Assembly (NCBI GenBank): GCA_963709425.1
Contig: CAVPWG010000005.1
Location: forward strand, 856,030-920,029
DNA from: an uncultured Actinomycetes bacterium
Lineage (GTDB): Bacteria > Actinomycetota > Thermoleophilia > Gaiellales > JAICJC01
Direction of reading: 5' to 3'
DNA length: 64,000 nucleotides
The translations under genes and the position numbers were made by a program. The notes under the pieces were generated by a model, which was not told where the DNA came from, ran no database searches, and saw only the letters and a list, made by a program, of their open reading frames with translations. Positions 1 to 64,000 of the stretch are shown here, in pieces; positions within the stretch are counted from its first letter, which is position 1, and every line of letters starts with the position of its first letter.

Positions 1-192
1 GTCCCCGGAGGCCACGCGTACCTTGCACTTGCGGCATGTCCCGTGACCGCCGCACGTCGAGTCGATCGCGATGCCGTTCCACGACGCCGCGTCGAACACC
101 GTCGTCCCGGCCGGGACGCGCACCTCGCCGCCCTCGGGGCGGAAGCTGAGGCGGACGCGGCCCGTCCCCGACTCGACGGTGGCGTCGGTCAC
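1..192 (-). CDS. Corrinoid reductive-activation protein (RACo/COG3894-like), N-terminal [2Fe-2S] ferredoxin domain; 5' part only, gene runs off the left edge
   Basis: Too short for the ORF track. My translation of the minus strand from GTG 192-190 is VTDATVESGTGRVRLSFRPEGGEVRVPAGTTVFDAASWNGIAIDSTCGGHGTCRKCKVRVASGD. It carries a ferredoxin-type CGGxGxCxxC motif. GTGA overlap with the stop (189-191) of the upstream methyltransferase. Confidence 0.6.
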   Translation of the reverse strand, partial: MTDATVESGTGRVRLSFRPEGGEVRVPAGTTVFDAASWNGIAIDSTCGGHGTCRKCKVRVASGD

Positions 193-1046
193 CGCTGCGC
201 CGCCGCCTGCTTCGCGCGATGCGCCGCGATCCAGCGCCCGCCCCACTCGTCGTGGCCCAGCAGGAAGTCGGCGGCGCGGACTCCCTCGACGCAGACCGGC
301 GAGCGGGCATCCATGATCGCGCTCGTGAGCCCGTGGCTCGCCGCGATCGCCAGGAAGCCTGCGCCCAGGACGTGGCGGCCGGGCAGGCCGAACGAGGTGT
401 TCGACGCGCCGCACGTGGTGTTCACGCCCAGGTCCTCGCGGAGCAGGCGGAGCGTCTCGATGAAGAGCGTGACGGCCCGCGGCTCGGCGCCGACGGGCAT
501 CGCGAGCGGATCGATCACAACATCCTCGGGGGGGATGCCGTGGTCGCCGGCGACCGACACGATCTTGCGCGCCACCTCGAGCCGGCGCTCGGGGTCCATC
601 GGGATCTCGTCGTCGTTCGCAAGGCCGATCACCGCGGCGCCGTGGCGCGCGACCAGCGGCAGGATCGCCTCGAGCCGCTCATCCTCCCCCGTCACCGAGT
701 TGACGAGCGCCTTGCCGTCGTAGGCGTCGAGACCGGCCTCGAGCGCCTCGATCACCGACGAGTCGATGACGAGCGGAAGGTCGGTCAGGTCCTGCACCCG
801 CGCCACCCCGGCGCGCATCAGCTCCACCTCGTCGGCCAGCGGGTCGCCGACGTTCACGTCGAGCATGTCCGCGCCGCCGGCGACCTGCTCGGCGACGTCG
901 TCGTCGAGCTGCGAGAGGTCGCCGGCCTGGAGCTGCGCCTGGAGCGCCTTCCGCCCGGTCGGGTTGATCCGCTCGCCGATCACGCAGAACGGCCGTCCTG
1001 CACCGATCGTGACGGTCCTAGACCGCGACTGGAGAACCGTGTCCAT
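189..1046 (-). CDS. Methyltetrahydrofolate:corrinoid methyltransferase (pterin-binding domain protein, MtgA/AcsE/MetH-pterin-module-like)
   Basis: ORF 189..1172(-). Pterin-binding-type sequence (VIGERINPTGRK, DMLDVNVG, ALVNSVTGE, TCGASNTSFGLP). Start trimmed to ATG 1046 (MDTVLQSRSRTVTIG) because the 42 upstream codons are Arg/Ser/Pro-rich junk. Confidence 0.85.
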   Translation of the reverse strand: MDTVLQSRSRTVTIGAGRPFCVIGERINPTGRKALQAQLQAGDLSQLDDDVAEQVAGGADMLDVNVGDPLADEVELMRAGVARVQDLTDLPLVIDSSVIEALEAGLDAYDGKALVNSVTGEDERLEAILPLVARHGAAVIGLANDDEIPMDPERRLEVARKIVSVAGDHGIPPEDVVIDPLAMPVGAEPRAVTLFIETLRLLREDLGVNTTCGASNTSFGLPGRHVLGAGFLAIAASHGLTSAIMDARSPVCVEGVRAADFLLGHDEWGGRWIAAHRAKQAAAQR

Positions 1047-1175
1047 GCTCAACCCTTTCGGCGTACGTCGGGATGCCAAGGCGACGGCTCGCATTGGCGA
1101 TGCCGGCGTCCTTCCTGGAGCTGATGAAGTGGAGCGGTCGCTTGACGGCCGCCTCGACGCCAGCGACCACACTCA

Positions 1176-1837
<662 letters not shown>

Positions 1838-1841
<4 letters not shown>

Positions 1842-2581
1842 GCTGCTCCTTGGGTCGTGGTCCTGTAGCCGAGCCGGGCCGACAGGCCGTCCGCGCCGGC
1901 GACGAGCACCGGGGCGAGCTCCGCGATGCGGGCGGGTGTGAGGCGATGGTCCGGCCCGGAGATGGAAAGCGCCGCGACAGTCTCGCCGCTCGCGTCGCGG
2001 ACGGGGGCGGCCATCGCCGCGAGGCCGGGCTCGAGCTCTCCGACGGCGGTTGCGAAGCCGCGCGCGCGGACGGAGTCGAGCTGGGCCTCGGGCAGGTCGG
2101 GCTCGAGTGCCGCCGGCGCGGCGCCGAACGCCGCAAAGACCTTCCCGACCGCCGTCGTCGTGTAGGCGACGCGACGGCCGAGCCAGTTGGTGCTGCCGAT
2201 GAAGTGGCTGCTGTCGACCTGGGCGAGGTGCTCGACGCCGAGAGGCGTCGGGACGGCCAGGTTGATCGTCTCGCCGCTGGCCTCGCCCAGCGCCTCGAGC
2301 ACCGGATCGGCGAAGTCGACGAGGTCGGCGTCGGGGACGCCGCGGCGAGCCAGGCCGAGCAGGACGGGGCCGGGCCGCACTCCGCGGCGGGCACCGTCGC
2401 GCTGGAGGAGACCACGGCGCTCGAGTGCCGAGATGGCGCGCGAGACGGTGCTCTTCGGAAGGCCGCTACGCTCTGCGAGCTCGCCCACGCTGGACGCGCC
2501 GTCGCCCTCGACGACGAGCACGAGAAGCTGTGCAGCACGATCGATCGACTGGGCGCCTGTCATTGCATTTCGCCCCGTCAT
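1838..2581 (-). CDS. IclR-family transcriptional regulator
   Basis: Only the last 247 codons of the artefactual 1424-aa ORF 1838..6112(-) look real. They contain a wHTH (SVGELAERSGLPKSTVSRAISALERRGLL) followed by an IclR effector domain. ATG at 2581 (alternative ATG 2563). Divergent from the MttB-family gene. Confidence 0.85.
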
Positions 2582-2626
2582 ATGAAACACTCGTTCCACA
2601 TACAGGAATCTTAGGGGAGCGCGGGG

Positions 2627-4066
2627 ATGTTCGTCAACAAGATGCCGCGGTACGAGATCCTCTCCGAGGAGGCGATGGCCACACTCGACCGCGGATGGCG
2701 CCGGATCGTGTCGGAGATCGGGGTCGAGTTCATCCTGCCGGAGGCGGTCGACGTGTTCGCCGCGGCGGGTCAGCGCACGGAGGATGCGAAGGTCTGGCTC
2801 GACCCGGACTTCGTGATGGAGCAGGTCGCGAAGGCGCCGAAGGAGTTCGACCTCCGGGCCAGGAATCCGGAGCAGACCGTCCACGTGGGGGGCGACGGGA
2901 TGGCGTTCGGGTCGGTCTACGGCCCGCCGTTCGTGCGCGATGGCGACGTCCGCCGCGAGGCGACGATGGCCGACTTCGAGAACTTCTGCCGCCTCTCGCA
3001 GGCGTTTCCCCAGCTCGACTCGGCGGGCGGGACGATCTGCGAGCCGAACGATCGGCCGCTCGACTCGCGCCACCTCGACATGGTGTATGCGCTCCAGACG
3101 CTGACCGACAAGCCCTACATGGGCTCGGTGACGTCGGGCCCGAACGCGGCCGACACGATCGCGATGACCGAGATCCTGTTCGGCGGCCGCACGGTCATCG
3201 AGGAGACCCCGGCCGTCATCTCGCTCATCAACGTCAACTCGCCGCTTCGCTACGACGACCGGATGCTCGCGGCGATGTTCGAGTACGTGCGCGCCGGCCA
3301 GCCCGTCGTACTGACGCCGTTTCTCCTGATGGGAGCGATGTCGCCGGTGTCGGTGCCCGCATCGCTCGTGCAGCAGATGGCCGAGGGGCTCGCCGGGATC
3401 GCGCTGTCGCAGCTCCTGCGGCCGGGCTGCCCGGTGGTCTTCGGGTCGTTCCTCTCGAACACGGACATGCAGTCGGGATCGCCGAGCTTCGGGACGCCCG
3501 AGTCGGCGGTGGGCCTGCTCTGCACCGGCCAGATCGCGCGCAGCTTCGGTCTTCCCTGGCGCTCCGGCGGCGGCCTGACGTCGAGCCAGACGGTCGACGC
3601 CCAGGCCGCCTACGAGGCGATGATGACGATGCTCCCGACATTCCTCGCAGGGGCGAACTGGGTCATGCACTCGGCCGGCTGGCTCGAGTCGGGCCTCGTG
3701 TCGTGCTACGAGAAGTTCGTTGTCGACATCGAGATCCTGCGGATGCTCCAGGAGGAGTTCACCCCGCTCGAGGTCGACGAGGCGAGCCTCGCGTTCGACG
3801 CCCATCTGGAGGTCGGCCAGGGCGGGCATTTCCTCGGTGCGGCGCACACGCTCGAGCGGTTCCGCGACTGCTTCTACCGGCCGCTGCTCTCCTCCACCGA
3901 GAACTTCGAGCGGTGGAACCGGCTGGGGGCGCGCGACGCCACCGAGCGGGCCGGCGAGATCTGGCGGGCGACGCTCGAGGAGTACGAGCAGCCGCCCGTC
4001 GACGAGGGGGTGCGGGCCGAGCTCGAGGCCTACGTCACCCGCCGCCGGGCGGAGCTCGGCGACTAG
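2627..4066 (+). CDS. MttB-superfamily (trimethylamine methyltransferase family) substrate:corrinoid methyltransferase, non-pyrrolysine type
   Basis: Uninterrupted 479-aa ORF of full MttB-family length with family-like blocks (GGTICEPNDRPLD, LINVNSPLRYD, FGSFLSNTDMQSGSPSFGTPE). There is no in-frame TAG, so it resembles MtgB/MtpB/MtcB rather than Pyl-MttB. Confidence 0.85.
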   Translation: MFVNKMPRYEILSEEAMATLDRGWRRIVSEIGVEFILPEAVDVFAAAGQRTEDAKVWLDPDFVMEQVAKAPKEFDLRARNPEQTVHVGGDGMAFGSVYGPPFVRDGDVRREATMADFENFCRLSQAFPQLDSAGGTICEPNDRPLDSRHLDMVYALQTLTDKPYMGSVTSGPNAADTIAMTEILFGGRTVIEETPAVISLINVNSPLRYDDRMLAAMFEYVRAGQPVVLTPFLLMGAMSPVSVPASLVQQMAEGLAGIALSQLLRPGCPVVFGSFLSNTDMQSGSPSFGTPESAVGLLCTGQIARSFGLPWRSGGGLTSSQTVDAQAAYEAMMTMLPTFLAGANWVMHSAGWLESGLVSCYEKFVVDIEILRMLQEEFTPLEVDEASLAFDAHLEVGQGGHFLGAAHTLERFRDCFYRPLLSSTENFERWNRLGARDATERAGEIWRATLEEYEQPPVDEGVRAELEAYVTRRRAELGD

Positions 4067-4084
4067 GGAACGGAGGGAGCGACC

Positions 4085-5251
4085 ATGCGACTCGCGGGGC
4101 ACTACGAGCGGCTGGGCACAGAGCGCGCCTTCGAGGTCCTCGCGCGGGCCAGGGCGCTCGAGGCACAGGGCCGGAACATCGTCCACCTCGAGATCGGCGA
4201 GCCCGACTTCGACACACCTCCGCACGTGGTCGAGGCCGGGGTGCGCGCGCTGCGCGAGGGCCACACCCACTATTGCCCCGCACCGGGGCTGCCCGAGCTT
4301 CGCGATGCCGCGGCCGAGCACCTCACGCGGACGCGCGGCGTCGCCGTCGATCCCGCGCGGGTGCTTGTCGCACCCGGGGCGAAGTGGTTCCTCTTCTTCG
4401 GCGTCCTCGCGGTCGCGGGCGAAGGCGACGAGGTGATCTACCCGAACCCCGGCTACCCGATCTACGAGTCGGCGATCAACTGGTCGGGCGCCACGGCGGT
4501 GCCGCTCCCGATCACCGAGGAGACGGGGTTCGCCTTCACCGCCGACGATCTCGCGGAGCGGCTCACGCCGCGGACGCGGATGGTCATCCTGAACTCGCCG
4601 GCGAATCCGACCGGCGGGGCGCTCGACCGCGAGCTGAACCTCCAGATCGCCCGCATCCTGGCCAATCACGACTGCTGGATCCTGACCGACGAGGTCTATT
4701 CGGAGCTCCTGTACGAGGGCGCGCACGACTCGATCGCCGCGCACGGCCTGCTCGACCGCACGATCCTGCTCGACGGCTTCTCCAAGACGTACGCGATGAC
4801 CGGGTGGCGGCTGGGGTACGCGGCGGTGCCGCCCGACCTGATCGAGCCGCTCTCGCGCTTTCTCATCAACTCGGTCGCGTGCACAGCGCCCGCCGTGCAG
4901 CTCGCCGGCGTCGCAGCGCTGACCGGGCCGCACGACGCGATCGACGCGATGGTCGCGGAGTTCGTGCGGCGGCGCGAGGTGTTGGTCGACGGGCTGAACC
5001 GGCTTCCGGGCGTCTCGTGCGTGATGCCGCGGGGCGCCTTCTACGCCTTCCCGAACGTGACCGCAACGGGCATCGACGAGCGCACGCTCGCATCGCGGCT
5101 GCTCGACGAGGCCGGCGTGGCCGTGCTCGCCGGGACGGATTTCGGCGCCCATGGCGCGGGCCACATCCGGCTCTCGTACGCCAACTCGCTGGAGCACCTG
5201 CACGAGGCGCTGGGCCAGATGGGCGGCCTGCTCGAGGCCGTCGCGGTCTAG
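4085..5251 (+). CDS. Class I/II PLP-dependent aminotransferase (aspartate aminotransferase-like)
   Basis: 388 aa. Contains NSPANPTG and the PLP-lysine block SKTYAMTGWRLGY. Lies 18 nt downstream of the MttB-family gene. Confidence 0.9.
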   Translation: MRLAGHYERLGTERAFEVLARARALEAQGRNIVHLEIGEPDFDTPPHVVEAGVRALREGHTHYCPAPGLPELRDAAAEHLTRTRGVAVDPARVLVAPGAKWFLFFGVLAVAGEGDEVIYPNPGYPIYESAINWSGATAVPLPITEETGFAFTADDLAERLTPRTRMVILNSPANPTGGALDRELNLQIARILANHDCWILTDEVYSELLYEGAHDSIAAHGLLDRTILLDGFSKTYAMTGWRLGYAAVPPDLIEPLSRFLINSVACTAPAVQLAGVAALTGPHDAIDAMVAEFVRRREVLVDGLNRLPGVSCVMPRGAFYAFPNVTATGIDERTLASRLLDEAGVAVLAGTDFGAHGAGHIRLSYANSLEHLHEALGQMGGLLEAVAV

Positions 5252-5254
5252 CCG

Positions 5255-6217
5255 GTGGCGGCGTCGATCGTCGTCACGAGGCGGATCCCCGAGCCGGCGA
5301 TCGAGCTCCTCCACTCGGCCGGAGACGTCTGGCTCTCGCCTCACGACCGGCCGCTTGCGGCCGGCGAGCTGCACGAGGCGGTGGCCGGCGCCGACGGCGT
5401 GGTGACGCTGCTCCACGACCGGGTTGACGACGCGTTCCTGGATGCCGCCGGCGCGGGCCTCCGCGTCGTCGCGAACGCCGCGGTGGGCTACGACAACATC
5501 GACGTGCCGGCGTGTGCCCGGCGGGGCGTCGTCGTGACGAACACGCCGGGCGTCCTGACCGAGGCCACGGCCGACCTCGCGTTCGCGCTCATCCTGATGG
5601 CGACCCGGCGACTGGGCGAGGGCGAGCGGCTCATCCGGGCCCAGACCCCATGGTCGTGGAGCATGTTCTTCATGCTCGGAACGGGGATCCAGGGCAAGAC
5701 GCTCGGCATCGTCGGGCTCGGGAAGATCGGCCAGGCGACCGCGCGCCGGGCGCGCGCATTCGGGATGCAGATCGCCTACTCGGGACGACGGCGCGCTGCG
5801 GCCGAGGTCGAGGCGGAGCTCGAGGCGCGCTTCGTCACGCTCGAGGAGCTGCTGGGGAGCGCCGACGTCGTCTCGCTCCATTGTCCCCTCAGCGCCGAGA
5901 CGCACCATCTGATCGATGCGGCCGCGCTGGCCGGGATGAGGCCGTCGGCGTTCCTCGTCAACACGACCCGGGGGCCGGTCGTCGACGAGGCGGCGCTCGC
6001 CGCGGCCCTGCGTTCCGGCGCGATCTCGGGGGCGGGGCTCGACGTCTTCGAGCGCGAGCCAGACGTGCATCCCGACCTGCTCGGCCTCGAGAACGCCGTC
6101 CTCATCCCCCACCTCGGGTCGGCGACCGTCGAGACCCGGACGGCGATGGGCGTGCTCGCGGCGCGGAATGTCGTCGCGGTTCTCGGCGGCGATCCGGCCG
6201 TTACGCCCGTGGCCTGA
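5255..6217 (+). CDS. D-isomer-specific 2-hydroxyacid dehydrogenase (glyoxylate/hydroxypyruvate reductase-like)
   Basis: 320 aa. NAD-binding GIVGLGKIGQATARRA, plus NTTRGPVVDE, DVFEREP and PHLGSAT. GTG start 3 nt after the aminotransferase stop. Confidence 0.9.
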   Translation: MAASIVVTRRIPEPAIELLHSAGDVWLSPHDRPLAAGELHEAVAGADGVVTLLHDRVDDAFLDAAGAGLRVVANAAVGYDNIDVPACARRGVVVTNTPGVLTEATADLAFALILMATRRLGEGERLIRAQTPWSWSMFFMLGTGIQGKTLGIVGLGKIGQATARRARAFGMQIAYSGRRRAAAEVEAELEARFVTLEELLGSADVVSLHCPLSAETHHLIDAAALAGMRPSAFLVNTTRGPVVDEAALAAALRSGAISGAGLDVFEREPDVHPDLLGLENAVLIPHLGSATVETRTAMGVLAARNVVAVLGGDPAVTPVA

Positions 6218-6809
6218 CGAGCTGGAAATTCACCCATTTCGGCGCAACAGGAGGCGGCGCGTCGGTCCCGACGGCGACGAAGTGCCGGTAGCGGGCAACC
6301 GCCTCGTCCTCGTCTGCACCGAACCAGGCTCTCACCCGATCGATCGAGAGAAACGCTGGGCGAGGGACGAGCCCCGACGTGGCGGCATGGCTCGACCACG
6401 GCCACAGCTCAGCGGCCGCGCAGAGGCCGGCGCGAACCGGGTTCCTGGCGATGTAACGGGCGGCTTCCAGCTCGCGCCTACCGCCTCGCATGATCCACGC
6501 TCGGTAGGGCCGTTCGAGCACGTGCCCATCGCGTTCGTGGACGCGGTTGAACCGGTTCGAGTAGAGGCAGTTGATCCTGTGCATCGCGACGCCGAGGTTG
6601 GCACGAGGAGTCTCGACGAGCAGGTGATAGTGGTTCCCCATCAGGCAGTAGGCGTGGCACACCAGCCCGTCTCGGGCCGATGCGTCGGCGAGGAAGCTCA
6701 GGAACGCTCGACGATCCTCGTCATCCAGGTAGATGTCCTGATGGACGTTCCCCCTCGCGGTGACGTGGTACAGGACCCCGGCGACTTGCGGACGGTGGTT
6801 GCGACCCAC
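6201..6809 (-). CDS. REP-associated tyrosine transposase (RAYT; IS200-like Y1/HUH transposase family)
   Basis: 202 aa. HUH motif GNHYHLLVE and a C-terminal catalytic-Tyr region AARYIARNPVRAGL. Its 3' end overlaps the dehydrogenase 3' end convergently by 17 nt. Confidence 0.8.
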   Translation of the reverse strand: MGRNHRPQVAGVLYHVTARGNVHQDIYLDDEDRRAFLSFLADASARDGLVCHAYCLMGNHYHLLVETPRANLGVAMHRINCLYSNRFNRVHERDGHVLERPYRAWIMRGGRRELEAARYIARNPVRAGLCAAAELWPWSSHAATSGLVPRPAFLSIDRVRAWFGADEDEAVARYRHFVAVGTDAPPPVAPKWVNFQLVRPRA

Positions 6810-6882
6810 GTCGACAACGGTACGAGCGGTCGCGCTCGCACGTGTGTCACGAATCGTCGCAATCCAGACACAGACTCAACCC

Positions 6883-7003
6883 TGGACCACGTCCAACTCG
6901 CCCTGGCACCCGATGAGGTGGACCAGGTCCAGCCGGCTCGGATCGCGCCCCGGGTGGACGTGGTCCCAACCGTTGCTGGAGGTCAGGGTGTGGACCTGGT
7001 CCA
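6883..7003. repeat. Array of four 13-bp palindromic cores TGGAC(C/G)N(G/C)GTCC(A/C) at an exact 36-bp period (REP/BIME-like or operator array)
   Basis: Read directly: 6883 TGGACCACGTCCA, 6919 TGGACCAGGTCCA, 6955 TGGACGTGGTCCC, 6991 TGGACCTGGTCCA. Cores 1 and 3 are near reverse complements of each other, as are cores 2 and 4. The spacers are unrelated. The array lies between the RAYT start and the Hcy-methyltransferase stop. Confidence 0.7.
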
Positions 7004-7039
7004 GACGTCTCAGAGCCGGTAGGCCGTCACGGTGGGCGT

Positions 7040-7948
7040 TCAGGAGCCGGTCGGGGCGAGGTCGAGCGCCGCGCGCATCGCGGCCACATGGGCCGGCGTC
7101 GAGCCGCAGCATGCGCCGATCACACCCACGCCGAGCTCGCGCATCCGCACCGCGTACTCGGCCATGACCTCGGGGGTGCCGTCGTAGTGGAACTCAGATC
7201 CGTGCAGCTGCGGCATGCCGGCGTTGCTCTGGGCGATCAGGTGGACGCCGGACGGTCGACACTCCGCCATCTGGGTCATCACGGGGCCGATCTCGTGCGG
7301 GCCGTTCCCGCAGTTTCCCCCGACGATGCGGGCGCCCAGCGACGCCAGGGCCTCGGCGGCGCGCTCCGGGCTCACACCCATCATCGTGTGGCCGTGGGTG
7401 TCGAAGGTGAGGGTTGCGGCGACGGGGAGATCCGGCGCGACCTCGGTAGCGGCACCCACCGCAGCTTCGACCTCGGCCAGATCGCTCATCGTCTCGACGA
7501 GGATGACGTCCGCGCCGCCCTCGGCGAGCGCCGCGATCTGCTCGGCGAACATCGCCTTCACCTCGTCCGGTTCCACCACGCCGATGGGGGCGATCAACTC
7601 GCCGCTCGGCCCGACGTCGCCGAGCACCCAGCCGTCGAACCGGTCGGCGACCTCGCGGGCGATCCGGGTACCGGCCAGGTTCAGCTCGCGCACGCGATCC
7701 TGGTGGCCGTGAAGTGCGAGGCGCGCGCTCGTTCCGCCGAAGGTGTTCGTCGTGACGAGCCGGGCACCGGCCTCTGCGTACTCGGTGTGGATCGCCGCGA
7801 TCGTGTCGGCGTGGTCGACGTTCCACAGCTCGGCCGCGCCACCCGGCTCAATGCCCCGGGTCTGGAGCAGGGTGCCCATGGCGCCGTCGCCCAGGACGAC
7901 GCCCCCGCTGTCAAGCAGCTCGAACAGCTCTTGCGATCGCCCGCTCAT
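7040..7948 (-). CDS. Homocysteine S-methyltransferase domain protein (MetH N-terminal module/MmuM-like)
   Basis: 302 aa. Contains GDGAMGT and TNTFGG, with zinc-ligand cysteines in GGNCGNGP and GACCGSTPAH. ATGA overlap with the upstream small ORF. Confidence 0.9.
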   Translation of the reverse strand: MSGRSQELFELLDSGGVVLGDGAMGTLLQTRGIEPGGAAELWNVDHADTIAAIHTEYAEAGARLVTTNTFGGTSARLALHGHQDRVRELNLAGTRIAREVADRFDGWVLGDVGPSGELIAPIGVVEPDEVKAMFAEQIAALAEGGADVILVETMSDLAEVEAAVGAATEVAPDLPVAATLTFDTHGHTMMGVSPERAAEALASLGARIVGGNCGNGPHEIGPVMTQMAECRPSGVHLIAQSNAGMPQLHGSEFHYDGTPEVMAEYAVRMRELGVGVIGACCGSTPAHVAAMRAALDLAPTGS

Positions 7949-8232
7949 CCGTCGAGCATCCCCTCGAGCCGCTCCTGGGGGTGGTCGTGATCGAGCCCGG
8001 CCGCGACGCGGCCGGCCACCTCATCGGGGCTACCCTCGGCCTCGCGCCATTCGTCGTGATGCCACTGCTCGAGGTACGCGTCGGAGCCCGCCATCCCGCG
8101 CCGCATCGCCGCGTCGTCGATCGCCTCCTGGAACCGCTGCGGAAGCTCGACCTTGGCTGTGCCGCCCGCCGCGTCGCGGGCGGTGACGAGGGACGGGATC
8201 TCGGCCCATCGGGTGACTCGGTACTCGGCCAT
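7945..8232 (-). CDS. Small 'Virulence_fact'-type domain protein (a domain I recall as associated with B12-binding/Hcy-methyltransferase proteins)
   Basis: ORF 7945..8322(-) trimmed to ATG 8232 (MAEYRVTRWAEIPSLVTARD...), 95 aa. From memory it resembles Pfam PF13769, which co-occurs with S-methyl_trans and B12-binding domains. Translationally coupled to the Hcy methyltransferase. Confidence 0.55.
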   Translation of the reverse strand: MAEYRVTRWAEIPSLVTARDAAGGTAKVELPQRFQEAIDDAAMRRGMAGSDAYLEQWHHDEWREAEGSPDEVAGRVAAGLDHDHPQERLEGMLDG

Positions 8233-8243
8233 GCCGGCGAAGT

Positions 8244-8984
8244 CTACGTCGGCCCCGCAACGATCCGGTAGCCCAAATCGAGCTCCGCCAGCTCCAGCAG
8301 ATCGGCGTGCCGGCGGTGCCACTCACCCGACTCGAGGTCGGCCGCCAGGCGCTCGAACGCCGGGGCCAGGGCGTCGCCGAAGTGGGCCAGGTTCGAGATG
8401 CCGGCCCGGACGACCGGATCGAGGTAGGCCTCGGGCCGCCTCCAGAACGCGCCGAAGAACCCGTCCGTGCAGTCGTGCGGCACCGGCACGGGCGTTGCCG
8501 CTGCCTCGGGGCCGATCAGCCGCCGCACGGACTCCAGCGGCGGGCAGCGGGCGATGTCCCACTCGACCGCCGCGTCCGGCAGGTACTCGCCGGAGAGCCA
8601 GAACGAGCGTGCCATGCCCGGGTCCCAGGTGAGGACGACGACCCGCCGCGCGACCCGCCGCATCTCCGCGAACCCCCGTGCCAGATCCGGCCAGTGATGG
8701 ATCGTGAGGACGGCCAGCGCGGCGTCGACGGCGCCGTCCTCGAGCGGGATCGCCTCGGCCGTCGCCTGAACGGCGGGAGCGAGGCCATCGGGCCGTTGCG
8801 CGATCATGACGGCTGAGGGCTCCACCGCCAGCACCGTCTCCGGCGGCTCGTAGGAACCCGCTCCGGCGCCGACGTTCACGACCGACCGCGCGCCGCTGAG
8901 CGCTCGCCGGACGGCTGCGTCTATGCGGGGATCGGGGCGGCGTGTCTCCGCGTAGGTGAGGCCGATTCGGTCGTAGACCGCCAT
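8244..8984 (-). CDS. Class I SAM-dependent methyltransferase
   Basis: 246 aa. SAM motif I VVNVGAGAGSY. Ends 11 nt upstream of the small ORF in the same orientation. Confidence 0.8.
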   Translation of the reverse strand: MAVYDRIGLTYAETRRPDPRIDAAVRRALSGARSVVNVGAGAGSYEPPETVLAVEPSAVMIAQRPDGLAPAVQATAEAIPLEDGAVDAALAVLTIHHWPDLARGFAEMRRVARRVVVLTWDPGMARSFWLSGEYLPDAAVEWDIARCPPLESVRRLIGPEAAATPVPVPHDCTDGFFGAFWRRPEAYLDPVVRAGISNLAHFGDALAPAFERLAADLESGEWHRRHADLLELAELDLGYRIVAGPT

Positions 8985-9065
8985 CGAGCCACCCTAGCGC
9001 CGGCCGATCACGAACCGGAAGCCTCCGACCAGACCCGCTCCTCATGCGGTCGAGCACCTCGCCGC

Positions 9066-9473
9066 GTGACGCTCTACGCTGCCGGGATGACCGAGGCGCA
9101 CCAGGGCGGGTGTCTGTGCGGCGCCGTCCGCTACCGCGTCGACGGGCCGCTGCGCGAGGTGATCGTGTGCCACTGCAGCGTCTGCCGGCGCACGCACGGA
9201 GAGCCGGCGGCGTTCACCGCCTGCCCGCGCGAGCGACTCGAGGTCGAGGACGCGCACGACCTGCGGTGGCACGAGCACGACGGCGCGCGTCGCGGCTTCT
9301 GTGCCGTCTGCGGCTCACGCCTGTTCTGGGATCGGGGGCGATCGACGATCTCGATTGCGGCAGGGAGCGTCGACGAGCCGACCGGGCTCACGACGAGCCG
9401 CCACATCTACACGGAGTCCGCCGGCGACTGGTACGACATTCCTCCGGGCCGGCCGGCGGCGACCGCCGGGTGA
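9066..9473 (+). CDS. GFA-family (glutathione-dependent formaldehyde-activating/CENP-V-like) zinc protein
   Basis: 135 aa. Cys clusters CLCGAVRY, CHCSVCRR and FCAVCGSRLF. The start may instead be ATG 9087. Confidence 0.75.
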   Translation: MTLYAAGMTEAHQGGCLCGAVRYRVDGPLREVIVCHCSVCRRTHGEPAAFTACPRERLEVEDAHDLRWHEHDGARRGFCAVCGSRLFWDRGRSTISIAAGSVDEPTGLTTSRHIYTESAGDWYDIPPGRPAATAG

Positions 9474-9476
9474 CGC

Positions 9477-11201
9477 TCAGGCCGCGGCGGAGAGGGCTCG
9501 GCCGGGGGTCGCGACCGGCAGCAGGATCTGGCGCAGCGCGGTGATGCAGCCCGGGTCGAACTGCGTCCCCGAGTGGCGCTCGAGCTCGGCGAGGGCCTCG
9601 TCGACCGGGCGCCGGGGCCGGTACGGCCGGTCGGACGTCATCGCCTCGAAGGCGTCCGCCACCATGATGATGCGCGACTCGAGCGGGACGTCGTCGCCGC
9701 CCAGCGCGTCGGGGTAGCCGCGCCCGTCGAGGCGCTCGTGATGGTGCAGGATCCAGCCCGCCTCTTCGTAGAGCTCCGCGGCCGAGACGATGTGGGCACC
9801 CAGATCGGGGTGTGTTCGCATGACGGCCGCCTCCTCGGCGGTGAGCGCGGCGGGCTTCTGCAGGATGGCGTCGGAGATCCCGATCTTGCCGACGTCGTGC
9901 AGGAGCCCGGCGATCCGGATCCGCGCCACGCGCTCGGCGTCGAGCCCGAGCTCGCGCGCGATGAGGACGCACAGCTCGGCGACCGTCTCGCAGTGGCTGC
10001 GCGTGTACGAGTCCTTGGCGTCGACCGCCCGCGCGAGCGCGGTGGCGAGCGTGCTCAGGTGGCGCTCGTCGGGCGGCAGGTCGATGCCGCCCGCCAACTC
10101 CATGTCGGCCGAGTACACGAGCACCTCTCGGTGTGTGCGCTTCGCCGAGATCAGCGCCAGGTCCGCTCGCCTGATCAATCCGTGCTTGTCCTCGTCGAGC
10201 CCGCGCTCGGCCACGCCCGCCGTCGCGCCCGTCACCCGCTCGCGGAGGTCCTGAGCGATGCCGAAGGCTTCGATCGCCGTTCCGCCATCCACGACGATCG
10301 CGAACTCGTCGCCGCCGATCCGAAACGCGCGGCCGTCGGGAGAAACCGTCGCCAGGGCGCGGGCGAGACCTTCGAGCAGCTCGTCTCCGGCCTGGTGCCC
10401 GCACGTGTCGTTCGTCCGCTTGAGCCCGTCGAGATCCACGATCGCAAGCGAGAAGGCGGCGCGGGCCTCGACGAGGCCGTCGAGGCACTCGTGGAACGCG
10501 CGGTGATTGGCAAGGCCCGTCAGGCTGTCCCGCGTCGCCGCGTCCCGGAGCCGGTCGATCTCGGAGCGGCGCACGTCGTCGAGCCGGCGCTTGAAGTGCA
10601 GCACTGCGACGACCGCGCCGGTCAGGAGCAGGCCAAGGACGAACATCACAAACGTCGCTCCGAGCGCCACGCCCTGCGAGCGCCTGGCGCTGGCAAGACC
10701 CGCCGAAAGCCCGGCGCGGTGCGCTGTGGCGGCCGCATCCACCGTGTCCTCGATCCGATCGAGGTGGGGCGCCACCTCGACCCTGTTCAGGCGGTGGACG
10801 CCCACGGCGTCGAACGACTCGGCCGCCGTCATCAGGTGGCCCACGCCGATCGCGGTCGCACCGATCTGCCGGCGGAGCTCGGCGGTGAGCGCTCGGTCGC
10901 GTGCGTCGCCGTTTCGGTCGATGGCCGGAAGCGTCGCTCTGAGCGCCGTAAGCGCGGCGTTCACCCGCCGCCGGTTCGCCGGCGTGGGCTCGAGCTGGTC
11001 CTCGCGCACCGCCAGCTCGAACCGGGCGACGGCGTAGCGCGCCTGCCCGTACGCCTCACTGAGCTGGCTCTCCTGCGTCGCGTGCCCGGTCGAGGCATCG
11101 GTCGAGAGGGCCGCCCATCCGCCGAACCCGCCCAGCGCCGCGACGATCGCCATTGTGGCCGCCATGATGGCGAACCGTGTACGCCGCCCGGCGGATCGCA
11201 T
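9477..11201 (-). CDS. Membrane-anchored GGDEF diguanylate cyclase / HD-GYP phosphodiesterase fusion
   Basis: ORF 9477..11492(-) trimmed to ATG 11201 (MRSAGRRTRFAIMAATMAIV...). GGDEF block RIGGDEFAIVV. HD-GYP block LLHDVGK...HHERLDGRGYP. Confidence 0.85.
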   Translation of the reverse strand: MRSAGRRTRFAIMAATMAIVAALGGFGGWAALSTDASTGHATQESQLSEAYGQARYAVARFELAVREDQLEPTPANRRRVNAALTALRATLPAIDRNGDARDRALTAELRRQIGATAIGVGHLMTAAESFDAVGVHRLNRVEVAPHLDRIEDTVDAAATAHRAGLSAGLASARRSQGVALGATFVMFVLGLLLTGAVVAVLHFKRRLDDVRRSEIDRLRDAATRDSLTGLANHRAFHECLDGLVEARAAFSLAIVDLDGLKRTNDTCGHQAGDELLEGLARALATVSPDGRAFRIGGDEFAIVVDGGTAIEAFGIAQDLRERVTGATAGVAERGLDEDKHGLIRRADLALISAKRTHREVLVYSADMELAGGIDLPPDERHLSTLATALARAVDAKDSYTRSHCETVAELCVLIARELGLDAERVARIRIAGLLHDVGKIGISDAILQKPAALTAEEAAVMRTHPDLGAHIVSAAELYEEAGWILHHHERLDGRGYPDALGGDDVPLESRIIMVADAFEAMTSDRPYRPRRPVDEALAELERHSGTQFDPGCITALRQILLPVATPGRALSAAA

Positions 11202-11230
11202 CCTGGAGGACGTCGACTCCACCCCCAGCC

Positions 11231-11632
11231 TCAGCCGCAGACGTAGTACTCGATCATGACCGACTCGACGTCGGCCTGGCCCGCGCCGTCCTGCGTGACG
11301 GTCACGCGGAACTGCGTGTCGGAGATCCGCTTCGTGCTGACGCTTGCGCCGTAGTGTCCATGGTGGAAGTTCACCTGCGAGGTCACGCTGCCCGCTCTCT
11401 TCGGGAGGGTGAACAGGTACTTCGCGCGCGCCGTCCCGTTCGAGGCGCCGCAGCGAAGGACGAGATCGGTCACGAGCGCCGCCGCCGAACACGATCCGCT
11501 GACCGTCCGCGAGCTCGTCGCGAAGCCGAGCCGTTTCTGGCCGTTGTAGTGCTTCGCCGTGAGTCCAGCAGTCGCCGGCGCCGCGCCGAGAAGGGCGACG
11601 AAGAGAACGGCTGGGGCAATGAACCGCGACAT
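11231..11632 (-). CDS. Small secreted hypothetical protein (signal peptide, 4 Cys)
   Basis: 133 aa. N-terminal signal-like MSRFIAPAVLFVALLGAAPATA. Ends 30 nt upstream of the GGDEF/HD-GYP gene. No family recognised. Confidence 0.55.
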   Translation of the reverse strand: MSRFIAPAVLFVALLGAAPATAGLTAKHYNGQKRLGFATSSRTVSGSCSAAALVTDLVLRCGASNGTARAKYLFTLPKRAGSVTSQVNFHHGHYGASVSTKRISDTQFRVTVTQDGAGQADVESVMIEYYVCG

Positions 11633-11721
11633 GAGGACCGCCAGGGGTCGTTAACGGACGCGTCCCATCATCGCTCTTTGCGAACAGCCCGGGCGTCCCC
11701 CGAACGGGTCAAAACACGCGC

Positions 11722-13401
11722 CTAGCGGCGCAAAAGAGGCTTGTACTTGATCCGGTGTGGCTGGTCGGCCTCGGCACCCAGCCGAGACCGCCGGTTCTGC
11801 TCGTATTCGTCGTAGGAGCCCTCGAACCAGACGACCTCGGAATCGCCCTCGAATGCCAGCATGTGGGTCGCAATCCGGTCGAGGAACCAGCGGTCGTGCG
11901 AGATCACGACCGCGCACCCGGCGAAATCGACGAGCGCGTCCTCCAGCGCTCGCAGCGTGTCGACGTCGAGGTCGTTGGTCGGCTCGTCGAGCAGGAGCAC
12001 GTTGCCGCCTGAGCGGAGCAGCTTGGCCAGGTGGAGCCGGTTTCGCTCGCCGCCCGACAGGTCGCCGACACGCTTCTGCTGGTCGCCGCCGCGAAAGTTG
12101 AAGGACGCGGCGTAGGCGCGCGAGTTGACCTCCCGTTTCCCGAGCGCGATCGTGTCCTTGCCGCCGGAGATCTCCTTCCAGACGGTGGTCGCCGGATCGA
12201 GGTCGGAGCGAGCCTGGTCGACGTATGCGAGCTCGACGGACGACCCGATGACAAGCTCGCCCGCGTCGGCCGGCTCCTCGCCCGCGATCATGCGAAAGAG
12301 CGTCGTCTTGCCGGCGCCGTTCGCACCGACCACCCCGACGATCCCGCCCGGCGGCAGCGAGAACGACAGGCCGTCGATGAGCAGGCGGTCGCCGTAGCCC
12401 TTGACGACGTCGCGCGCCTCGACGACGAGGTCGCCCAGCCGGGGGCCGGCGGGGATGTGGATCTCGACCCGGTCGAGCTTGACGTTCGCCTCTTCGGCCA
12501 GGAGCTGTTCGTAGGACTCGACCCGGGCCCTCGACTTCGCGTGCCGGGCGCGTGGGGCCATGCGTACCCACTCCAGCTCGCGTGCCAGCGTCCGCCGCCT
12601 GGCCGACTCCTGCTTCTCCTCGACCGCGAGGCGAGCCTGCTTCTGCTCGAGCCACGAGGAGTAGTTGCCCTGGAACGGGATCCCGTGGCCACGGTCGAGC
12701 TCCAGGATCCAGCCGGCGACGTTATCGAGGAAGTAGCGGTCGTGGGTCACCGCGAGCACCGTGCCGGCGTACTCGGCCAGGAACCGCTCGAGCCAGGCGA
12801 CGGACTCGGCGTCGAGGTGGTTCGTCGGCTCGTCGAGGAGCAGCAGGTCGGGCGACGACAGCAGGACGCGGCAGAGCGCGACCCGGCGGCGCTCGCCGCC
12901 CGACAGCGTCGCCACGTCGGCGTCGCCGGGCGGGCAGCGCAGGGCATCCATGGCCGTGTCGAGCATGCGGTCCAGGTTCCAGGCGTCGGTGCGGTCGATC
13001 CGGTCCTGCACTTCGCCCTGCTCCTCGAGCAGCGCCGTCATCTCGTCGTCGGACATCGGCTCGGCGAACCGCGCCGAGATCTCCTCGAACCGCTGGAGCA
13101 GGTCGCGCTTCTCCGCCACGCCGTCCTCGACGTTCCCGCGGACGTCCTTCGCGGCGTCGAGCTCCGGCTCCTGCGGGAGAAGGCCGGCCGTAGCCCCGGG
13201 AGCCAGCCGGGCGTCGCCGGAGGACGGCTCGTCGAGGCCGGCCATGATCCGAAGGAGCGTCGACTTGCCGGCGCCGTTGGGGCCCAGGACGCCGATCTTC
13301 GCGCCCGGGAGGAAGGACAGCGAGATGTCGCGCAGCACCTGCCGGTCGGGCCCGTGGAACTTCTGCACCCGGTGCATCGAGTAGACGTAGGTGTGGCTCA
13401 C
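11722..13401 (-). CDS. ettA: ABC-F ATPase, energy-dependent translational throttle protein EttA
   Basis: 559 aa, collinear with E. coli EttA as I recall it (VYSMHRVQKFHGPDRQVL, two Walker A GPNGAGKST/GANGAGKTT, C-terminal PHRIKYK). GTG start. Confidence 0.95.
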   Translation of the reverse strand: MSHTYVYSMHRVQKFHGPDRQVLRDISLSFLPGAKIGVLGPNGAGKSTLLRIMAGLDEPSSGDARLAPGATAGLLPQEPELDAAKDVRGNVEDGVAEKRDLLQRFEEISARFAEPMSDDEMTALLEEQGEVQDRIDRTDAWNLDRMLDTAMDALRCPPGDADVATLSGGERRRVALCRVLLSSPDLLLLDEPTNHLDAESVAWLERFLAEYAGTVLAVTHDRYFLDNVAGWILELDRGHGIPFQGNYSSWLEQKQARLAVEEKQESARRRTLARELEWVRMAPRARHAKSRARVESYEQLLAEEANVKLDRVEIHIPAGPRLGDLVVEARDVVKGYGDRLLIDGLSFSLPPGGIVGVVGANGAGKTTLFRMIAGEEPADAGELVIGSSVELAYVDQARSDLDPATTVWKEISGGKDTIALGKREVNSRAYAASFNFRGGDQQKRVGDLSGGERNRLHLAKLLRSGGNVLLLDEPTNDLDVDTLRALEDALVDFAGCAVVISHDRWFLDRIATHMLAFEGDSEVVWFEGSYDEYEQNRRSRLGAEADQPHRIKYKPLLRR

Positions 13402-13437
13402 GGCGGCGAAGGATAGGCGACGGGCCCGGGACGCCCG

Positions 13438-13860
13438 TCAGCGGCGCCGCGAGGCAACAGCCGTGCCCAGGATGGCGGCCGCGCCGAACCCGGCTGCGCC
13501 CGAGAGGATCGCGACGATCGGCCCGGCACCCAGGTCGTTGAGCCCCACGATCCCCGGCCCGGCCACCAGGAACACCGGCGCGATCACGAGCAGACGGTCG
13601 CGCCACAGCTCGCGCGGGCCCGAGCCGAACTGGAAGAAGCAGACCGCTCCGACCACCGCCGCGATGGCGACCGCGACCGTGGCCGCCGCCGTCTCCGACA
13701 CGACGCCGAGGCGGCCAAGCATCACCGCAGCCAGCGCGACGATCGCTGCGGCGGACCCGATCCCGGCGACGAGCACATCCGTCCGGACGAGCCGCCGCAG
13801 CTCCTCCGGCGTGAGCGCCGGGGAGGGCCGGGCGGCCGGCCCTCCCCGCGCATCCGTCAC
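13438..13860 (-). CDS. Small integral membrane protein, hypothetical
   Basis: ORF 13438..14028(-) trimmed to GTG 13860, which makes a GTGA overlap with the APC permease stop. About 4 hydrophobic segments. No family recognised. Confidence 0.45.
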   Translation of the reverse strand: MTDARGGPAARPSPALTPEELRRLVRTDVLVAGIGSAAAIVALAAVMLGRLGVVSETAAATVAVAIAAVVGAVCFFQFGSGPRELWRDRLLVIAPVFLVAGPGIVGLNDLGAGPIVAILSGAAGFGAAAILGTAVASRRR

Positions 13861-15428
13861 AGCGTCCCGGGCGCCGCCTGCGCCTGGGGTTCGGGCGGCG
13901 GCGTGAGGGCATCCGCCCGATGCTCGGGCAGGATCTCCATCCGGTGCTGCTGGTAGCCGTAGTAGAGGATGAGCCCGCTGACCATGACGACAACGACGCC
14001 GGTGATCGGCCCGTAGTGCTGATACCACTTGGTGCCGTAGAACTCCTCACGCGGCCAGGCGAGGTTCACGGCCATCGCCGCGCCGTAGAAGACGGCGATC
14101 ACGTTTGTGATCACGGCCATCCGGCCGAGGCTGAAGAGCCCCATGTTGGCGGTGGGCAGGTTCCCCGGCCAGCCAGACAGGCGGCGTTGCAGAAGCGGGA
14201 TCGTGACGCCGAGGTAGGCGAGGTACATGAAGATGATCCCGAGGGCCACGATGATCTCGAACGCGTACTGGTTGTAGAGGTTGAACCCGAGGATCAGCAT
14301 CGCGATCGCGCCGACGAGGACGGCCGGGAACACCGGCACCCTGCGCTTGCCGGAGACCGACGCCAGCCTCGATCCGCCCGGCAGGTTGTTGTCGCGTCCC
14401 ATCGCGAACAGGATCCGCACCGACATGGCGTGGATCGCCAAGCAGCAGACGAAGATCGCGAGGGCGCAGTCGATCAGGAAGATGTTCCCCCAGGTCTCGC
14501 CGAGCACGTCCTTCGTGATCGTCGCCAGGCCGAGGCTGGTCGGATCGGCATAGAGCTTGTCGCTCACCGCCATCGTCCCGAACACGATCAAAAGGAATCC
14601 CATGACGCCGGCAGTGGCGAGCGCCTGGAGCACGGCACGTGGGGCGCGCCGGCGTGGATCGTCGGTCTCCTCGGCCAGTGACCCGGCCGTGTCGAAGCCG
14701 TACATCACGTAGAGCGGCATGATCGCCCCGATCAGGAGGGCGCCGAAGTACCCCCACTGGTGGCCGGCGCCCGTGCCGGCCGTGTTGGTGAGCACGTCAG
14801 ACGGGCTGCGGTTCGCGTGGATCAGGAAGAGGATGATCAGGCCGGCGGCGCCGACGAGCTCCGACGCGACGCCGATGTTGTTGATTCGCGAAAGGACGGT
14901 CACGCCCATGACGTTGATCGTCGTCGTGAAGACCACCATGATCAGTCCGAGAATGACCGCGTTCGCGGCGAAATCGGTGCTGAAGTAGTTCGCCGAGTTG
15001 GCGGACGAGCCGTAGATCTGGAACTTGGGCGAGATCTGCGGCAGGATGATCTGCCAGGCCAGCGCGACGGCCGGAACCGTCACGATCTGGGCGCACAGGT
15101 ACATCCAGCCCGTGTTCCACGCCCATGCCTTGCCGGCGACCTGCTTCGACCATTGGTAGACCGAGCCCGCCAACGGATAGTGCGCCGCGAGCTCGGCGAA
15201 TTGGAGCGCGACCATGAACTGCCCGAAGAGGACGACCAGCCAGAACCAGGCGAATGCGGGCCCGGCGAAGAAGAAGCCGAGCGCCGACGTCTGGAACATC
15301 CCTGTGAGGATCGAGATGTAGCTGAACCCCGCGGCGAACGACGAGAAGCTCCCGAGGGTGCGGTGCAGCTCCTGCTTGTACCCGAACTGCGCCAGCTGCT
15401 GGGCGTCCGAGTTGGCGGACTCCGACAT
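13857..15428 (-). CDS. APC-superfamily amino acid/amine permease
   Basis: ORF 13857..15491(-) trimmed to ATG 15428 (MSESANSDAQQLAQFGYKQELHRTLG). 12-TM-like amino acid permease pattern (FAELAAHYPLAGSVYQW). Confidence 0.85.
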   Translation of the reverse strand: MSESANSDAQQLAQFGYKQELHRTLGSFSSFAAGFSYISILTGMFQTSALGFFFAGPAFAWFWLVVLFGQFMVALQFAELAAHYPLAGSVYQWSKQVAGKAWAWNTGWMYLCAQIVTVPAVALAWQIILPQISPKFQIYGSSANSANYFSTDFAANAVILGLIMVVFTTTINVMGVTVLSRINNIGVASELVGAAGLIILFLIHANRSPSDVLTNTAGTGAGHQWGYFGALLIGAIMPLYVMYGFDTAGSLAEETDDPRRRAPRAVLQALATAGVMGFLLIVFGTMAVSDKLYADPTSLGLATITKDVLGETWGNIFLIDCALAIFVCCLAIHAMSVRILFAMGRDNNLPGGSRLASVSGKRRVPVFPAVLVGAIAMLILGFNLYNQYAFEIIVALGIIFMYLAYLGVTIPLLQRRLSGWPGNLPTANMGLFSLGRMAVITNVIAVFYGAAMAVNLAWPREEFYGTKWYQHYGPITGVVVVMVSGLILYYGYQQHRMEILPEHRADALTPPPEPQAQAAPGTL

Positions 15429-15510
15429 ACGCGCTCCTTTCGGCGCCCAGCCGGGCGCGCGGTCTAGACCGGACGATCTTCCCGCACGCACCGGATGTTG
15501 TCAACGGTTC

Positions 15511-15543
15511 GGGCCGGGCCGGCCGATGTCGCCGGCCCGGCCC
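15511..15543 (-). terminator. GC-rich hairpin downstream of the second APC permease (candidate intrinsic terminator without a U-tract)
   Basis: Perfect 13-bp stem GGGCCGGGCCGGC / GCCGGCCCGGCCC with a 7-nt loop CGATGTC, 9 nt after the stop at 15552. Confidence 0.45.
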
Positions 15544-15551
15544 CGATGCCG

Positions 15552-17195
15552 CTACTCGACCGGGATCTCGGCGTTGATCCGCGCCAGGTCGATGCCCTCC
15601 CGCTTGCGGGCCCACCGGGCCGCGGCGTAGACCACGAGCGCGAGCACGTAGAGCGCCGCGATGTAGATGAGCGACTTGTGGTTGTTGACGTAGTAGACGT
15701 CGTCCTGGAACCACTTCAGGAAGATGAAGGCCAGGAACCCGAGGAACACGACGCCCGTGGCCGTGATCAGCGGGATGCCGACGATCGTGTACTTCGCGAT
15801 CGGCGACGCCCGGTAGAGGTCGGGCTTCGTGAACGGCAGAATGATGGCGCCGAACGTCGTCGCGAAGAACGTCGCAGCGATCACGAGCGTCGCGTCGAGC
15901 GTGTACCCGTAGAAGGTCGTGCTGTACGCGTACAGCGCGCTCACGATGACGCCGGGGATGAACATGAGCGCCAGCGCCCCCAGCGGAACGTGAGTACGAT
16001 CGTCGACCTTGGCGGCCCACTCGGGCAACATCCGGTCGAACGCTGCCGCGAACACCATCCGCGTCGACGACAGGAAGAGCGTCCCGGCCCAGCCGAGGAA
16101 CCACAGCCCGAGCAGCCAGATGATGATCAGCTGAACGAGCTCGTTCGTGTAGAAGAAGGCTGCGAGCGTGCCCGGGTACGGGAAGAGGTAGAACGGCTCC
16201 TTGACGACCGTGAGCCAGTACTCGCCGCTCAGGATCCCGTAGAAGTCGAGCCCGACGGAATGGGCCATTGCCCCGAGGGTGATGACCGTGATCACGGTCA
16301 TGAAGACGAGCGCCCCGCCCATCGCGTAGATGTTCTTGCGGAAGTCACTGGCACCGCGGACCTCGCCGTACAGCGTGGCGCCCCAGTTCGGCCAGAGGTT
16401 GTAGAAGACGATGAACGGCAGGAGCAGGAACGTCTCCTTGACCGGGAAGGACCCGAGGCCCGGTGTGGTGTAGCCACCCCCGGCGGCGACCGTCTGCTGG
16501 TAGGCGTCGCCCTGCACGCCGTAGAGGTTGTGGGCGGACGTGTTGTAGGCGGTGATGAACTCCTGGTGCGAGTGGGTCAGGAAGATCAGGATCATCAGCA
16601 CCAGCCCGACCATGCCGCCGTAGAAGCAGTACTTCTGGATCTTGGCGTATGTCCGCATCCCGAGGGCGATGATCACGCTCGCCAGGACGGCGGTCAGGAT
16701 CGACGTGAAGAAAATGCCGTTCCCGTCGCTGGCGGAGTACGGCCACCAGTCCGCGTGGAAGGCGCTCGTCCCGGTGAAACCGAGGATCGTGAGCGTCGGC
16801 TGGATGACCTCGACCGCGAGGATGTTGGCGTAGATCGGGACCCAGTGCGACAGGATGAACCACCAGCCGGTCGCGGCCATCACGAACCCGATGCCGCCGC
16901 CGAGGATCCGGGTCTGCCACACGTAGTCGCCCCCGGCGCGCGGCATCACCGCCACGAGGGACGCATAGACGAGGACTTCAAACACGATGAAGAGGGCGGA
17001 CAGGACCACGGCCGCGATGAGCGCGCTCTCCGGGAGGACTGCGATGCCCGTGAACGCATAGCCGAAGCCGAGCGTGATCAGATTGATCGAAAGGGTGGCG
17101 TAGATGAATGCGTCGAAGACCGACCACCCCTTCACCAGGCCCGTGGCCTTCCGCACGAACATCGTGCGTTCCACTGGCATGTCTGCACTTGCCAA
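15552..17195 (-). CDS. APC-superfamily permease
   Basis: 547 aa, multi-TM (AVMPRAGGDYVWQTR). TTG start at 17195 is preceded by AGGAAAGGAGGGG 5 nt upstream. The internal ATG 17180 lies too far from that SD. Confidence 0.85.
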   Translation of the reverse strand: MASADMPVERTMFVRKATGLVKGWSVFDAFIYATLSINLITLGFGYAFTGIAVLPESALIAAVVLSALFIVFEVLVYASLVAVMPRAGGDYVWQTRILGGGIGFVMAATGWWFILSHWVPIYANILAVEVIQPTLTILGFTGTSAFHADWWPYSASDGNGIFFTSILTAVLASVIIALGMRTYAKIQKYCFYGGMVGLVLMILIFLTHSHQEFITAYNTSAHNLYGVQGDAYQQTVAAGGGYTTPGLGSFPVKETFLLLPFIVFYNLWPNWGATLYGEVRGASDFRKNIYAMGGALVFMTVITVITLGAMAHSVGLDFYGILSGEYWLTVVKEPFYLFPYPGTLAAFFYTNELVQLIIIWLLGLWFLGWAGTLFLSSTRMVFAAAFDRMLPEWAAKVDDRTHVPLGALALMFIPGVIVSALYAYSTTFYGYTLDATLVIAATFFATTFGAIILPFTKPDLYRASPIAKYTIVGIPLITATGVVFLGFLAFIFLKWFQDDVYYVNNHKSLIYIAALYVLALVVYAAARWARKREGIDLARINAEIPVE

Positions 17196-17208
17196 GACCC
17201 CTCCTTTC

Positions 17209-18147
17209 CTAGCCGGACGTGAGCACGAACTTCTTGACCTTCCTCCCCGAGAGCTCGATCACGGCGCCGAGCAGCTCGCCCTGCTCGTAGGCACTCCCGG
17301 GGTTGATGCACAGGGTGTCGCCAATGCGCGTGTGCCCGCGCGCCTCGTGGATGTGGCCGTGCAACGAGAGTGCCGGCTTGGTCTCCTTGATCGCCGTCCG
17401 CACCGCCTTCGAGCCGACCGGCTCCGGTGCGTGCCCGCCGTGCTTCGGGGTCATATCCGCGTTCAGGCCGGGCGCATCGTCGAGACCGGATGCGTACGGC
17501 GGGCAGTGCAGGTTCAGGATCACGCGCTCCGGCGGGTTCGTGAGGCGCGCGGTAACGCTCCGGATCCGTTCCAGGAGGACGTCCTCCGGTTCCTCGCGGT
17601 ACGTGTTCCAGGGCGTCACGTTCGACCAGCCCGTCGATGCCATCTGATAGTCGCCGACGTCGACGACCCGGCCCTCGGCGAGCTCGACCCGGGTCGCGGC
17701 GGCGAGGATCTCATCGACGTCGAACTGGTCGTCATTTCCCGGGCACACGAAGACGCGCTGCGGCTCGCCGGCCAGCTTCTCGGCGGCCATCGCCATCCAG
17801 CGCTCGACCGTCCCCAGCATCTCCTTGTGGAAGAGGTCGTCGAGACGATCGTCGTCGGCCTCGAGCTCGGCGAGCTGGTCGGGGGTCGTGCGGAACGGGT
17901 AGTAGCCACGCCGGATCACATCCCGCTCGAACGCGACGACCGCGTCCTCGCCGGCGAGCTCACGAAGCTGCTCCTGGAGCGTCCCGTGCCAGCGCTCGCC
18001 GCCGTCGTGGACAACCGGGACGAGCGCCTTCCCGGTCATGTCGCCGCCGAGGATCATCACGTCGGCCTCGTAGTGCGAGCCGGAGTTCAGGAACTTGCGC
18101 CAGCACGTCTCTGACCCGTGAATGTCCGTCGCGAAGAAGACCCTCAC
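17209..18147 (-). CDS. Metallophosphoesterase
   Basis: 312 aa. Calcineurin-like motifs DIHG, GGDMTG, CPGNDD, LHCPP and GHIHE. Confidence 0.85.
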   Translation of the reverse strand: MRVFFATDIHGSETCWRKFLNSGSHYEADVMILGGDMTGKALVPVVHDGGERWHGTLQEQLRELAGEDAVVAFERDVIRRGYYPFRTTPDQLAELEADDDRLDDLFHKEMLGTVERWMAMAAEKLAGEPQRVFVCPGNDDQFDVDEILAAATRVELAEGRVVDVGDYQMASTGWSNVTPWNTYREEPEDVLLERIRSVTARLTNPPERVILNLHCPPYASGLDDAPGLNADMTPKHGGHAPEPVGSKAVRTAIKETKPALSLHGHIHEARGHTRIGDTLCINPGSAYEQGELLGAVIELSGRKVKKFVLTSG

Positions 18148-18182
18148 GATGTCAGGGATTGTCCGTCACGAAGAGGACGGAA

Positions 18183-19004
18183 TCAAGGAGCCGGGTCGCG
18201 TGTCTCCCCGCTGTGGAACGGGACGGACGTGCCGTCGACGATCATCGCGCCACCGTCGACGGGTATCGAGGCACCGTTCACGTAGCTCGCTCCCGGCCCG
18301 GCCAGAAATGCCACCACAGCGGCGATTTCGGCGGGATCCGCCGGACGCCGCAGGGGCGTGGACGAGGTCGTGAGCCGGTAGGCGCCGTCGCGGTCGGTGC
18401 CCCAGCGGGCGGCGACCTCGTCCATGTCGTCGTCGGCCATGGGGGTTCTCACCCAACCGGGGCAGACGCAGTTCGCCCGGACTCCGCGAGGGCCGTAGTC
18501 GTTCGCGATGCTGGCCGTGAGCATCGCGAGCCCGGCCTTCGACGCGCAGTACGACGCCCACCCGGGCCCGGCGACCCAGGCGTTGGTCGACGCCACCGTC
18601 ACGATCGTGCCGCGCCGCTCGACCAGGTGCGGGAGCGCCGCGCGGGCGACGAGGAACGCCCCGGTCAGGTTGACGCGAACGACGGCATCCCAGCCCTCGG
18701 GCGTCTCCTCGCCGGCCGGGCCCGAGCCGCCGACGCCGTGGGCCAGCACCAGCACGTCGAGCCCGCCGAGGGCCATGACCGCGTCGGCCACCGCGCGCTC
18801 CGCCTGGGCCGGGTCGCCGGCGTCGGCCGACAGGGGAACCGCTCGCCCGCCGCTCACCTCGATGTCATGGGCCGTCCGCTGGAGCGGATCGGGGCGGCGG
18901 CCGACGAGGGCCACGGCACAGCCGTCGGCGGCCAGGCGGCGCGCGACGGCAGCGCCGATCCCGGTTCCGGCGCCGGTGACGAGGGCTGCACGCGCGCCGG
19001 TCAC
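18183..19004 (-). CDS. Short-chain dehydrogenase/reductase (SDR)
   Basis: 273 aa. TGAGTGIG cofactor motif and YCASK catalytic motif. GTG start. Confidence 0.9.
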   Translation of the reverse strand: MTGARAALVTGAGTGIGAAVARRLAADGCAVALVGRRPDPLQRTAHDIEVSGGRAVPLSADAGDPAQAERAVADAVMALGGLDVLVLAHGVGGSGPAGEETPEGWDAVVRVNLTGAFLVARAALPHLVERRGTIVTVASTNAWVAGPGWASYCASKAGLAMLTASIANDYGPRGVRANCVCPGWVRTPMADDDMDEVAARWGTDRDGAYRLTTSSTPLRRPADPAEIAAVVAFLAGPGASYVNGASIPVDGGAMIVDGTSVPFHSGETRDPAP

Positions 19005-19025
19005 GCGCGGGAGTTAACCACTATC

Positions 19026-19778
19026 GTGCGGGCGTCCGTGGAGCACCCGGCGCTCACCTACACGTCCTACCTGCACCTGGACGAGCTTCTTGCGTGCCAG
19101 GAGCCGCTGTCGGACGGGCCCGAGCACGACGAGCTCCTCTTCATCGTCATCCATCAGGTCTACGAGCTCTGGTTCAAGGTGCTGCTGCACGAGGCGGCGT
19201 ACCTGCAGCGGTCGCTCGAGGCCGGCGACACCGCCACGGCGCTGGCGGCCATGAAGCGCATCCTGACGGTGCTGAAGACCGTCGTCGCCCAGGTCGACGT
19301 CCTCGAGACCATGACCCCGCTCGCCTTCCGGAGCTTCCGCGGCCGGCTCGAGCGCGCGAGCGGCTTTCAGTCGGGGCAGTTCCGCGAGCTCGAGGCCGTG
19401 CTCGGCCGGCGCGACCAGGGAGTGCTCGCCGACCACCCGCCCGGCCCCGGGCGCGACCGGATCACCGCGGCGATGGAGCGGCCGAGTCTCTACGAGTCGT
19501 TTCTCGCGTACGTCGGCCTCGCCCGCCGGCCCCCGGCGGACATCCGTGACGGCCTGGTCGAGGTCTACCGCACCGACCCGGCCCGGGCTCAGGTGTGCGA
19601 GCGGATGGTCGACATCGACGAGGGCATCCAGGAGTGGCGCTACCGGCACGTGAAGATGGTCGAGCGCACCATCGGCGAGCAGGCGGGGACGGGTGGCTCG
19701 GCGGGGGTCGCCTACCTGCGCTCGACGCTCTTCAAGCCGGCGTTCCCCGACCTGTGGGCGATCCGGGCGAGGCTCTAG
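19026..19778 (+). CDS. kynA: Tryptophan 2,3-dioxygenase
   Basis: Only the last ~250 codons of the artefactual ORF 17637..19778(+) look real: YTSYLHLDELLACQEPLS...DELLFIVIHQVYELWFK...SGFQSGQFRELE...WRYRHVKMVERTIG...GTGGSAG. GTG 19026 or 19038. Confidence 0.85.
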   Translation: MRASVEHPALTYTSYLHLDELLACQEPLSDGPEHDELLFIVIHQVYELWFKVLLHEAAYLQRSLEAGDTATALAAMKRILTVLKTVVAQVDVLETMTPLAFRSFRGRLERASGFQSGQFRELEAVLGRRDQGVLADHPPGPGRDRITAAMERPSLYESFLAYVGLARRPPADIRDGLVEVYRTDPARAQVCERMVDIDEGIQEWRYRHVKMVERTIGEQAGTGGSAGVAYLRSTLFKPAFPDLWAIRARL

Positions 19779-19804
19779 TCAATCTCCAGCAGTGAGCGCA
19801 CCAG

Positions 19805-21728
19805 TCATGGGGAGCCGACGAACAGCCCGCGGCCGGTCCACACCTGGCCGTCGCCCGCAGCGGGTCCGCTGACGGCCGTCTCGGTGCCTGCCACCGGCGC
19901 CCCGGCGGCGAAGTCCATCGCATAGAGCGAGCCGTCGCGAACGTAATAGACGTGCCCACCCGCCGCGGTCATCCCGCGGACCGCGCGCCAGTCCAGGGTT
20001 CCGGGGACGACGAACCGCTGGGCGCCGATGAGCCGGCCCTGCGGCTCGAACCAGCGCCAGAAGAGATGTCGATCGCCGTTCACGGTGTAGTAGAGCCGCC
20101 CGTCGGCGTAGAACAACCCCGTGAGCTTCGACACCGGCAGCCGGCCGGCGGTGAGGCCGTGCAGGTCGATGGTCTTCGGCGTGCCGGCGGCGGTGCCGTC
20201 GAAGCTGCGCACGTCGATGTGGCCATTGCTCCAGGCGAGGTACAGCTGGCCCGAGAGCATGAACGCGCCGCGGATGCTCGCCGAGGCGAGGCCGAGGCCG
20301 GTGACGGCCGTGGGGGCCCCGGCGACCGCGCCGTCGAAGGAACGCCGCATCGGCGTCGCTCCGGCGCCGACGGTGTAGAGGTCTCCGGGGAGGGCGCCCG
20401 GGGCTCGCCGGCGGGATGCTCTTCCCCCCGGCCAGCGGCAGGAGGGCGAGGCGGGGGTGGTAGGCGAAGTCGACGTAGTCGGTGTCGCTTCCGACCCAGA
20501 GCCCGTCGGGCGTCCCGAGGAAGGCCCACACGCCGGAACCGCGCGGGTAGCGGCCGGGGTTCCACGCGTATGGGAGGCCGTTCTGGGGATCGAGCGCAGC
20601 GATGCCCATCCGGCTCACGGCGCCCGGCCCGGCGGCATCACCGGCGAACGGGTTGTTCAGGTAGCGCTGGTGGCCGCCCACGTAGACAGCCGACCCGGTC
20701 GCGGCCACCTGGGTCAGGCTGTCGCCGCCGGTGTAGTCCACCCACGTCGGAAGCTGCCCGGGGCCGGTGGCGCCGCTCTCCCACCGCTGCACGGAGTCGC
20801 ACAGGACGCCGGCGTTCGCTCCGCCGAACCACGCGCCGGTGTTCGCGACCACGAAGTACGAGCCGTCCGGCGCGAAGCTGACGTCGCGGATGTAGGTATC
20901 GAAGCGGGTCGCGCACGCGGGCGTGAAGGCGTCCGTCTGCCACGACGACACCGAGGCCGGGGTGGTCGAGAGGTCGATCAGGGCGATCTGGGCGCGATCG
21001 AGGCCGTCGACCTTCGTGAACGTCCCGGTTGCGACCAGCTCGGTGCCGTCGGGGCTGATGTCGAAGTGGGCGACGCGCAGCTTGCCGGCGCGCTGGTCGG
21101 TGAAGTTGAGCGCCACGTTCGGGTCGACGGCACCCGTCGTGGCATTGACCACGGCGAACCGGCCCCGCGCGACGCCGTTCACGGACGTGATCGCGCCGCC
21201 GATGTAGAGCCTGTTCCCACGGACGTCGGAGTCCTCGACCCAGCTCCCCATCAGCGCGGCCTGGAAGCCGGGCACGATCGCGCCGTTGGCGAGGCTGAGC
21301 TTGACGAGCCGCTTCTCGGGTTGTCCGTTCACCGTGTCGAACGTGCCGCCGGCGAAGACCGACGCCCCGTCGGGCCCGGCCGAGAGCGTGCTGACCTCGC
21401 CGTTCGCGACCGTTGGGGCGAAGGCCGGGTCGACCAGGCCCGTGGTCGCGTCGAACGCGAAGATGTCGGTTCGCTGGAGGACGTGCCCGCCGGTCTCCAT
21501 CACGCGGGTGAACTGCCCCCCGACGATGACGGTGTTGCCGACCTGCGCGACCGCGTTCACGACGCCGTCGAGCACGGCCGGTGTTCCCTCAGCAGGAACC
21601 TTCGACACGACGCCCGGCTGGGCCGAGTTCAGAGCAGCCGCAGGCGAGGCGCCGACGAGCAGCACCCCCGCGGCGATCGCGAACAGTCGGCGGTACATCC
21701 AAGGTCTCCTGAGAGCAGCGTCCAGCAC
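19805..21728 (-). pseudogene. Secreted beta-propeller repeat protein (delta-60/DUF5122-like GGxFTxVNG repeats), reading frame broken by a single-base shift near 20395-20430
   Basis: The N-terminal 440 aa of ORF 19779..21728(-) look protein-like (signal peptide MYRRLFAIAAGVLLVGASPAAA; repeats VGGQFTRV, AGGTFDTVNG, IGGAITSVNG, TGTFTKVDG). After ...LAGGKSIPPASPG the frame turns to junk. The sequence continues in ORF 19805..20350(-) as ...ALPGDLYTVGAGATPMRRSFDG. Span length is 3n+1. Confidence 0.7.
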
Positions 21729-21910
21729 TCGCTCATTCGAGCGTACTTGTGGTTTGTTCCGTGCGCTAGTGAACGACCAGCGTGCGGGGGACCGCGTTCC
21801 ACGCGACGGCGGATGCCCCGAACGGGGGACGTCGAGCGCAACGGCTTTCCGCCGATAGGGACCGGAGCGGCCCCCACCGCCTAACCGTCATTCCACTTCA
21901 GGAGATTCAT

Positions 21911-22540
21911 ATGACCCGTCGTCTCGGCTGGGCGTCTGCCCAGCGCCGCAAGCTGCTCGTGTCGCTTGCGGTCATCTCCGCTGCGGCCAGTGTCGCCGGC
22001 CTCGGCACCTTCGCGACGTTCACGAGCTCCACGAGCGCCAGTCAGAGCGTCTCGTCGGGCACCGTCACGATCGCGCTCGGCGCCACCGGCGCGTCGACCA
22101 ACCGGCTGACCGTCGGTGCGTCGAACATCGCCCCCGGCGACACGATCCAGCGCAGCGTCGACCTGATCGACTCCGGCTCGATCGACCTGGCCAGCATCAC
22201 GCTGACCACGAACGCGACCACGAGCTCGCTGCTCGACACCGACGCGACGAACGGCCTCCAGATGGTCATCGATCGCTGCTCGAACGCCTGGACGGAGGGC
22301 GGCACCGCGCCGGCCTACACGTACACGTGCTCCGGCACGACCTCGACCGTCCTCGCGAGCCGCGCGATCATCGGCACGAACATGGCCCTGAGCAACCTGG
22401 CGGCCCTGACGAACGGCGTGACGGATCATCTCCGCGTCACGCTGACCTTCCCGTCGGCTGCGCCGAACTCGTTCCAGAACCAGTCGTCGACCGTCCAGTA
22501 CACGTTCACCGGCACGCAGCGCGCCGGCACGAGCAAGTAG
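21911..22540 (+). CDS. TasA/camelysin-like secreted protein with a SipW-cognate-type signal peptide
   Basis: ATG 21911 is preceded by AGGAGA. The N-terminus KLLVSLAVISAAASVAGLGTFATFTSSTSASQSVSSGTVTIAL parallels B. subtilis TasA (GGGTWAAFND...ASGTLDL). 209 aa, Thr/Ser-rich. Confidence 0.75.
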   Translation: MTRRLGWASAQRRKLLVSLAVISAAASVAGLGTFATFTSSTSASQSVSSGTVTIALGATGASTNRLTVGASNIAPGDTIQRSVDLIDSGSIDLASITLTTNATTSSLLDTDATNGLQMVIDRCSNAWTEGGTAPAYTYTCSGTTSTVLASRAIIGTNMALSNLAALTNGVTDHLRVTLTFPSAAPNSFQNQSSTVQYTFTGTQRAGTSK

Positions 22541-22562
22541 GTAGGTAGCACCGAATCGAGGC

Positions 22563-23237
22563 GTGGCGGCTCCGGCCGCCACGCCTCCCGGTGAGCTCCG
22601 CGCCGTGCACACCGACACCCCCCGCACCCAGCCCGGCCCGACCTCGACCCCGGTGGTCATCGCCGTGCCGGCCGCAGTCGAGCCGGCGGCGACCGACGAC
22701 CGCGGCCGCCGGCGCACCGTCGGTCGCACGCTCGCCGGGATCGCGATGTGGGTCGTCCTCGCGCTCGCCGTGCTCGTCCTGGCGACCGTCACGCTCGGCC
22801 CACGCCTTGGCCTGTTCCAGGTGGAGACGGTCCTCTCCGGCAGCATGGAGCCGCGCTTTGCAGCGGGCGACCTGATCGTCGTCAGGCCGGAGCCGCTCGA
22901 GGACGTGCGCGCCGGACAGATCCTGAGCTTTCACGCGCCGACGCCGGGCCACCGCGTCGAGACGCACCGCGTCGTCCGGGTCATCGATCCGGGCCCGCAC
23001 CCGATCATCGTGACGAAGGGTGACGCCAACTCCGCCCCCGATCCGTGGCGCGCGCGCCTGCACGGCACGACCGCCTGGCGGATCGTCGGCGTCGTGCCGC
23101 ACGCCGGCTCGGTCATCCGCACGCTGCGGGAGCCGTGGGTGCACCTGATCGCCGTCCTCCTCGTGCCGCTCCTGCTCGCCGCCGCGGCGCTGCGGTCGAT
23201 CTGGCGCCCAGCGCCCACGGCCGGCGAGGCCGGATGA
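22563..23237 (+). CDS. sipW: Signal peptidase I, archaeal/SipW type (S26 family)
   Basis: 224 aa. Catalytic Ser block LSGSMEP and KGDANSAPD block. N- and C-terminal TM segments. The GTG 22563 start is uncertain (Pro/Thr-rich N-terminal extension). Confidence 0.8.
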   Translation: MAAPAATPPGELRAVHTDTPRTQPGPTSTPVVIAVPAAVEPAATDDRGRRRTVGRTLAGIAMWVVLALAVLVLATVTLGPRLGLFQVETVLSGSMEPRFAAGDLIVVRPEPLEDVRAGQILSFHAPTPGHRVETHRVVRVIDPGPHPIIVTKGDANSAPDPWRARLHGTTAWRIVGVVPHAGSVIRTLREPWVHLIAVLLVPLLLAAAALRSIWRPAPTAGEAG

Positions 23238-24112
23238 TGCGCTCGGCCCGGATCCTCGCGGCCGCCCTCGCGATCCTCCTTCTGGCCGGGACCGCCACCG
23301 CGATCGCCGCGTTCACCAGGGCCGCCTCCGCGTCCCAGACGGTCTCGACCCGGAACCTCGGCGCGCCGACCGGGCTCACGGGAGTCCCGTCCGGCCACGA
23401 CGTCAACCTGTCCTGGACGGCCGGGACGAACGGCAGCGGCTATGCCATCGCCGCCGCGGCCAACGGCACGTCCTCCAACTGCACGGCAGCGTCCTTCGCG
23501 GCGCTCACGACCACCGCCGGCACGACGGTCACCGACACGGGCCGGTTCACTCCGCAGGGCACGTTCGAGTGCTATCGCGTCACGACGACGTTCGGCGCCT
23601 GGTCGAGCCAGACCGGCAACCCCACCGTCGCCGTGCGGCTCGGGGTCGTCGCCCAGTCGATCGCCGTCGCCAACGGCGGCACGGCGGGGCGGTTCGGCGC
23701 GGGCGACACCATCGTGATCACCTTCAACCAGGCGATCACGACGGCGAGCGGCCCGGCCGCCGCCAACAACGTCTGCACCAACAACGGCGGCACCATCATG
23801 CTCGGCGTGACGGGCACCGGCGGGACGTGCCCGACGACGTCGGCGACGACGATCGGGACGCTGACCTCCCTCACGATCAACCGCGCCGCCCGCTACAACG
23901 CGACCTACGCCTGGTCGGCCGGGAACACGGTCCTCACGGTCACGATCGGGTCGCGCTCGGCAGGCGCCCAGGATCCGACGATCTCCGGCACGGCGATCTA
24001 CACGCCCACGACGACCGCAACGGGACTCCTGTCCCAGACCGGCTCGTTCCACGCGTGCAGCTCGAACACCGGCGGCGGCAACTGCACGCCGACGGCCACC
24101 GGCAGCTTCTGA
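23234..24112 (+). CDS. Secreted protein with a second SipW-type signal peptide and an FN3-like segment
   Basis: ATGA overlap with the sipW stop. The N-terminus MMRSARILAAALAILLLAGTATAIAAFTRAASASQTVST resembles the signal of the upstream TasA-like protein. Followed by PTGLTGVPSGHDVNLSWTAGTNGSGYAI (FN3-like). Thr/Gly-rich. Confidence 0.7.
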   Translation: MMRSARILAAALAILLLAGTATAIAAFTRAASASQTVSTRNLGAPTGLTGVPSGHDVNLSWTAGTNGSGYAIAAAANGTSSNCTAASFAALTTTAGTTVTDTGRFTPQGTFECYRVTTTFGAWSSQTGNPTVAVRLGVVAQSIAVANGGTAGRFGAGDTIVITFNQAITTASGPAAANNVCTNNGGTIMLGVTGTGGTCPTTSATTIGTLTSLTINRAARYNATYAWSAGNTVLTVTIGSRSAGAQDPTISGTAIYTPTTTATGLLSQTGSFHACSSNTGGGNCTPTATGSF

Positions 24113-24121
24113 GTCTGCGTC

Positions 24122-25270
24122 CTAGCCCACGAGCGCGACGCTGTAGTCACGCCCGCCGGCGACCTCCTCACCGGTCGTGACGTTCGCGACGCGCACGGGC
24201 GCCCGACGGTCGGTCTTCGTCCCGTCGCCGAGCTGGCCGAAGTCGTTGTCGCCCCACGCCCAGACGCCGCCGCCGGATCCGACGGCCAGCGTGTGCAGGC
24301 GCCCGGTCCCGATCGCGACGATGCCGGCGATGGAGTCGAGCCGCACCGGCGTGCGGCGCTCGACGCCCGTCCCATCGCCAACCTGCCCGAACGAGTTCTG
24401 CCCCCACGCCCACACGTGGCCGGCTGCGCTCAGCGCCACGCTGTGGTCGGCGCCGGCGCTGACCTCGACGATCTTCAGCGTCGTCGGCAGCGAGACGCGC
24501 ACGGGCGTCGCCCGGTTCGTCGTCGTGCCGTCGCCGAGCTGGCCGTAGCGGTTCCAGCCCCAGGCCCAGACGCTGCCGTTGCTCTTGACGGCCAGGGAGT
24601 GGTCGCGGCCGCCGGCGATGGCGACCACGTTCGTGAGGCCGCTCACGCGCACGGGCACGCTGCTGCGCCCGTCGGAGCCGTTCCCGAGGTTCCCGAACTC
24701 GTCGTCGCCCCACGCCCAAACCGTGCCGTCGGACTTGAGCGCCAGCGCGTGGTCGCGGGCACCGGCGATCTGGGTGACACCGGTCAGGGTCTTCACGCGG
24801 ACGGGCACGTGCCGATTGGTCGTCGTGCCGTCGCCGAGTTGGCCGAGGTGGTTCCAGCCCCAGCTCCACACCGTGCCGTTCGTCTTGAGCGCCATGCTGT
24901 GGTAGTGGCCGGTCGAGATCTGTTTTACGTCGGTCAGCCCGGACACCTGCACCGGGACGTTGCGGTTTGTGGTCGTGCCGTCGCCGACCTGGCCGTAGTT
25001 GTTGTGCCCCCAGGCCCAAACGGTGCCGTTCGTGCGCAGCGCGATGACGTGCTCACGCCCGCCGCGGAGCTGCTTCACGTTCGCGAGGTTGTGGACGGCC
25101 TGCGCGGTGGTGTGGGCCGAGAACGACCCGTTCCCGAGCTGGCCGTCGGCGTTGTCGCCCCAGGCGACCACGGTACCCGGCGGCGCGGCCTGGGCCGGCC
25201 CGGACAGTGCCCCGAAGACGAGAACCGCTCCGCCGACCCCGAACAACCTCCGTGCACCGCCGTACCGCAT
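24122..25270 (-). CDS. Secreted RCC1-repeat (seven-bladed propeller) protein
   Basis: ORF 24122..25294(-) trimmed to ATG 25270. Signal peptide, then about 7 repeats of VWAWGxNxxGQLGDGTTTNRxxPV. Confidence 0.85.
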   Translation of the reverse strand: MRYGGARRLFGVGGAVLVFGALSGPAQAAPPGTVVAWGDNADGQLGNGSFSAHTTAQAVHNLANVKQLRGGREHVIALRTNGTVWAWGHNNYGQVGDGTTTNRNVPVQVSGLTDVKQISTGHYHSMALKTNGTVWSWGWNHLGQLGDGTTTNRHVPVRVKTLTGVTQIAGARDHALALKSDGTVWAWGDDEFGNLGNGSDGRSSVPVRVSGLTNVVAIAGGRDHSLAVKSNGSVWAWGWNRYGQLGDGTTTNRATPVRVSLPTTLKIVEVSAGADHSVALSAAGHVWAWGQNSFGQVGDGTGVERRTPVRLDSIAGIVAIGTGRLHTLAVGSGGGVWAWGDNDFGQLGDGTKTDRRAPVRVANVTTGEEVAGGRDYSVALVG

Positions 25271-25359
25271 GCCGCCCCCTTCCCCGCTCCCCACAGCGGA
25301 ACGTCAACAGACCAAGTCGAGGATAACACGGAAGGCAAATTCGCAAAGGCGCCTGCGCT

Positions 25360-26331
25360 CTAGGACGGGTGAGCGGCGGGCACGACCCGGGTCGCCGTCG
25401 CCTTCCAGACCGCGACAACCTTCACGCCGGGCCGGATCGCCAGTCGCTCGACCGATTCGGGCGTCACCTCGGCGACGAGGCCGCCGAGCGACACCCGCGC
25501 CCGGTTTCCGACGACGACGACCCGCTCGACCCGGACCGGGAGCCGATTCAGGGCCGAGTCGCCGTCGCCTCCGGCGTCGCCCAGCGCCAGCGTGATCTCC
25601 CAGGGCGCGATGAGCACGGCGACCGGCCCGTCCGCGGGATCGGTGGTTCGAACGGCCCCTCCGCGGTCGAGCCGAACGGTGGTTCCCGCGGCAGTGCCCG
25701 TGAGGTAGTTGATCCCTGCGAACTCGGCGACGAACGCCGACGCCGGCGCCTCGACGACCTCGGCTGCGCGACCGCGCTGGACGATCGCGCCCCGGTCCAT
25801 GACGGCGACCTCGTCTGCGAATATCACGGCCTCCTCGTAGGAATGGGTCACGACAATCGTCGGCACGGCGGCGCGCTCGATCACCCGCGCCAGCTCGGCG
25901 GCCACCCCCGACCGCGTTGACGGGTCGAGAGCGGCGAGCGGCTCGTCGAGGAGAAGAACCTGCGGGGCGATGGCCAGCGCACGTGCCAGGGCGACCCGCT
26001 GGCGCTCGCCGCCGGAGAGGCGCCCGGGCCGCGCGCCCGCGAGATGCCCGATCGAGAGCCGTGCAAGGATCTCGTCGACATCGGTGCGGGCTTCGAAGGC
26101 CACGTTTGCACGCACGGACATGTGCGGGAAGAGGGCGTATTCCTGGAACATGAACCCGGCGCGCCGGCGCTCGGGCGGCACCCAGACCCCGTCACCCAGC
26201 CAGCGGTCACCGTTGCACTCCACGACGCCGGACGCCGGCCGCTCGAGGCCTGCGATGAGCCGCAGCAGCGTGGTCTTGCCGGCGCCCGACGGGCCGATCA
26301 CCGCGAGCGTGCCCGCGACCTCCACCTGCAC
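25360..26331 (-). CDS. modC: Molybdate ABC transporter ATP-binding protein with a C-terminal TOBE/Mop domain
   Basis: Walker A GPSGAGKTT, signature LSGGERQRVALARA, Walker B LLLDEP, and a C-terminal TOBE-like region. The first canonical start is GTG 26331, but conserved N-terminal residues (LIHPLRDFTLDV) are encoded upstream. A CTG at 26364 overlaps the modB stop. Confidence 0.85.
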   Translation of the reverse strand: MQVEVAGTLAVIGPSGAGKTTLLRLIAGLERPASGVVECNGDRWLGDGVWVPPERRRAGFMFQEYALFPHMSVRANVAFEARTDVDEILARLSIGHLAGARPGRLSGGERQRVALARALAIAPQVLLLDEPLAALDPSTRSGVAAELARVIERAAVPTIVVTHSYEEAVIFADEVAVMDRGAIVQRGRAAEVVEAPASAFVAEFAGINYLTGTAAGTTVRLDRGGAVRTTDPADGPVAVLIAPWEITLALGDAGGDGDSALNRLPVRVERVVVVGNRARVSLGGLVAEVTPESVERLAIRPGVKVVAVWKATATRVVPAAHPS

Positions 26332-26360
26332 GTCCAGCGTGAAGTCGCGCAGCGGATGGA

Positions 26361-27209
26361 TCAGCTGGGCGCGAAGCGCGGCAGCCTCCCGCGTGCGAGC
26401 AGCTTGGCCGTGAGCAGGACGGCTCCGCTGATGACGATGAGCACGGCGCCAAGTCCGTAGACGTCGTCGAAGCTCCCGCGCTCGAAGCCGAGGTAGATCG
26501 CTATCGGGGCCGTCTGCGTGACGCCCTGGAGGCTGCCGGCGAACATGATCGTGGCCCCGAACTCCCCCAGCGCACGCGCCCAGCCGAGCGCCGCCCCGGC
26601 ACCCAATCCGGCGGACGCGAGTGGAACCGCGACGCGAAGGAACACCTTGCCCGGTCCGGCACCGAGCGTACGCGCCGCCGCGAGCAGATCGCTGTCGACC
26701 GCGGAGAACGCCGCCTCGGCCTGGCGCAGGTAGAACGGCCCGGCGACGAACGTCATCGCCATCACCACTGCGGCCGGTGTAAAGGGGAGCTGGATCCCGA
26801 GGGCATCGAGCTGGGAGCCGAGCATCCCCGTTCGGCCGAACGCGGCAAAGAGGCCCAGGCCGGCGACCGCAGGCGGCAGCACGAGGGGGAGCTCGAACGC
26901 CGTCGACAGAGCCGCCTTTCCCCGAAACTCGTGTGTCGCCATCCAGTAGGCGACCGGCGTGCCCACCACGAGCATCGCTGCCAACGACACCGCCGAGAGC
27001 TCGAGCGAGATCCGCAGGGCGGGCTTGGCCAGTGGCGAGCTCAGGCCGGCGCTCAGGTCGCCCTGGCGCAGGATCCCGATCAGCGGCAGCAGGAAGAACG
27101 CGGCCGCAACGACGACCGCGACGGCTGTCGCTACGTGGAAGGCGGAGGCCCGAAGCCGAGATCCTGCAGAACCTTCTGGCCGTCCGGTCCCGTTACGAGG
27201 TCGATCCAC
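26361..27209 (-). CDS. modB: Molybdate ABC transporter permease
   Basis: 282 aa. Permease EAA-type loop (AARTLGAGPGKVFLRVAVPLA) and GEFGATIMFAG. ATG 27209 overlaps the modA 3' end by 79 nt. I saw no alternative ATG/GTG/TTG downstream. Confidence 0.85.
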   Translation of the reverse strand: MDRPRNGTGRPEGSAGSRLRASAFHVATAVAVVVAAAFFLLPLIGILRQGDLSAGLSSPLAKPALRISLELSAVSLAAMLVVGTPVAYWMATHEFRGKAALSTAFELPLVLPPAVAGLGLFAAFGRTGMLGSQLDALGIQLPFTPAAVVMAMTFVAGPFYLRQAEAAFSAVDSDLLAAARTLGAGPGKVFLRVAVPLASAGLGAGAALGWARALGEFGATIMFAGSLQGVTQTAPIAIYLGFERGSFDDVYGLGAVLIVISGAVLLTAKLLARGRLPRFAPS

Positions 27210-27925
27210 TGTTGAGCCGCCTGGGTCTCTTTGCTGGCCGACATGATGCCGATCGGATACACCGCGGTCGCCTGGGCCTTCGCCGGAAGCTCGATGCGCT
27301 TCACCTTGTCGCCCGCGGAGTTCGCGTCGGTGACGTAGACGAAGCCGGCGTCGGCCTCGCCCAGCTCGACCTTCGACAGCACGGCCTTCACGTCCTGCTC
27401 CTTGCTCACGATGTTGAGGTCGGACTCGGAGATCCCGAGGTTCTCGAGCACGGTCTCGGTGTACGTGCCGACCGGCACGGCCGGGTCGCCGATGACGAGC
27501 TTGGCGCCCTTCGTCAGGTCCTCCGGGGTCTTGATGTTGGCGGGGTTGTCAGGAGGCACGATCAGGATCAGCGTGTTGGTTGCGAAATCGGTCGTGTCGC
27601 CGAGCAGGTTCTTGCCCTGGAGCTCCTCAGGGTACTTCGGGCTGGCCGCGGCGTAGACGTCTGCCGGCACGCCCTGCTCGATCTGCGCCGCGAGCTGGTC
27701 GGAGCCGGCGAAGTTGAGCTGCACCTTCCAGCCGGGGTGATCCGACTGGTAGGTCTGGGCGAGCTGGGTGAAGCCCTCGGTCAGCGACGCCGCCGCGAAC
27801 ACATTCAGCGTTCCGCCCTTGGGCGTCGACGCACCGGACGACCCACCGCCGGAGTCGCTCCCGCCGCATCCCGCCGCTGTCAGCACGGTGGCGACGAGGA
27901 TTCCGAGCATGGTCCTTCTGCGCAT
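27131..27925 (-). CDS. modA: Molybdate-binding periplasmic lipoprotein
   Basis: ORF 27131..28243(-) trimmed to ATG 27925 (MRRRTMLGILVATVLTAAGC lipobox). ModA-like LNVFAAASLTEGF and YVTDA blocks. Confidence 0.85.
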   Translation of the reverse strand: MRRRTMLGILVATVLTAAGCGGSDSGGGSSGASTPKGGTLNVFAAASLTEGFTQLAQTYQSDHPGWKVQLNFAGSDQLAAQIEQGVPADVYAAASPKYPEELQGKNLLGDTTDFATNTLILIVPPDNPANIKTPEDLTKGAKLVIGDPAVPVGTYTETVLENLGISESDLNIVSKEQDVKAVLSKVELGEADAGFVYVTDANSAGDKVKRIELPAKAQATAVYPIGIMSASKETQAAQQWIDLVTGPDGQKVLQDLGFGPPPST

Positions 27926-27927
27926 CG

Positions 27928-28311
27928 TCACGGCCTCCCGATCATCACGGATGTCGCTTTCACGGTTGCCACCGCCGGAACCCCCGGCGCCAGCCCGAGC
28001 TCCTCGACCGCGTCGCGGGTCACGATCGAGACGACCTGATACGGGCCGGCCTGGATCACGACCTGGGCGACGACGCCGGTCACCTCGACCGACTCGACGA
28101 TGCCCTCGAACCGGTTTCGCGCCGAGAAGGCATCGCCGGCGCGCGTCGGCAGGTGGCCGCCCAGCCGCTGGATCTCGTCGACCGACACCAACCGCCGGCC
28201 GCGCCGGTCGCGCTGGGTCTGGAGCCGGCCCTCGCGGTCCCACCTGCGGAGGGTGTCCAGGCTGACGCCAAGCGCCTGCGCGGCCTCGCCGATTGGCATG
28301 ACCTTCGCCAT
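27928..28311 (-). CDS. MerR/excisionase-type HTH fused to a Mop (molybdate-binding TOBE) domain; putative molybdate-responsive regulator
   Basis: 127 aa. HTH MPIGEAAQALGVSLDTLRRWDREGRL. The C-terminal SARNRFEGIVESVEVTGVVAQVVIQAG...ATVKATSVMI is Mop-like. Stop is 2 nt before the modA ATG. Confidence 0.8.
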   Translation of the reverse strand: MAKVMPIGEAAQALGVSLDTLRRWDREGRLQTQRDRRGRRLVSVDEIQRLGGHLPTRAGDAFSARNRFEGIVESVEVTGVVAQVVIQAGPYQVVSIVTRDAVEELGLAPGVPAVATVKATSVMIGRP

Positions 28312-28325
28312 GGGCGCAGAACCCT

Positions 28326-28350
28326 AACGCATAGGCATTGCCTATGCGTT
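28326..28350. promoter_or_regulatory. Perfect 12-1-12 palindrome, candidate operator of the mod operon
   Basis: AACGCATAGGCA-T-TGCCTATGCGTT read directly, 15 bp upstream of the regulator start codon (28311). It is locally AT-richer than its surroundings. Confidence 0.55.
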
Positions 28351-28558
28351 GACCATGGGAGAGCGTGGTGGTCGGTGGTCGGTGGTCGCGGCCGTGGCAC
28401 CGTTGGCGCGCTCACCGATCCGGATCGGCCGCAGGGAACTGCTCGGTGGGAGGCGGGCGTCGTGCCGCGCACAACGGCAGCCTCGGTCGCCGCGGGGCGC
28501 GGCGATCGTCATCGCCTACGCAGCGGCCGCGCTCGTGCTCGTCTCGGGCGGCGCCTGA

Positions 28559-29188
<630 letters not shown>

Positions 29189-29286
29189 GGCTCACCTCGT
29201 TGGGTCGGAATCTGGGCCTCCCATGGTACTCCCGCCCGCAGGGGAAAATTGATGCGTGTTTTCCAGGCTAAAGGCGGCGGTCGCGC

Positions 29287-30606
29287 ATGCCGATTCCCTT
29301 CTTCGTGGACCCCCTCCGCGAACCCGGGACGCGCGGCGCTGCGCGCGGTGATCGGTGGATCGATCGTTGGCTGGCCGCCTGTGCGGATCTGGCCGAGCTG
29401 AAGCGCTCCAATCCGATGACCGACGCCGTCATCGACGAGATCGACGGCCGCATGATCCGCATCGGCGACCGGTGGCTCGCCGACTTCGCGTCGTGCAACT
29501 ACCTCGGGTTCGACCTCGACGCCGAGATCATCGACGCCGTGCCGGAGTACCTGCGCCGCTGGGGCACCCACCCCAGCTGGTCACGGCTGCTCGGAAGCCC
29601 GGTGCTGTACGAGCAGATCGAGAGCCGGCTCACGGAGCTTCTGGGGTGCGAGGACACGCTCGTGCTGCCGACCATCACCCACATCCACATGTCGGTGATC
29701 CCCGTGCTCGCCGCCGGCGGCACGATCTTCCTCGACAGCCGGGCGCACAAGACGATCTACGACGGCTGCCAGGTCGCCCGGGCCCGCGGCGCCACCGTCA
29801 AGCGATTCGCGTTCGAGGATCCCGACGACCTCGACCGCATGCTTTGCGACGACCTCTCGCACACGCGTATCGTCTGCATGGACGGCGTGAACAGCATCAC
29901 CGGCAACGCGCCCGACCTGCGCGCGTTCGCCCGGGTCGCCCGCGAGCACGGAGCGCTGCTCTATGTCGACGACGCCCACGGGTTCGGCGTGATCGGCGAG
30001 CGGAGCGACGACGAGACCACGCCGTACGGCATTCGCGGCAACAGCATCGTCCGGCACTTCGGCGAGTCGTACGACGGCGTCGTCCTCGTGGCCGGGTTCT
30101 CGAAGGCGTACTCGTCGCTGGCCGCGTTCATCGCATGCCCGACCGAGCTGAAGGAGCTGCTCAAGACCGCAGCGCCACCCTACCTGTACTCGGGCCCGTC
30201 GCCCGTCGCGTCGCTCGCGACCGTGCTCGCGGGCTTCGACGTGAACGACGCGCGCGGCGAGCAGCTGCGATTCGCGCTGTGGCGCAAGACCGAGGCCGTC
30301 CTCAAGCGGCTCGCCGAGCTCGACGTCTACACGCCAAACCATTCCGGATACCCGATCATCGAAGTGCCGCTTCGGCGCCACGAGGAGATCGGCGAGGTGG
30401 GCCGCTTCCTGTTCGACCGCGGGGTCTACGTGACCCTGGCCGCATACCCGCTCGTGCCGAAGCACGAGGTCGGGTTCCGCGTCCAGGTGACCGCCGCGAA
30501 CACGGACGCCGAGATCGAGCGTCTGACGAGCGTCATCGGTGAGCTGGCCGCAGCGGGCAGGCTGCGGCTGCGCTCCGACGCCGATGCCGCCCGGGAGGCC
30601 GCATGA
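29287..30606 (+). CDS. PLP-dependent alpha-oxoamine synthase family enzyme (BioF/KBL/SPT/CqsA-like)
   Basis: 439 aa. Contains SCNYLGF, DDAHGFGVIG, and GFSKAYSS (PLP lysine). Has an N-terminal ~45-aa extension. Confidence 0.8.
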   Translation: MPIPFFVDPLREPGTRGAARGDRWIDRWLAACADLAELKRSNPMTDAVIDEIDGRMIRIGDRWLADFASCNYLGFDLDAEIIDAVPEYLRRWGTHPSWSRLLGSPVLYEQIESRLTELLGCEDTLVLPTITHIHMSVIPVLAAGGTIFLDSRAHKTIYDGCQVARARGATVKRFAFEDPDDLDRMLCDDLSHTRIVCMDGVNSITGNAPDLRAFARVAREHGALLYVDDAHGFGVIGERSDDETTPYGIRGNSIVRHFGESYDGVVLVAGFSKAYSSLAAFIACPTELKELLKTAAPPYLYSGPSPVASLATVLAGFDVNDARGEQLRFALWRKTEAVLKRLAELDVYTPNHSGYPIIEVPLRRHEEIGEVGRFLFDRGVYVTLAAYPLVPKHEVGFRVQVTAANTDAEIERLTSVIGELAAAGRLRLRSDADAAREAA

Positions 30607-33600
30607 CCGTCTCGCGCGCGCTCAACGCGACCCGGCTCTCACGGCAGAGCGCATGGGGCTGGTACCTGGCGGCGGGCGCGCTCGTCACCTTCCTCTACAC
30701 GATGGTGCCGCCGGTCGCGGGCAACGGGCGCGTGATGAACGCCCTCGGGCTCTCGTCCTCAGTGGCGATCGTGCTCGGGATCGTGTTCCACCAGCCGCGG
30801 CTCCGCAAGGCGTGGGTGTTCTTCCTGGTCGGGCAGCTCCTGTTCTTCATGGGCGACGTCTACACGTACAGCCCGAACGTGCCCTTCCCGTCGCCGGGTG
30901 ACGCGCTCTACCTGGCCGTGTACCCGGCACTCATGGCCGGCCTCGTGCTGCTCGTCCGGCGCCGAAACCCGATCTCGGACCGGGCCGGCCTGATCGACTC
31001 GCTCATCCTGTCGCTCGGCATCGGCCTCCTGTCGTGGGTCTTTCTGGTCGCGCCCTACATCAATCTGAGCGGCATGACCGACCTCGCCAAGGGCGTGTCG
31101 ATGGCCTACCCGTTGGGCGACGTGCTGCTGCTCGCGGCGGCGATCCGCCTCGCGGTCGACACCGGCCGCCGGCAGCCGGCGTTCTTCCTGCTCGCCTCGA
31201 GCATCGTGTGCCTGCTCGTCACGGACTCCGTGTACAACTACATGCTGCTCAAGGGCACCTACGACCACCAGGTCCTGCTGGACGTGGGCTGGATTGCGTA
31301 CTACCTCCTGTGGGGCGCGGCGGCGCTCCACCCCTCGATGCGGACGCTCGAGGAGCCCGCGCCGGATCGGCGGGTCCGCCTGACGCGCGTGCGACTCGGG
31401 CTGCTCGCCGTCTCCTGTCTGATCGCGCCGGCCATCCGGATCGTCCAGGCCGACCGCACGGCGGAGATGCTCGTCGTCACCTGCGCATCGATGGTGCTCT
31501 TCCTGCTTGTCGTCGCGCGCATGGCGGGCCTCGTCCGCCAGGAGGAGCGCGTCGTCGCCCGCGAGCGCGCGCTGCGCCACGCCGGTCTCGCGCTGGTCGG
31601 CGCAACCGGTCTGGGTGAGATCTACGCAGCGACCATCGAGGCAGTCCAGTCGCTCGTCGGCCGGGCCGTCGCGGTGTGGGTCGTCGACGTCCAGGAGGAC
31701 GGCTGCCACATCGTCGCCTCGTCGGACGGGCCACGGTCGGAGCCCGCTCGGCTCGACGTGCTCGCGACCGCCTGGGTCGCCCGCCGCGCCGCCTCGGGCT
31801 CGGCACCGCTCGGCGAAGCACCTCCGGAGCTTCGCGCCGTCCTGGGCATCGCCGACGACGCCGTCGAGGCGGACGACCGGCTCGTGCTCTCCCCGCTCTC
31901 TGGCCGGGGAGAGGCGCACGGCTACGTCGTCGTCGCCGTCGACAGGGACGACGTCGCCCTGCTCCTGCCGCCGCTCGAGGCGCTCGGCTCGCAGGTCGCG
32001 CTCGCCGTGGCGAGCGCCATGCTCTCTGAGGACCTTCACCGCCGCCAGAGCGAGGCCCGCTTCCAGTCGCTCGTCGCTCATTCGAACGACCTCATCACCG
32101 TGCTCGACGCGGGCGGCGAGGTCAGCTACCTGAGCCCCTCGGTCGAGCGGCTGCTCGGCTACGGCGCCGAGGAGCTCCACGGCACGACGTTCCTGACCCT
32201 CGTCGCGCCCGCCGACCGCGGACGCATCGCGCACATCCTCGAGCCGTCGGGGCTCGAAAACGACAGCCACACGCTCGAGTGCACGCTCGTGCACCGCGAC
32301 GGCACCGAGCTCGAATTCGAGATCCGGCACTCGAACCTGATCGACGACGAGCACATCCGCGGCATCGTCTTGAACTCGCGCGACATCAGCGAGCGCAAGG
32401 CGTTCGAGCGCCAGCTGGCGCACCAGGCCTTCCATGACTCGGTCACCGGGCTCGCGAACCGCGCACTCTTCGCCGATCGCGTCGCGCACGCGCTGTCGCG
32501 GCGCTCGGAGGAGCGCACGCCGATGGGCGTCATGTTCATCGACCTCGACGACTTCAAGACGATCAACGACAGCCTCGGCCATCCGGTCGGAGACACCGTC
32601 CTCCGCGAGGTCGGCGAGCGACTGCTCGCGGCGCTCCGCCCGACCGACACCGCCGCCCGGTTCGGCGGCGACGAGTTCGCCGTGTTGCTCGAGGAGATCG
32701 AGGGCACCCAGCACGCCGCCGACATCGCCGAGCGCCTCAAGGAAGCCATTGAGCGGCCCGTCACGATCGAGGACAAGCAGCTCTTCGTGCGGGCGAGCAT
32801 CGGCATCTGCCTCACTCGGCCCGGCGAGGCCACGAGCCCCGAGGACCTGCTGCGGAATGCCGACGTCGCCATGTACATGGCAAAGCGCGACATCAAGGGC
32901 AGCTACCGGATGTTCGAGCCGGCGATGCACGAGAGCGTCGTCGAGCGGCTCGAGCTCCGCGCCGACCTCCAGCGGGCGATCGACGAGCACCAGCTCGAGG
33001 TGCACTACCAGCCCGTGGTCAGACTCGACCGGGGCGCGGTCACGGGGCTCGAGGCGCTGCTTCGCTGGCAGCACCCGACGAAGGGCACGATCTCGCCCCT
33101 CCAGTTCATCCCGCTCGCCGAGGAGACCGGGCTCATCATCCCCATCGGGCGCTGGGTGCTGCACGAGGCCTGCAAGCAGGGCGCCGCGCTTCAGAAGGCC
33201 GTTGGCCGCCACCACAACCTGATGATGAGCGTGAACCTTTCGGTGAAGCAGCTCCAGTCCGACACGATCCTCGCCGACGTGAAGTCCGCCCTCGCGGAGT
33301 CCGGCCTCCCCCACGAGAGCCTCGTGCTCGAGATCACCGAGTCGGTGATGATGGCCGACACGGACCTCGCGGTCGAGCGGCTGAAGGCGCTGAAGGCGCT
33401 CGGCGTGCGGCTCGCGATGGACGACTTCGGCACCGGGTACTCATCGCTCAGCTACCTGAGCCGGTTCCCGGTCGACATCCTGAAGATGGACCGGTCGTTC
33501 CTCCAGTCCGGCAAGGCGGACTCGGGGCTGGCCGCGGCGATCGTCAGCCTGGGTGAGACGCTCGACCTCCAGGTGGTCGCCGAGGGCATCGAAATGCCCG

Positions 33601-33761
33601 AGCAGCTGGCATCGCTGCTCAACCTCGGCTGCGAGCTCGGGCAGGGGTTCCTGTTCGCGAAGGCGATGCCGCTTCCCTCGGTGGTGGAGTACCTCGGATC
33701 GGCGACCGCGGACCAGCCGCAGGCCGACGAGACCGACCGCCCCGAGCGCGATGCAGCATAG
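30603..33761 (+). CDS. Polytopic membrane sensor with PAS-GGDEF-EAL domains (c-di-GMP turnover)
   Basis: 1052 aa. About 8 N-terminal TM helices, a GAF/PAS-like middle region, RFGGDEFAVLL (GGDEF), then LEALLRW and DDFGTGYSSL (EAL). ATGA overlap with the upstream synthase stop. Confidence 0.9.
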   Translation: MTVSRALNATRLSRQSAWGWYLAAGALVTFLYTMVPPVAGNGRVMNALGLSSSVAIVLGIVFHQPRLRKAWVFFLVGQLLFFMGDVYTYSPNVPFPSPGDALYLAVYPALMAGLVLLVRRRNPISDRAGLIDSLILSLGIGLLSWVFLVAPYINLSGMTDLAKGVSMAYPLGDVLLLAAAIRLAVDTGRRQPAFFLLASSIVCLLVTDSVYNYMLLKGTYDHQVLLDVGWIAYYLLWGAAALHPSMRTLEEPAPDRRVRLTRVRLGLLAVSCLIAPAIRIVQADRTAEMLVVTCASMVLFLLVVARMAGLVRQEERVVARERALRHAGLALVGATGLGEIYAATIEAVQSLVGRAVAVWVVDVQEDGCHIVASSDGPRSEPARLDVLATAWVARRAASGSAPLGEAPPELRAVLGIADDAVEADDRLVLSPLSGRGEAHGYVVVAVDRDDVALLLPPLEALGSQVALAVASAMLSEDLHRRQSEARFQSLVAHSNDLITVLDAGGEVSYLSPSVERLLGYGAEELHGTTFLTLVAPADRGRIAHILEPSGLENDSHTLECTLVHRDGTELEFEIRHSNLIDDEHIRGIVLNSRDISERKAFERQLAHQAFHDSVTGLANRALFADRVAHALSRRSEERTPMGVMFIDLDDFKTINDSLGHPVGDTVLREVGERLLAALRPTDTAARFGGDEFAVLLEEIEGTQHAADIAERLKEAIERPVTIEDKQLFVRASIGICLTRPGEATSPEDLLRNADVAMYMAKRDIKGSYRMFEPAMHESVVERLELRADLQRAIDEHQLEVHYQPVVRLDRGAVTGLEALLRWQHPTKGTISPLQFIPLAEETGLIIPIGRWVLHEACKQGAALQKAVGRHHNLMMSVNLSVKQLQSDTILADVKSALAESGLPHESLVLEITESVMMADTDLAVERLKALKALGVRLAMDDFGTGYSSLSYLSRFPVDILKMDRSFLQSGKADSGLAAAIVSLGETLDLQVVAEGIEMPEQLASLLNLGCELGQGFLFAKAMPLPSVVEYLGSATADQPQADETDRPERDAA

Positions 33762-35112
33762 TTACGAGGCGCTCGACCGCCCGGGCGGGTTCTCGCGTGT
33801 GAACCTGCTCCAGCCGCTGCGCCACCGGCGCTTCCTGCTGCTCTGGAGCGGGATGACGGTGTCGCTCTTCGGCGACGGCATCTTCCTCGTCGCGATGGCA
33901 TGGCAGGTGTACGAGCTCTGGAACGCCCCGGCGGCGCTCTCGGTGATCGGGATCGCGATGACGGTGCCCACGGTCGCGTGCCTGCTTCCCGGCGGGGTCG
34001 TCAGCGACCGCTTCGACCGGCGGACGGTGATGCTGGCCGCTGACGGTCTGCGAGCGATCGTCATCGGCCTCCTGGCACTGCTCTCAGCGACCGGCGCGCT
34101 CACGCTGTGGGAGCTGGCGGTGCTGTGCGCGGTGTACGGCGCCGGCACGGCGTTCTTCAACCCCGCGTTCGACGCGGTGGTGCCCGACATCCTCCCCGCC
34201 GACCAGCTCGCCGCCGCCAACTCGCTCGACCAGTTCGTGAGGCCGCTGGCACTGCGGCTGGCGGGCCCGGCGGCCGCCGGCTGGCTGATTGCGTGGATCG
34301 GCCTCGCCCCGGCGTTCGCGGTCGACGCCCTCAGCTTCTGCGTGTCGGCCGTTGCGCTGATCGCGATCGGACGGACGCCCCGCCCGCGCCAGGGGCCAAG
34401 CCCGTCCGCCGTCGAAGACGTACGCCAGGGCTTCGAGTTCATCCGCCGGCGGGTGTGGCTCTGGGGCACGCTGCTCTCGGCCGCCGTCGCCTATCTGGTC
34501 TTCCTCGGGCCGACCGAGGTCCTGCTCCCGTACATGGTGAAGAACGTCGTCCACGGCTCGGCCGCGTCGCTCGGACTGGTCTTCGCGGCCGGCGGCCTTG
34601 GCGCAATCGGGTGCGCGCTCGTGATGGGCCAGCGGGGCCAGCCGCGCCGTGGGGTGTTCTTCATCTACGCCACCTGGACGCTCGCGACGGTCGCTGTCGC
34701 CGGGTACGGCCTCGCGACGGCGACGTGGCAGCTGATGCTCGCGTGCCTCGTCTTCAACGCCCTCGAGACGGCCGGGACGATCGTGTGGGCCACGCTCAAG
34801 CAGACCCACGTGCCCGCAGAGCTTCTGGGTCGCGTCTCGAGCCTCGACTGGCTGATCTCGATCGGGCTTCTGCCGCTCTCGTTCGCGCTCACCGCACCGG
34901 CGGTGGCGGTGCTCGGGGCGCGAACGACGCTTGTCGCAGCGGGCGTGATCGGCGCGGTGGTCACGGCCTCGGCCCTGCTCCTGCCCGGCATGCTCGATCT
35001 CGATCGCGAGGAGCCGGCCCCTGCGGCCGGCGACTCCGAGGTCGACGTGGTCGTGACGCGGATCAGCATGCACGAGAGCGATCCGTCGCCACTCCCACGC
35101 CCACGGGCGTAG
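33751..35112 (+). CDS. MFS transporter (EntS/MFS_3-like)
   Basis: ORF 33553..35112(+) trimmed to ATG 33751 (MQHSYEALDRPGG...RRFLLLWSGMTVSLFGDGIF). Overlaps the GGDEF-EAL 3' end by 11 nt. Confidence 0.85.
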   Translation: MQHSYEALDRPGGFSRVNLLQPLRHRRFLLLWSGMTVSLFGDGIFLVAMAWQVYELWNAPAALSVIGIAMTVPTVACLLPGGVVSDRFDRRTVMLAADGLRAIVIGLLALLSATGALTLWELAVLCAVYGAGTAFFNPAFDAVVPDILPADQLAAANSLDQFVRPLALRLAGPAAAGWLIAWIGLAPAFAVDALSFCVSAVALIAIGRTPRPRQGPSPSAVEDVRQGFEFIRRRVWLWGTLLSAAVAYLVFLGPTEVLLPYMVKNVVHGSAASLGLVFAAGGLGAIGCALVMGQRGQPRRGVFFIYATWTLATVAVAGYGLATATWQLMLACLVFNALETAGTIVWATLKQTHVPAELLGRVSSLDWLISIGLLPLSFALTAPAVAVLGARTTLVAAGVIGAVVTASALLLPGMLDLDREEPAPAAGDSEVDVVVTRISMHESDPSPLPRPRA

Positions 35113-35249
35113 ATCGCAGCCGCAGGACACGCGCAAACTTGTGCCTGTAGTTGCTTGCGGCGGCATGCGCGGCTAAGGTCGTGCCTCGACGGACCGGTGG
35201 CTGATCGGTCCAGGCTCGAATTCGGGCTCGAGCCGGGGAAGAGGCGGCG

Positions 35250-35654
35250 TTGACCCCCAGCGCCGCCGGCATGTCCGGGCTTCCCCGTAGACACCTCTAT
35301 CTGGGCGGTCGCCACTCGTGGCTCTCGTCGGCCGGCGGCCACGGAATCGCCGGGGCGATCGGGTTCTACGGCTCGACCGGGCCGCGCAACGGCGAGGACG
35401 GCCCGATCCAGCGTGCCGCCGAGTTCCGCGCGCCCATCCTCGCGCTGATGGGCGGCGCCGACCAGGCGATCTCGGCCGACGACGTCGCGGCGTTCGACTC
35501 AGCGCTCGCCGAAGCCGGCGTCGAGCACGAGGTCGTCACCTACGACGGCGCGCCGCACAGCTTCTTCGACCGAAACCAGGAGCAGTTCGCCGACGCGTCG
35601 GCCGACGCGTGGCGGCGGGTGCTCGACTTCCTCGCGGCGCACACGCCCAGCTGA
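35250..35654 (+). pseudogene. Dienelactone hydrolase family remnant (C-terminal half only)
   Basis: 134 codons match only the C-terminal half of DLH-type hydrolases (GFYG...PILALMGGADQ...YDGAPHSFFD). The nucleophile position reads YLGG rather than CxGG. Only ~140 nt remain upstream and they carry stops in all frames. Confidence 0.55.
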
Positions 35655-35658
35655 GCGG

Positions 35659-36864
35659 CTACTGCTCGGTCGAGCTCTGCTGCACCGCGGTATCTCCGCG
35701 AAGCCTTCGGCGGAACCGCGTCCACGGCGATGCCGCTTCGGGCGTCGGCTCGTGCTCGGGCTCGGCCGCCATCTCGGCTTCGGGCTCCGTCTCGGCCTCG
35801 ACAGGCGTCGGCTCGTGCTCGGCCGCCACCTCGGGCGCAGTCTCCGGCTCCTGATCCGGCTCCGGCTCGGGGTCGGGCTCGGCCGCCATCTCGGGCTCCG
35901 GCTCCGGCGTAACCACCACCGGCTCCTCGACCGCCGCGGCCCGCCTGAGTGCTTCCCGGTCGGCCATCCGCCGGACGCGCTCCGAGTAGCGCTGTGCGCG
36001 CTCGCCGACGGCGTCGCCGTCACGCTCGGCCGCGGCGACGATCTCGCTCGCGCGGAGCTCGGCGTCGCGCAGCATCGCCTCGGCGTCCCTCGCCGCAGCC
36101 TCGCGCTCGTGGCGCGCCGCCGCTTCGACCTGCGAGACCTGGTCTGCGAGCATCCGCTCGAACGACGCCAGGGTCGCCTTCGTCCGGGCCAGCGCCGCAT
36201 TCGCGTCCTCAGCCTGCTCGGGCGTGCCGGCGTCGGCCGCGGCCTCCTCGTCGCCCGCCTGGACGCGGTCGATCGCCGCGACCAGCTCGTCCACGTTCAT
36301 CGACACCGCGTCCTCCACGCCCAGAGCGACGGCCATCCGGAACAGCCGCACGCGATCCGCGGTCCGATCGGCAGTCTCCTCCTCGACCTCGTCCTCGCGG
36401 CGAAGAGGTGAGACCGACACGACGTCCGGGACGGGCTCGTTTGCAACCTCGGCCAGCGCGGTCGAGCCGGTAGACGCCTCGGTCACACGCCGCAGGCGCT
36501 CGACGATGGCCTGTGTCCACCCGCTCGGCATGGGCTGGGACTCGGGCTCCGACTCGGCGTCGGGCTCCGGCTCGGACTCGGAGCCGGCCTCGGGCGCGGA
36601 GCCGTTCATCGGACGCTCGCCGGCGCGCTCGACCATCCGCGACCGCAGCTCGGCCATGTAGGTGTCGACGTCGGGCCTCCAGTAGCCGAGGGACACGACC
36701 CCGAACGTCTGCCCGTCGAGACGCTCGATCTCGGATGTCCAGTCGACGTCGCCTGACTCGATCCGGTCGGCCAGCTCACGCAGGCAGCGATCGACGTCGT
36801 CCTGGTTGTATCCATGCGCGCCGAACGAAAACGTGCGATCCCGAATGTCATGTGCCTCTTCCAT
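35659..36864 (-). CDS. DivIVA-domain protein with two N-terminal DivIVA repeats and acidic Glu/Pro-rich repeats
   Basis: ORF 35659..36882(-). ATG 36864 is preferred (MEEAHDIRDRTFSFGAHGYNQDDVDRCLRELA). A second repeat reads FGVVSLGYWRPDVDTYMAELR. Coiled-coil middle region. The C-terminus is EPEPEMAAEPDPEPEPD-type low complexity. Confidence 0.8.
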   Translation of the reverse strand: MEEAHDIRDRTFSFGAHGYNQDDVDRCLRELADRIESGDVDWTSEIERLDGQTFGVVSLGYWRPDVDTYMAELRSRMVERAGERPMNGSAPEAGSESEPEPDAESEPESQPMPSGWTQAIVERLRRVTEASTGSTALAEVANEPVPDVVSVSPLRREDEVEEETADRTADRVRLFRMAVALGVEDAVSMNVDELVAAIDRVQAGDEEAAADAGTPEQAEDANAALARTKATLASFERMLADQVSQVEAAARHEREAAARDAEAMLRDAELRASEIVAAAERDGDAVGERAQRYSERVRRMADREALRRAAAVEEPVVVTPEPEPEMAAEPDPEPEPDQEPETAPEVAAEHEPTPVEAETEPEAEMAAEPEHEPTPEAASPWTRFRRRLRGDTAVQQSSTEQ

Positions 36865-36988
36865 GCCGTGCACTGCCCTCACCAGATTCCAGGTTCTTCC
36901 TATCGCGAATGTACGTGAGTTCCGTGCGAGGTCAACGCCCGTCCCCCCTATTGACGCCGGCGCCCACCGCCCGTATTCGTCGAGTGTG

Positions 36989-38446
36989 ATGTCAGATCAG
37001 CGAACAACCCTCATGGCGAAGATGGCGGCCGCCCGGTCCAGGTTGTGGATCGCTCTGGTCGTCGCGATCATCGCCGGCGCCGCCGCCGCAGTGCTCGCGT
37101 CGGCCCAGGCGCCGACGTACGCAGCATCCGCGCAGGTCGGGTTCGGGACGACGACCCTCCCGGCGCAGGCGTCGGTTGCGCTCACCCCCGCGATGGCGCG
37201 CGCGACGCTCCACCGCGCCCGCGTCAGCAGCATCTCCGCACGCGAGCTGGTCGCGAGCACGACGATCTCGGTGGACTCCCCGTCCGGCGTTGCCGTCATC
37301 CGCGTGACCGACTCGCGGGGACCGCGGGCGCGACGGCTCGCGACCGCGTCCGCACAGACGCTCGTCGCGGCGCGCAGGCTGCAGATCGCAGACGGCGCGC
37401 GGCGTACGAAGGCGCGGCTTCACCGACAGCTGGTCGCCACCACTCACAGCCTCGAGACGGCCCAGGGCGTGGATCAGGTTTCGATGCGGTCGCAGTACGG
37501 CACCCTCGTGCGGCTCTGGCAGGCCATCGACACGCGCACCTCGATCGCGATGGACGGCGTCCAGGTGATCGGCGCCGCCGGGGCGGTCACCACGGAGGAT
37601 CAGCATGTCGCTCGCGACGCGGCGCTCGCCGCCATCGCAGGCGCGATCATCGCCGTCGCGGTCCTCGTCCTGACCGCGAGGCCCGGACGCGGACGCGCCC
37701 GCTCGGCGCGCGATCTCGGTCGGGCCCTGCGGATGCCCGTGCTCGGGACGCTCGGCGGCTCGGTGGCGGACGCGTGGGAGGGCATCGGCCAGGTGCGCGC
37801 GCGCATCGCGGCCGGGAACCTGCCGCGGCCGGCGGCCATCGCCGTCTCGGGCGCCGGGCACGAGGACGCCACGTCGGACACCGTCGTCGGGCTTGCGCTC
37901 GCCGTCGCCCGCCAGGGCCGCAGGGTCACCGTCGTCGACCTCGACCTCGCCCGGCCGCGCCTTCACCGCCGCCTCGGTGCGGACGGTGCCCCCGGTGCGG
38001 CCGACGTCGTCGCCGGAAGGATCCGCGTGGACGACGGGCTGATTACCTTCGACGACCGCGGCATCCCGGTGACCGACGCTCCGTTCGCCGCCGGCTGCGT
38101 CAGCCTGCTGCCCGCCGGCGCCCTCGACGGGAGCCTGTGGGACATGCTGTCGTCGCCCGCGCTGCGCGACGTCTTCCGCCGCCTGCGGCGAGACTCCGAC
38201 CTGATCCTGGTGGCGTGCCCGCCGGCGTCGGAGCCCGACGCCGTGGCGGCCCTTGTCGATCTCGCGGACGGCCTAGTCGTCGTGGCGCGGCTCGGATCGA
38301 TCAGGTGGGAGGACACGGAGGCGCTGCGATCGGCGATCGAGAGCATCCCGATGCCGAAAGTCGGCGCCGTTGCGGTCGCCGGTGAGCCGGCTCCTGCACA
38401 GGCCTCGTTCGCGCCGTCCGGGCGCCCGGCTCCGGCAACCTCCTAG
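36989..38446 (+). CDS. Wzz/PCP-like two-TM protein fused to a degenerate BY-kinase (MinD/ParA-fold) domain
   Basis: ORF 36806..38446(+) trimmed to ATG 36989. TM1 LWIALVVAIIAGAAAAVLA and TM2 AIAGAIIAVAVLVLTA. Walker A' is present (VTVVDLDLARPRL), but the Walker A position reads SGAGHEDATS with no GK[ST]. No C-terminal Tyr cluster. Confidence 0.65.
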   Translation: MSDQRTTLMAKMAAARSRLWIALVVAIIAGAAAAVLASAQAPTYAASAQVGFGTTTLPAQASVALTPAMARATLHRARVSSISARELVASTTISVDSPSGVAVIRVTDSRGPRARRLATASAQTLVAARRLQIADGARRTKARLHRQLVATTHSLETAQGVDQVSMRSQYGTLVRLWQAIDTRTSIAMDGVQVIGAAGAVTTEDQHVARDAALAAIAGAIIAVAVLVLTARPGRGRARSARDLGRALRMPVLGTLGGSVADAWEGIGQVRARIAAGNLPRPAAIAVSGAGHEDATSDTVVGLALAVARQGRRVTVVDLDLARPRLHRRLGADGAPGAADVVAGRIRVDDGLITFDDRGIPVTDAPFAAGCVSLLPAGALDGSLWDMLSSPALRDVFRRLRRDSDLILVACPPASEPDAVAALVDLADGLVVVARLGSIRWEDTEALRSAIESIPMPKVGAVAVAGEPAPAQASFAPSGRPAPATS

Positions 38447-39417
38447 CCTCGCTCACGGACGGCCGCAAGCCCGGCCGCCATCCGGCTGACCAGCTCCGCG
38501 GCGGGCTCGACCGCGGTGACGAGGCCGACGCCCTGGCCCGCGTAGAGGCACATGGCCTCGAGGTCCCCGGTCGTCGTGCGGCGAGGCTCGTCCGCCGCAT
38601 ACCGCTCGATATCGACGCCGTCGCGGCGCGCGACGACCTCGCCCTCACCCGGCCGCGAGCCGGCCGGCGGGCGGCCGGCCTCGTCCCAGCGCCGGTAGGT
38701 GGTGTTGCGGAGGACGCGATGCGGCGCGTCGGGCCAGCCGCCGTCGAAGAGCCCGGTCAGCACGGTGTCGGCGGCCGACGCCTCGAGGAGCCGCGCCGCC
38801 CAGTCCGGATGGACGTCGGCCTCCGGCGTCGCCAGGAAGCGCGTGCCCATGGCCACGCCGACCGCGCCGGCCGAGACGGCGGCCAGCGCCCCACGCGCAT
38901 CGGCGATGCCGCCGGCGGCGATGACGGGGACCGGCAGCAACCGGGAGAGCTCCCCGACCAGAGCCAGTAGGCCGATCTCGCCCTGGACGTGGCCACCCGC
39001 CTCGACGCCCTGCGCCATGACCGCGTCGCAGCCCGCCTCGACGGCCGCGTCCGCCTCCGCGGGCGTCCCGGCCTGCGCGACCACGAGGCACCCGCCGGCG
39101 TGCGCGCGGGCGACGAGGTCGGAGCGGATCCCCCACGAGAACGAGATCACCTCGACGCCCTCGGCCACGGCGATCTCGAGGCGCTCGTCCTGCTCAAACG
39201 CCAGCACGAGATTCACGCAGACCGGCCGCTCGGTGGCCCTCCGGATCTCGCCGATCTGGGCCCGGAGCACGGCCGGCCCGGTCCACGATGCACCGAGCGA
39301 CCCGAGCCCCCCGGCCTCCGACACGGCCGCCGCCAGCGCCGGCGTGGCCGCCGGGCCGATCGGCGCCTGCATCAACGGCACGCGCCATGGGAGCCGGCTG
39401 TCGGTCGGGGGCGGCAC
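38443..39417 (-). CDS. Nitronate monooxygenase / FMN-dependent NMO (FabK-like) family oxidoreductase
   Basis: 324 aa. Contains MQAPIGP, QGVEAGGH and AAGGIADARG. GTG start. 4-nt convergent overlap with the previous gene. Confidence 0.85.
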   Translation of the reverse strand: MPPPTDSRLPWRVPLMQAPIGPAATPALAAAVSEAGGLGSLGASWTGPAVLRAQIGEIRRATERPVCVNLVLAFEQDERLEIAVAEGVEVISFSWGIRSDLVARAHAGGCLVVAQAGTPAEADAAVEAGCDAVMAQGVEAGGHVQGEIGLLALVGELSRLLPVPVIAAGGIADARGALAAVSAGAVGVAMGTRFLATPEADVHPDWAARLLEASAADTVLTGLFDGGWPDAPHRVLRNTTYRRWDEAGRPPAGSRPGEGEVVARRDGVDIERYAADEPRRTTTGDLEAMCLYAGQGVGLVTAVEPAAELVSRMAAGLAAVRERG

Positions 39418-39438
39418 GCCGGCGATCGTACTCGGCGC

Positions 39439-40347
39439 CTACGGCACGACGATCTCGTAGATGTCGCTTGCCGTCGTCCGGCTCGTGCACCGGAGCTTGT
39501 CGTAGTACAGGTCGGTGCCGCTTGAGGCGTCAGGCGTTGCCTGCGTCCTCGTCAGCACGTCGTGCCCCGGCTTGAAGGACACCAGGACATGCGGGCCGCC
39601 CCCAAGCGGCTCTCGCACGAGGCGGACGTTCTGGCCGCATGCGGCGCCGGAATGGACGAAGTAGACCGTGCCGTCCGCGGTCACCGACGGCGCGTACTGG
39701 AACCGGCCGCGGAGGGAGTTGGGAATGCGTGTCCTCGTCCCCGCACCGATGTCGTAGCGGTAGACGTTGCAGACTCGCCGGCAGACGGCCCAGACGGCCC
39801 AGTTGCCGCTGACCTGCCCGGGGTGGATGGCGATCTCGCCCGACGTGTCCGTTGCGAGCACGATCGTCTCGCCCGTCGTCGTGTTGTGGAGGAACGCCCT
39901 GTCGGCATGCGAGCCGAGCCTGCCGAAGAGGATCCACTGCCCCGACATCGTCGGCGCGTACTCGAGACCCGCCGTGTTGATGCCCGGCGGCGCAGAGAAC
40001 GTCTCGGTCGTGGCGTTCCACACCCGGATCCGGCTCGTGAACGTGTTGAGGTTGATCTGGTCGAAGATCACCTGGTCGCGGTCGACACCCCCGGCCTCAC
40101 CAACGGTGCCGGGTGCATTCAGCCGCACGCGCGCCCCTCCGCCGACTTCCGCCCACACGTTGTCGACCTCCGGGTTCCTCACCGAGTTCTGCGACCACGC
40201 GAAGATCGCGCCGCCGGCCGCGGGCAGCTCCTCGCGCAGGGGCGTGTTCTTCATCGGCACCTGCTGGAGGGCCGCTTCGGCCGTGCCTCCGAGCGCCGCC
40301 AGGCACACGACGGCCGCCACGGCGACCCCGATCAGACGATGGATCAT
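39439..40347 (-). CDS. Secreted hypothetical protein, TolB/PD40-like propeller repeats
   Basis: ORF 39439..40446(-) trimmed to ATG 40347 (signal MIHRLIGVAVAAVVCLAALGGTAEA). Repeats of the type YAPTMSGQWILF, VSGNWAVWAV and YAPSVTADGTVYFV. Confidence 0.6.
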   Translation of the reverse strand: MIHRLIGVAVAAVVCLAALGGTAEAALQQVPMKNTPLREELPAAGGAIFAWSQNSVRNPEVDNVWAEVGGGARVRLNAPGTVGEAGGVDRDQVIFDQINLNTFTSRIRVWNATTETFSAPPGINTAGLEYAPTMSGQWILFGRLGSHADRAFLHNTTTGETIVLATDTSGEIAIHPGQVSGNWAVWAVCRRVCNVYRYDIGAGTRTRIPNSLRGRFQYAPSVTADGTVYFVHSGAACGQNVRLVREPLGGGPHVLVSFKPGHDVLTRTQATPDASSGTDLYYDKLRCTSRTTASDIYEIVVP

Positions 40348-40432
40348 GACTGCTCCTTCCCTCGAGATCGACACGCGACCGAGGCTAGGAGCCGGGACGT
40401 CTCGGCGCGTCCGGGACCTCCCCACTCCTGCG

Positions 40433-43198
40433 CTACGAGTCGCCAAGCGCGGCCGGCCCGGGCCTCCGGGCCGCGAGCTCGGCGCGGTTTCGCACGCCGA
40501 GCTTCCGGTAGATTCGCGACAGGTGGGCCTCCACGGTCTTCTCGCTCATCCAGAGTGCCCCGGCGATCTCCTTGTTGCGCTTACCCTCCGACACGAGGCT
40601 GGCCACCTCGAGCTCGGCGGGCGTGAGCTCGTCGCGCTGGGTCGCCTCGCGCCGGAGCACCTTGCCGCTACGGGCGAGCGCCGAGGCGGCCTGCTCCTCC
40701 CACAGAGTCGCGCCGAGCCGCTCGAACCCGGTGCGCGCCTCCTCCAGGAGCTCCCGGGACTCGACCCGCCGCCCGCTGCGCCGCAGCGCGTCCCCCCATG
40801 CCATCGCGGTGCGGGCGGCGGCGAACGGGTCTGCGGCGCCCGCATGGAGCTCGGAGGCCCGGGCGAAATGGGCTTCGGCGTCGTCGCCGGCCACGGCCAC
40901 GGCACGCTCCGCCACCGCGAGGGCCGACTCGCGGCCCGACCGGAGGGCCTCGGCGTGGAGCGCGCCTGCGGCCGCGACGGCCTCGTCGCCCCGTCCGCAT
41001 CGCGCAAGCGCCTCGGCGAGATCGGCGCTGATCACGGGGTGGGTCGTCGCGTCGGCGATGCCGCACTCGCGCTTGATCGCGAGTGCGAGCGCGAGGTGCT
41101 CAGCGGCGGCGTCTGCAGCTCCCGCGGCAAGCGCATGATGGCCTCGACAGGCGTGCACGCACATCATCTGATAGGGCAGCTCCAGCCGATCCGACAACTC
41201 GAGCTGTTGCGCCAGGGCCTCGTCGTCGAGCCGGCCCTGGGCCGCCGCGATCCAGGTGAGGATGCTGAGCCCCCAGCATTCGTCGTTCGCGCGCCCGAGC
41301 TGCCGCGCAAGGCGGACGGCGCGCTGGCCGTCGGCCTGCGCCCCCTCCCACGCGCCGGTTGTCCGTCGCAGCCAGGCACGGCTGATCAGCGGGTAGGTGA
41401 GCGCACCGGGGGCCGACTGCTCGCACTCGTCGATGAGCTCGTCGAGCGTCTCGGACGCGGCCTCGATCCGCTCGGCGAACGCCAGCGTCATCCCGAGGTA
41501 CGCTCGCAGCTGCAGGTCGTCCTCGACGGAAGGCGTGTGCGCGACGTCCCTGGCGACGGCGTCGATGTCGCTCTCGGCGGCCGTGGTGTCGCCGAGGAAG
41601 ACGAGCGACGCCGCCCGGGCGATGCGCGCCAGCAGGCCGAGCGGATCGCCGGCCGCAGCGAGCTCGAGCGCCCGGCCGGCGGCATCCAGTGCCTCCTGTG
41701 GTCGGCCGGCGCGGATCGACGGGTCGACGCATTCGATGTAGAGCGTCGCGGCGGCGTGGGCATCGGCGTCCTCGAGGCGCCGGGCGGCTCGCAGGAGGCG
41801 CGAGCTCGCGACCCTGGTCGAGCGGCTCCGGGCCTCGATCCGCCCACGGACGAGCTCGACCCTGGCAACGTCGCCGGGCTCCGGCCCGTCGCGTTCGATC
41901 TCGGCCAGGATCGCCTCGGCGGACGGACCCTGGCCGCTGGCCTGTGCGGCATCCGCCGCCGCGAGGAGCCGGCGGATCCGGGCCCGCGGCTCGACGCTGA
42001 GCGCCGCGGCCCGCTGATACCACTCGACCGTCGCGATCGCCCCGCCGCGGAGCCGGACGTCCGACGCCAGCCGCTCGACCGAGTCGGCAAGCTCCTCGTC
42101 GGGCTCGGTCGCCGCCGCCGCACGGTGCGCCACGCGCTCCCATTCGAGCTCCGACTCCACGCACGCCGCCGCAAGCGCGTCGTGGGCCCGGCGCCGGTCG
42201 GGTCCGGTCGCCGAGGCATAGACGGCCGACCGGATCAGCGGATGGCGGAACCCCAGCTTGCCCGGCTCGAGCCGTACGAGCCCGTCGTCCTCGGCGGGGG
42301 CGAACGCGTCGTCGTTCAGCCCGGCTCCCGCCAGCGCGCGACGGATCACCACCGCCCGGTCGGATTGGCACGTGGCGAGGAGAAGCAGCGCCTCACGGCA
42401 GGAGTCCGGGAGCGCCTCGACCATGCGCGCGTACGTCTCCGCGAGGCTGGAACGGCCGGGCTCGAACCGCCCGTCGTCGCTCCGTGCCAGCTCGAGGAGC
42501 GCGAGCGGGTTCCCGGCGGCGTCACGCACAGCGCTCTCGAGCCCGTCGGGCGCGAGCCCGCGCTCGTCGAGCAGCTCGCGCGCCTGGTCGGCCGTCAGCG
42601 GCTCCGGGTTCACGGACGGAAGGTCGGCGGGGCCCTTCGAACGCGTCGCGATCAGGAGCGCCACACGGTCAGCGGCGATGCGCCGGGCCGCGAAGGCGAT
42701 CGCCTCCCCCGAGGCCGCGTCGAGCCAGTGGGCGTCGTCGACCAGCGCCAGCACGGGCCGCTCCTCGGCCGCGGCGCAGAGCAGGTTGAACGCGCCCATG
42801 AGCACCGCCAGCCGGTCGACCGGCTGCGTCGGCCCTATGGCAAGCGCGCTCCTGAGCGCCTCGGCCTGCCGTCCGGGCAGGTTTGGTGCGAGGTCGGCAA
42901 GCGGCGTGAGCAGATCGACGAGGCCGACGAACGGCACCGACGCCTCGGTCTCAACTCCACGGGCGCGCACGATCCGCATATCCGTGCTGCTCGCAGCCGC
43001 GTGCTCGAGGAGCGATGTCTTCCCGATTCCGGGCTCGCCCGAGACGACGAGGGCGCCGCCGTTTCCGGCGCGTGCGTCGTCAAGCAGACGTTCGATGCGC
43101 AGGCACTCGTCCCCCCGGCCCACCAGCATGCCTACGAGTGTACCGATTGTCGCAACCCTGCGGAATCCGGGTCGGAATCGGGGTTTCCCCGACGCCAC
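40433..43198 (-). CDS. LAL-type (large ATP-binding LuxR family) transcriptional regulator
   Basis: 921 aa. N-terminal P-loop GEPGIGKTS, TPR-like middle region, and a C-terminal LuxR HTH (LTPAELEVASLVSEGKRNKEIAGALWMSEKTVEAHLSRIYRKLGV). The start may be ATG 43129. Confidence 0.9.
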   Translation of the reverse strand: MASGKPRFRPGFRRVATIGTLVGMLVGRGDECLRIERLLDDARAGNGGALVVSGEPGIGKTSLLEHAAASSTDMRIVRARGVETEASVPFVGLVDLLTPLADLAPNLPGRQAEALRSALAIGPTQPVDRLAVLMGAFNLLCAAAEERPVLALVDDAHWLDAASGEAIAFAARRIAADRVALLIATRSKGPADLPSVNPEPLTADQARELLDERGLAPDGLESAVRDAAGNPLALLELARSDDGRFEPGRSSLAETYARMVEALPDSCREALLLLATCQSDRAVVIRRALAGAGLNDDAFAPAEDDGLVRLEPGKLGFRHPLIRSAVYASATGPDRRRAHDALAAACVESELEWERVAHRAAAATEPDEELADSVERLASDVRLRGGAIATVEWYQRAAALSVEPRARIRRLLAAADAAQASGQGPSAEAILAEIERDGPEPGDVARVELVRGRIEARSRSTRVASSRLLRAARRLEDADAHAAATLYIECVDPSIRAGRPQEALDAAGRALELAAAGDPLGLLARIARAASLVFLGDTTAAESDIDAVARDVAHTPSVEDDLQLRAYLGMTLAFAERIEAASETLDELIDECEQSAPGALTYPLISRAWLRRTTGAWEGAQADGQRAVRLARQLGRANDECWGLSILTWIAAAQGRLDDEALAQQLELSDRLELPYQMMCVHACRGHHALAAGAADAAAEHLALALAIKRECGIADATTHPVISADLAEALARCGRGDEAVAAAGALHAEALRSGRESALAVAERAVAVAGDDAEAHFARASELHAGAADPFAAARTAMAWGDALRRSGRRVESRELLEEARTGFERLGATLWEEQAASALARSGKVLRREATQRDELTPAELEVASLVSEGKRNKEIAGALWMSEKTVEAHLSRIYRKLGVRNRAELAARRPGPAALGDS

Positions 43199-43245
43199 GC
43201 GGCGGCTGCCCTCCTAGCTTGGGACGGTCATCTTCGGAGGAGGCG

Positions 43246-43815
43246 ATGCGGGTGGGCAGGGCACGGACATTCATTCGGTGGGCTACGGTCGGGTCGGCCG
43301 TCGTCATCGTCGCCGCCGCGGCCGGTTGCGGTGGCGGCGTCGGCGGCGGCCCGGGGGTCTCGGCGAGCACGACGCCGGCCGGGACGCCTACGTCGACGGC
43401 AACGTCGCCCGAACGGACGGTCGACCCGGCGGTCGCGCACTGGGCGAGGGCCTGGAAGCGGAAGATCGAGGCCCCGATGGAACGTGCGACCACCAGGCTG
43501 GCCGCGAACGTCGGACCTGAGCTCGCGGGCAGCTCGGTGGCGGCATACCGGATGACGCCGGCGTTGAACGCGCTCTCGAACTGCCGAAACCCACTCGACC
43601 TCGGCCTCGTGCAGACGCCTCCCGAGCTGGCCCGGGCACGGAGGCAGACGATCCGCGCCTGCCGCGTGATCTACGTCGGCACGGACGCCGTGATCGCCGG
43701 ACTGAACGCGCTCAACAGGACGACCGCCGATGCCGGGATCGCTCGGGTGCGCCACGGCGTCGCCATGCTCCGGCGGATCGGGCACGAGGTGAAGCGAGCG
43801 GCGCGGCCGCGGTGA
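43246..43815 (+). CDS. Lipoprotein, hypothetical
   Basis: ORF 43015..43815(+) trimmed to ATG 43246, preceded by GGAGGAGG. Lipobox VAAAAGC. Confidence 0.6.
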   Translation: MRVGRARTFIRWATVGSAVVIVAAAAGCGGGVGGGPGVSASTTPAGTPTSTATSPERTVDPAVAHWARAWKRKIEAPMERATTRLAANVGPELAGSSVAAYRMTPALNALSNCRNPLDLGLVQTPPELARARRQTIRACRVIYVGTDAVIAGLNALNRTTADAGIARVRHGVAMLRRIGHEVKRAARPR

Positions 43816-43842
43816 CCCCGCGTGTGGCACCCTGCCGCGTAG

Positions 43843-44481
43843 ATGCGAATCGCGATCGTTGGGGCCGGTGCGATGGGGTCAGCGCTCGGGCGGAGCCTGG
43901 CGGGCGCCGGCCACGACGTCACCATCGGCTCCCGCGATCCCGGGCGCGCCGCCAGGCTCGCCGCGCGCCTCGGGGCCGCGGCCGGCGCCGACAACGCCGG
44001 TGCGGCCGCTGCGAGCGAGGTCGCGGTCCTCTCCGTGCCGTGGCAGGCGGTGCGCGACGTGGTCACCGGCCTGCCGCTGAGCGGGAAGATCCTGATCGAC
44101 GCCACCAATCCCTACCTGGACGACACCTTCGACGGCCGGGATGCGGTCTGGTCGGTGCGCGAGGAGCTCCCGCCCGGCGAGTCCGGCGCGTCGGTGGTCC
44201 AGGGCCTCGCGCCCGGCGCGCGAGTCATCAAGGCCTTCAACCACATCTGGGCGAGCGCCGTGCAGCGAGGCTTCGGGCCGGTCCGCCCGGCGGTGTTCGT
44301 GTGTGGCGATGACGCGGCTGCCCGCGAGATCGTCGCCGGCCTTGCGCGCGACATCGGGTGCGATCCGCACGACGCGGGCGGACTCGAGCGGGCGCGCTGG
44401 CTCGAGGCGCTGACGCCGCTCGTCGTCGCGCTCGGCGACCCGGCCGACGCCCTCACGATGACGCGCGTCGCCGACGGCTAG
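43843..44481 (+). CDS. NADP oxidoreductase, coenzyme F420-dependent family (Npd-like)
   Basis: 212 aa. Rossmann IAIVGAGAMGSALG, plus IDATNP and KAFN blocks. Confidence 0.8.
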   Translation: MRIAIVGAGAMGSALGRSLAGAGHDVTIGSRDPGRAARLAARLGAAAGADNAGAAAASEVAVLSVPWQAVRDVVTGLPLSGKILIDATNPYLDDTFDGRDAVWSVREELPPGESGASVVQGLAPGARVIKAFNHIWASAVQRGFGPVRPAVFVCGDDAAAREIVAGLARDIGCDPHDAGGLERARWLEALTPLVVALGDPADALTMTRVADG

Positions 44482-44867
44482 TCAGCCCACCAGCCCTGGG
44501 CCATCTCGACCTCGCTGGGGTCGTCGCCGGCACCGAAGGCCAGGTATTCCACCCCGTCGGGGCCCGCCTCGACGTTGCGCATCGTGTCCTTGTCGATCCG
44601 GATCGCGTCCCACTGCCCGAGCTGGACGATCTCGTCCTCGACCTTGATCCTCGCCGACCCGTTGGTCACGACGTAGACCTCCTCCTGGCCGACGTGCTTG
44701 TGGCCGAACGGGATCCGAAAGTTGGGCGCGAGCCGAAACAGGCTCAGGCCGAGCTCCCGGCCCTCGAGCGGCGTCCGCGCGAAACGCGCCTCGAGCTCGG
44801 CAGGCATCCCGAAGTTGGGGGCCTGGTTCTCGACCTGGGTCAGGTTCTGCTTCGTGTAGCCGCCCAT
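44478..44867 (-). CDS. Cupin-domain protein
   Basis: 129 aa. Cupin motif GHKHVGQEEVYVVTNG...G. Confidence 0.75.
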   Translation of the reverse strand: MGGYTKQNLTQVENQAPNFGMPAELEARFARTPLEGRELGLSLFRLAPNFRIPFGHKHVGQEEVYVVTNGSARIKVEDEIVQLGQWDAIRIDKDTMRNVEAGPDGVEYLAFGAGDDPSEVEMAQGWWAD

Positions 44868-44923
44868 AGTGACCTCCTCGTTGCGCCGACCAGCGTTCGT
44901 ACCCGCGGGACCGGGTCGGGAAA

Positions 44924-45457
44924 CTAGGCGCGGGGGGCGGCGTCGCGTGGGGTGCAGCGAGGGTCGTGGAAGGCGGCGAGGCGCACGAGTAGGCCGTGCA
45001 GCGCCTCGCGCTGGCCCGGGTCGAGCGGGGCGAGGAACTCGTCCTCCAGCTTGCCCACGATCGTGCGCATCTTGCCGAGCGCCTTTCGGCCGTCGGCCGT
45101 CAGCTTCACCACGTGCCGGCGACGGTCTTCCGGGTCGCGCTTTCGCACGACCATGTCCCGTTCCTCGAGCTCGTCGAGCAACCGCACGAGGTGGCCGCGG
45201 TCGTACCCGAGCGCGTCGGCGATCACCGCCTGCGTCTCGCGCGGGTCCTCCTCCAGCAGTGCGAGCACTGCGAAGTGGAACGGGCTGAGCCCGGTGCCCT
45301 CGAACGCGTCGTGGGAGTGGTCCTTGGCCGCGAACCCGAGCCGCTTCAACAGGAAGGTCGTGCTCGAGAGCAGCTCCTTGGGAGGGCCAGCCACCACCGG
45401 CGATCTCACGATATGGGGTTCCGTCACGTTCACCTCTTGGAAGTGTAGCGCGTCCAA
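44924..45457 (-). CDS. MarR-family transcriptional regulator
   Basis: 177 aa. wHTH ETQAVIADALGYDRGHLVRLLDELEERDMVVRKRDPEDRRRHVVKLT. Divergent from the MFS efflux gene. The start may be GTG 45427. Confidence 0.9.
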   Translation of the reverse strand: MDALHFQEVNVTEPHIVRSPVVAGPPKELLSSTTFLLKRLGFAAKDHSHDAFEGTGLSPFHFAVLALLEEDPRETQAVIADALGYDRGHLVRLLDELEERDMVVRKRDPEDRRRHVVKLTADGRKALGKMRTIVGKLEDEFLAPLDPGQREALHGLLVRLAAFHDPRCTPRDAAPRA

Positions 45458-45508
45458 GCGTTCGTGTGTGCTATCGTTGCACGCACTAACGATTCATTGG
45501 AGCAATAG

Positions 45509-46978
45509 ATGACACAAGCCTCGATCACAACCCAAGACAGCCGGCGCAGGTGGCTGGCGCTGGCGGTCGTCGTGGCAGCGCAGTTCATGGTCGTGCTGGA
45601 CATCGCCATCGTGAACGTCGCGCTGCCGTCGATCCAGACCGACCTGCACTTCGCGCAGGAGAACCTCCAGTGGGTGATCAGCGCATACGCGATCCTCTTC
45701 GGCGGTGCCCTGCTGCTCGGCGGCCGTCTGGCGGACATCTTCGGCCGGCGACGGCTCTTCATGCTCGGGCTCGCCCTCTTCTCCGGCGCCTCGCTCCTGT
45801 GCGGCCTCTCCTGGTCGGAGGAGTCGCTGATCGGCTTCCGGGCGCTTCAGGGCCTCGGCGGTGCGCTGCTCGCGCCGGCCACCCTGTCGATCCTGATGAC
45901 GACCTTCGCTGAGGGCGCCGAGCGAAACCGCGCGCTCGGCATCTGGGGAGCGGCCTCGGGCAGCGGCGGGGCGGCCGGCGTCCTGCTGGGCGGCTTCCTC
46001 ACCTCCTATCTCAGCTGGCCGTGGGTTTTCTTCATCAACGTCCCGGTGGGCATCGCGGTGATCGCTGCGGCGCCGTTCGTCCTCGCTGAGAGCCGGGGTC
46101 AGCACGGCCACCGGCACTTCGACGTCGCGGGGGCGGCCTCCGTCACCTCCGGCGTCATGATGCTCGTCTACGCGATGACGCGGGCGACCCAGGACGGCTG
46201 GGGAAGCACCGCCACGCTGTCCCTGCTGGGCGGCTCGGCCGTGCTGATCGCTGCGTTCCTGGTGATCGAGCATCGCTCGCCTGCACCGCTGCTTCCGATG
46301 CGGATCTTCCGCCTCCGGTCGCTGTCGGCCGCCAATGCCACGGCGGTCATGATCGGCGGGATCGCCTTCTCGCAGTTCTTCCTCCAGACGCTCTACATGC
46401 AGGACGTGCTCGGGTACTCGGCGATTCGCACCGGCGTCGGCTTCGCCACGGTCACGCTCACGATTATCGTGTTCTCGAACGTGGCGCAGCGGCTCGTCAC
46501 GCGGTTCGGCGTCCGGAGCGTCCTGACGGCGGGGCTCCTCCTGGACTCGCTATCGCTCGCGCTCTTCACCCAGCTTCCGGCCGACGGGCACTACTTCTGG
46601 GATCTCTTCCCGGGCATGCTCGTCGGCGGCGTCGGGCTCGCGCTCTCGTTCGTCCCTGTGACGATCGCGGGCCTGACCGGCGTCCACCGGGCGGACGCGG
46701 GCATCGCGTCGGGGCTCATCAACACGAGCCGCCAGGTCGGCGGCGCCGTGGGCCTCGCGGCGGTCTCGACGATCGTGACGGCATCTGCGACCGGAGGGTC
46801 GGCGGCGGCCGTGGACGGAGCCCTCACGAACGGCTTCCAGACCGGATTCCTGGTGCTTTCCGGCGTCGCGCTGCTGGGCGCCGTCATCGCGGCGACCCTG
46901 CTCGCCCCGCCGCCCGAGGGCGCCGAGGTGGAGCTCTTCAACCGTGACGACCCAACCCCGCTCGAGGAGGCGGCCTGA
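45509..46978 (+). CDS. MFS drug:H+ antiporter, DHA2 (EmrB/QacA, 14-TMS) family
   Basis: 489 aa. Contains LDIAIVNVALPSI and GRLADIFGRRRLF. Confidence 0.9.
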   Translation: MTQASITTQDSRRRWLALAVVVAAQFMVVLDIAIVNVALPSIQTDLHFAQENLQWVISAYAILFGGALLLGGRLADIFGRRRLFMLGLALFSGASLLCGLSWSEESLIGFRALQGLGGALLAPATLSILMTTFAEGAERNRALGIWGAASGSGGAAGVLLGGFLTSYLSWPWVFFINVPVGIAVIAAAPFVLAESRGQHGHRHFDVAGAASVTSGVMMLVYAMTRATQDGWGSTATLSLLGGSAVLIAAFLVIEHRSPAPLLPMRIFRLRSLSAANATAVMIGGIAFSQFFLQTLYMQDVLGYSAIRTGVGFATVTLTIIVFSNVAQRLVTRFGVRSVLTAGLLLDSLSLALFTQLPADGHYFWDLFPGMLVGGVGLALSFVPVTIAGLTGVHRADAGIASGLINTSRQVGGAVGLAAVSTIVTASATGGSAAAVDGALTNGFQTGFLVLSGVALLGAVIAATLLAPPPEGAEVELFNRDDPTPLEEAA

Positions 46979-47202
46979 TGACGATGATGCACCTTCCCAG
47001 CCACTCCGACCGGGACATCGTGCTCGGACGTGAGATCGACGACCTGCTTCTGCGCCTGCGCGGGCTGGTGCTGGTACGCGACCTGCTCGCCGAGCGCGGC
47101 GCCACGACCGCCGAGATCGACGAGCACGCCCGGGAGGCCGACCGGGTGCGGGCGCGTCTCGCGGCGCTGATCGGCGGTCACGACGGGGCGGCCGCGGCGT
47201 GA
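46978..47202 (+). CDS. Small hypothetical helical protein
   Basis: 74 codons with GC-rich third positions. TGATG overlap with the MFS stop and GTGA overlap with the SDR start, so it is coupled on both sides. Confidence 0.5.
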   Translation: MTMMHLPSHSDRDIVLGREIDDLLLRLRGLVLVRDLLAERGATTAEIDEHAREADRVRARLAALIGGHDGAAAA

Positions 47203-48017
47203 CGCAGGTGGTGCTCGTGACGGGGGCGACGGACGGGCTCGGCAGGGCCGTATCGGTCGAGCTGGCCCGGTCCGGCGCCACCGTTCTCGTACACGGGCGC
47301 ACCCGCGACGGAGCCGAGAAGGCGGTGGCCGAGATCCGCGCCGCGTCGGGAAGCGAGCTTCTGCGGGCCTGCGTGGGCGACCTGGCGTCGCTCGCGCAGG
47401 TCCGCTCTCTGGCCGAGAGCGTCGTGGCGACGGAGCCGCGGCTGGACGTGCTTGTGAACAACGCCGGGATCGGGACGGTGGAGCCGGGAGGAGGGGCGCG
47501 GGTGGAGAGCGCGGACGGGCACGAGCTGCGGTTCGCGGTCAACTATCTGGCGCCGTTTCTCCTGACGCGGCTGCTCGAGCCGCTGCTTCTCCGGTCCGCT
47601 CCAGCCCGGATCGTGAACGTCGCGTCGGCGGGCCAGGCACCGGTCGACTTCGACAACGTCATGCTGGAGCGAGACTACGACGGCAGCCGCGCCTACAGCC
47701 AGAGCAAGCTCGCCATCGTGATGGCGACATTCGACACTGCGGAGCGGCTCGCCGGACGGAGCGTGACGGCGACGTGTCTTCATCCGGGCACGTACATGCC
47801 GACCAAGATGGTGCTGGCCGCGGGCGTCGACCCGGTCGACTCGCTGGAGTCCGGCGTCCGTGCGACGCTGCGGCTGATCGCGGATCCCGTGCTCGACGGA
47901 GTCACGGGCCGGTACTTCGACCACCTCCAGGAGGCACGCGCCCGGCCGCAGGCCTACGACCCGGACGCGCGGGCGCGGCTGCGGGCCGTGAGCGAGCGAC
48001 TCGTCGCAGAGCGCTGA
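47199..48017 (+). CDS. Short-chain dehydrogenase/reductase (SDR)
   Basis: 272 aa. Contains VTGATDGLGR, NNAG and YSQSK. Confidence 0.9.
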   Translation: MTQVVLVTGATDGLGRAVSVELARSGATVLVHGRTRDGAEKAVAEIRAASGSELLRACVGDLASLAQVRSLAESVVATEPRLDVLVNNAGIGTVEPGGGARVESADGHELRFAVNYLAPFLLTRLLEPLLLRSAPARIVNVASAGQAPVDFDNVMLERDYDGSRAYSQSKLAIVMATFDTAERLAGRSVTATCLHPGTYMPTKMVLAAGVDPVDSLESGVRATLRLIADPVLDGVTGRYFDHLQEARARPQAYDPDARARLRAVSERLVAER

Positions 48018-48115
48018 CGGGGGCCGGTCCGTGGTAGCATGCCGCCTGTCAAGAACGTTTGTTCGGTTGCGCATCCGCTCTTCCTTACTCGTTCATTCAG
48101 TGTGGGGGAGGTGTT

Positions 48116-48322
48116 ATGTCAACCGGAACTGTGAAGTGGTTCAACGACGCGAAGGGCTACGGCTTCATCGCGCCTGACGAGGGATCGAAGGATCTCTTCG
48201 TCCATCACTCCTCGATCGCCGGCGACGGCTTCAAGTCGCTTGTCGAAGGATCGAAGGTGGAGTACGAGAGCCGTGAGGGCGCCAAGGGCCCCGAGGCGAC
48301 CAACGTCGTCCCCGTCTCCTAG
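48116..48322 (+). CDS. cspA: Cold-shock protein, CspA family
   Basis: ATG 48116 is preceded by [23 protein letters not shown] (RNP1) and DLFVHHS (RNP2). 68 aa. Confidence 0.95.
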
Positions 48323-48338
48323 GTCGTAGGCATCGACC

Positions 48339-48366
48339 GTGTGGGGACGCCTCGCGCTCCCCACAC
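48339..48366. terminator. Hairpin between the convergent csp and desaturase genes (candidate bidirectional terminator)
   Basis: 9-bp stem GTGTGGGGA / TCCCCACAC with a 10-nt loop, read directly. Confidence 0.45.
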
Positions 48367-48382
48367 GGCGGGCCCCGGTCGC

Positions 48383-49549
48383 CTACCCCGCGACCTTCGG
48401 CGCCGCCCCCATCTCCCTCAGCCACCGCGTGTGCGAGCGAAGCGCTGCCCGCACCGTCGGGTGCTCGTTGTAGGCGATGCCGCACTCGATCGACGTCCGC
48501 CTGACGATGTCGGCCAGTTTGGGGTGCAGCGTGTGCGGGACGCGCGGGAAGAGGTGGTGCTCGATCTGATGGTTCAGGCCGCCGATGTACCAGCCGATCC
48601 ACGCGTTCCGCTGAGCGAAGTCCGCGGTCGCCTCGACCTGGTGGATGTGCCACTCCTGCCTGACGAGCGGGCCGTCCGACGGGGCGGTGATCGCCTCCTC
48701 GAGGCAGTGCGACAGCTGGAACGTGACCGTCAGGGCCAGCGACGCGACGGCCGAGACGCACAGGAACACGAGCAGCACGTGCACCGGCGTGTGCAGGACA
48801 AGCGGGATCGCGACCGCCCAGATGACGAAGAGCGCCTTCCCTCCCAAGAGGCCCGCCAGGTCCCACCCCCGCGGCCGCTTGAACTTGGAGCGGCCGACCG
48901 AACCGCGCACCAGGAAGCTCGCGTCGGTGAACCACTGCCAGCGGACGGTGACGAATGCGTACAGGAGCCACATGTAGAGGTGCTGGTAGCGGTGCCACGG
49001 GCGACGTGTCTGCGTGGGCTCGAACCGCGCAAACGGGAGCGCATCGATGTCGGGATCATGGTCGGCGACGTTCGTGTAGGTGTGATGGGCAAGGTGCTTG
49101 ACCGCCCAGACATAGGACGATCCGCCGATCAGGTCGAGCGAGTGCGCCGCCACGCGGTTGACCGCTCGGTTCCTCGAGTAGCCGCCGTGGTTGGCGTCGT
49201 GCATGACGCAGAACCCGATCGCGGCCGCGGCCAGGCCGAGCGAGACCGACGCCGCGATGACGGCCGGCGGGGTCGTCACGACGAGGAGCAGAAGCAGGTA
49301 CGACGCCGCCGCCCAGGCCATGACGAGCGCCGACTTGGCCCACAGCACCCTGTACGCGCGCTGCATCATGGCGGCGTCGCCAATGACGATCTCGGCACGC
49401 TCGTTCAAGAGGCGTGAAAAGTCACCCGCTCCGTGGAAGCGGATGCGCTCCGTCACCTGGTGCCGAGCAGGGCCGCCACACTGTTTGGGCTCCCCGATGG
49501 CACCCACCCTAGCAGCGTCCGGGGCCCGCCCCCATTCCGCCGGAGCCAC
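48383..49549 (-). CDS. Membrane fatty-acid desaturase
   Basis: Three His boxes: HDANHGG, HLAHHTYTN and HQIEHHLFP. The true start is possibly GTG 49456 (VTERIRFHGAGDF). Confidence 0.85.
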   Translation of the reverse strand: MAPAEWGRAPDAARVGAIGEPKQCGGPARHQVTERIRFHGAGDFSRLLNERAEIVIGDAAMMQRAYRVLWAKSALVMAWAAASYLLLLLVVTTPPAVIAASVSLGLAAAAIGFCVMHDANHGGYSRNRAVNRVAAHSLDLIGGSSYVWAVKHLAHHTYTNVADHDPDIDALPFARFEPTQTRRPWHRYQHLYMWLLYAFVTVRWQWFTDASFLVRGSVGRSKFKRPRGWDLAGLLGGKALFVIWAVAIPLVLHTPVHVLLVFLCVSAVASLALTVTFQLSHCLEEAITAPSDGPLVRQEWHIHQVEATADFAQRNAWIGWYIGGLNHQIEHHLFPRVPHTLHPKLADIVRRTSIECGIAYNEHPTVRAALRSHTRWLREMGAAPKVAG

Positions 49550-49693
49550 CGACCGCTGCTAAGGTGAAGGCACAGTTCCGTTGCAGGCAACGTTTCGGGC
49601 CAGCCGCTTCGTGTGCGGTGAGACGCTTGTGACAAAGGAGCGACGAGGCGCCACGCGCCGGCGCACCCCATCCACGAACGGAGGAGCGCCCCA

Positions 49694-49933
49694 ATGGAGT
49701 TCACCGTCGAACTGCGCTACCAGAGCGGCTCGTCGACCGTGTTGTCGACCGAGGCCGACACCGCCGACGAGGCGCTGCAGAACGTCCGCGACCAGCACCG
49801 CCCGCTGGTCGGGATCCACATCACGAGCCCGAGCCTGGCCGGCGAAGACGTACCGCCCGAGCCGCGCCAGCGCACGACGTTCACCTCCCGCCGGGTCCAG
49901 GTGCAGCACCGCCCGTCGCGCCGGCGCCGCTGA
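49694..49933 (+). CDS. Small hypothetical protein with a basic tail
   Basis: 79 codons. GGAGGAG lies 7 nt upstream of the ATG. Third positions are strongly G/C as in neighbouring genes. No family recognised. Confidence 0.45.
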   Translation: MEFTVELRYQSGSSTVLSTEADTADEALQNVRDQHRPLVGIHITSPSLAGEDVPPEPRQRTTFTSRRVQVQHRPSRRRR

Positions 49934-49964
49934 GCCCCCGAGGAGCCTGCACGCCCTCCTCGCC

Positions 49965-51107
49965 TCACCGCGGACGGTGCGGGTAGTCCGGCTCGCGGTT
50001 CTGGAACGAGAGGATGCGGGGGTTCTGCACGACGCCGTCGCGGATCTCGATCGCGCGCCGGATGGTCTCGCTCTCCTCCCAGCCGTCGGGCCCCGACATG
50101 ACGTTGTGCAGGTGCGGGATGAGCGCCGCGCTGATCTCCCACGTGGCCGAGTTCCAGAGGTACGTCGGGCTGTGGTCCACGGCGTAGTAGTGGACGCCGG
50201 GGCCGACCGTGAACATCGGCTCGTCGAACGACGTCGGCCGCGCCCACTCGAACCCCATCCCCTCGTCGCAGGAGACATCGACGATCAGGCTTCCGCGCTG
50301 GAACAGGTCGAGATCCTCGTTGATGACGAACATGAGCGGATCGTCGGTGTCCTGGAGGATGCAGTTGACGACGATGTCGTGCTGGGCCAGGTACTCGGAG
50401 AGTGAGCCGCGTTCCGGCTCGACGAGCGCCGGCCGGCGGGCGGGGTGGGCATCGTCGCGATCGTAGTTGACGAGATGCGCCGGCGGCATCGGCGACGCGA
50501 CCGCCGGGACGCTTCGGTGCGTGAGCACCGTGACGTCGTGGACGCCGAGGGCGAGAAGGGCGGCGACGGCGCCGCGGGCCGTCGCGCCGAAGCTGATGAC
50601 GGCGGCACGCAGCCGAGGGCCGAAGTGCCCCGACGTGCCCCGCAGCTGGAGCGCGTGGAGGACGGAGCAATAGCCGGCGAGCTCGTTGTTCATGTGGAAC
50701 ACGTGCAGGCTGAAGGCCCCGTCGCGTGTCCAGTGGTTCATCGCCTCCCAGGCGATCATCGTGAGCCGGCCGTCGATCGAGAGCTGGGTGAGCTCGGCAT
50801 CCTGGACGCAGTGCGGCCAGCCCCAGAGCACCTGCCCGGGCCTGAGCGCGGCGATATCGGGGTGGACCGGTTTCGGCAACGCAACAATGTCGCAATCCGC
50901 GATCAGCTGCTCGCGGCTGCGAAGGCCGCCGACCTGGGCCTCGAGCTCGTCGTCGGCGTAGCCGTGCCGCAGCCCGTAGCCGTGCTCGAGGAAGATCCGG
51001 CTTCGGAGGTCGGCATCGATCCGCTCCAGGTGCCGGGGGTGGATCGGCAGCCTGCCCTCGTGCTCCTTGCGCGACGTCGCGATGACGCCGAGCGACAACT
51101 CCTCCAC
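49965..51107 (-). CDS. Alanine dehydrogenase/PNT-family NAD(P) enzyme (saccharopine dehydrogenase / N5-(carboxyethyl)ornithine synthase-like)
   Basis: 380 aa. N-terminal GVIATSRKEHEGRLPIHP and a central Rossmann region AAVISFGATARGAV. The sub-family assignment is from memory only. Confidence 0.6.
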   Translation of the reverse strand: MEELSLGVIATSRKEHEGRLPIHPRHLERIDADLRSRIFLEHGYGLRHGYADDELEAQVGGLRSREQLIADCDIVALPKPVHPDIAALRPGQVLWGWPHCVQDAELTQLSIDGRLTMIAWEAMNHWTRDGAFSLHVFHMNNELAGYCSVLHALQLRGTSGHFGPRLRAAVISFGATARGAVAALLALGVHDVTVLTHRSVPAVASPMPPAHLVNYDRDDAHPARRPALVEPERGSLSEYLAQHDIVVNCILQDTDDPLMFVINEDLDLFQRGSLIVDVSCDEGMGFEWARPTSFDEPMFTVGPGVHYYAVDHSPTYLWNSATWEISAALIPHLHNVMSGPDGWEESETIRRAIEIRDGVVQNPRILSFQNREPDYPHRPR

Positions 51108-51178
51108 CTGCCCTCCAGTCCCCGCGGGATGACGAGTCTACCGCCCCTCGCCTGGCGGAAGCCGGTCCCCGGTGTACC

Positions 51179-53088
51179 GTGCGGCGCCTCGAACCTGTGA
51201 CCGTGAGCACGACCACCGACACGCGCCGCCCGAGCACGCGCACACCAGCGCAGGCGGCCCTCCTCGTGGGCGCGCTGGGCGTTGTCTTCGGCGACATCGG
51301 GACGAGCCCGATCTACACCGTCCAGACCGTGTTCAACCCGGGCGACCCGCATCCCGTGGCCGTCTCGAGCGACAGCGTCTTCGGTGTCATCTCGTTGATC
51401 TTCTGGTCGGTGACGATCGTCGTCACCCTGCTCTACGTCCTGCTGATCACGCTGGTTCGGGCGCGAAGCGTGCGCGGCGGCCGCCGCACGCGGCTCGCTC
51501 TGGCCGCCCTGGGGATCTTCGGCGCCTCGCTGTTCTTCGGCGACAGCATGATCACGCCCGCGATCTCGGTGCTGTCGGCCGTGGAGGGCCTGAAGGTCGT
51601 CCAGCCGTCGCTGGGGCATCTGGTCGTCCCGATCACCGCCGTCATCATCGTCATCCTGTTCGCCAGTCAGCGAATCGGCTCGGCGGCGGTCGGCAGGCTG
51701 TTCGGGCCGGTCATGATCGTGTGGTTCCTGGCGATCAGCGCGTGCGGCGTGGGCGGCATCGTCGACCATCCGGAGATCCTGAAGGCGCTCTCGCCGACCT
51801 ACGCGCTGGGGTTCCTGAGCGAGCACTTCTCGACCGCGTTCTTCTCGCTCGCCGCCGTGGTGCTCGCGATCACCGGCGCCGAGGCGCTGTACGCCGACAT
51901 GGGGCATTTCGGTCGCGCTCCGATCACGCGCGCGTGGCTGGTGCTCGTCTTCCCGGCGTGCATCACGAGCTACATGGGCCAGGGCGCGCTGGTGCTCGCG
52001 AACCCGCACGATGCGGTGCGCAGCCCGTTCTTCCTGCTCGTCCCGGATTGGGGCCGTCTGCCGATGGTGCTCCTCGCGACCGCGGCGACCGTCATCGCCT
52101 CACAGGCCGTCATCACCGGCGCCTTCTCGGTCGCCCACCAGGCCGTCCAGCTCGGATACCTCCCGCGCTTGCGGATCTCTCACACCTCCGAGCAGACGAT
52201 CGGCCAGATCTACGTCCCGTGGATCAACTGGGCGCTGATGATCTCGGTGCTGGTGCTCGTGTTCGCGTTCCGGACGTCAGCGGCCCTGGCGTTCGCCTTC
52301 GGCATGGCGGTCACCGGCACGATCACGATCACAACGCTGCTCTTCTTCTACATCGTCCGCCACCAATGGCGGAAGCCGCTGTGGCTGCTGTTGCCGGCGC
52401 CGGCGGCTTTCTCGTCGTCGACTTCCTGTTCCTCGCGGCGAACCTGACCAAGCTCACGCACGGGGCGTGGGTTCCGCTGTTGATCGGCGTGACGGTATTC
52501 ACGGTCCTCATCACATGGCAGCGCGGCCGTGCGCTCGTCACCAAGCTGCGGGAACGGGACGAGGGGTCGCTGCGGGCGTTCGTCGACGAGCTCCACCACC
52601 GGCAGCCGCCGCTCATGCGGGTGCCCGGCACCGCCGTGTTTCTCAACCGCGGCAAGCGCACCACGCCACTGGCGATGCGCGCGAACGTCGAGCACAACCA
52701 CATCCTGCACGAGCACGTCGTGATCGTCTCGATCGAGACGCTGCCGGTGCCGCACGTGGCCGCCGCCGACCGGCTCGCGGTCGACGACCTCGGCTACGCG
52801 GACGACGGGATCACCCACCTCAGCGCCCGCTTCGGCTACATGGACGAGCCCAACGTCCCCGCGGTGCTGCGTCTGGCCGCGGAGGCCGGCCTGGAATCCC
52901 CGCTCGAGGTCGATCAGGCCTCCTACTTCCTCTCCACGATCGAGCTCCACGTGGGCTCCACGCCCGGCATGAGCCGGTGGCGCAAGCGCCTGTTCGTGGC
53001 GACGTCGCAGATCACCGCCGACGCAGCGGAGTATTTCGGCCTGCCCCGCGAGCGAACCGTCGTCATGGGCTCGCGGATCGAGGTGTAG
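51179..53088 (+). pseudogene. kup: KUP/HAK/KT potassium transporter, frameshifted near 52391-52400 and lacking the conserved ADNxGEGG block
   Basis: ORF 51179..52447 matches Kup (GVVFGDIGTSPIYT, GDSMITPAISVLSAVEGL, TGAEALYADMGHFG, ASQAVITGAFS) up to ...RHQWRKPLWLLL. The sequence continues in the -1 frame of ORF 51172..53088 (AGAGGFLVVDFLFLAANLTKLTHGAWVPL ... VVMGSRIEV). Span length is 3n+2. Confidence 0.8.
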
Positions 53089-53129
53089 GCCGAGGGCACA
53101 ACGGTCGCGGCTGATACCGTCGTGGAGCT

Positions 53130-54050
53130 GTGCCCAATCTCCCTCGAAAGGCGATTCTCGCCGCCGCCACCGATCGCCGGACGCGCGCCTTCATGAACCG
53201 GTACGGCATGCGCCTCGGCGCGGCCCGCTTTGTGGCAGGGGAGACGCTCGACGACTGCCTTTCGGTGCTCGCCGACCTGAACGCCAAGGGGCTCCACGCC
53301 AACACGACCCTGCTCGGCGAGGACGTCGAGTCGCGCCAGGAGACCGTCTCCGTCGTCGCGGAGTTCCGCACGGTGCTCGACCGGATCGGTGAACGGGAGC
53401 TGAGGGCCAACCTGGCGGTCAAGCTGACCCACCTCGGCCTCCTGATCGACGAGGAGCTGGCGTACGAGAACGTGGGTGCGCTCGTGGATCACGCGGCCGA
53501 GCGGGGGAACTTCGTCCGGATCGACATGGAGCACTCGAGCGTCGTCGACGCGACGCTCCGCATCTACCGCCGGCTCCGTGAGAGCGGCCGCGACAACGTC
53601 GGCTGCGTCCTCCAGGCCTACCTCTACCGGACGCCGAGCGATCTCGACGCGCTGCTCCCGCTCGGCCCGAACCTGCGGCTCGTGAAGGGGGCCTACCTCG
53701 AGCCGCCTGAGATCGCCTACCCCAGGAAGCCCGACGTCGACGACGCCTACCGGCGGCTGCTGGAGCGCGCGCTCCAGGGCGGCGCGTACGTCGCGGTCGC
53801 GACGCACGACGAGCGGCTGATCGGCCACACGATCCGGTTCACCGGGGCGCACGGGATCGCACCCGACCGGTTCGAGTTCCAGATGCTCTACGGGGTGCGG
53901 CCGCAGCTCCAGCGCGACCTCGCCGCCCGCGGCTTCAAGGTGCTCGTGGCGACGCCGTACGGCCCCGAGTGGTACCCCTATCTCATGCGCCGCCTGGCGG
54001 AGAGACCCGCGAACCTGCTCTTCCTGGTCAGGAATCTCTTCGCCCGGTAG
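53130..54050 (+). CDS. Proline dehydrogenase (monofunctional PRODH)
   Basis: 306 aa. Contains RFVAGET, VRIDMEHS, LQAYLYR, RLVKGAY and YGPEWYPYLMRRLAERPAN. GTG start. Confidence 0.9.
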   Translation: MPNLPRKAILAAATDRRTRAFMNRYGMRLGAARFVAGETLDDCLSVLADLNAKGLHANTTLLGEDVESRQETVSVVAEFRTVLDRIGERELRANLAVKLTHLGLLIDEELAYENVGALVDHAAERGNFVRIDMEHSSVVDATLRIYRRLRESGRDNVGCVLQAYLYRTPSDLDALLPLGPNLRLVKGAYLEPPEIAYPRKPDVDDAYRRLLERALQGGAYVAVATHDERLIGHTIRFTGAHGIAPDRFEFQMLYGVRPQLQRDLAARGFKVLVATPYGPEWYPYLMRRLAERPANLLFLVRNLFAR

Positions 54051-54108
54051 GCGGCGCTCGCCGGGCTACAGAACTTGCCGGGCCGTCCGACGCCGCCGCC
54101 CCGTCGGG

Positions 54109-54870
54109 TCATGCCTTCTGCGCCACGAACGCGATCTTGCGGACGCGTCCGGTCTTCAGCCAGTCGCTCCAGAGCCGGTGGGCGGCCAGCAGCTCGTCCA
54201 GTGCCCGGCGCCCGATCTGCGCAGCGATGGCCGTTCCGTCGGCTGCGAACGCGTCGGTCAACGACTCCGCCATGGCGCGGTGGGACCGGCTGCAGTCGTC
54301 CTGCCAGCGAACGATCAGCCCGGCGCGCTCCAGCAACCCGCGCATGTCCGCGAGCGGGGTGAGCCAGACCGTGCCGGCGTCGGGCATGTGCCCTCGCTCC
54401 GACTCGGTGAGAGGCGGGCCCTCCTCCAGGGTGAACGCGAACCGCCCGCCGGCCGTGAGCGCCCGGGCGACCTCCCGAAGAAGCGTCTCCTTGTCGGGAA
54501 AGGCGAGCATGGTCTCGAGCAGGAGCACCACGTCGAACGCGCCGCCCGGGAGCGGCGGGACGTGCGCGACCTCGAACCGGCAGGGGAGGCCGCGGGCGCG
54601 CACGCGGGCGATGTCGATGGCGCTCGGGCTGTAGTCGACGCCCACGTAGCCGCAGCCCAGCGCTTGCGTGATGAACCGTCCCGGCCCGGCGACGCCGCAG
54701 CACAGGTCGAGCACGGAGACGCCGGGGGCGATGCCGGACCGCTCTGCCAGCGCTCGGATCTCGCCGGCGCACATGAAGCTCTCCTGCTCGACGTACTCGC
54801 CCGGGGGAAATGCCGCCTCCCGGGCCGGCCGGAGGGCCTCGACGAATGGTGCGCGGTCGTCCTGCTTCAC
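54109..54870 (-). CDS. Class I SAM-dependent methyltransferase
   Basis: 253 aa. Motif I VLDLCCGVAGPG. Confidence 0.8.
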   Translation of the reverse strand: MKQDDRAPFVEALRPAREAAFPPGEYVEQESFMCAGEIRALAERSGIAPGVSVLDLCCGVAGPGRFITQALGCGYVGVDYSPSAIDIARVRARGLPCRFEVAHVPPLPGGAFDVVLLLETMLAFPDKETLLREVARALTAGGRFAFTLEEGPPLTESERGHMPDAGTVWLTPLADMRGLLERAGLIVRWQDDCSRSHRAMAESLTDAFAADGTAIAAQIGRRALDELLAAHRLWSDWLKTGRVRKIAFVAQKA

Positions 54871-54908
54871 GAGAACCGGATCACAGGATCCACAGTAGTT
54901 CCCTTCAG

Positions 54909-57255
54909 ATGTTCGAGCGCGGAGGGAGGATGCGGGCGGTTCGAGGCCCCGCGACCGGGCTGGTCGCCCAGGCGCTGCTGCTCGCCGTCATCACGGCGAC
55001 CGTCGGGGTGACCGGTGCCGGTGCGGTCGTCGGAGCCGTGTGCGCGGTCACCTTGGACGCGGCGCTGGCGCGCGGCCTCCTGCGCAACCCCTCCGAGCGG
55101 CTGGGCCCGGCCGGATGGGTGACGCTTGGTCGGGCGACGCTCGTCATCGGCGTCGCGGCGCTGACCGCGGACTCGTTCGAGCGGGACGTGCCGGCGGCGA
55201 TGCTCGTGACGCTCGCGACCATGGCCCTGGTGCTCGACTACGTCGACGGATGGGTCGCGCGGAGGACCGCCACGACGTCGGCGTTGGGGGCACGCCTGGA
55301 CGGCGAGGTCGATGCGTTCCTCATCCTCGTCCTCAGCGTGTACGTGGCGCCGTCGGTCGGGGCGTGGGTGCTCGCGATCGGCGCGGCCCGCTACGTGTTC
55401 CTCGTCGCCGGGTGGATGCTCAGGTGGATGCGCGCACCGCTGCCGCGACGCGACTGGAGGAAGGTCGTCGCAGCGACGCAGGGGATCGTGCTGACGGTCG
55501 CAGCTGCCGGCGTCGTGCCGCCGAGGTTGATGCAGGCGGCCCTCGTTGTCGCGCTCGCCCTGCTCGCGGAGTCGTTCGGCCGCGACGTGTGGTGGCTCTG
55601 GCGCCACCGGCACGCCGCCGACCACGCCACGGACGCCCACCCCGGACGCGTCCGTGCGGGCATCGCCGTGGCGGTCACGCTGCTCGCCCTCGTCGTGGTG
55701 TGGGTGGCGCTCGTGGCTCCGAACCAGCCCAGCCTCGTCACCCCCGCTGCGTTCGTGAGGTTGCCGCTCGAAGGCATCGTCGTCATCGCGCTGGCCCTCG
55801 TCCTGCCCGGCACCGGTCGACGCCTCCTGGCCTGGGTGGTCGGACCGGCGCTCGGCCTCCTGGCCATCGTGAAGCTGCTCGACTTCGGCTTCTTCACCGC
55901 CTTCGACCGGCCGTTCAACCCCGTCGACGACTGGAGGTACACCTCCATCGGGATCGAGACGCTGCGGGCCTCGATCGGTCGGACGGACGCGAACCTGGCG
56001 CTGATCGGCGTGGCGCTGCTCACCGTCTTCGCGCTCGTCCTCCCGACCCTGGCCGTGCTCCGCCTGACCCGGGTCGCGGCCCGTCACCGCCGGCAGTCGC
56101 TCCAGACGGTGGCTGCACTCAGCGCCGCCTGGGTGCTCTGCTGGGCGTTCGGCGCGGAGCTCGTGTCCGGCGCGCGCATCGCCTCCCTGAGCGCCGCCGA
56201 CCTGGCCGTCCAGGAGGTGCGGGCGGTGCAGGCCGGCCTGCGAGACAGTGCGCGGTTCGCACACGCGATCCGCCGCGACCGCTATCACGCCACGCCGGGC
56301 AGCCGGCTGCTGACCGGCCTGCGCGGGAAGGACGTCCTCCTGGTATTCGTCGAGAGCTACGGGAAGGTGGCGGTGCAGGGATCCTCCTTCTCGCCGCAAG
56401 TCGACGCCGTCCTCGACGAGGGGTCGGGGCAGCTTCGGGCCGCCGGCTTCTCGTCGCGAAGCGGCTGGCTCACCTCGCCGACCTTCGGCGGCACGAGCTG
56501 GCTGGCGCACTCCACGCTCCAGTCGGGAACCTGGGTCAGAAGCCAGGGCCGGTATGACGAGCTCGTCGCAAGCAATCGCCTCACGCTCAGCCAGGCGTTC
56601 GAGCGCGCCGGGTGGCGGGCGATCGACGACGTGCCGTCGAACGACCGGTACTGGGCACAGGGGTCGTCGTTCTACCACTACGACAAGGTCTACGACCGGC
56701 GGAACGTCGGGTACCACGGCCCGACGTACGCCTACGCCTCCATGCCAGACCAGTTCGTGCTCCTGGCCCTCCAGCGCCTCGAGCTCGCGAAGGCCCACCG
56801 TCCCCCGCTCTTCGCCGAGGTCGACCTGGTGTCGAGCCACACGCCGTGGACGCGCATCCCGCCGCTCATCAAGTGGGGCGACGTCGGTGACGGCTCGATC
56901 TTCAACAGGCTCCCGGTCGACGAATCCGGCCTGAGCGACGTGAAACAGGGCTACGGCAGGTCGATCGAGTACACGCTGCGCTCCCTGTTCTCGCTACGTG
57001 GAGCACTACGGCCGCAAGAACCTGGTGCTCGTCGTGCTCGGCGACCACCAGCCCGCCACGGTCGTCACCGGGTACGGCGCCAGTCACGACGTGCCCATCT
57101 CGGTCATCGCCCACGACCCGGCGGTGATGCGCAGGATCGCCGGGTGGGGCTGGGTCGACGGCATGCGCCCCACCCCAACGGCGCCGGTCTGGCCGATGAG
57201 CGCGTTCCGCGACCGCTTCCTCGGCGCATTCGGCTCGCAGCCTGGCACGCGGTAG
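54909..57255 (+). pseudogene. CDP-alcohol phosphatidyltransferase fused to a polytopic linker and a sulfatase/LtaS-like (alkaline-phosphatase superfamily) domain; one-base frame break at ~56994
   Basis: Full CDP-OH motif DYVDGWVARRTATTSALGARLDGEVDAF (Dx2DGx2ARx8Gx3Dx3D). The C-terminal domain has LVFVESYG and DLVSSHTPW. After ...RSIEYTLRSLFS the frame breaks and continues in ORF 56998..57255 (YVEHYGRKNLVLVVLGDHQP...). Span length is 3n+1. Start is ATG 54909 or 54930. Confidence 0.75.
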
Positions 57256-57261
57256 CCCATT

Positions 57262-58452
57262 GTGAGCGTCGATATGGAACGTGTCGGCCGGGCTCGGGTA
57301 CCGCAGCCCGCGCGCGTTGCGGTACCGGCGGGCGCCGGCCCTTCGCGGAAGTGGCTCGCCGGGCTGGACGGCATCCGGGGCCTGGCCGCGCTGTTCGTGG
57401 TGGTGAACCATGTCTTCCTGCGAGCGTTCCCCGGGTACCCGGTGAGCCGGGCACCGTTCTGGGCGGGCTGGTTCATCTACGGGCGATTCGCCGTCGTCGT
57501 GTTCATCGTTCTCTCCGGCTTCTCGCTGGCCCTGTCGCCGGCCCGCCACGGCTGGCGGCTCGACCGGCTCCCGCGATTCGCCGAGCGACGGATCCGGCGC
57601 ATCGTCCCGGCGTACTGGGCCGCACTCGCCTTCAGCCTCGCGGTGGCGTGGCTGGTCGTCCCTCCGCCGGGACAGGCAGCGCCCGACGCCGGTTCAGTCG
57701 TCGTCAACGGCCTCCTGGTGCAGAACCTCGTCAGCGCGCCGAGCCCCAACCGAGCGTTCTGGTCGATCGCGGTCGAGGCCCAGCTGTACATCCTGTTCCC
57801 CCTGCTGCTGCTCATGGTCCGCCGTCGGGGCGCGTTCGTCATGCTCGCCGCCGTCACGCTCGTCGTGGCGACGGTGGGGATCCTGGGCCCGCATGTGTCC
57901 CACCTGGACTTCATCGTGATCCAGTCACCGCCCGACCTCGCCGCGCTGTTCGCGGTCGGCATCCTGAGCGCCGGCATCGTGGGCGCGAGCGCGGCGCGGA
58001 GGTCGTGGCCATGGGCCGGGCTCGCGCTCGCCGCCGCAGCTCCCGTGCTCGCCACGATCTGGTGGCAGGGCTCGGTGTGGACGCTCGACCACCTGTTCTG
58101 GGTCGACCTGATGCTGGGCCCGGCTGTCGGGTGCCTGCTGGCCGGTCTGGCGACGGGGCGGCCCGCGCCGCTGCTGCGCCTGCTCGACACGCGGCCGCTG
58201 CGCAACCTCGGCTGGTCGTCCTACAGCCTCTACCTGACGCACGGCCCGATCGTCGTCGTCGTGTATGAGCGCGTCGTGGCCGGCCGGGTCCGCCCGGGCG
58301 TTCCGGCGTTCCTCGTGTCGCTCGCCCTGGTGCTGCCGCTCACCATCGCGTTCGCGCGGGTCTTCGCGTCGGTGTTCGAGACCCCGTTCCGCAGCGGCGG
58401 CAGCATCGGCCGCCTTGGTCAGTCCGTCCGGAACCGCGGCGAGAGCGCGTAG
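57262..58452 (+). CDS. Acyltransferase family 3 (membrane O-acyltransferase)
   Basis: 396 aa. Contains LDGIRGLAALFVVVNH and FIVLSGFSL. About 10 TM segments. Confidence 0.85.
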   Translation: MSVDMERVGRARVPQPARVAVPAGAGPSRKWLAGLDGIRGLAALFVVVNHVFLRAFPGYPVSRAPFWAGWFIYGRFAVVVFIVLSGFSLALSPARHGWRLDRLPRFAERRIRRIVPAYWAALAFSLAVAWLVVPPPGQAAPDAGSVVVNGLLVQNLVSAPSPNRAFWSIAVEAQLYILFPLLLLMVRRRGAFVMLAAVTLVVATVGILGPHVSHLDFIVIQSPPDLAALFAVGILSAGIVGASAARRSWPWAGLALAAAAPVLATIWWQGSVWTLDHLFWVDLMLGPAVGCLLAGLATGRPAPLLRLLDTRPLRNLGWSSYSLYLTHGPIVVVVYERVVAGRVRPGVPAFLVSLALVLPLTIAFARVFASVFETPFRSGGSIGRLGQSVRNRGESA

Positions 58453-59108
58453 CGCAGGAGCACCACGTCGCCGATGCGGCGGACGTCCGCGAGCGTCGCG
58501 CGCCGGCCGGGGTTCCACGGGAACACGCCGTCGCGCACGAACCTCGGAGCCTGGGAGTCGCCGACGAACATCGGAGCAACGACGAGCTGCAGCTCGTCGG
58601 CGAGGTCGTCGGTCAGAAACTGCGTGTGCACCTTGCCCCCGCCCTCGACCATCAGCCGCTCGACGCCGCGTGCGGCGAGGTCCGTGCTGAGCTTGCGCAT
58701 GTGCACGATCTGGCCGCCGTCGACGACGGTCGCGACCGGCCCGAGTCGCGCGCGGGCGTCGACCACACGCGGGCTCGCGCAGTAGACGAGCTTCTCCGCG
58801 TCGCCGGTCGTGAAGAAGTCGGCGCGCGCGTCGAGCTCGGCCCGTCGGGTCACGGTCACCTTCATCGGAGACGGCGCGAGCCCCCGCGCCGTCCGCTCGT
58901 CGCGGCGGGCCTGTGAGCGCACCACGAGCCGCGGGTTGTCGATCCGCACGGTCGCCGCGCCGACCAGGATCGCGTCGCAGGAGGCGCGGACCGCGTCGAT
59001 TCGGTCGAAGTCGTCGTCGTTCGACAGAAGGAGCCGCGACGCCGCGCTCCCGATGTAGCCGTCGATCGACACGCTGCACGAGAGCAGGGTGTACGGACGG
59101 TCACGCAT
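58419..59108 (-). CDS. RibD C-terminal domain / dihydrofolate-reductase-like reductase
   Basis: ORF 58419..59384(-) trimmed to ATG 59108 (MRDRPYTLLSCSVSIDGYIG...ILVGAATVRIDNP...LMVEGGGKVHTQFL). 8-nt overlap with the upstream membrane-protein stop. Confidence 0.8.
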   Translation of the reverse strand: MRDRPYTLLSCSVSIDGYIGSAASRLLLSNDDDFDRIDAVRASCDAILVGAATVRIDNPRLVVRSQARRDERTARGLAPSPMKVTVTRRAELDARADFFTTGDAEKLVYCASPRVVDARARLGPVATVVDGGQIVHMRKLSTDLAARGVERLMVEGGGKVHTQFLTDDLADELQLVVAPMFVGDSQAPRFVRDGVFPWNPGRRATLADVRRIGDVVLLRYALSPRFRTD

Positions 59109-60087
59109 CGCGGGCTCCGTCCGGCTGGCCGACGACCGCGACCCGGCCCGGGCGCGGCGATTGACGCTGCGCCGGATGCCGGGCACGAGCGAGCCACGCA
59201 CCCACGAGGACGAGCGCGCCCGGCAGGCTGGCGACGACCGCCATGATGCCGTACGCGACGGCGGTGGCGACGCCCACATCCGCACCGAGGCCGGCGGAGG
59301 CGAACACCCACGCCGTCGCCCCCTCGCGCGGCCCCCAGCCGGCCGCGCTGGGCAGCACCATCGCGAGCATCGCAAGGAACGCAAGCGGCAGCATCCGGGA
59401 CGGCGGCGCGGTGGCGCCGGCGGCCCGCGCGGCGATCAGGAACGTGGCCGCGTGGCCGAGGACGACCACCGCCGACGCGACGGCGATGGCCGGGAACGCC
59501 CTCCGGGAGAGCAGCCCGTCGCGAAGGTCACGGGCGACCACGCGGCGCACCCGCGCCCACCGGGACCGCCCGCGGCCCGGCCGCGTCCGGTCGACCAGCA
59601 CGACGCCGATCACCGTCAGCACGAGGGCGACGGTCACGAGCGGCATGGACGACTGGACGGGCGACGGCAGCGCGAGGAGGACGACGACGGTGAGCACGAC
59701 CTGCACGAGCTGCCCGGCGGTGCGTTCCCATGCGACCGCACGCAGGGCCAGTCCCACATCGCGGACGTCGCGCCCGTGGCTGACGCCCCGGTGTACGTCG
59801 CCGACCACCCCGCCGGGGAGCGTGAGGTTCAGGAACACCGACCGGTAGTACGCCGCGACGGCGGCCGGCAGCGACAGGTCGACGCCGAGGCCGCGGGCCA
59901 CGATCGTCCATCGCCAGGCGCAGCAGACCGTGGTCATGAGGCCGATCCCTGCCGCCGCGGCGAGCGCACGGCCGTCCACCGCGCTGACGCCGTCCCGGAA
60001 GGGGCCCGTGCCCAGGCGCCAGACGACGATGGCGAGCGTCGCGGCGGCGGCCGCGGCGCGCGCCCACGCCCACATGGTCCGGCTCAT
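59101..60087 (-). CDS. Flippase-like polytopic membrane protein (UPF0104 / lysyl-PG synthase TM-region family)
   Basis: Last 328 codons of the composite ORF 59101..61392(-), from ATG 60087 (MSRTMWAWARAAAAAATLAIVVWRLG...). About 8 TM segments. The ATG overlaps (ATGA) the TGA that ends the restored methyltransferase frame. Confidence 0.7.
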   Translation of the reverse strand: MSRTMWAWARAAAAAATLAIVVWRLGTGPFRDGVSAVDGRALAAAAGIGLMTTVCCAWRWTIVARGLGVDLSLPAAVAAYYRSVFLNLTLPGGVVGDVHRGVSHGRDVRDVGLALRAVAWERTAGQLVQVVLTVVVLLALPSPVQSSMPLVTVALVLTVIGVVLVDRTRPGRGRSRWARVRRVVARDLRDGLLSRRAFPAIAVASAVVVLGHAATFLIAARAAGATAPPSRMLPLAFLAMLAMVLPSAAGWGPREGATAWVFASAGLGADVGVATAVAYGIMAVVASLPGALVLVGAWLARARHPAQRQSPRPGRVAVVGQPDGARDA

Positions 60088-60936
60088 CCCGGCCCCCATC
60101 GGCGCAAGGGCGCTCCCGGCAGGGCCAGCAGGTCGGTGTGACCGACCGTGACGCGGAGCTCCCCGGCTCGTGCTGCCGTCAGCCGGCGCTCGTGCGTAGG
60201 CATCGGCTTCGGCGGCCAGCTCGGCCTCCTGCTCGCACGCCGCGCCGACCCACCCGGCGAGCCACTCCGCCGCCAGATCGGCCTGGGCGGCGCCGAGCCG
60301 CCACGGGCTCGGGCGGTCGAGCACCTCGGCCCCCAGCCGCCGGAACTCCGCGACGGCCGCCGCGACGGCGTCAGGGCCCAGCAGACGCCCGGCGGCCGTC
60401 ATGCGGCGCTGGTGGGTGTCGAAGGCCGCCGCCACGCGGGGGTCGAGCGGATCCGCCGGCGCCAGGTCGACGCGGCCGGAGACCGATAGCGTCAGCAGCA
60501 CCGGGCACCGCGCCCCCGCGCAGGCGGCGACCAGCCCGGCCAGCTCGTCTCGGGTCATCAGGTCGAGCAGCGCCGAGGCGGTGATGAGGGTCGCGCCCGC
60601 GAGCTCGTCTGGTTCGAGCTGCGTGATGTCGGACAGCCTCGGCTCGACGACGACGGATGTCCCGTCGGCGGCCGAAGCGGGAACGTCGCAGGCGGCCACC
60701 TCGAGCAGGTCCGGGTCACGGTCGTGCACGACCCAGTGCTGCGGCCCCGGCAGGAGCGGCGCGAGCCATCGGCCCATCGCCCCGGTGCCGCAGGCGAGGT
60801 CGTGGATCACCCGGTGGCCGGTCGCCGGTAGGCGGCGCCGGAGGTGCTCGACGAGGTCGGGGGCCCTGGCAGCGGCGTCGGCGGGCTCGCGGAGGTCGAG
60901 CCACTCGGAGCTGACCCGGATCTCCTCGACGGTCAT
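60084..60936 (-). pseudogene. Class I SAM-dependent methyltransferase with a one-base frame break near 60193-60198
   Basis: From ATG 60936 (ATGA overlap with the GT stop): [20 protein letters not shown]...VIHDLACGTGAMGRW... After ...AEADAY the listed frame becomes Arg/Pro/Gly junk. The +1 frame reads HERRLTAARAGELRVTVGHTDLLALPGAPLRRWGPG* and ends at TGA 60084-60086. Span length is 3n+1. Confidence 0.65.
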
Positions 60937-61991
60937 CGCGCTGCTCCCGCCAGAACACCGGCGAGAACCGACGTGGTGGTCGACCACCGCGAGAGCGACG
61001 CGCGCCGCTCGCGGGCGGCCAGGCGCATCCGCCGTCGCAGCCCGGCGTCGCCGAGCCACGCCCGGAGCGCGGCGCCGAGCGCGGCGGGGTCGCCGGGCGG
61101 GACGAGCAGGCCCGGCCGAACACCGTCGGCGCCGTGACCGAGGGCCTCCGGCACCCCGCCGACCTCGGCCGCGACGACCGGCAGGCCGCGGGCGAGCGCC
61201 TCGGTGACGACCATGCCGTAGGTCTCCGAGCGCGACGCCAGCACCAGCAGGTCCGCGGCGCCGTAGCTGCGGGCAAGATCGGATCCGCTCTGCGGCCCCG
61301 GGAAGCGCATGCGCCCGGCCAGCCCGGCGTCCCGGACTCGACGGCGGAGGCTCTCGGCAAACGCCGCGTCGCGGTCGAGGCTGCCCACACACAGGCAGTC
61401 CCAGCGAAGGCCGGTCATCGGCGCGAGCGCGTCGAGCAGCACGTCATGGCCTTTGCCGGGGATCACCGCGGCGACGGAGAGCAGCGCTCCGGCGGTCTCG
61501 GTGCCCGGTGCGAGGCCGGCCGCATCGACGCCGGGCTCGGCGACGTGCACGCCGTCCGGGGGCAGCGAGTACAGCTCGAGGAGAATTCGCCGGGCCCACC
61601 GGCTGGTCGTGACAACCGAAGCGGCGGCCGCAAGGACCGCGGCCTCCCGCCTCCTGTCGCCGTCAGCTCCACCGCCGTGGCCCAGCGGCATGTGCACCAG
61701 CGCGACCAACCGAAGCCGGCCCGCCTGCGGCACCAGCACCTCCGGCGCGGTCGAGGCGACGAGCCCGTCGAGCAGCACGACGGCGCCGTCGGGGATCTGC
61801 TCGACGATGCCGGCGAGGGCGGCGTACGACGCCGCGCCGGGACGCGGCCAGGGGCCGGTGACGGCGTGCACACGCACCGACCAGCCGGCCTCCGCGAGCC
61901 CGTGGCACACCCGGCGGTCATAGGCGTTCCCGCCGGTCGGCCGGGCCGGATCGTCGATGCCGTCCGGCACCACGACGTGCACCTCCGTCAC
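60933..61991 (-). CDS. GT4-family glycosyltransferase
   Basis: 352 aa. C-terminal GT-B donor-binding block [36 protein letters not shown] overlap with the upstream stop. Confidence 0.85.
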
Positions 61992-62386
61992 AGCGCTCTC
62001 TCGTAGCTCGCCCAGGCGACGTGCGACTCGTGGAGCGTGACGACCAGCCCGTCGAGGTCACGAGCGGAGTCGCCCAGGGCGCCCGCATGCACGCGCTCGG
62101 CGAGTCGGTCCGCGATCACGCGGGCGAGGGCCTCCGTGGAGGTGTTCATGCCCGCGAAGGCCAGGTCGTCGTCGAGGTTCGAGTAGGTGAGCTCGGCCAC
62201 CACCGCGTGCAGCTCCTCGCCGGCTCGACCGATGTCGACCACGATGCCGTCGGCGTCGAGGTCCGCGCGCCGGAACGTGGCATCGATGACGTACGTCGCT
62301 CCGTGGAGCCGCTGGGCGGGCCCGAACACCGCGCCGCGCAGGCTGTGGGCGATCATCATGTGGTCGCGAACGGTCACGCTGAACAC
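61988..62386 (-). CDS. 6-pyruvoyl-tetrahydropterin synthase (PTPS/QueD) family T-fold protein, non-canonical active site
   Basis: 132 aa. Aligns by eye to the QueD N-terminus (xxAHSL...RLHGxTY), but the HGH reads HGA and an Ala sits where QueD has its catalytic Cys. Confidence 0.7.
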
Positions 62387-62390
62387 GGGC

Positions 62391-63380
62391 CTACCCCTCG
62401 CCGTAGGTGATGGTGTGACACAGGGCCGGCAGGCGCCCGGCGGCGAGCCGAGCCATCACGTCGGGCAGCTCGTGGAAGCGCGACTCGCCGGTGAGGACGG
62501 CGTCGAAGGCCGGATCCCGCAGCAGGTCCAGTGCCAGCGCCAGCCGGTCGGCCGTCGTGCGGCTCCCGCTGCGTGCCGGGGAGATTGTGCCGACCTGGCT
62601 CGAGCGGATGCCGAGGCGCCCGGCGTGGAACGCCCCACCCAGAGAGAGCCGGACCTCCGTGTCGCCGTACCAGCTGAGATCGATCACGGTGCCCTCCGGG
62701 GCCAGCAGGTCGAGCGACCGCTGAAGGCCGGCGGACGTCGCGCTCGTGTGCACGACCAGGTCGCGGCCGTCGGAGGCATCGGCCGGGAGCGCGAAGTCGA
62801 CCCCGAGGGCGGCCGCGACATCCGCCCGGCCGGTATCGACGTCAACGAGCGTGACATCCATGGCCGGGTACCGCGCCAGCAGGCGTGCGACGCAGCAGCC
62901 CACCATCCCGGCGCCGACCACGGTGACCCGGTCGCCGACCAGCGGGGCGGCATCCCACAGGGTGTTGACGGCGGTCTCGACCGTGCCGGCGAGCACCGCC
63001 CGAGCCGGCGGCACGCCCTCCGGAACGACGAACACGGCGCCGGCCGGGACGACGTAGGCGGTCTGGTGCGGGTAGAGACAGAAGACGGTTCGGCCACGCA
63101 GCTCCGGCGGCCCCTGCTCCACGGCGCCGACGTTCAGGTAGCCGTACTTGACCGGCCCGGGGAAGTCACCCTCCTGGAAGGGTGCGCGCAGCCTCGCGTA
63201 CTGCTCCGGCGGCACGCCGCCCCGGAACACCAGCGTCTCGGTGCCGCGGCTGACGCCCGACCGCACGGTGCGCACCATCACGTCGCCAGGGCCCGGCTCG
63301 GGCAGCGTCACCGGCCGGATCTCCCCGCGACCCGGCGCACGCAGCCAGAACGCGTGGGCTGTTCCTCGATCGTCGACCAT
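62391..63380 (-). CDS. Zinc-type (MDR family) alcohol/polyol dehydrogenase
   Basis: ORF 62391..63458(-) trimmed to ATG 63380 ([17 protein letters not shown]...). GroES-like N-terminal domain. Rossmann [17 protein letters not shown]. Confidence 0.8.
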
Positions 63381-63579
63381 CGACCAGTTGACGCCGTTCA
63401 CGTGGCGGACATGTTCGCACGCTTCTCCTACCAGGATGCTCTTCGGGAGTACGCGCAAACGCCGCCCTCGGATTCACTTCCGGTCGCTGCGTGAACGCCA
63501 GGGGCAGCGCTTTGGGCGGGGTTCATCCCCTCGGGGCGATGCGGCTTCCGCCGCTTGGAGCCATCGTCGGTATATCGAG

Positions 63580-63924
63580 ATGACCGATGCGACCACCCAG
63601 TTCTTCGACGCGCTCGCGGCGCGCGGGCACGAACCGGCGCTGGCCAAGATCACCGGCACGATCCGGTTCGATCTCAGGGACGGCGACTCGGGCGCGGTGC
63701 GCTGGCTCATCACGATCACAAAGGGCGACATCGCGCTCTCGCACAGGAACGCCAAGGCCGACTGCGTCGTGCGGCTCGACCGAGCGCTCTTCGACCGCAT
63801 TGCGAGCGGTGAGGCGAACGCGCTGGCCGCGTTCCTTCGTGGGGCGATCGAGCTCGAAGGCGATCGCGGGCTGATGCTGGCGTTCCAGCGTGCGTTTCCA
63901 GGACCTCCAAGGAAGGGTGCATGA
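63580..63924 (+). CDS. SCP2 sterol/lipid-binding domain protein
   Basis: ATG 63580 within ORF 63148..63924(+): MTDATTQFFDALAARGHEPALAKITGTIRFDL...LDRALFDRIASGEANALAAFLRGAIELEGD. Typical SCP2 C-terminal pattern. Confidence 0.7.
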   Translation: MTDATTQFFDALAARGHEPALAKITGTIRFDLRDGDSGAVRWLITITKGDIALSHRNAKADCVVRLDRALFDRIASGEANALAAFLRGAIELEGDRGLMLAFQRAFPGPPRKGA

Positions 63925-64000
63925 CCAGCGATCTCGTCACGATCCTCGACGGCAACACATTCGTCGTCAGCGACTCCTGCGGCGACATCGAGGCGTCGCT
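63921..64000 (+). CDS. Start of a glycogen-debranching-enzyme-N-terminal-domain / amylo-alpha-1,6-glucosidase-like protein (partial, runs off the right edge)
   Basis: ATGA overlap with the SCP2 stop. My translation is MTSDLVTILDGNTFVVSDSCGDIEAS, which resembles the N-terminus of GDE_N-type proteins (LxDGxTFxVSDxxGDI) as I recall it. Confidence 0.45.
   Translation, partial: MTSDLVTILDGNTFVVSDSCGDIEAS

Follow-up and report, generated by a model that had tools for sequence, protein, structure and literature searches.

This locus raises the question of what kind of molecule is made by a tightly packed set of genes in which relatives of pterin and riboflavin enzymes stand together with proteins that handle lipid head groups. 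Within the window (the whole stretch of 64,000 nucleotides that was analysed), the genes concerned are the following.

54109..54870, minus strand: a further SAM methyltransferase, its gene transcribed away from the fusion gene (Methyltransf_25 and Methyltransf_11, ~50 bits)
54930..57255, plus strand: CDP-alcohol phosphatidyltransferase (PF01066) fused, through five more predicted TM helices, to an LtaS/LtaP-like domain
57262..58452, plus strand: family-3 membrane O-acyltransferase (PF01757, Acyl_transf_3, 112.6 bits)
58419..59108, minus strand: RibD_C pyrimidine reductase, nearest to archaeal and fungal Rib7, the DAROPP reductase (PF01872, 122.5 bits)
59101..60087, minus strand: UPF0104/LPG_synthase_TM flippase-like membrane protein (PF03706, 88.4 bits)
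60084..60936, minus strand: probable class I SAM methyltransferase, frame shifted by an extra base at 60190
60933..61991, minus strand: GT4 retaining glycosyltransferase, MshA-like (PF00534, Glycos_transf_1, 95.9 bits)
61988..62386, minus strand: PTPS-IV T-fold protein, SCO6650 orthologue (PF01242, 83.7 bits)
62391..63380, minus strand: MDR-superfamily NAD(P)-dependent dehydrogenase with a BchC-like N-terminus, first gene of the operon (weak ADH_zinc_N; BchC TIGR01202)

The initial annotation described the six minus-strand genes from 63380 down to 58419 as one translationally coupled chain, and the junctions are indeed as claimed, one of them after removal of a base. A 4-nt gap (62390-62387) separates the dehydrogenase gene (63380..62391) from the PTPS-like gene (62386..61988), which is joined by a GTGA overlap to the GT4 gene (61991..60933); the latter is linked by an ATGA overlap to the methyltransferase gene starting at 60936, and the flippase-like gene (60087..59101) shares 8 nt with the RibD_C gene (59108..58419). 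The ATGA junction between methyltransferase and flippase appears once the extra base at 60190 is removed and is absent in the window as read, where the methyltransferase frame runs directly into the flippase-like ORF. At its 3' end the RibD_C gene overlaps the convergent acyltransferase gene by 34 nt (58419-58452). The dehydrogenase start at 63380 is supported by homologues of 329 aa, and for the fusion gene the ATG at 54930, behind GGAGGGAGG, is a likelier start than 54909.

Conservation was counted in 80 related genome loci from different species spanning Actinomycetes and Thermoleophilia. The arrangement was found again in all 80, across these two classes of Actinomycetota, and the genes form a single conserved, translationally coupled operon. 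The order dehydrogenase, PTPS-IV, GT4 is kept in 79-80 of the 80 loci (PTPS-IV and GT4 in 80 each, the dehydrogenase in 79), with PTPS-IV coupled to both neighbours in essentially every one; the flippase-like gene occurs in 73, RibD_C in 68, the operon methyltransferase in 65 and the CDP-alcohol transferase in 61. The initial annotation knew of no described pathway with such a gene set, and our full-text literature search turned up neither a pathway nor a published product. The locus is a conserved operon of Actinomycetota with an orphan product, the 'PTPS-IV / SCO6650' cluster, and its conserved set is wider than first annotated, taking in links to GTP cyclohydrolase II (GCH II) and to a creatininase-family gene, the CDP-alcohol transferase as a core member, and the second methyltransferase.

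One reading of the operon, which we consider doubtful, is that it makes a soluble glycosylated pterin cofactor, in parallel to the routes that lead from GTP through PTPS, a reductase and a glycosyltransferase to biopterin or neopterin glycosides, with RibD_C serving as a dihydropterin reductase (DmrA/DHFR-like) and the membrane proteins merely exporting or anchoring the product. A set of cyclohydrolase, T-fold protein, dehydrogenase, glycosyltransferase and methyltransferase does resemble the pteridine-glycoside pathways of cyanobacteria and Chlorobium, and the RibD_C fold family includes both DmrA and Rv2671, the latter also being among the PDB matches of our protein. The T-fold protein matches PDB entry 3D7J ('Uncharacterized protein SCO6650') with E = 2.5e-60 and ~80% identity, as judged by eye from the alignment, and its homologues in the 80 loci are 73-92% identical. 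It carries the FGPAQ motif, the signature of the PTPS-IV subfamily (PMC5445326). In an alignment of family members, Glu120 is retained at the position where T-fold enzymes anchor the ring, a point in favour of the pterin reading, but all 20 members have lost the catalytic Cys (Ala in its place), the Asp-His pair (Ser/Thr-Tyr) and the third, Zn-binding His (Ala). Because these residues are lost, PTPS-IV is predicted to perform no PTPS chemistry, and the suggestion that it acts on H2-neopterin triphosphate falls with them.

The other arguments against a pterin cofactor come from the riboflavin-type genes. The best PDB matches of RibD_C are 5XV5/5XUX (deposited as 'Conserved protein', E ≈ 1e-27), which we take to be M. 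mazei Rib7, followed by 6P8C and 2AZN; the TIGR01508 score of 134 bits lies below the equivalog cut-off of 186 for Rib7/ArfC. No DmrA-like signal was seen in NCBIfam or PDB searches, and the best matches are riboflavin-type pyrimidine reductases throughout, with Rib7-type DAROPP reductases the nearest. The cyclohydrolase linked to the operon is likewise GCH II (PF00925; 52 of 80 loci) and not GCH I, and it yields a monophosphate ribosylaminopyrimidine where the pterin reading needs H2-neopterin triphosphate. In 41 of the 48 loci with both genes, GCH II and RibD_C are co-oriented neighbours; in two they are apparently fused. GCH II is absent from our window, and none is found nearby in about a third of the 80 loci; here it is presumably a housekeeping enzyme encoded outside the window. 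GCH II has a switch residue at the position that we equate with Tyr105 of E. coli RibA. Of the 42 loci that lack a creatininase-family gene, 41 have Tyr there; in 7/7 loci with such a gene it is Met, Leu or His. BrbF, a creatininase-family enzyme, is known to deformylate AFRPP to DARoPP (PMC9478397), one of the three RibA homologues of S. coelicolor reportedly serves a new, non-flavin role (PMC13151069), and vicine, a pyrimidine glucoside of faba bean, has been proposed to originate from DARPP (bioRxiv 10.1101/2020.02.26.966523).

For the remaining genes of the small-molecule run, the assignments are of uneven firmness. The 'Zn-MDR dehydrogenase' of the initial annotation belongs to the MDR superfamily and retains GxGxxG, but SGVSRGTE and KYGYLNVG stand where Zn-dependent members have Cys and His-Glu in the family alignment, so that the Zn ligands are missing. 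In Pfam, ADH_zinc_N reaches 23.3 bits against a cut-off of 31.8 and ADH_N gives no match; the best NCBIfam match, through an N-terminal stretch, is BchC (TIGR01202), and the structure model has a pLDDT of 41. To judge from this match, the enzyme might oxidize a 1-hydroxyalkyl group beside a ring, as would also suit a pterin. The GT4 protein, with a readable E-x7-E motif, is closest in the PDB to C. glutamicum MshA (3C4Q/3C48, E = 3.5e-18), then to sucrose-phosphate synthase, BshA and PimA; all of these but PimA glycosylate small anionic acceptors. The operon methyltransferase is probably a class I SAM enzyme, with a conserved motif I (DLxCGTG), Methyltransf_25 scores of 23.5-25.8 bits against a cut-off of 27, and only weak motif-I matches in a profile search of the PDB. 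The second methyltransferase, outside the interval first annotated, is a probable accessory member: it occurs in 31/80 loci, adjoins the CDP-OH/LtaS-like gene wherever its surroundings were inspected, and has sub-threshold NCBIfam matches to the DVU_1556-family methyltransferase (60.7 bits, cut-off 155) and to lipid O-methyltransferases.

What a soluble cofactor would make no sense of is the co-conserved envelope module, and here the lipid reading of the initial annotation has been strengthened. The core of the operon includes the CDP-alcohol phosphatidyltransferase, whose domain scores 40.6 bits with PF01066 in the fusion protein; its motif D-x2-DG-x2-AR-x8-G-x3-D-x3-D is intact, and its nearest NCBIfam match is PgsA. 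Its gene shifts position among loci to adjoin different genes of the set, and some Micromonospora loci lack an adjacent copy. A crude hydropathy scan predicts six plus five TM helices in the fusion protein, which would place the C-terminal domain outside the cell. This domain is confirmed, by concordant profile, catalytic residues and predicted fold, as an LtaS/LtaP-like phospho-head-group transferase: its profile matches LtaP (4UOP, E = 8e-6); E41, T84, SSH (201-203) and GDH (270-272), which supply the catalytic residues (Glu, Thr, Asp and His), show no variation; homologues carry PF00884; and the AlphaFold2 model (pTM 0.78) retrieves LtaP, LtaS, EptC and MCR-1 as top Foldseek matches, all of them phospholipid head-group transferases. 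The LtaS-like part is present in 53/80 loci, and in Streptomycetaceae it is a separate protein of five TM helices plus the domain, whereas here it is fused to the transferase. The UPF0104 protein, with several predicted hydrophobic segments, is encoded within the translationally coupled small-molecule run, mostly between the methyltransferase and RibD_C/GCH II genes. The acyltransferase gene is an accessory restricted to one lineage (11/80 loci, all close relatives), and the SCP2 gene (55.5 bits in Pfam; 1/80 loci) and its GDE-like partner lie outside the cluster to which they had been linked. The core set of the 80 loci includes neither a cytidylyltransferase nor a dedicated phosphatase, and an IMPase-family gene occurs in one Amycolatopsis locus only.

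These envelope genes might on their own form an LTA-type or glycolipid system, in which the PgsA-like transferase, UPF0104, the LtaS-like domain and GT4 build a glycolipid-anchored polyol-phosphate polymer from ordinary phospholipid, GCH II, RibD_C, PTPS-IV and the dehydrogenase being co-located passengers. LTA is known from actinobacteria, which nonetheless 'lack clear LtaS orthologues' (PMC3196553), and the top fold matches, the PgsA affinity and the kinship of GT4 with PimA-type lipid glycosyltransferases all fit. We nevertheless hold this to be unlikely: genes of the two modules alternate within one translationally coupled run (methyltransferase, flippase, RibD_C), the modules remain joined from Streptomyces to Solirubrobacterales while the CDP-alcohol transferase changes neighbours within the set, and the best GT4 matches use soluble acceptors.

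Actinomycetota make F420, and the PTPS-IV family occurs in its producers. It could accordingly be imagined that GCH II, RibD_C and PTPS-IV supply 5-amino-6-ribitylaminouracil for Fo/F420 in the archaeal style, perhaps with PTPS-IV as the missing diaminopyrimidine deaminase, and that the other genes are unrelated neighbours. The archaeal-type order, reduction before deamination, matches the nearest RibD_C relatives, and the one statement in print about what PTPS-IV does connects it with F420 (PMC5041015). The data publication behind that claim was, however, not found in our literature search, no F420 family (fbiC/cofGH, fbiA, fbiB, fbiD) is among those conserved within ±10 kb of the 80 loci, PTPS-IV is coupled to GT4 and the dehydrogenase, and GT4, the methyltransferase, the flippase-like protein, the CDP-alcohol transferase and the LtaS-like domain play no part in F420 synthesis, which makes this explanation quite improbable.

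The methyltransferase frame is broken at 60190 and the CDP-alcohol transferase gene by one extra G at 56993. Contig L081, 99.5% identical over 12 kb, lacks both insertions and encodes an intact methyltransferase (283 aa) and fusion protein (774 aa), with the acyltransferase gene 18 nt after the latter. Because these single-base insertions are missing from L081, both frameshifts are probably assembly errors. Indels break different genes in the two assemblies (Kup, methyltransferase and transferase in the window, GDE in L081), and the sister contigs L082 and L083 are heavily fragmented, a pattern that would be expected from long-read consensus errors. That the two frame-broken genes are pseudogenes of a decaying cluster, non-functional in this organism, is thus very improbable, and the frameshifts are no evidence of decay.

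We tentatively favour, at somewhat less than even confidence, a single pathway with a cytoplasmic and an envelope half, in which a GTP-derived riboflavin-pathway intermediate becomes a glycosylated, methylated lipid head group that is then exported. GCH II, cluster-encoded in most relatives, would convert GTP to 2,5-diamino-6-ribosylamino-4(3H)-pyrimidinone 5'-phosphate (DAROPP); in Streptomyces-type clusters, the Tyr-less GCH II variant would give the N-formyl form, from which the creatininase-family formamidase would strip the formyl group. The Rib7-like RibD_C would reduce the ribosyl to a ribityl chain with no deamination beforehand, and the Zn-less PTPS-IV and the BchC-like dehydrogenase would process the resulting 2-amino-4-oxopyrimidine, possibly through C2' oxidation and ring closure to a pterin of the dihydroneopterin phosphate type. 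The MshA-like GT4 would glycosylate the polyol phosphate and the methyltransferase methylate it, yielding a glycosylated, methylated 2-amino-4-oxopyrimidine or pterin. This product would be coupled to a phosphatidyl group by the CDP-alcohol phosphatidyltransferase and the resulting lipid flipped by UPF0104; the extracytoplasmic LtaS-like domain may then transfer the phospho-head group to an envelope acceptor or polymerize head groups, and in this lineage the family-3 acyltransferase would O-acylate the exported glycan. Alongside the observed synteny, family assignments, catalytic residues lost or kept and modelled LtaS-like fold, we infer all substrates, the acceptor and the order of the T-fold/dehydrogenase, glycosyl/methyl and phosphatidyl steps.

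Several observations count against this model. Reduction of the ribosyl group followed by re-oxidation at C2' is a roundabout path to a pterin, RibD_C scores 134 bits against the cut-off of 186, and the methyltransferase profiles are weak; to these are added the loci without GCH II nearby, the Micromonospora loci without an adjacent CDP-alcohol transferase, the lack of a core cytidylyltransferase or phosphatase, and the F420 link as the only published one for PTPS-IV (PMC5041015). For PTPS-IV, an enzyme family that has been an orphan for 15 years, the operon offers a testable lead.

Inspection of the open reading frames and junctions in the window confirmed the six minus-strand genes and the coupled junctions described in the initial annotation. 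Pfam likewise recognizes PTPS, Glycos_transf_1, LPG_synthase_TM, RibD_C, CDP-OH_P_transf, Acyl_transf_3 and SCP2 in the window, none of these proteins reaching the equivalog level in NCBIfam. The layout of the operon, with the methyltransferase gene between those for GT4 and the flippase-like protein, is as follows:

MDR-like gene, ending at 62391, minus strand; followed by a 4-nt gap
PTPS-like gene, 62386..61988, minus strand; GTGA overlap into the GT4 gene
GT4 glycosyltransferase gene, 61991..60933, minus strand; ATGA overlap into the methyltransferase gene
Flippase-like gene (LPG_TM), 60087..59101, minus strand; 8-nt overlap with the RibD_C gene
RibD_C gene, 59108..58419, minus strand; 34-nt overlap with the 3' end of the convergent family-3 acyltransferase gene

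Two genes have a disrupted frame in the window: that of the methyltransferase reads through into the flippase-like ORF, and that of the CDP-alcohol transferase switches frame near 56990. A metagenome contig, L081, encodes a PTPS-like protein identical to that of the window, to which it is 99.5% identical over 12 kb, and there both broken genes are intact (methyltransferase 283 amino acids, CDP-alcohol transferase 774 amino acids); relative to L081, the breaks amount in the window to no more than a single added base at 60190 and a single added G at 56993. Because these genes are intact in L081, the indels separating the two assemblies disrupt different genes in each, and the sister contigs are heavily fragmented, we take the frameshifts as assembly errors rather than decay, and the suspicion that the methyltransferase and the transferase are dead genes did not hold up. 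A Kup-type K+ transporter gene (window 51179-53088) is also split into two frames, with indels between the window and L081 at 52389-52392 and 52948, the same single-base type of error as in the operon. An Rfam scan of the whole window and seven related loci returned no riboswitch or other RNA family except one tRNA, and a promoter and terminator scan of positions 54000-64000 found none.

When species-representative genomes were scanned with the PTPS-like protein, 600 candidate stretches yielded at least 395 confirmed relatives, and more than 8000 protein clusters of the family occur in metagenomes, mainly from soil Actinomycetota; a family this common makes a housekeeping or envelope role plausible. 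The survey of gene neighbourhoods across Actinomycetota that the initial annotation had proposed revealed a conserved core in the best 80 of the at least 395 loci (PTPS-like identity 73-92%), which belong to two classes. Actinomycetes are represented by Micromonospora, Streptomyces, Peterkaempfera, Amycolatopsis and Actinomadura together with metagenome-assembled genomes (MAGs) assigned to Kribbellaceae, Nocardioidaceae, Jiangellaceae and Pseudonocardiaceae, and Thermoleophilia by Solirubrobacterales, Gaiellales and Thermoleophilaceae. Single-linkage clustering of ORFs merged GT4, the methyltransferase and LPG_TM, and likewise RibD_C and GTP cyclohydrolase II (GCH II), so the counts were taken from targeted tblastn with the window proteins instead.

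Occurrence of the window proteins in the best 80 loci (tblastn).
PTPS-like: 80/80
GT4: 80/80
MDR-like: 79/80
LPG_TM: 73/80
RibD_C: 68/80
Methyltransferase: 65/80
CDP-OH transferase: 61/80
C-terminal (LtaS-like) domain of the CDP-OH transferase: 53/80
Second methyltransferase (54109-54870): 31/80
Acyl_transf_3: 11/80
SCP2: 1/80

The CDP-alcohol transferase is a core member of the cluster, its position varying from divergent from the MDR-like gene (Micromonospora and Streptomyces) to downstream or convergent elsewhere, and the family-3 acyltransferase is a lineage-specific addition. The SCP2 and GDE-like genes had also been counted as members; with SCP2 present in a single locus, the pair is not conserved with the operon, and we ruled it out as lying outside the system. 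The SCP2 and GDE-family glycosidase genes are coupled through an overlap of 4 nt (window 63580-64000; L081 6383-8469; its sister contig L082 6379-8807), the latter being a single ORF in L082 and split in L081. Two of the loci, L008 and L009, are separate PTPS-IV loci of one MAG (CAVWFJ01, Solirubrobacterales); L008 apparently has neither a flippase-like nor a CDP-OH gene, though its contig is riddled with frame breaks.

The PTPS-like protein contains PF01242 (83.7 bits, cut-off 22.4) and is ~80% identical (E = 2.5e-60) to PDB 3D7J, 'Uncharacterized protein SCO6650'. FGPAQ, the signature of the PTPS-IV subfamily (PMC5445326), is invariant in the family alignment. In profile alignments to the rat, human and C. 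elegans PTPS, GKC becomes GPA, GHGH becomes LHGA and LDHKNLD becomes LSYRNLD, meaning that the catalytic Cys is replaced by Ala, Asp-His by Ser/Thr-Tyr and the third Zn-binding His by Ala in 20 of the 20 PTPS-IV members aligned. Because of these replacements, the protein, although assignable by sequence to the PTPS fold family and its PTPS-IV subfamily, fails the catalytic definition of PTPS/QueD; the PTPS/QueD-family label is thus sustained for the domain and not for the Zn-binding and catalytic residues, and PTPS chemistry, which PTPS-IV cannot run, has to be abandoned for it. The Glu of LHESH, at the position where T-fold enzymes anchor the 2-amino-4-oxopyrimidine ring, is invariant in PTPS-IV. 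SCO6650, which reportedly was crystallised in 2008, shares with the window protein FGPAQ and the same loss of PTPS catalytic residues; it is said to lack Zn and PTPS activity, for which the replacement of the third Zn-binding His and the catalytic residues in PTPS-IV gives indirect support.

Clustering of all high-GC3 ORFs in the loci brought up two further conserved families. The first is GCH II (PF00925, 190 bits; NCBIfam RibA subfamily), found in 52 of the best 80 loci, as in the SCO6650/SCO6655 cluster of Streptomyces coelicolor; it adjoins RibD_C on the same strand in 41 of the 48 loci holding both and is apparently fused to it in two. Its link to the PTPS-IV neighbourhood has been noted before (PMC5445326). 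The other, of the creatininase family (PF02633, 208 bits), is present in seven of the best 80 loci, from Streptomyces, Peterkaempfera, Actinomadura and Amycolatopsis. Unlike the S. coelicolor cluster, the window has neither gene within its 64 kb, so its GCH II must be encoded elsewhere in the genome, presumably as a housekeeping copy. The two families covary: at the position that we equate with Tyr105 of E. coli RibA, tabulated for 49 loci (examples being L014 13407-14090 and L072 ~15329-15907 and 14281-14994), the cluster GCH II has Tyr in 41 of the 42 loci without the creatininase-family gene and Met, Leu or His in 7/7 loci with it. According to Spoonamore and Bandarian, SCO6655, one of three RibA homologues of S. 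coelicolor, reportedly halts at the N-formyl intermediate owing to a Tyr-to-Met change; the enzyme was reportedly characterised in 2006. A new, non-flavin function has been described for the third S. coelicolor homologue (2026 review, PMC13151069), and BrbF, of the creatininase family, was experimentally shown to deformylate the N-formyl intermediate to 2,5-diamino-6-ribosylamino-4(3H)-pyrimidinone 5'-phosphate, DAROPP (PMC9478397). The residue pattern therefore suggests that the Tyr-less GCH II is a formyl-intermediate-forming cyclohydrolase paired with a BrbF-like formamidase, and the covariation together with the BrbF precedent points to DAROPP as the shared entry metabolite of the cluster.

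In two loci, L008 (7011-7958 region) and L064 (~4690-5900), GCH II and a divergent RibD_C, 28-31% identical to that of the window, share one frame, uninterrupted by a stop codon between their alignments, which is suggestive of a fused cyclohydrolase-reductase. At a single Amycolatopsis locus (L076, 14725-15504), the gene after the creatininase-family gene belongs to the inositol-monophosphatase family (PF00459, 181 bits); its product is a candidate for dephosphorylating a polyol-phosphate intermediate.

RibD_C (PF01872, 122.5 bits) has TIGR01508 as its best NCBIfam model (134 bits, under the cut-off of 186), and its top PDB matches are 5XV5 and 5XUX (deposited as 'Conserved protein'; E ~ 1e-27), which we take to be Methanosarcina mazei Rib7, followed by 6P8C and 2AZN; it thus appears nearest to the archaeal and fungal Rib7 DAROPP reductases. 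Rv2671 is a weaker match (E = 2.4e-15) than the Rib7 enzymes are, and no DmrA model is among its NCBIfam and PDB matches, which leaves the earlier DmrA-like reading without a signal there. The 'Zn-dehydrogenase' retains its cofactor motif GxGxxG (VVGAGMVG), conserved in the family alignment, but not its metal site: ADH_N (GroES-like) finds no Pfam match in the MDR-like protein, and SGVSRGTE and KYGYLNVG stand at the catalytic Zn-ligand positions (Cys, His-Glu), with no Zn ligands left. ADH_zinc_N scores 23.3-25.2 bits, under the cut-off of 31.8, the N-terminus is most like BchC, and an AlphaFold2 model from 30 close homologues was too poor to use (pLDDT 41). GT4 (Glycos_transf_1, 95.9 bits, cut-off 26.4) has a readable E-x7-E motif and matches Corynebacterium glutamicum MshA best in the PDB (E = 3.5e-18), then sucrose-phosphate synthase, BshA and PimA, so that by similarity its best matches are enzymes glycosylating small anionic acceptors. 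The methyltransferase bears a weak class I signature: its domain scores 25.8 bits against a cut-off of 27, motif I (DLGCGTG) is conserved in the family, and single-sequence and profile searches of the PDB gave weak generic class I matches, the profile reaching only E ~ 0.03.

The other half of the cluster concerns lipids. The CDP-alcohol transferase (PF01066, 40.6-41.4 bits, cut-off 22) has its D-x2-DG-x2-AR-x8-G-x3-D-x3-D motif intact, reading LDYVDGWVARRTATTSALGARLDGEVD. The C-terminal domain (~365 residues) of the 774-residue L081 protein has no Pfam match, the sulfatase family included. A profile of 13 members, nevertheless, matches the Listeria LTA primase LtaP (4UOP; E = 8e-6), with E41, T84, D271 and H272 as well as the SSH and GDH motifs invariant in the 13 sequences and the invariant Glu and Thr aligned with the LESF and SNTAD motifs of LtaP, which hold its metal-binding Glu and nucleophilic Thr. 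Homologues of the domain at 65-76% identity carry PF00884. An AlphaFold2 model (pLDDT 71, pTM 0.78) retrieved with Foldseek LtaP 4UOP first (E = 5.5e-8), then LtaS, EptC, MCR-1, GacH, BcsG and EptA, all of which are enzymes anchored in the membrane that, outside the cytoplasm, remove a phospho-head group from a phospholipid. The profile match, the PF00884 homologues and the structural matches together identify the domain, by family, as a predicted LtaS/LtaP-like head-group transferase of the AP-superfamily fold. In a hydropathy scan, the fusion shows ~6 + 5 hydrophobic segments and the stand-alone form 5, which suggests that the domain lies outside the membrane, preceded by the six helices of the transferase and five more. 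The flippase-like protein (PF03706, 88.4 bits, cut-off 33.4), whose gene is translationally coupled between those for the methyltransferase and RibD_C, would putatively flip the lipid.

The window has the CDP-alcohol transferase fused to the LtaS-like domain and convergent to the operon, whereas in Streptomycetaceae the two are separate genes, the LtaS-like protein there comprising five predicted TM helices and the domain, i.e. the architecture of LtaS; the fusion is thus a derived or alternative arrangement. In Peterkaempfera (L066), the separate LtaS-like protein of five predicted TM helices and the domain is encoded downstream of GCH II, and the CDP-alcohol transferase of Streptomycetaceae is a short stand-alone protein; the stretches concerned are L066 16275-18116 and L072 7944-8759. 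Where the CDP-OH and MDR-like genes diverge, the intergenic region (L014 ~8896-8957; also L015, L016, L029, L037, L054, L060, L070 and others) holds conserved blocks shared across families: CCTCCGTGT, then, past a variable stretch, ACACGG and, after a ~20-nt spacer of roughly constant length, CGGTTC. Blocks one and two make up an inverted repeat, with one apparent compensatory change in L054, and block one overlaps with the Shine-Dalgarno sequence of the gene for the CDP-alcohol transferase. The blocks may act as an operator or a promoter or fold into a 5'-UTR hairpin; the window, whose CDP-OH and MDR-like genes are not arranged divergently, lacks them in this form.

The whole cluster is read most economically as one pathway, from GTP to an exported head group. 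GTP would be converted to DAROPP, which the Rib7-like enzyme would reduce, and the product would be processed by the Zn-less T-fold protein and the BchC-like dehydrogenase; in one variant, the C2' hydroxyl of the ribityl chain would be oxidised and the ring would close to give 7,8-dihydroneopterin 3'-phosphate without GTP cyclohydrolase I, a route that is chemically attractive if purely conjectural. The MshA-like enzyme would then glycosylate the molecule, which would also be methylated and attached to a phosphatidyl group; the lipid would be flipped, and the LtaS-like domain would transfer the phospho-head group outside the membrane. Everything past DAROPP reduction is hypothetical, as is the sequence in which the molecule would be glycosylated, methylated and joined to the lipid. 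We therefore propose only tentatively, as something possible rather than probable, that Actinomycetota make a new class of envelope molecule (a phospholipid, or a decoration of wall or lipoglycan) with a GTP-derived 2-amino-4-oxopyrimidine or pterin glycoside as head group. It would be reached by a GCH II/Rib7/BchC-like/Zn-less T-fold route to pterin-type chemistry without GTP cyclohydrolase I and delivered by a self-contained module of CDP-alcohol transferase, UPF0104 protein and distant LtaS relative, maybe the long-sought actinobacterial LtaS-type enzyme.

Diversion of GTP by a dedicated GCH II to a non-flavin, aminopyrimidine-derived product would be shared with vicine/convicine and toxoflavin, the GCH II-derived product being methylated in toxoflavin. 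It is glycosylated in vicine of faba bean, a plant precedent for a glycoside proposed to derive from a GCH II product (bioRxiv 10.1101/2020.02.26.966523). The cluster differs in having no COG3236 N-glycosidase and no ToxC/D-type genes, and in combining a T-fold protein with a lipid/export module, both of which those pathways lack. A soluble pterin-glycoside cofactor we consider rather unlikely, since it leaves the co-conserved lipid module unexplained and PTPS-IV cannot run PTPS chemistry.

As in the synthesis of phosphatidylinositol and its mannosides (PI/PIM) and of mycothiol (PgsA1, PimA, MshA), a CDP-alcohol phosphatidyltransferase is combined with a GT4 enzyme and, in some loci, an acyltransferase, and MshA, the closest match of the cluster GT4, uses a polyol phosphate as its acceptor. 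Unlike in PI/PIM, an inositol-phosphate synthase is missing, the part of the polyol would fall to a ribityl or trihydroxypropyl chain borne by a pyrimidine or pterin, and the acyltransferase is of family 3 (exported-glycan type), that of PIM being PatA-like. With LtaS/LtaP, GacH, EptA/MCR-1 and BcsG, the LtaS-like domain shares the fold and the catalytic Thr, Glu, Asp and His, and with LtaS-type enzymes the predicted five TM helices before an outside domain; a PF03706 flippase-like protein is present as in the domain pairing of MprF. It is, however, very distant from LtaS-type enzymes (12-16% identity, no Pfam match on the protein itself), forms one protein with the enzyme that would supply its donor lipid, and its donor head group is presumably not the glycerol phosphate or phosphoethanolamine of LtaS/EptA-type enzymes. 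That an LTA-like system merely carries the other genes as a passenger module seems unlikely to us, as the gene order of the modules is interleaved and coupled.

The initial steps would resemble those of archaeal ArfA/ArfB/ArfC (Rib7) and bacterial BrbF in the GTP-derived formylamino- or diamino-ribosylaminopyrimidine phosphate intermediate and in deformylation by a separate amidohydrolase, and those of archaea also in a stand-alone RibD_C that reduces before deamination. The cyclohydrolase of the cluster, however, has the GCH II fold, the archaeal route using ArfA, and scores stay below the equivalog models for the archaeal steps (TIGR01508 134 versus 186, ArfB 38 versus 180). A precursor route to F420 or riboflavin finds some backing in a single unpublished remark on F420, the sole functional statement on PTPS-IV that we found (PMC5041015), and yet appears quite improbable. 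The cluster is accompanied by no deaminase, lumazine synthase or Fo synthase; its T-fold, MDR-like, GT4, methyltransferase and lipid components are foreign to flavin synthesis; and an F420 route leaves the GT4, methyltransferase and lipid module unexplained. Nor are fbiC/cofGH, fbiA, fbiB or fbiD among the most frequent families recurring in the best 80 loci, inspected by eye and with Pfam, where only the operon's own and common families were seen. Pseudogenisation of the cluster, a reading refuted by L081, we reject as highly improbable.

Returning to the single pathway leading to an exported head group, pieces of the puzzle have already been noticed, namely the SCO6650 structure, the SCO6655 activity, the PTPS-IV subfamily and GCH II in its neighbourhood. 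In agreement with the initial annotation, the full-text literature searched yielded no described pathway with this gene set, no description of the cluster product or of its link to a lipid/LtaS-like module, and no published product or physiological role for SCO6650 or SCO6655; the paper on the lipocone superfamily does not mention this neighbourhood. What emerges is a complete conserved set: GCH II with or without a formamidase, a Rib7-like reductase, the T-fold protein, a BchC-like dehydrogenase, an MshA-like glycosyltransferase, a methyltransferase, a PgsA-like transferase, a flippase-like protein and an LtaS-like domain. We infer that it belongs with operons whose products assemble a head group, join it to a phospholipid, flip it and then transfer it on the outer side; its head-group chemistry, so far only inferred, would be unprecedented. 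The old orphan problem of SCO6650 and SCO6655 is thereby recast as one pathway, and the function of an orphan family becomes directly testable. If true, the model would mean that the riboflavin pathway has a new branch point, that the T-fold serves catalysis in a new way and that lipid head groups or wall decorations of a new type exist, and the module could explain LtaS-type chemistry in actinobacteria, which 'lack clear LtaS orthologues' (PMC3196553).
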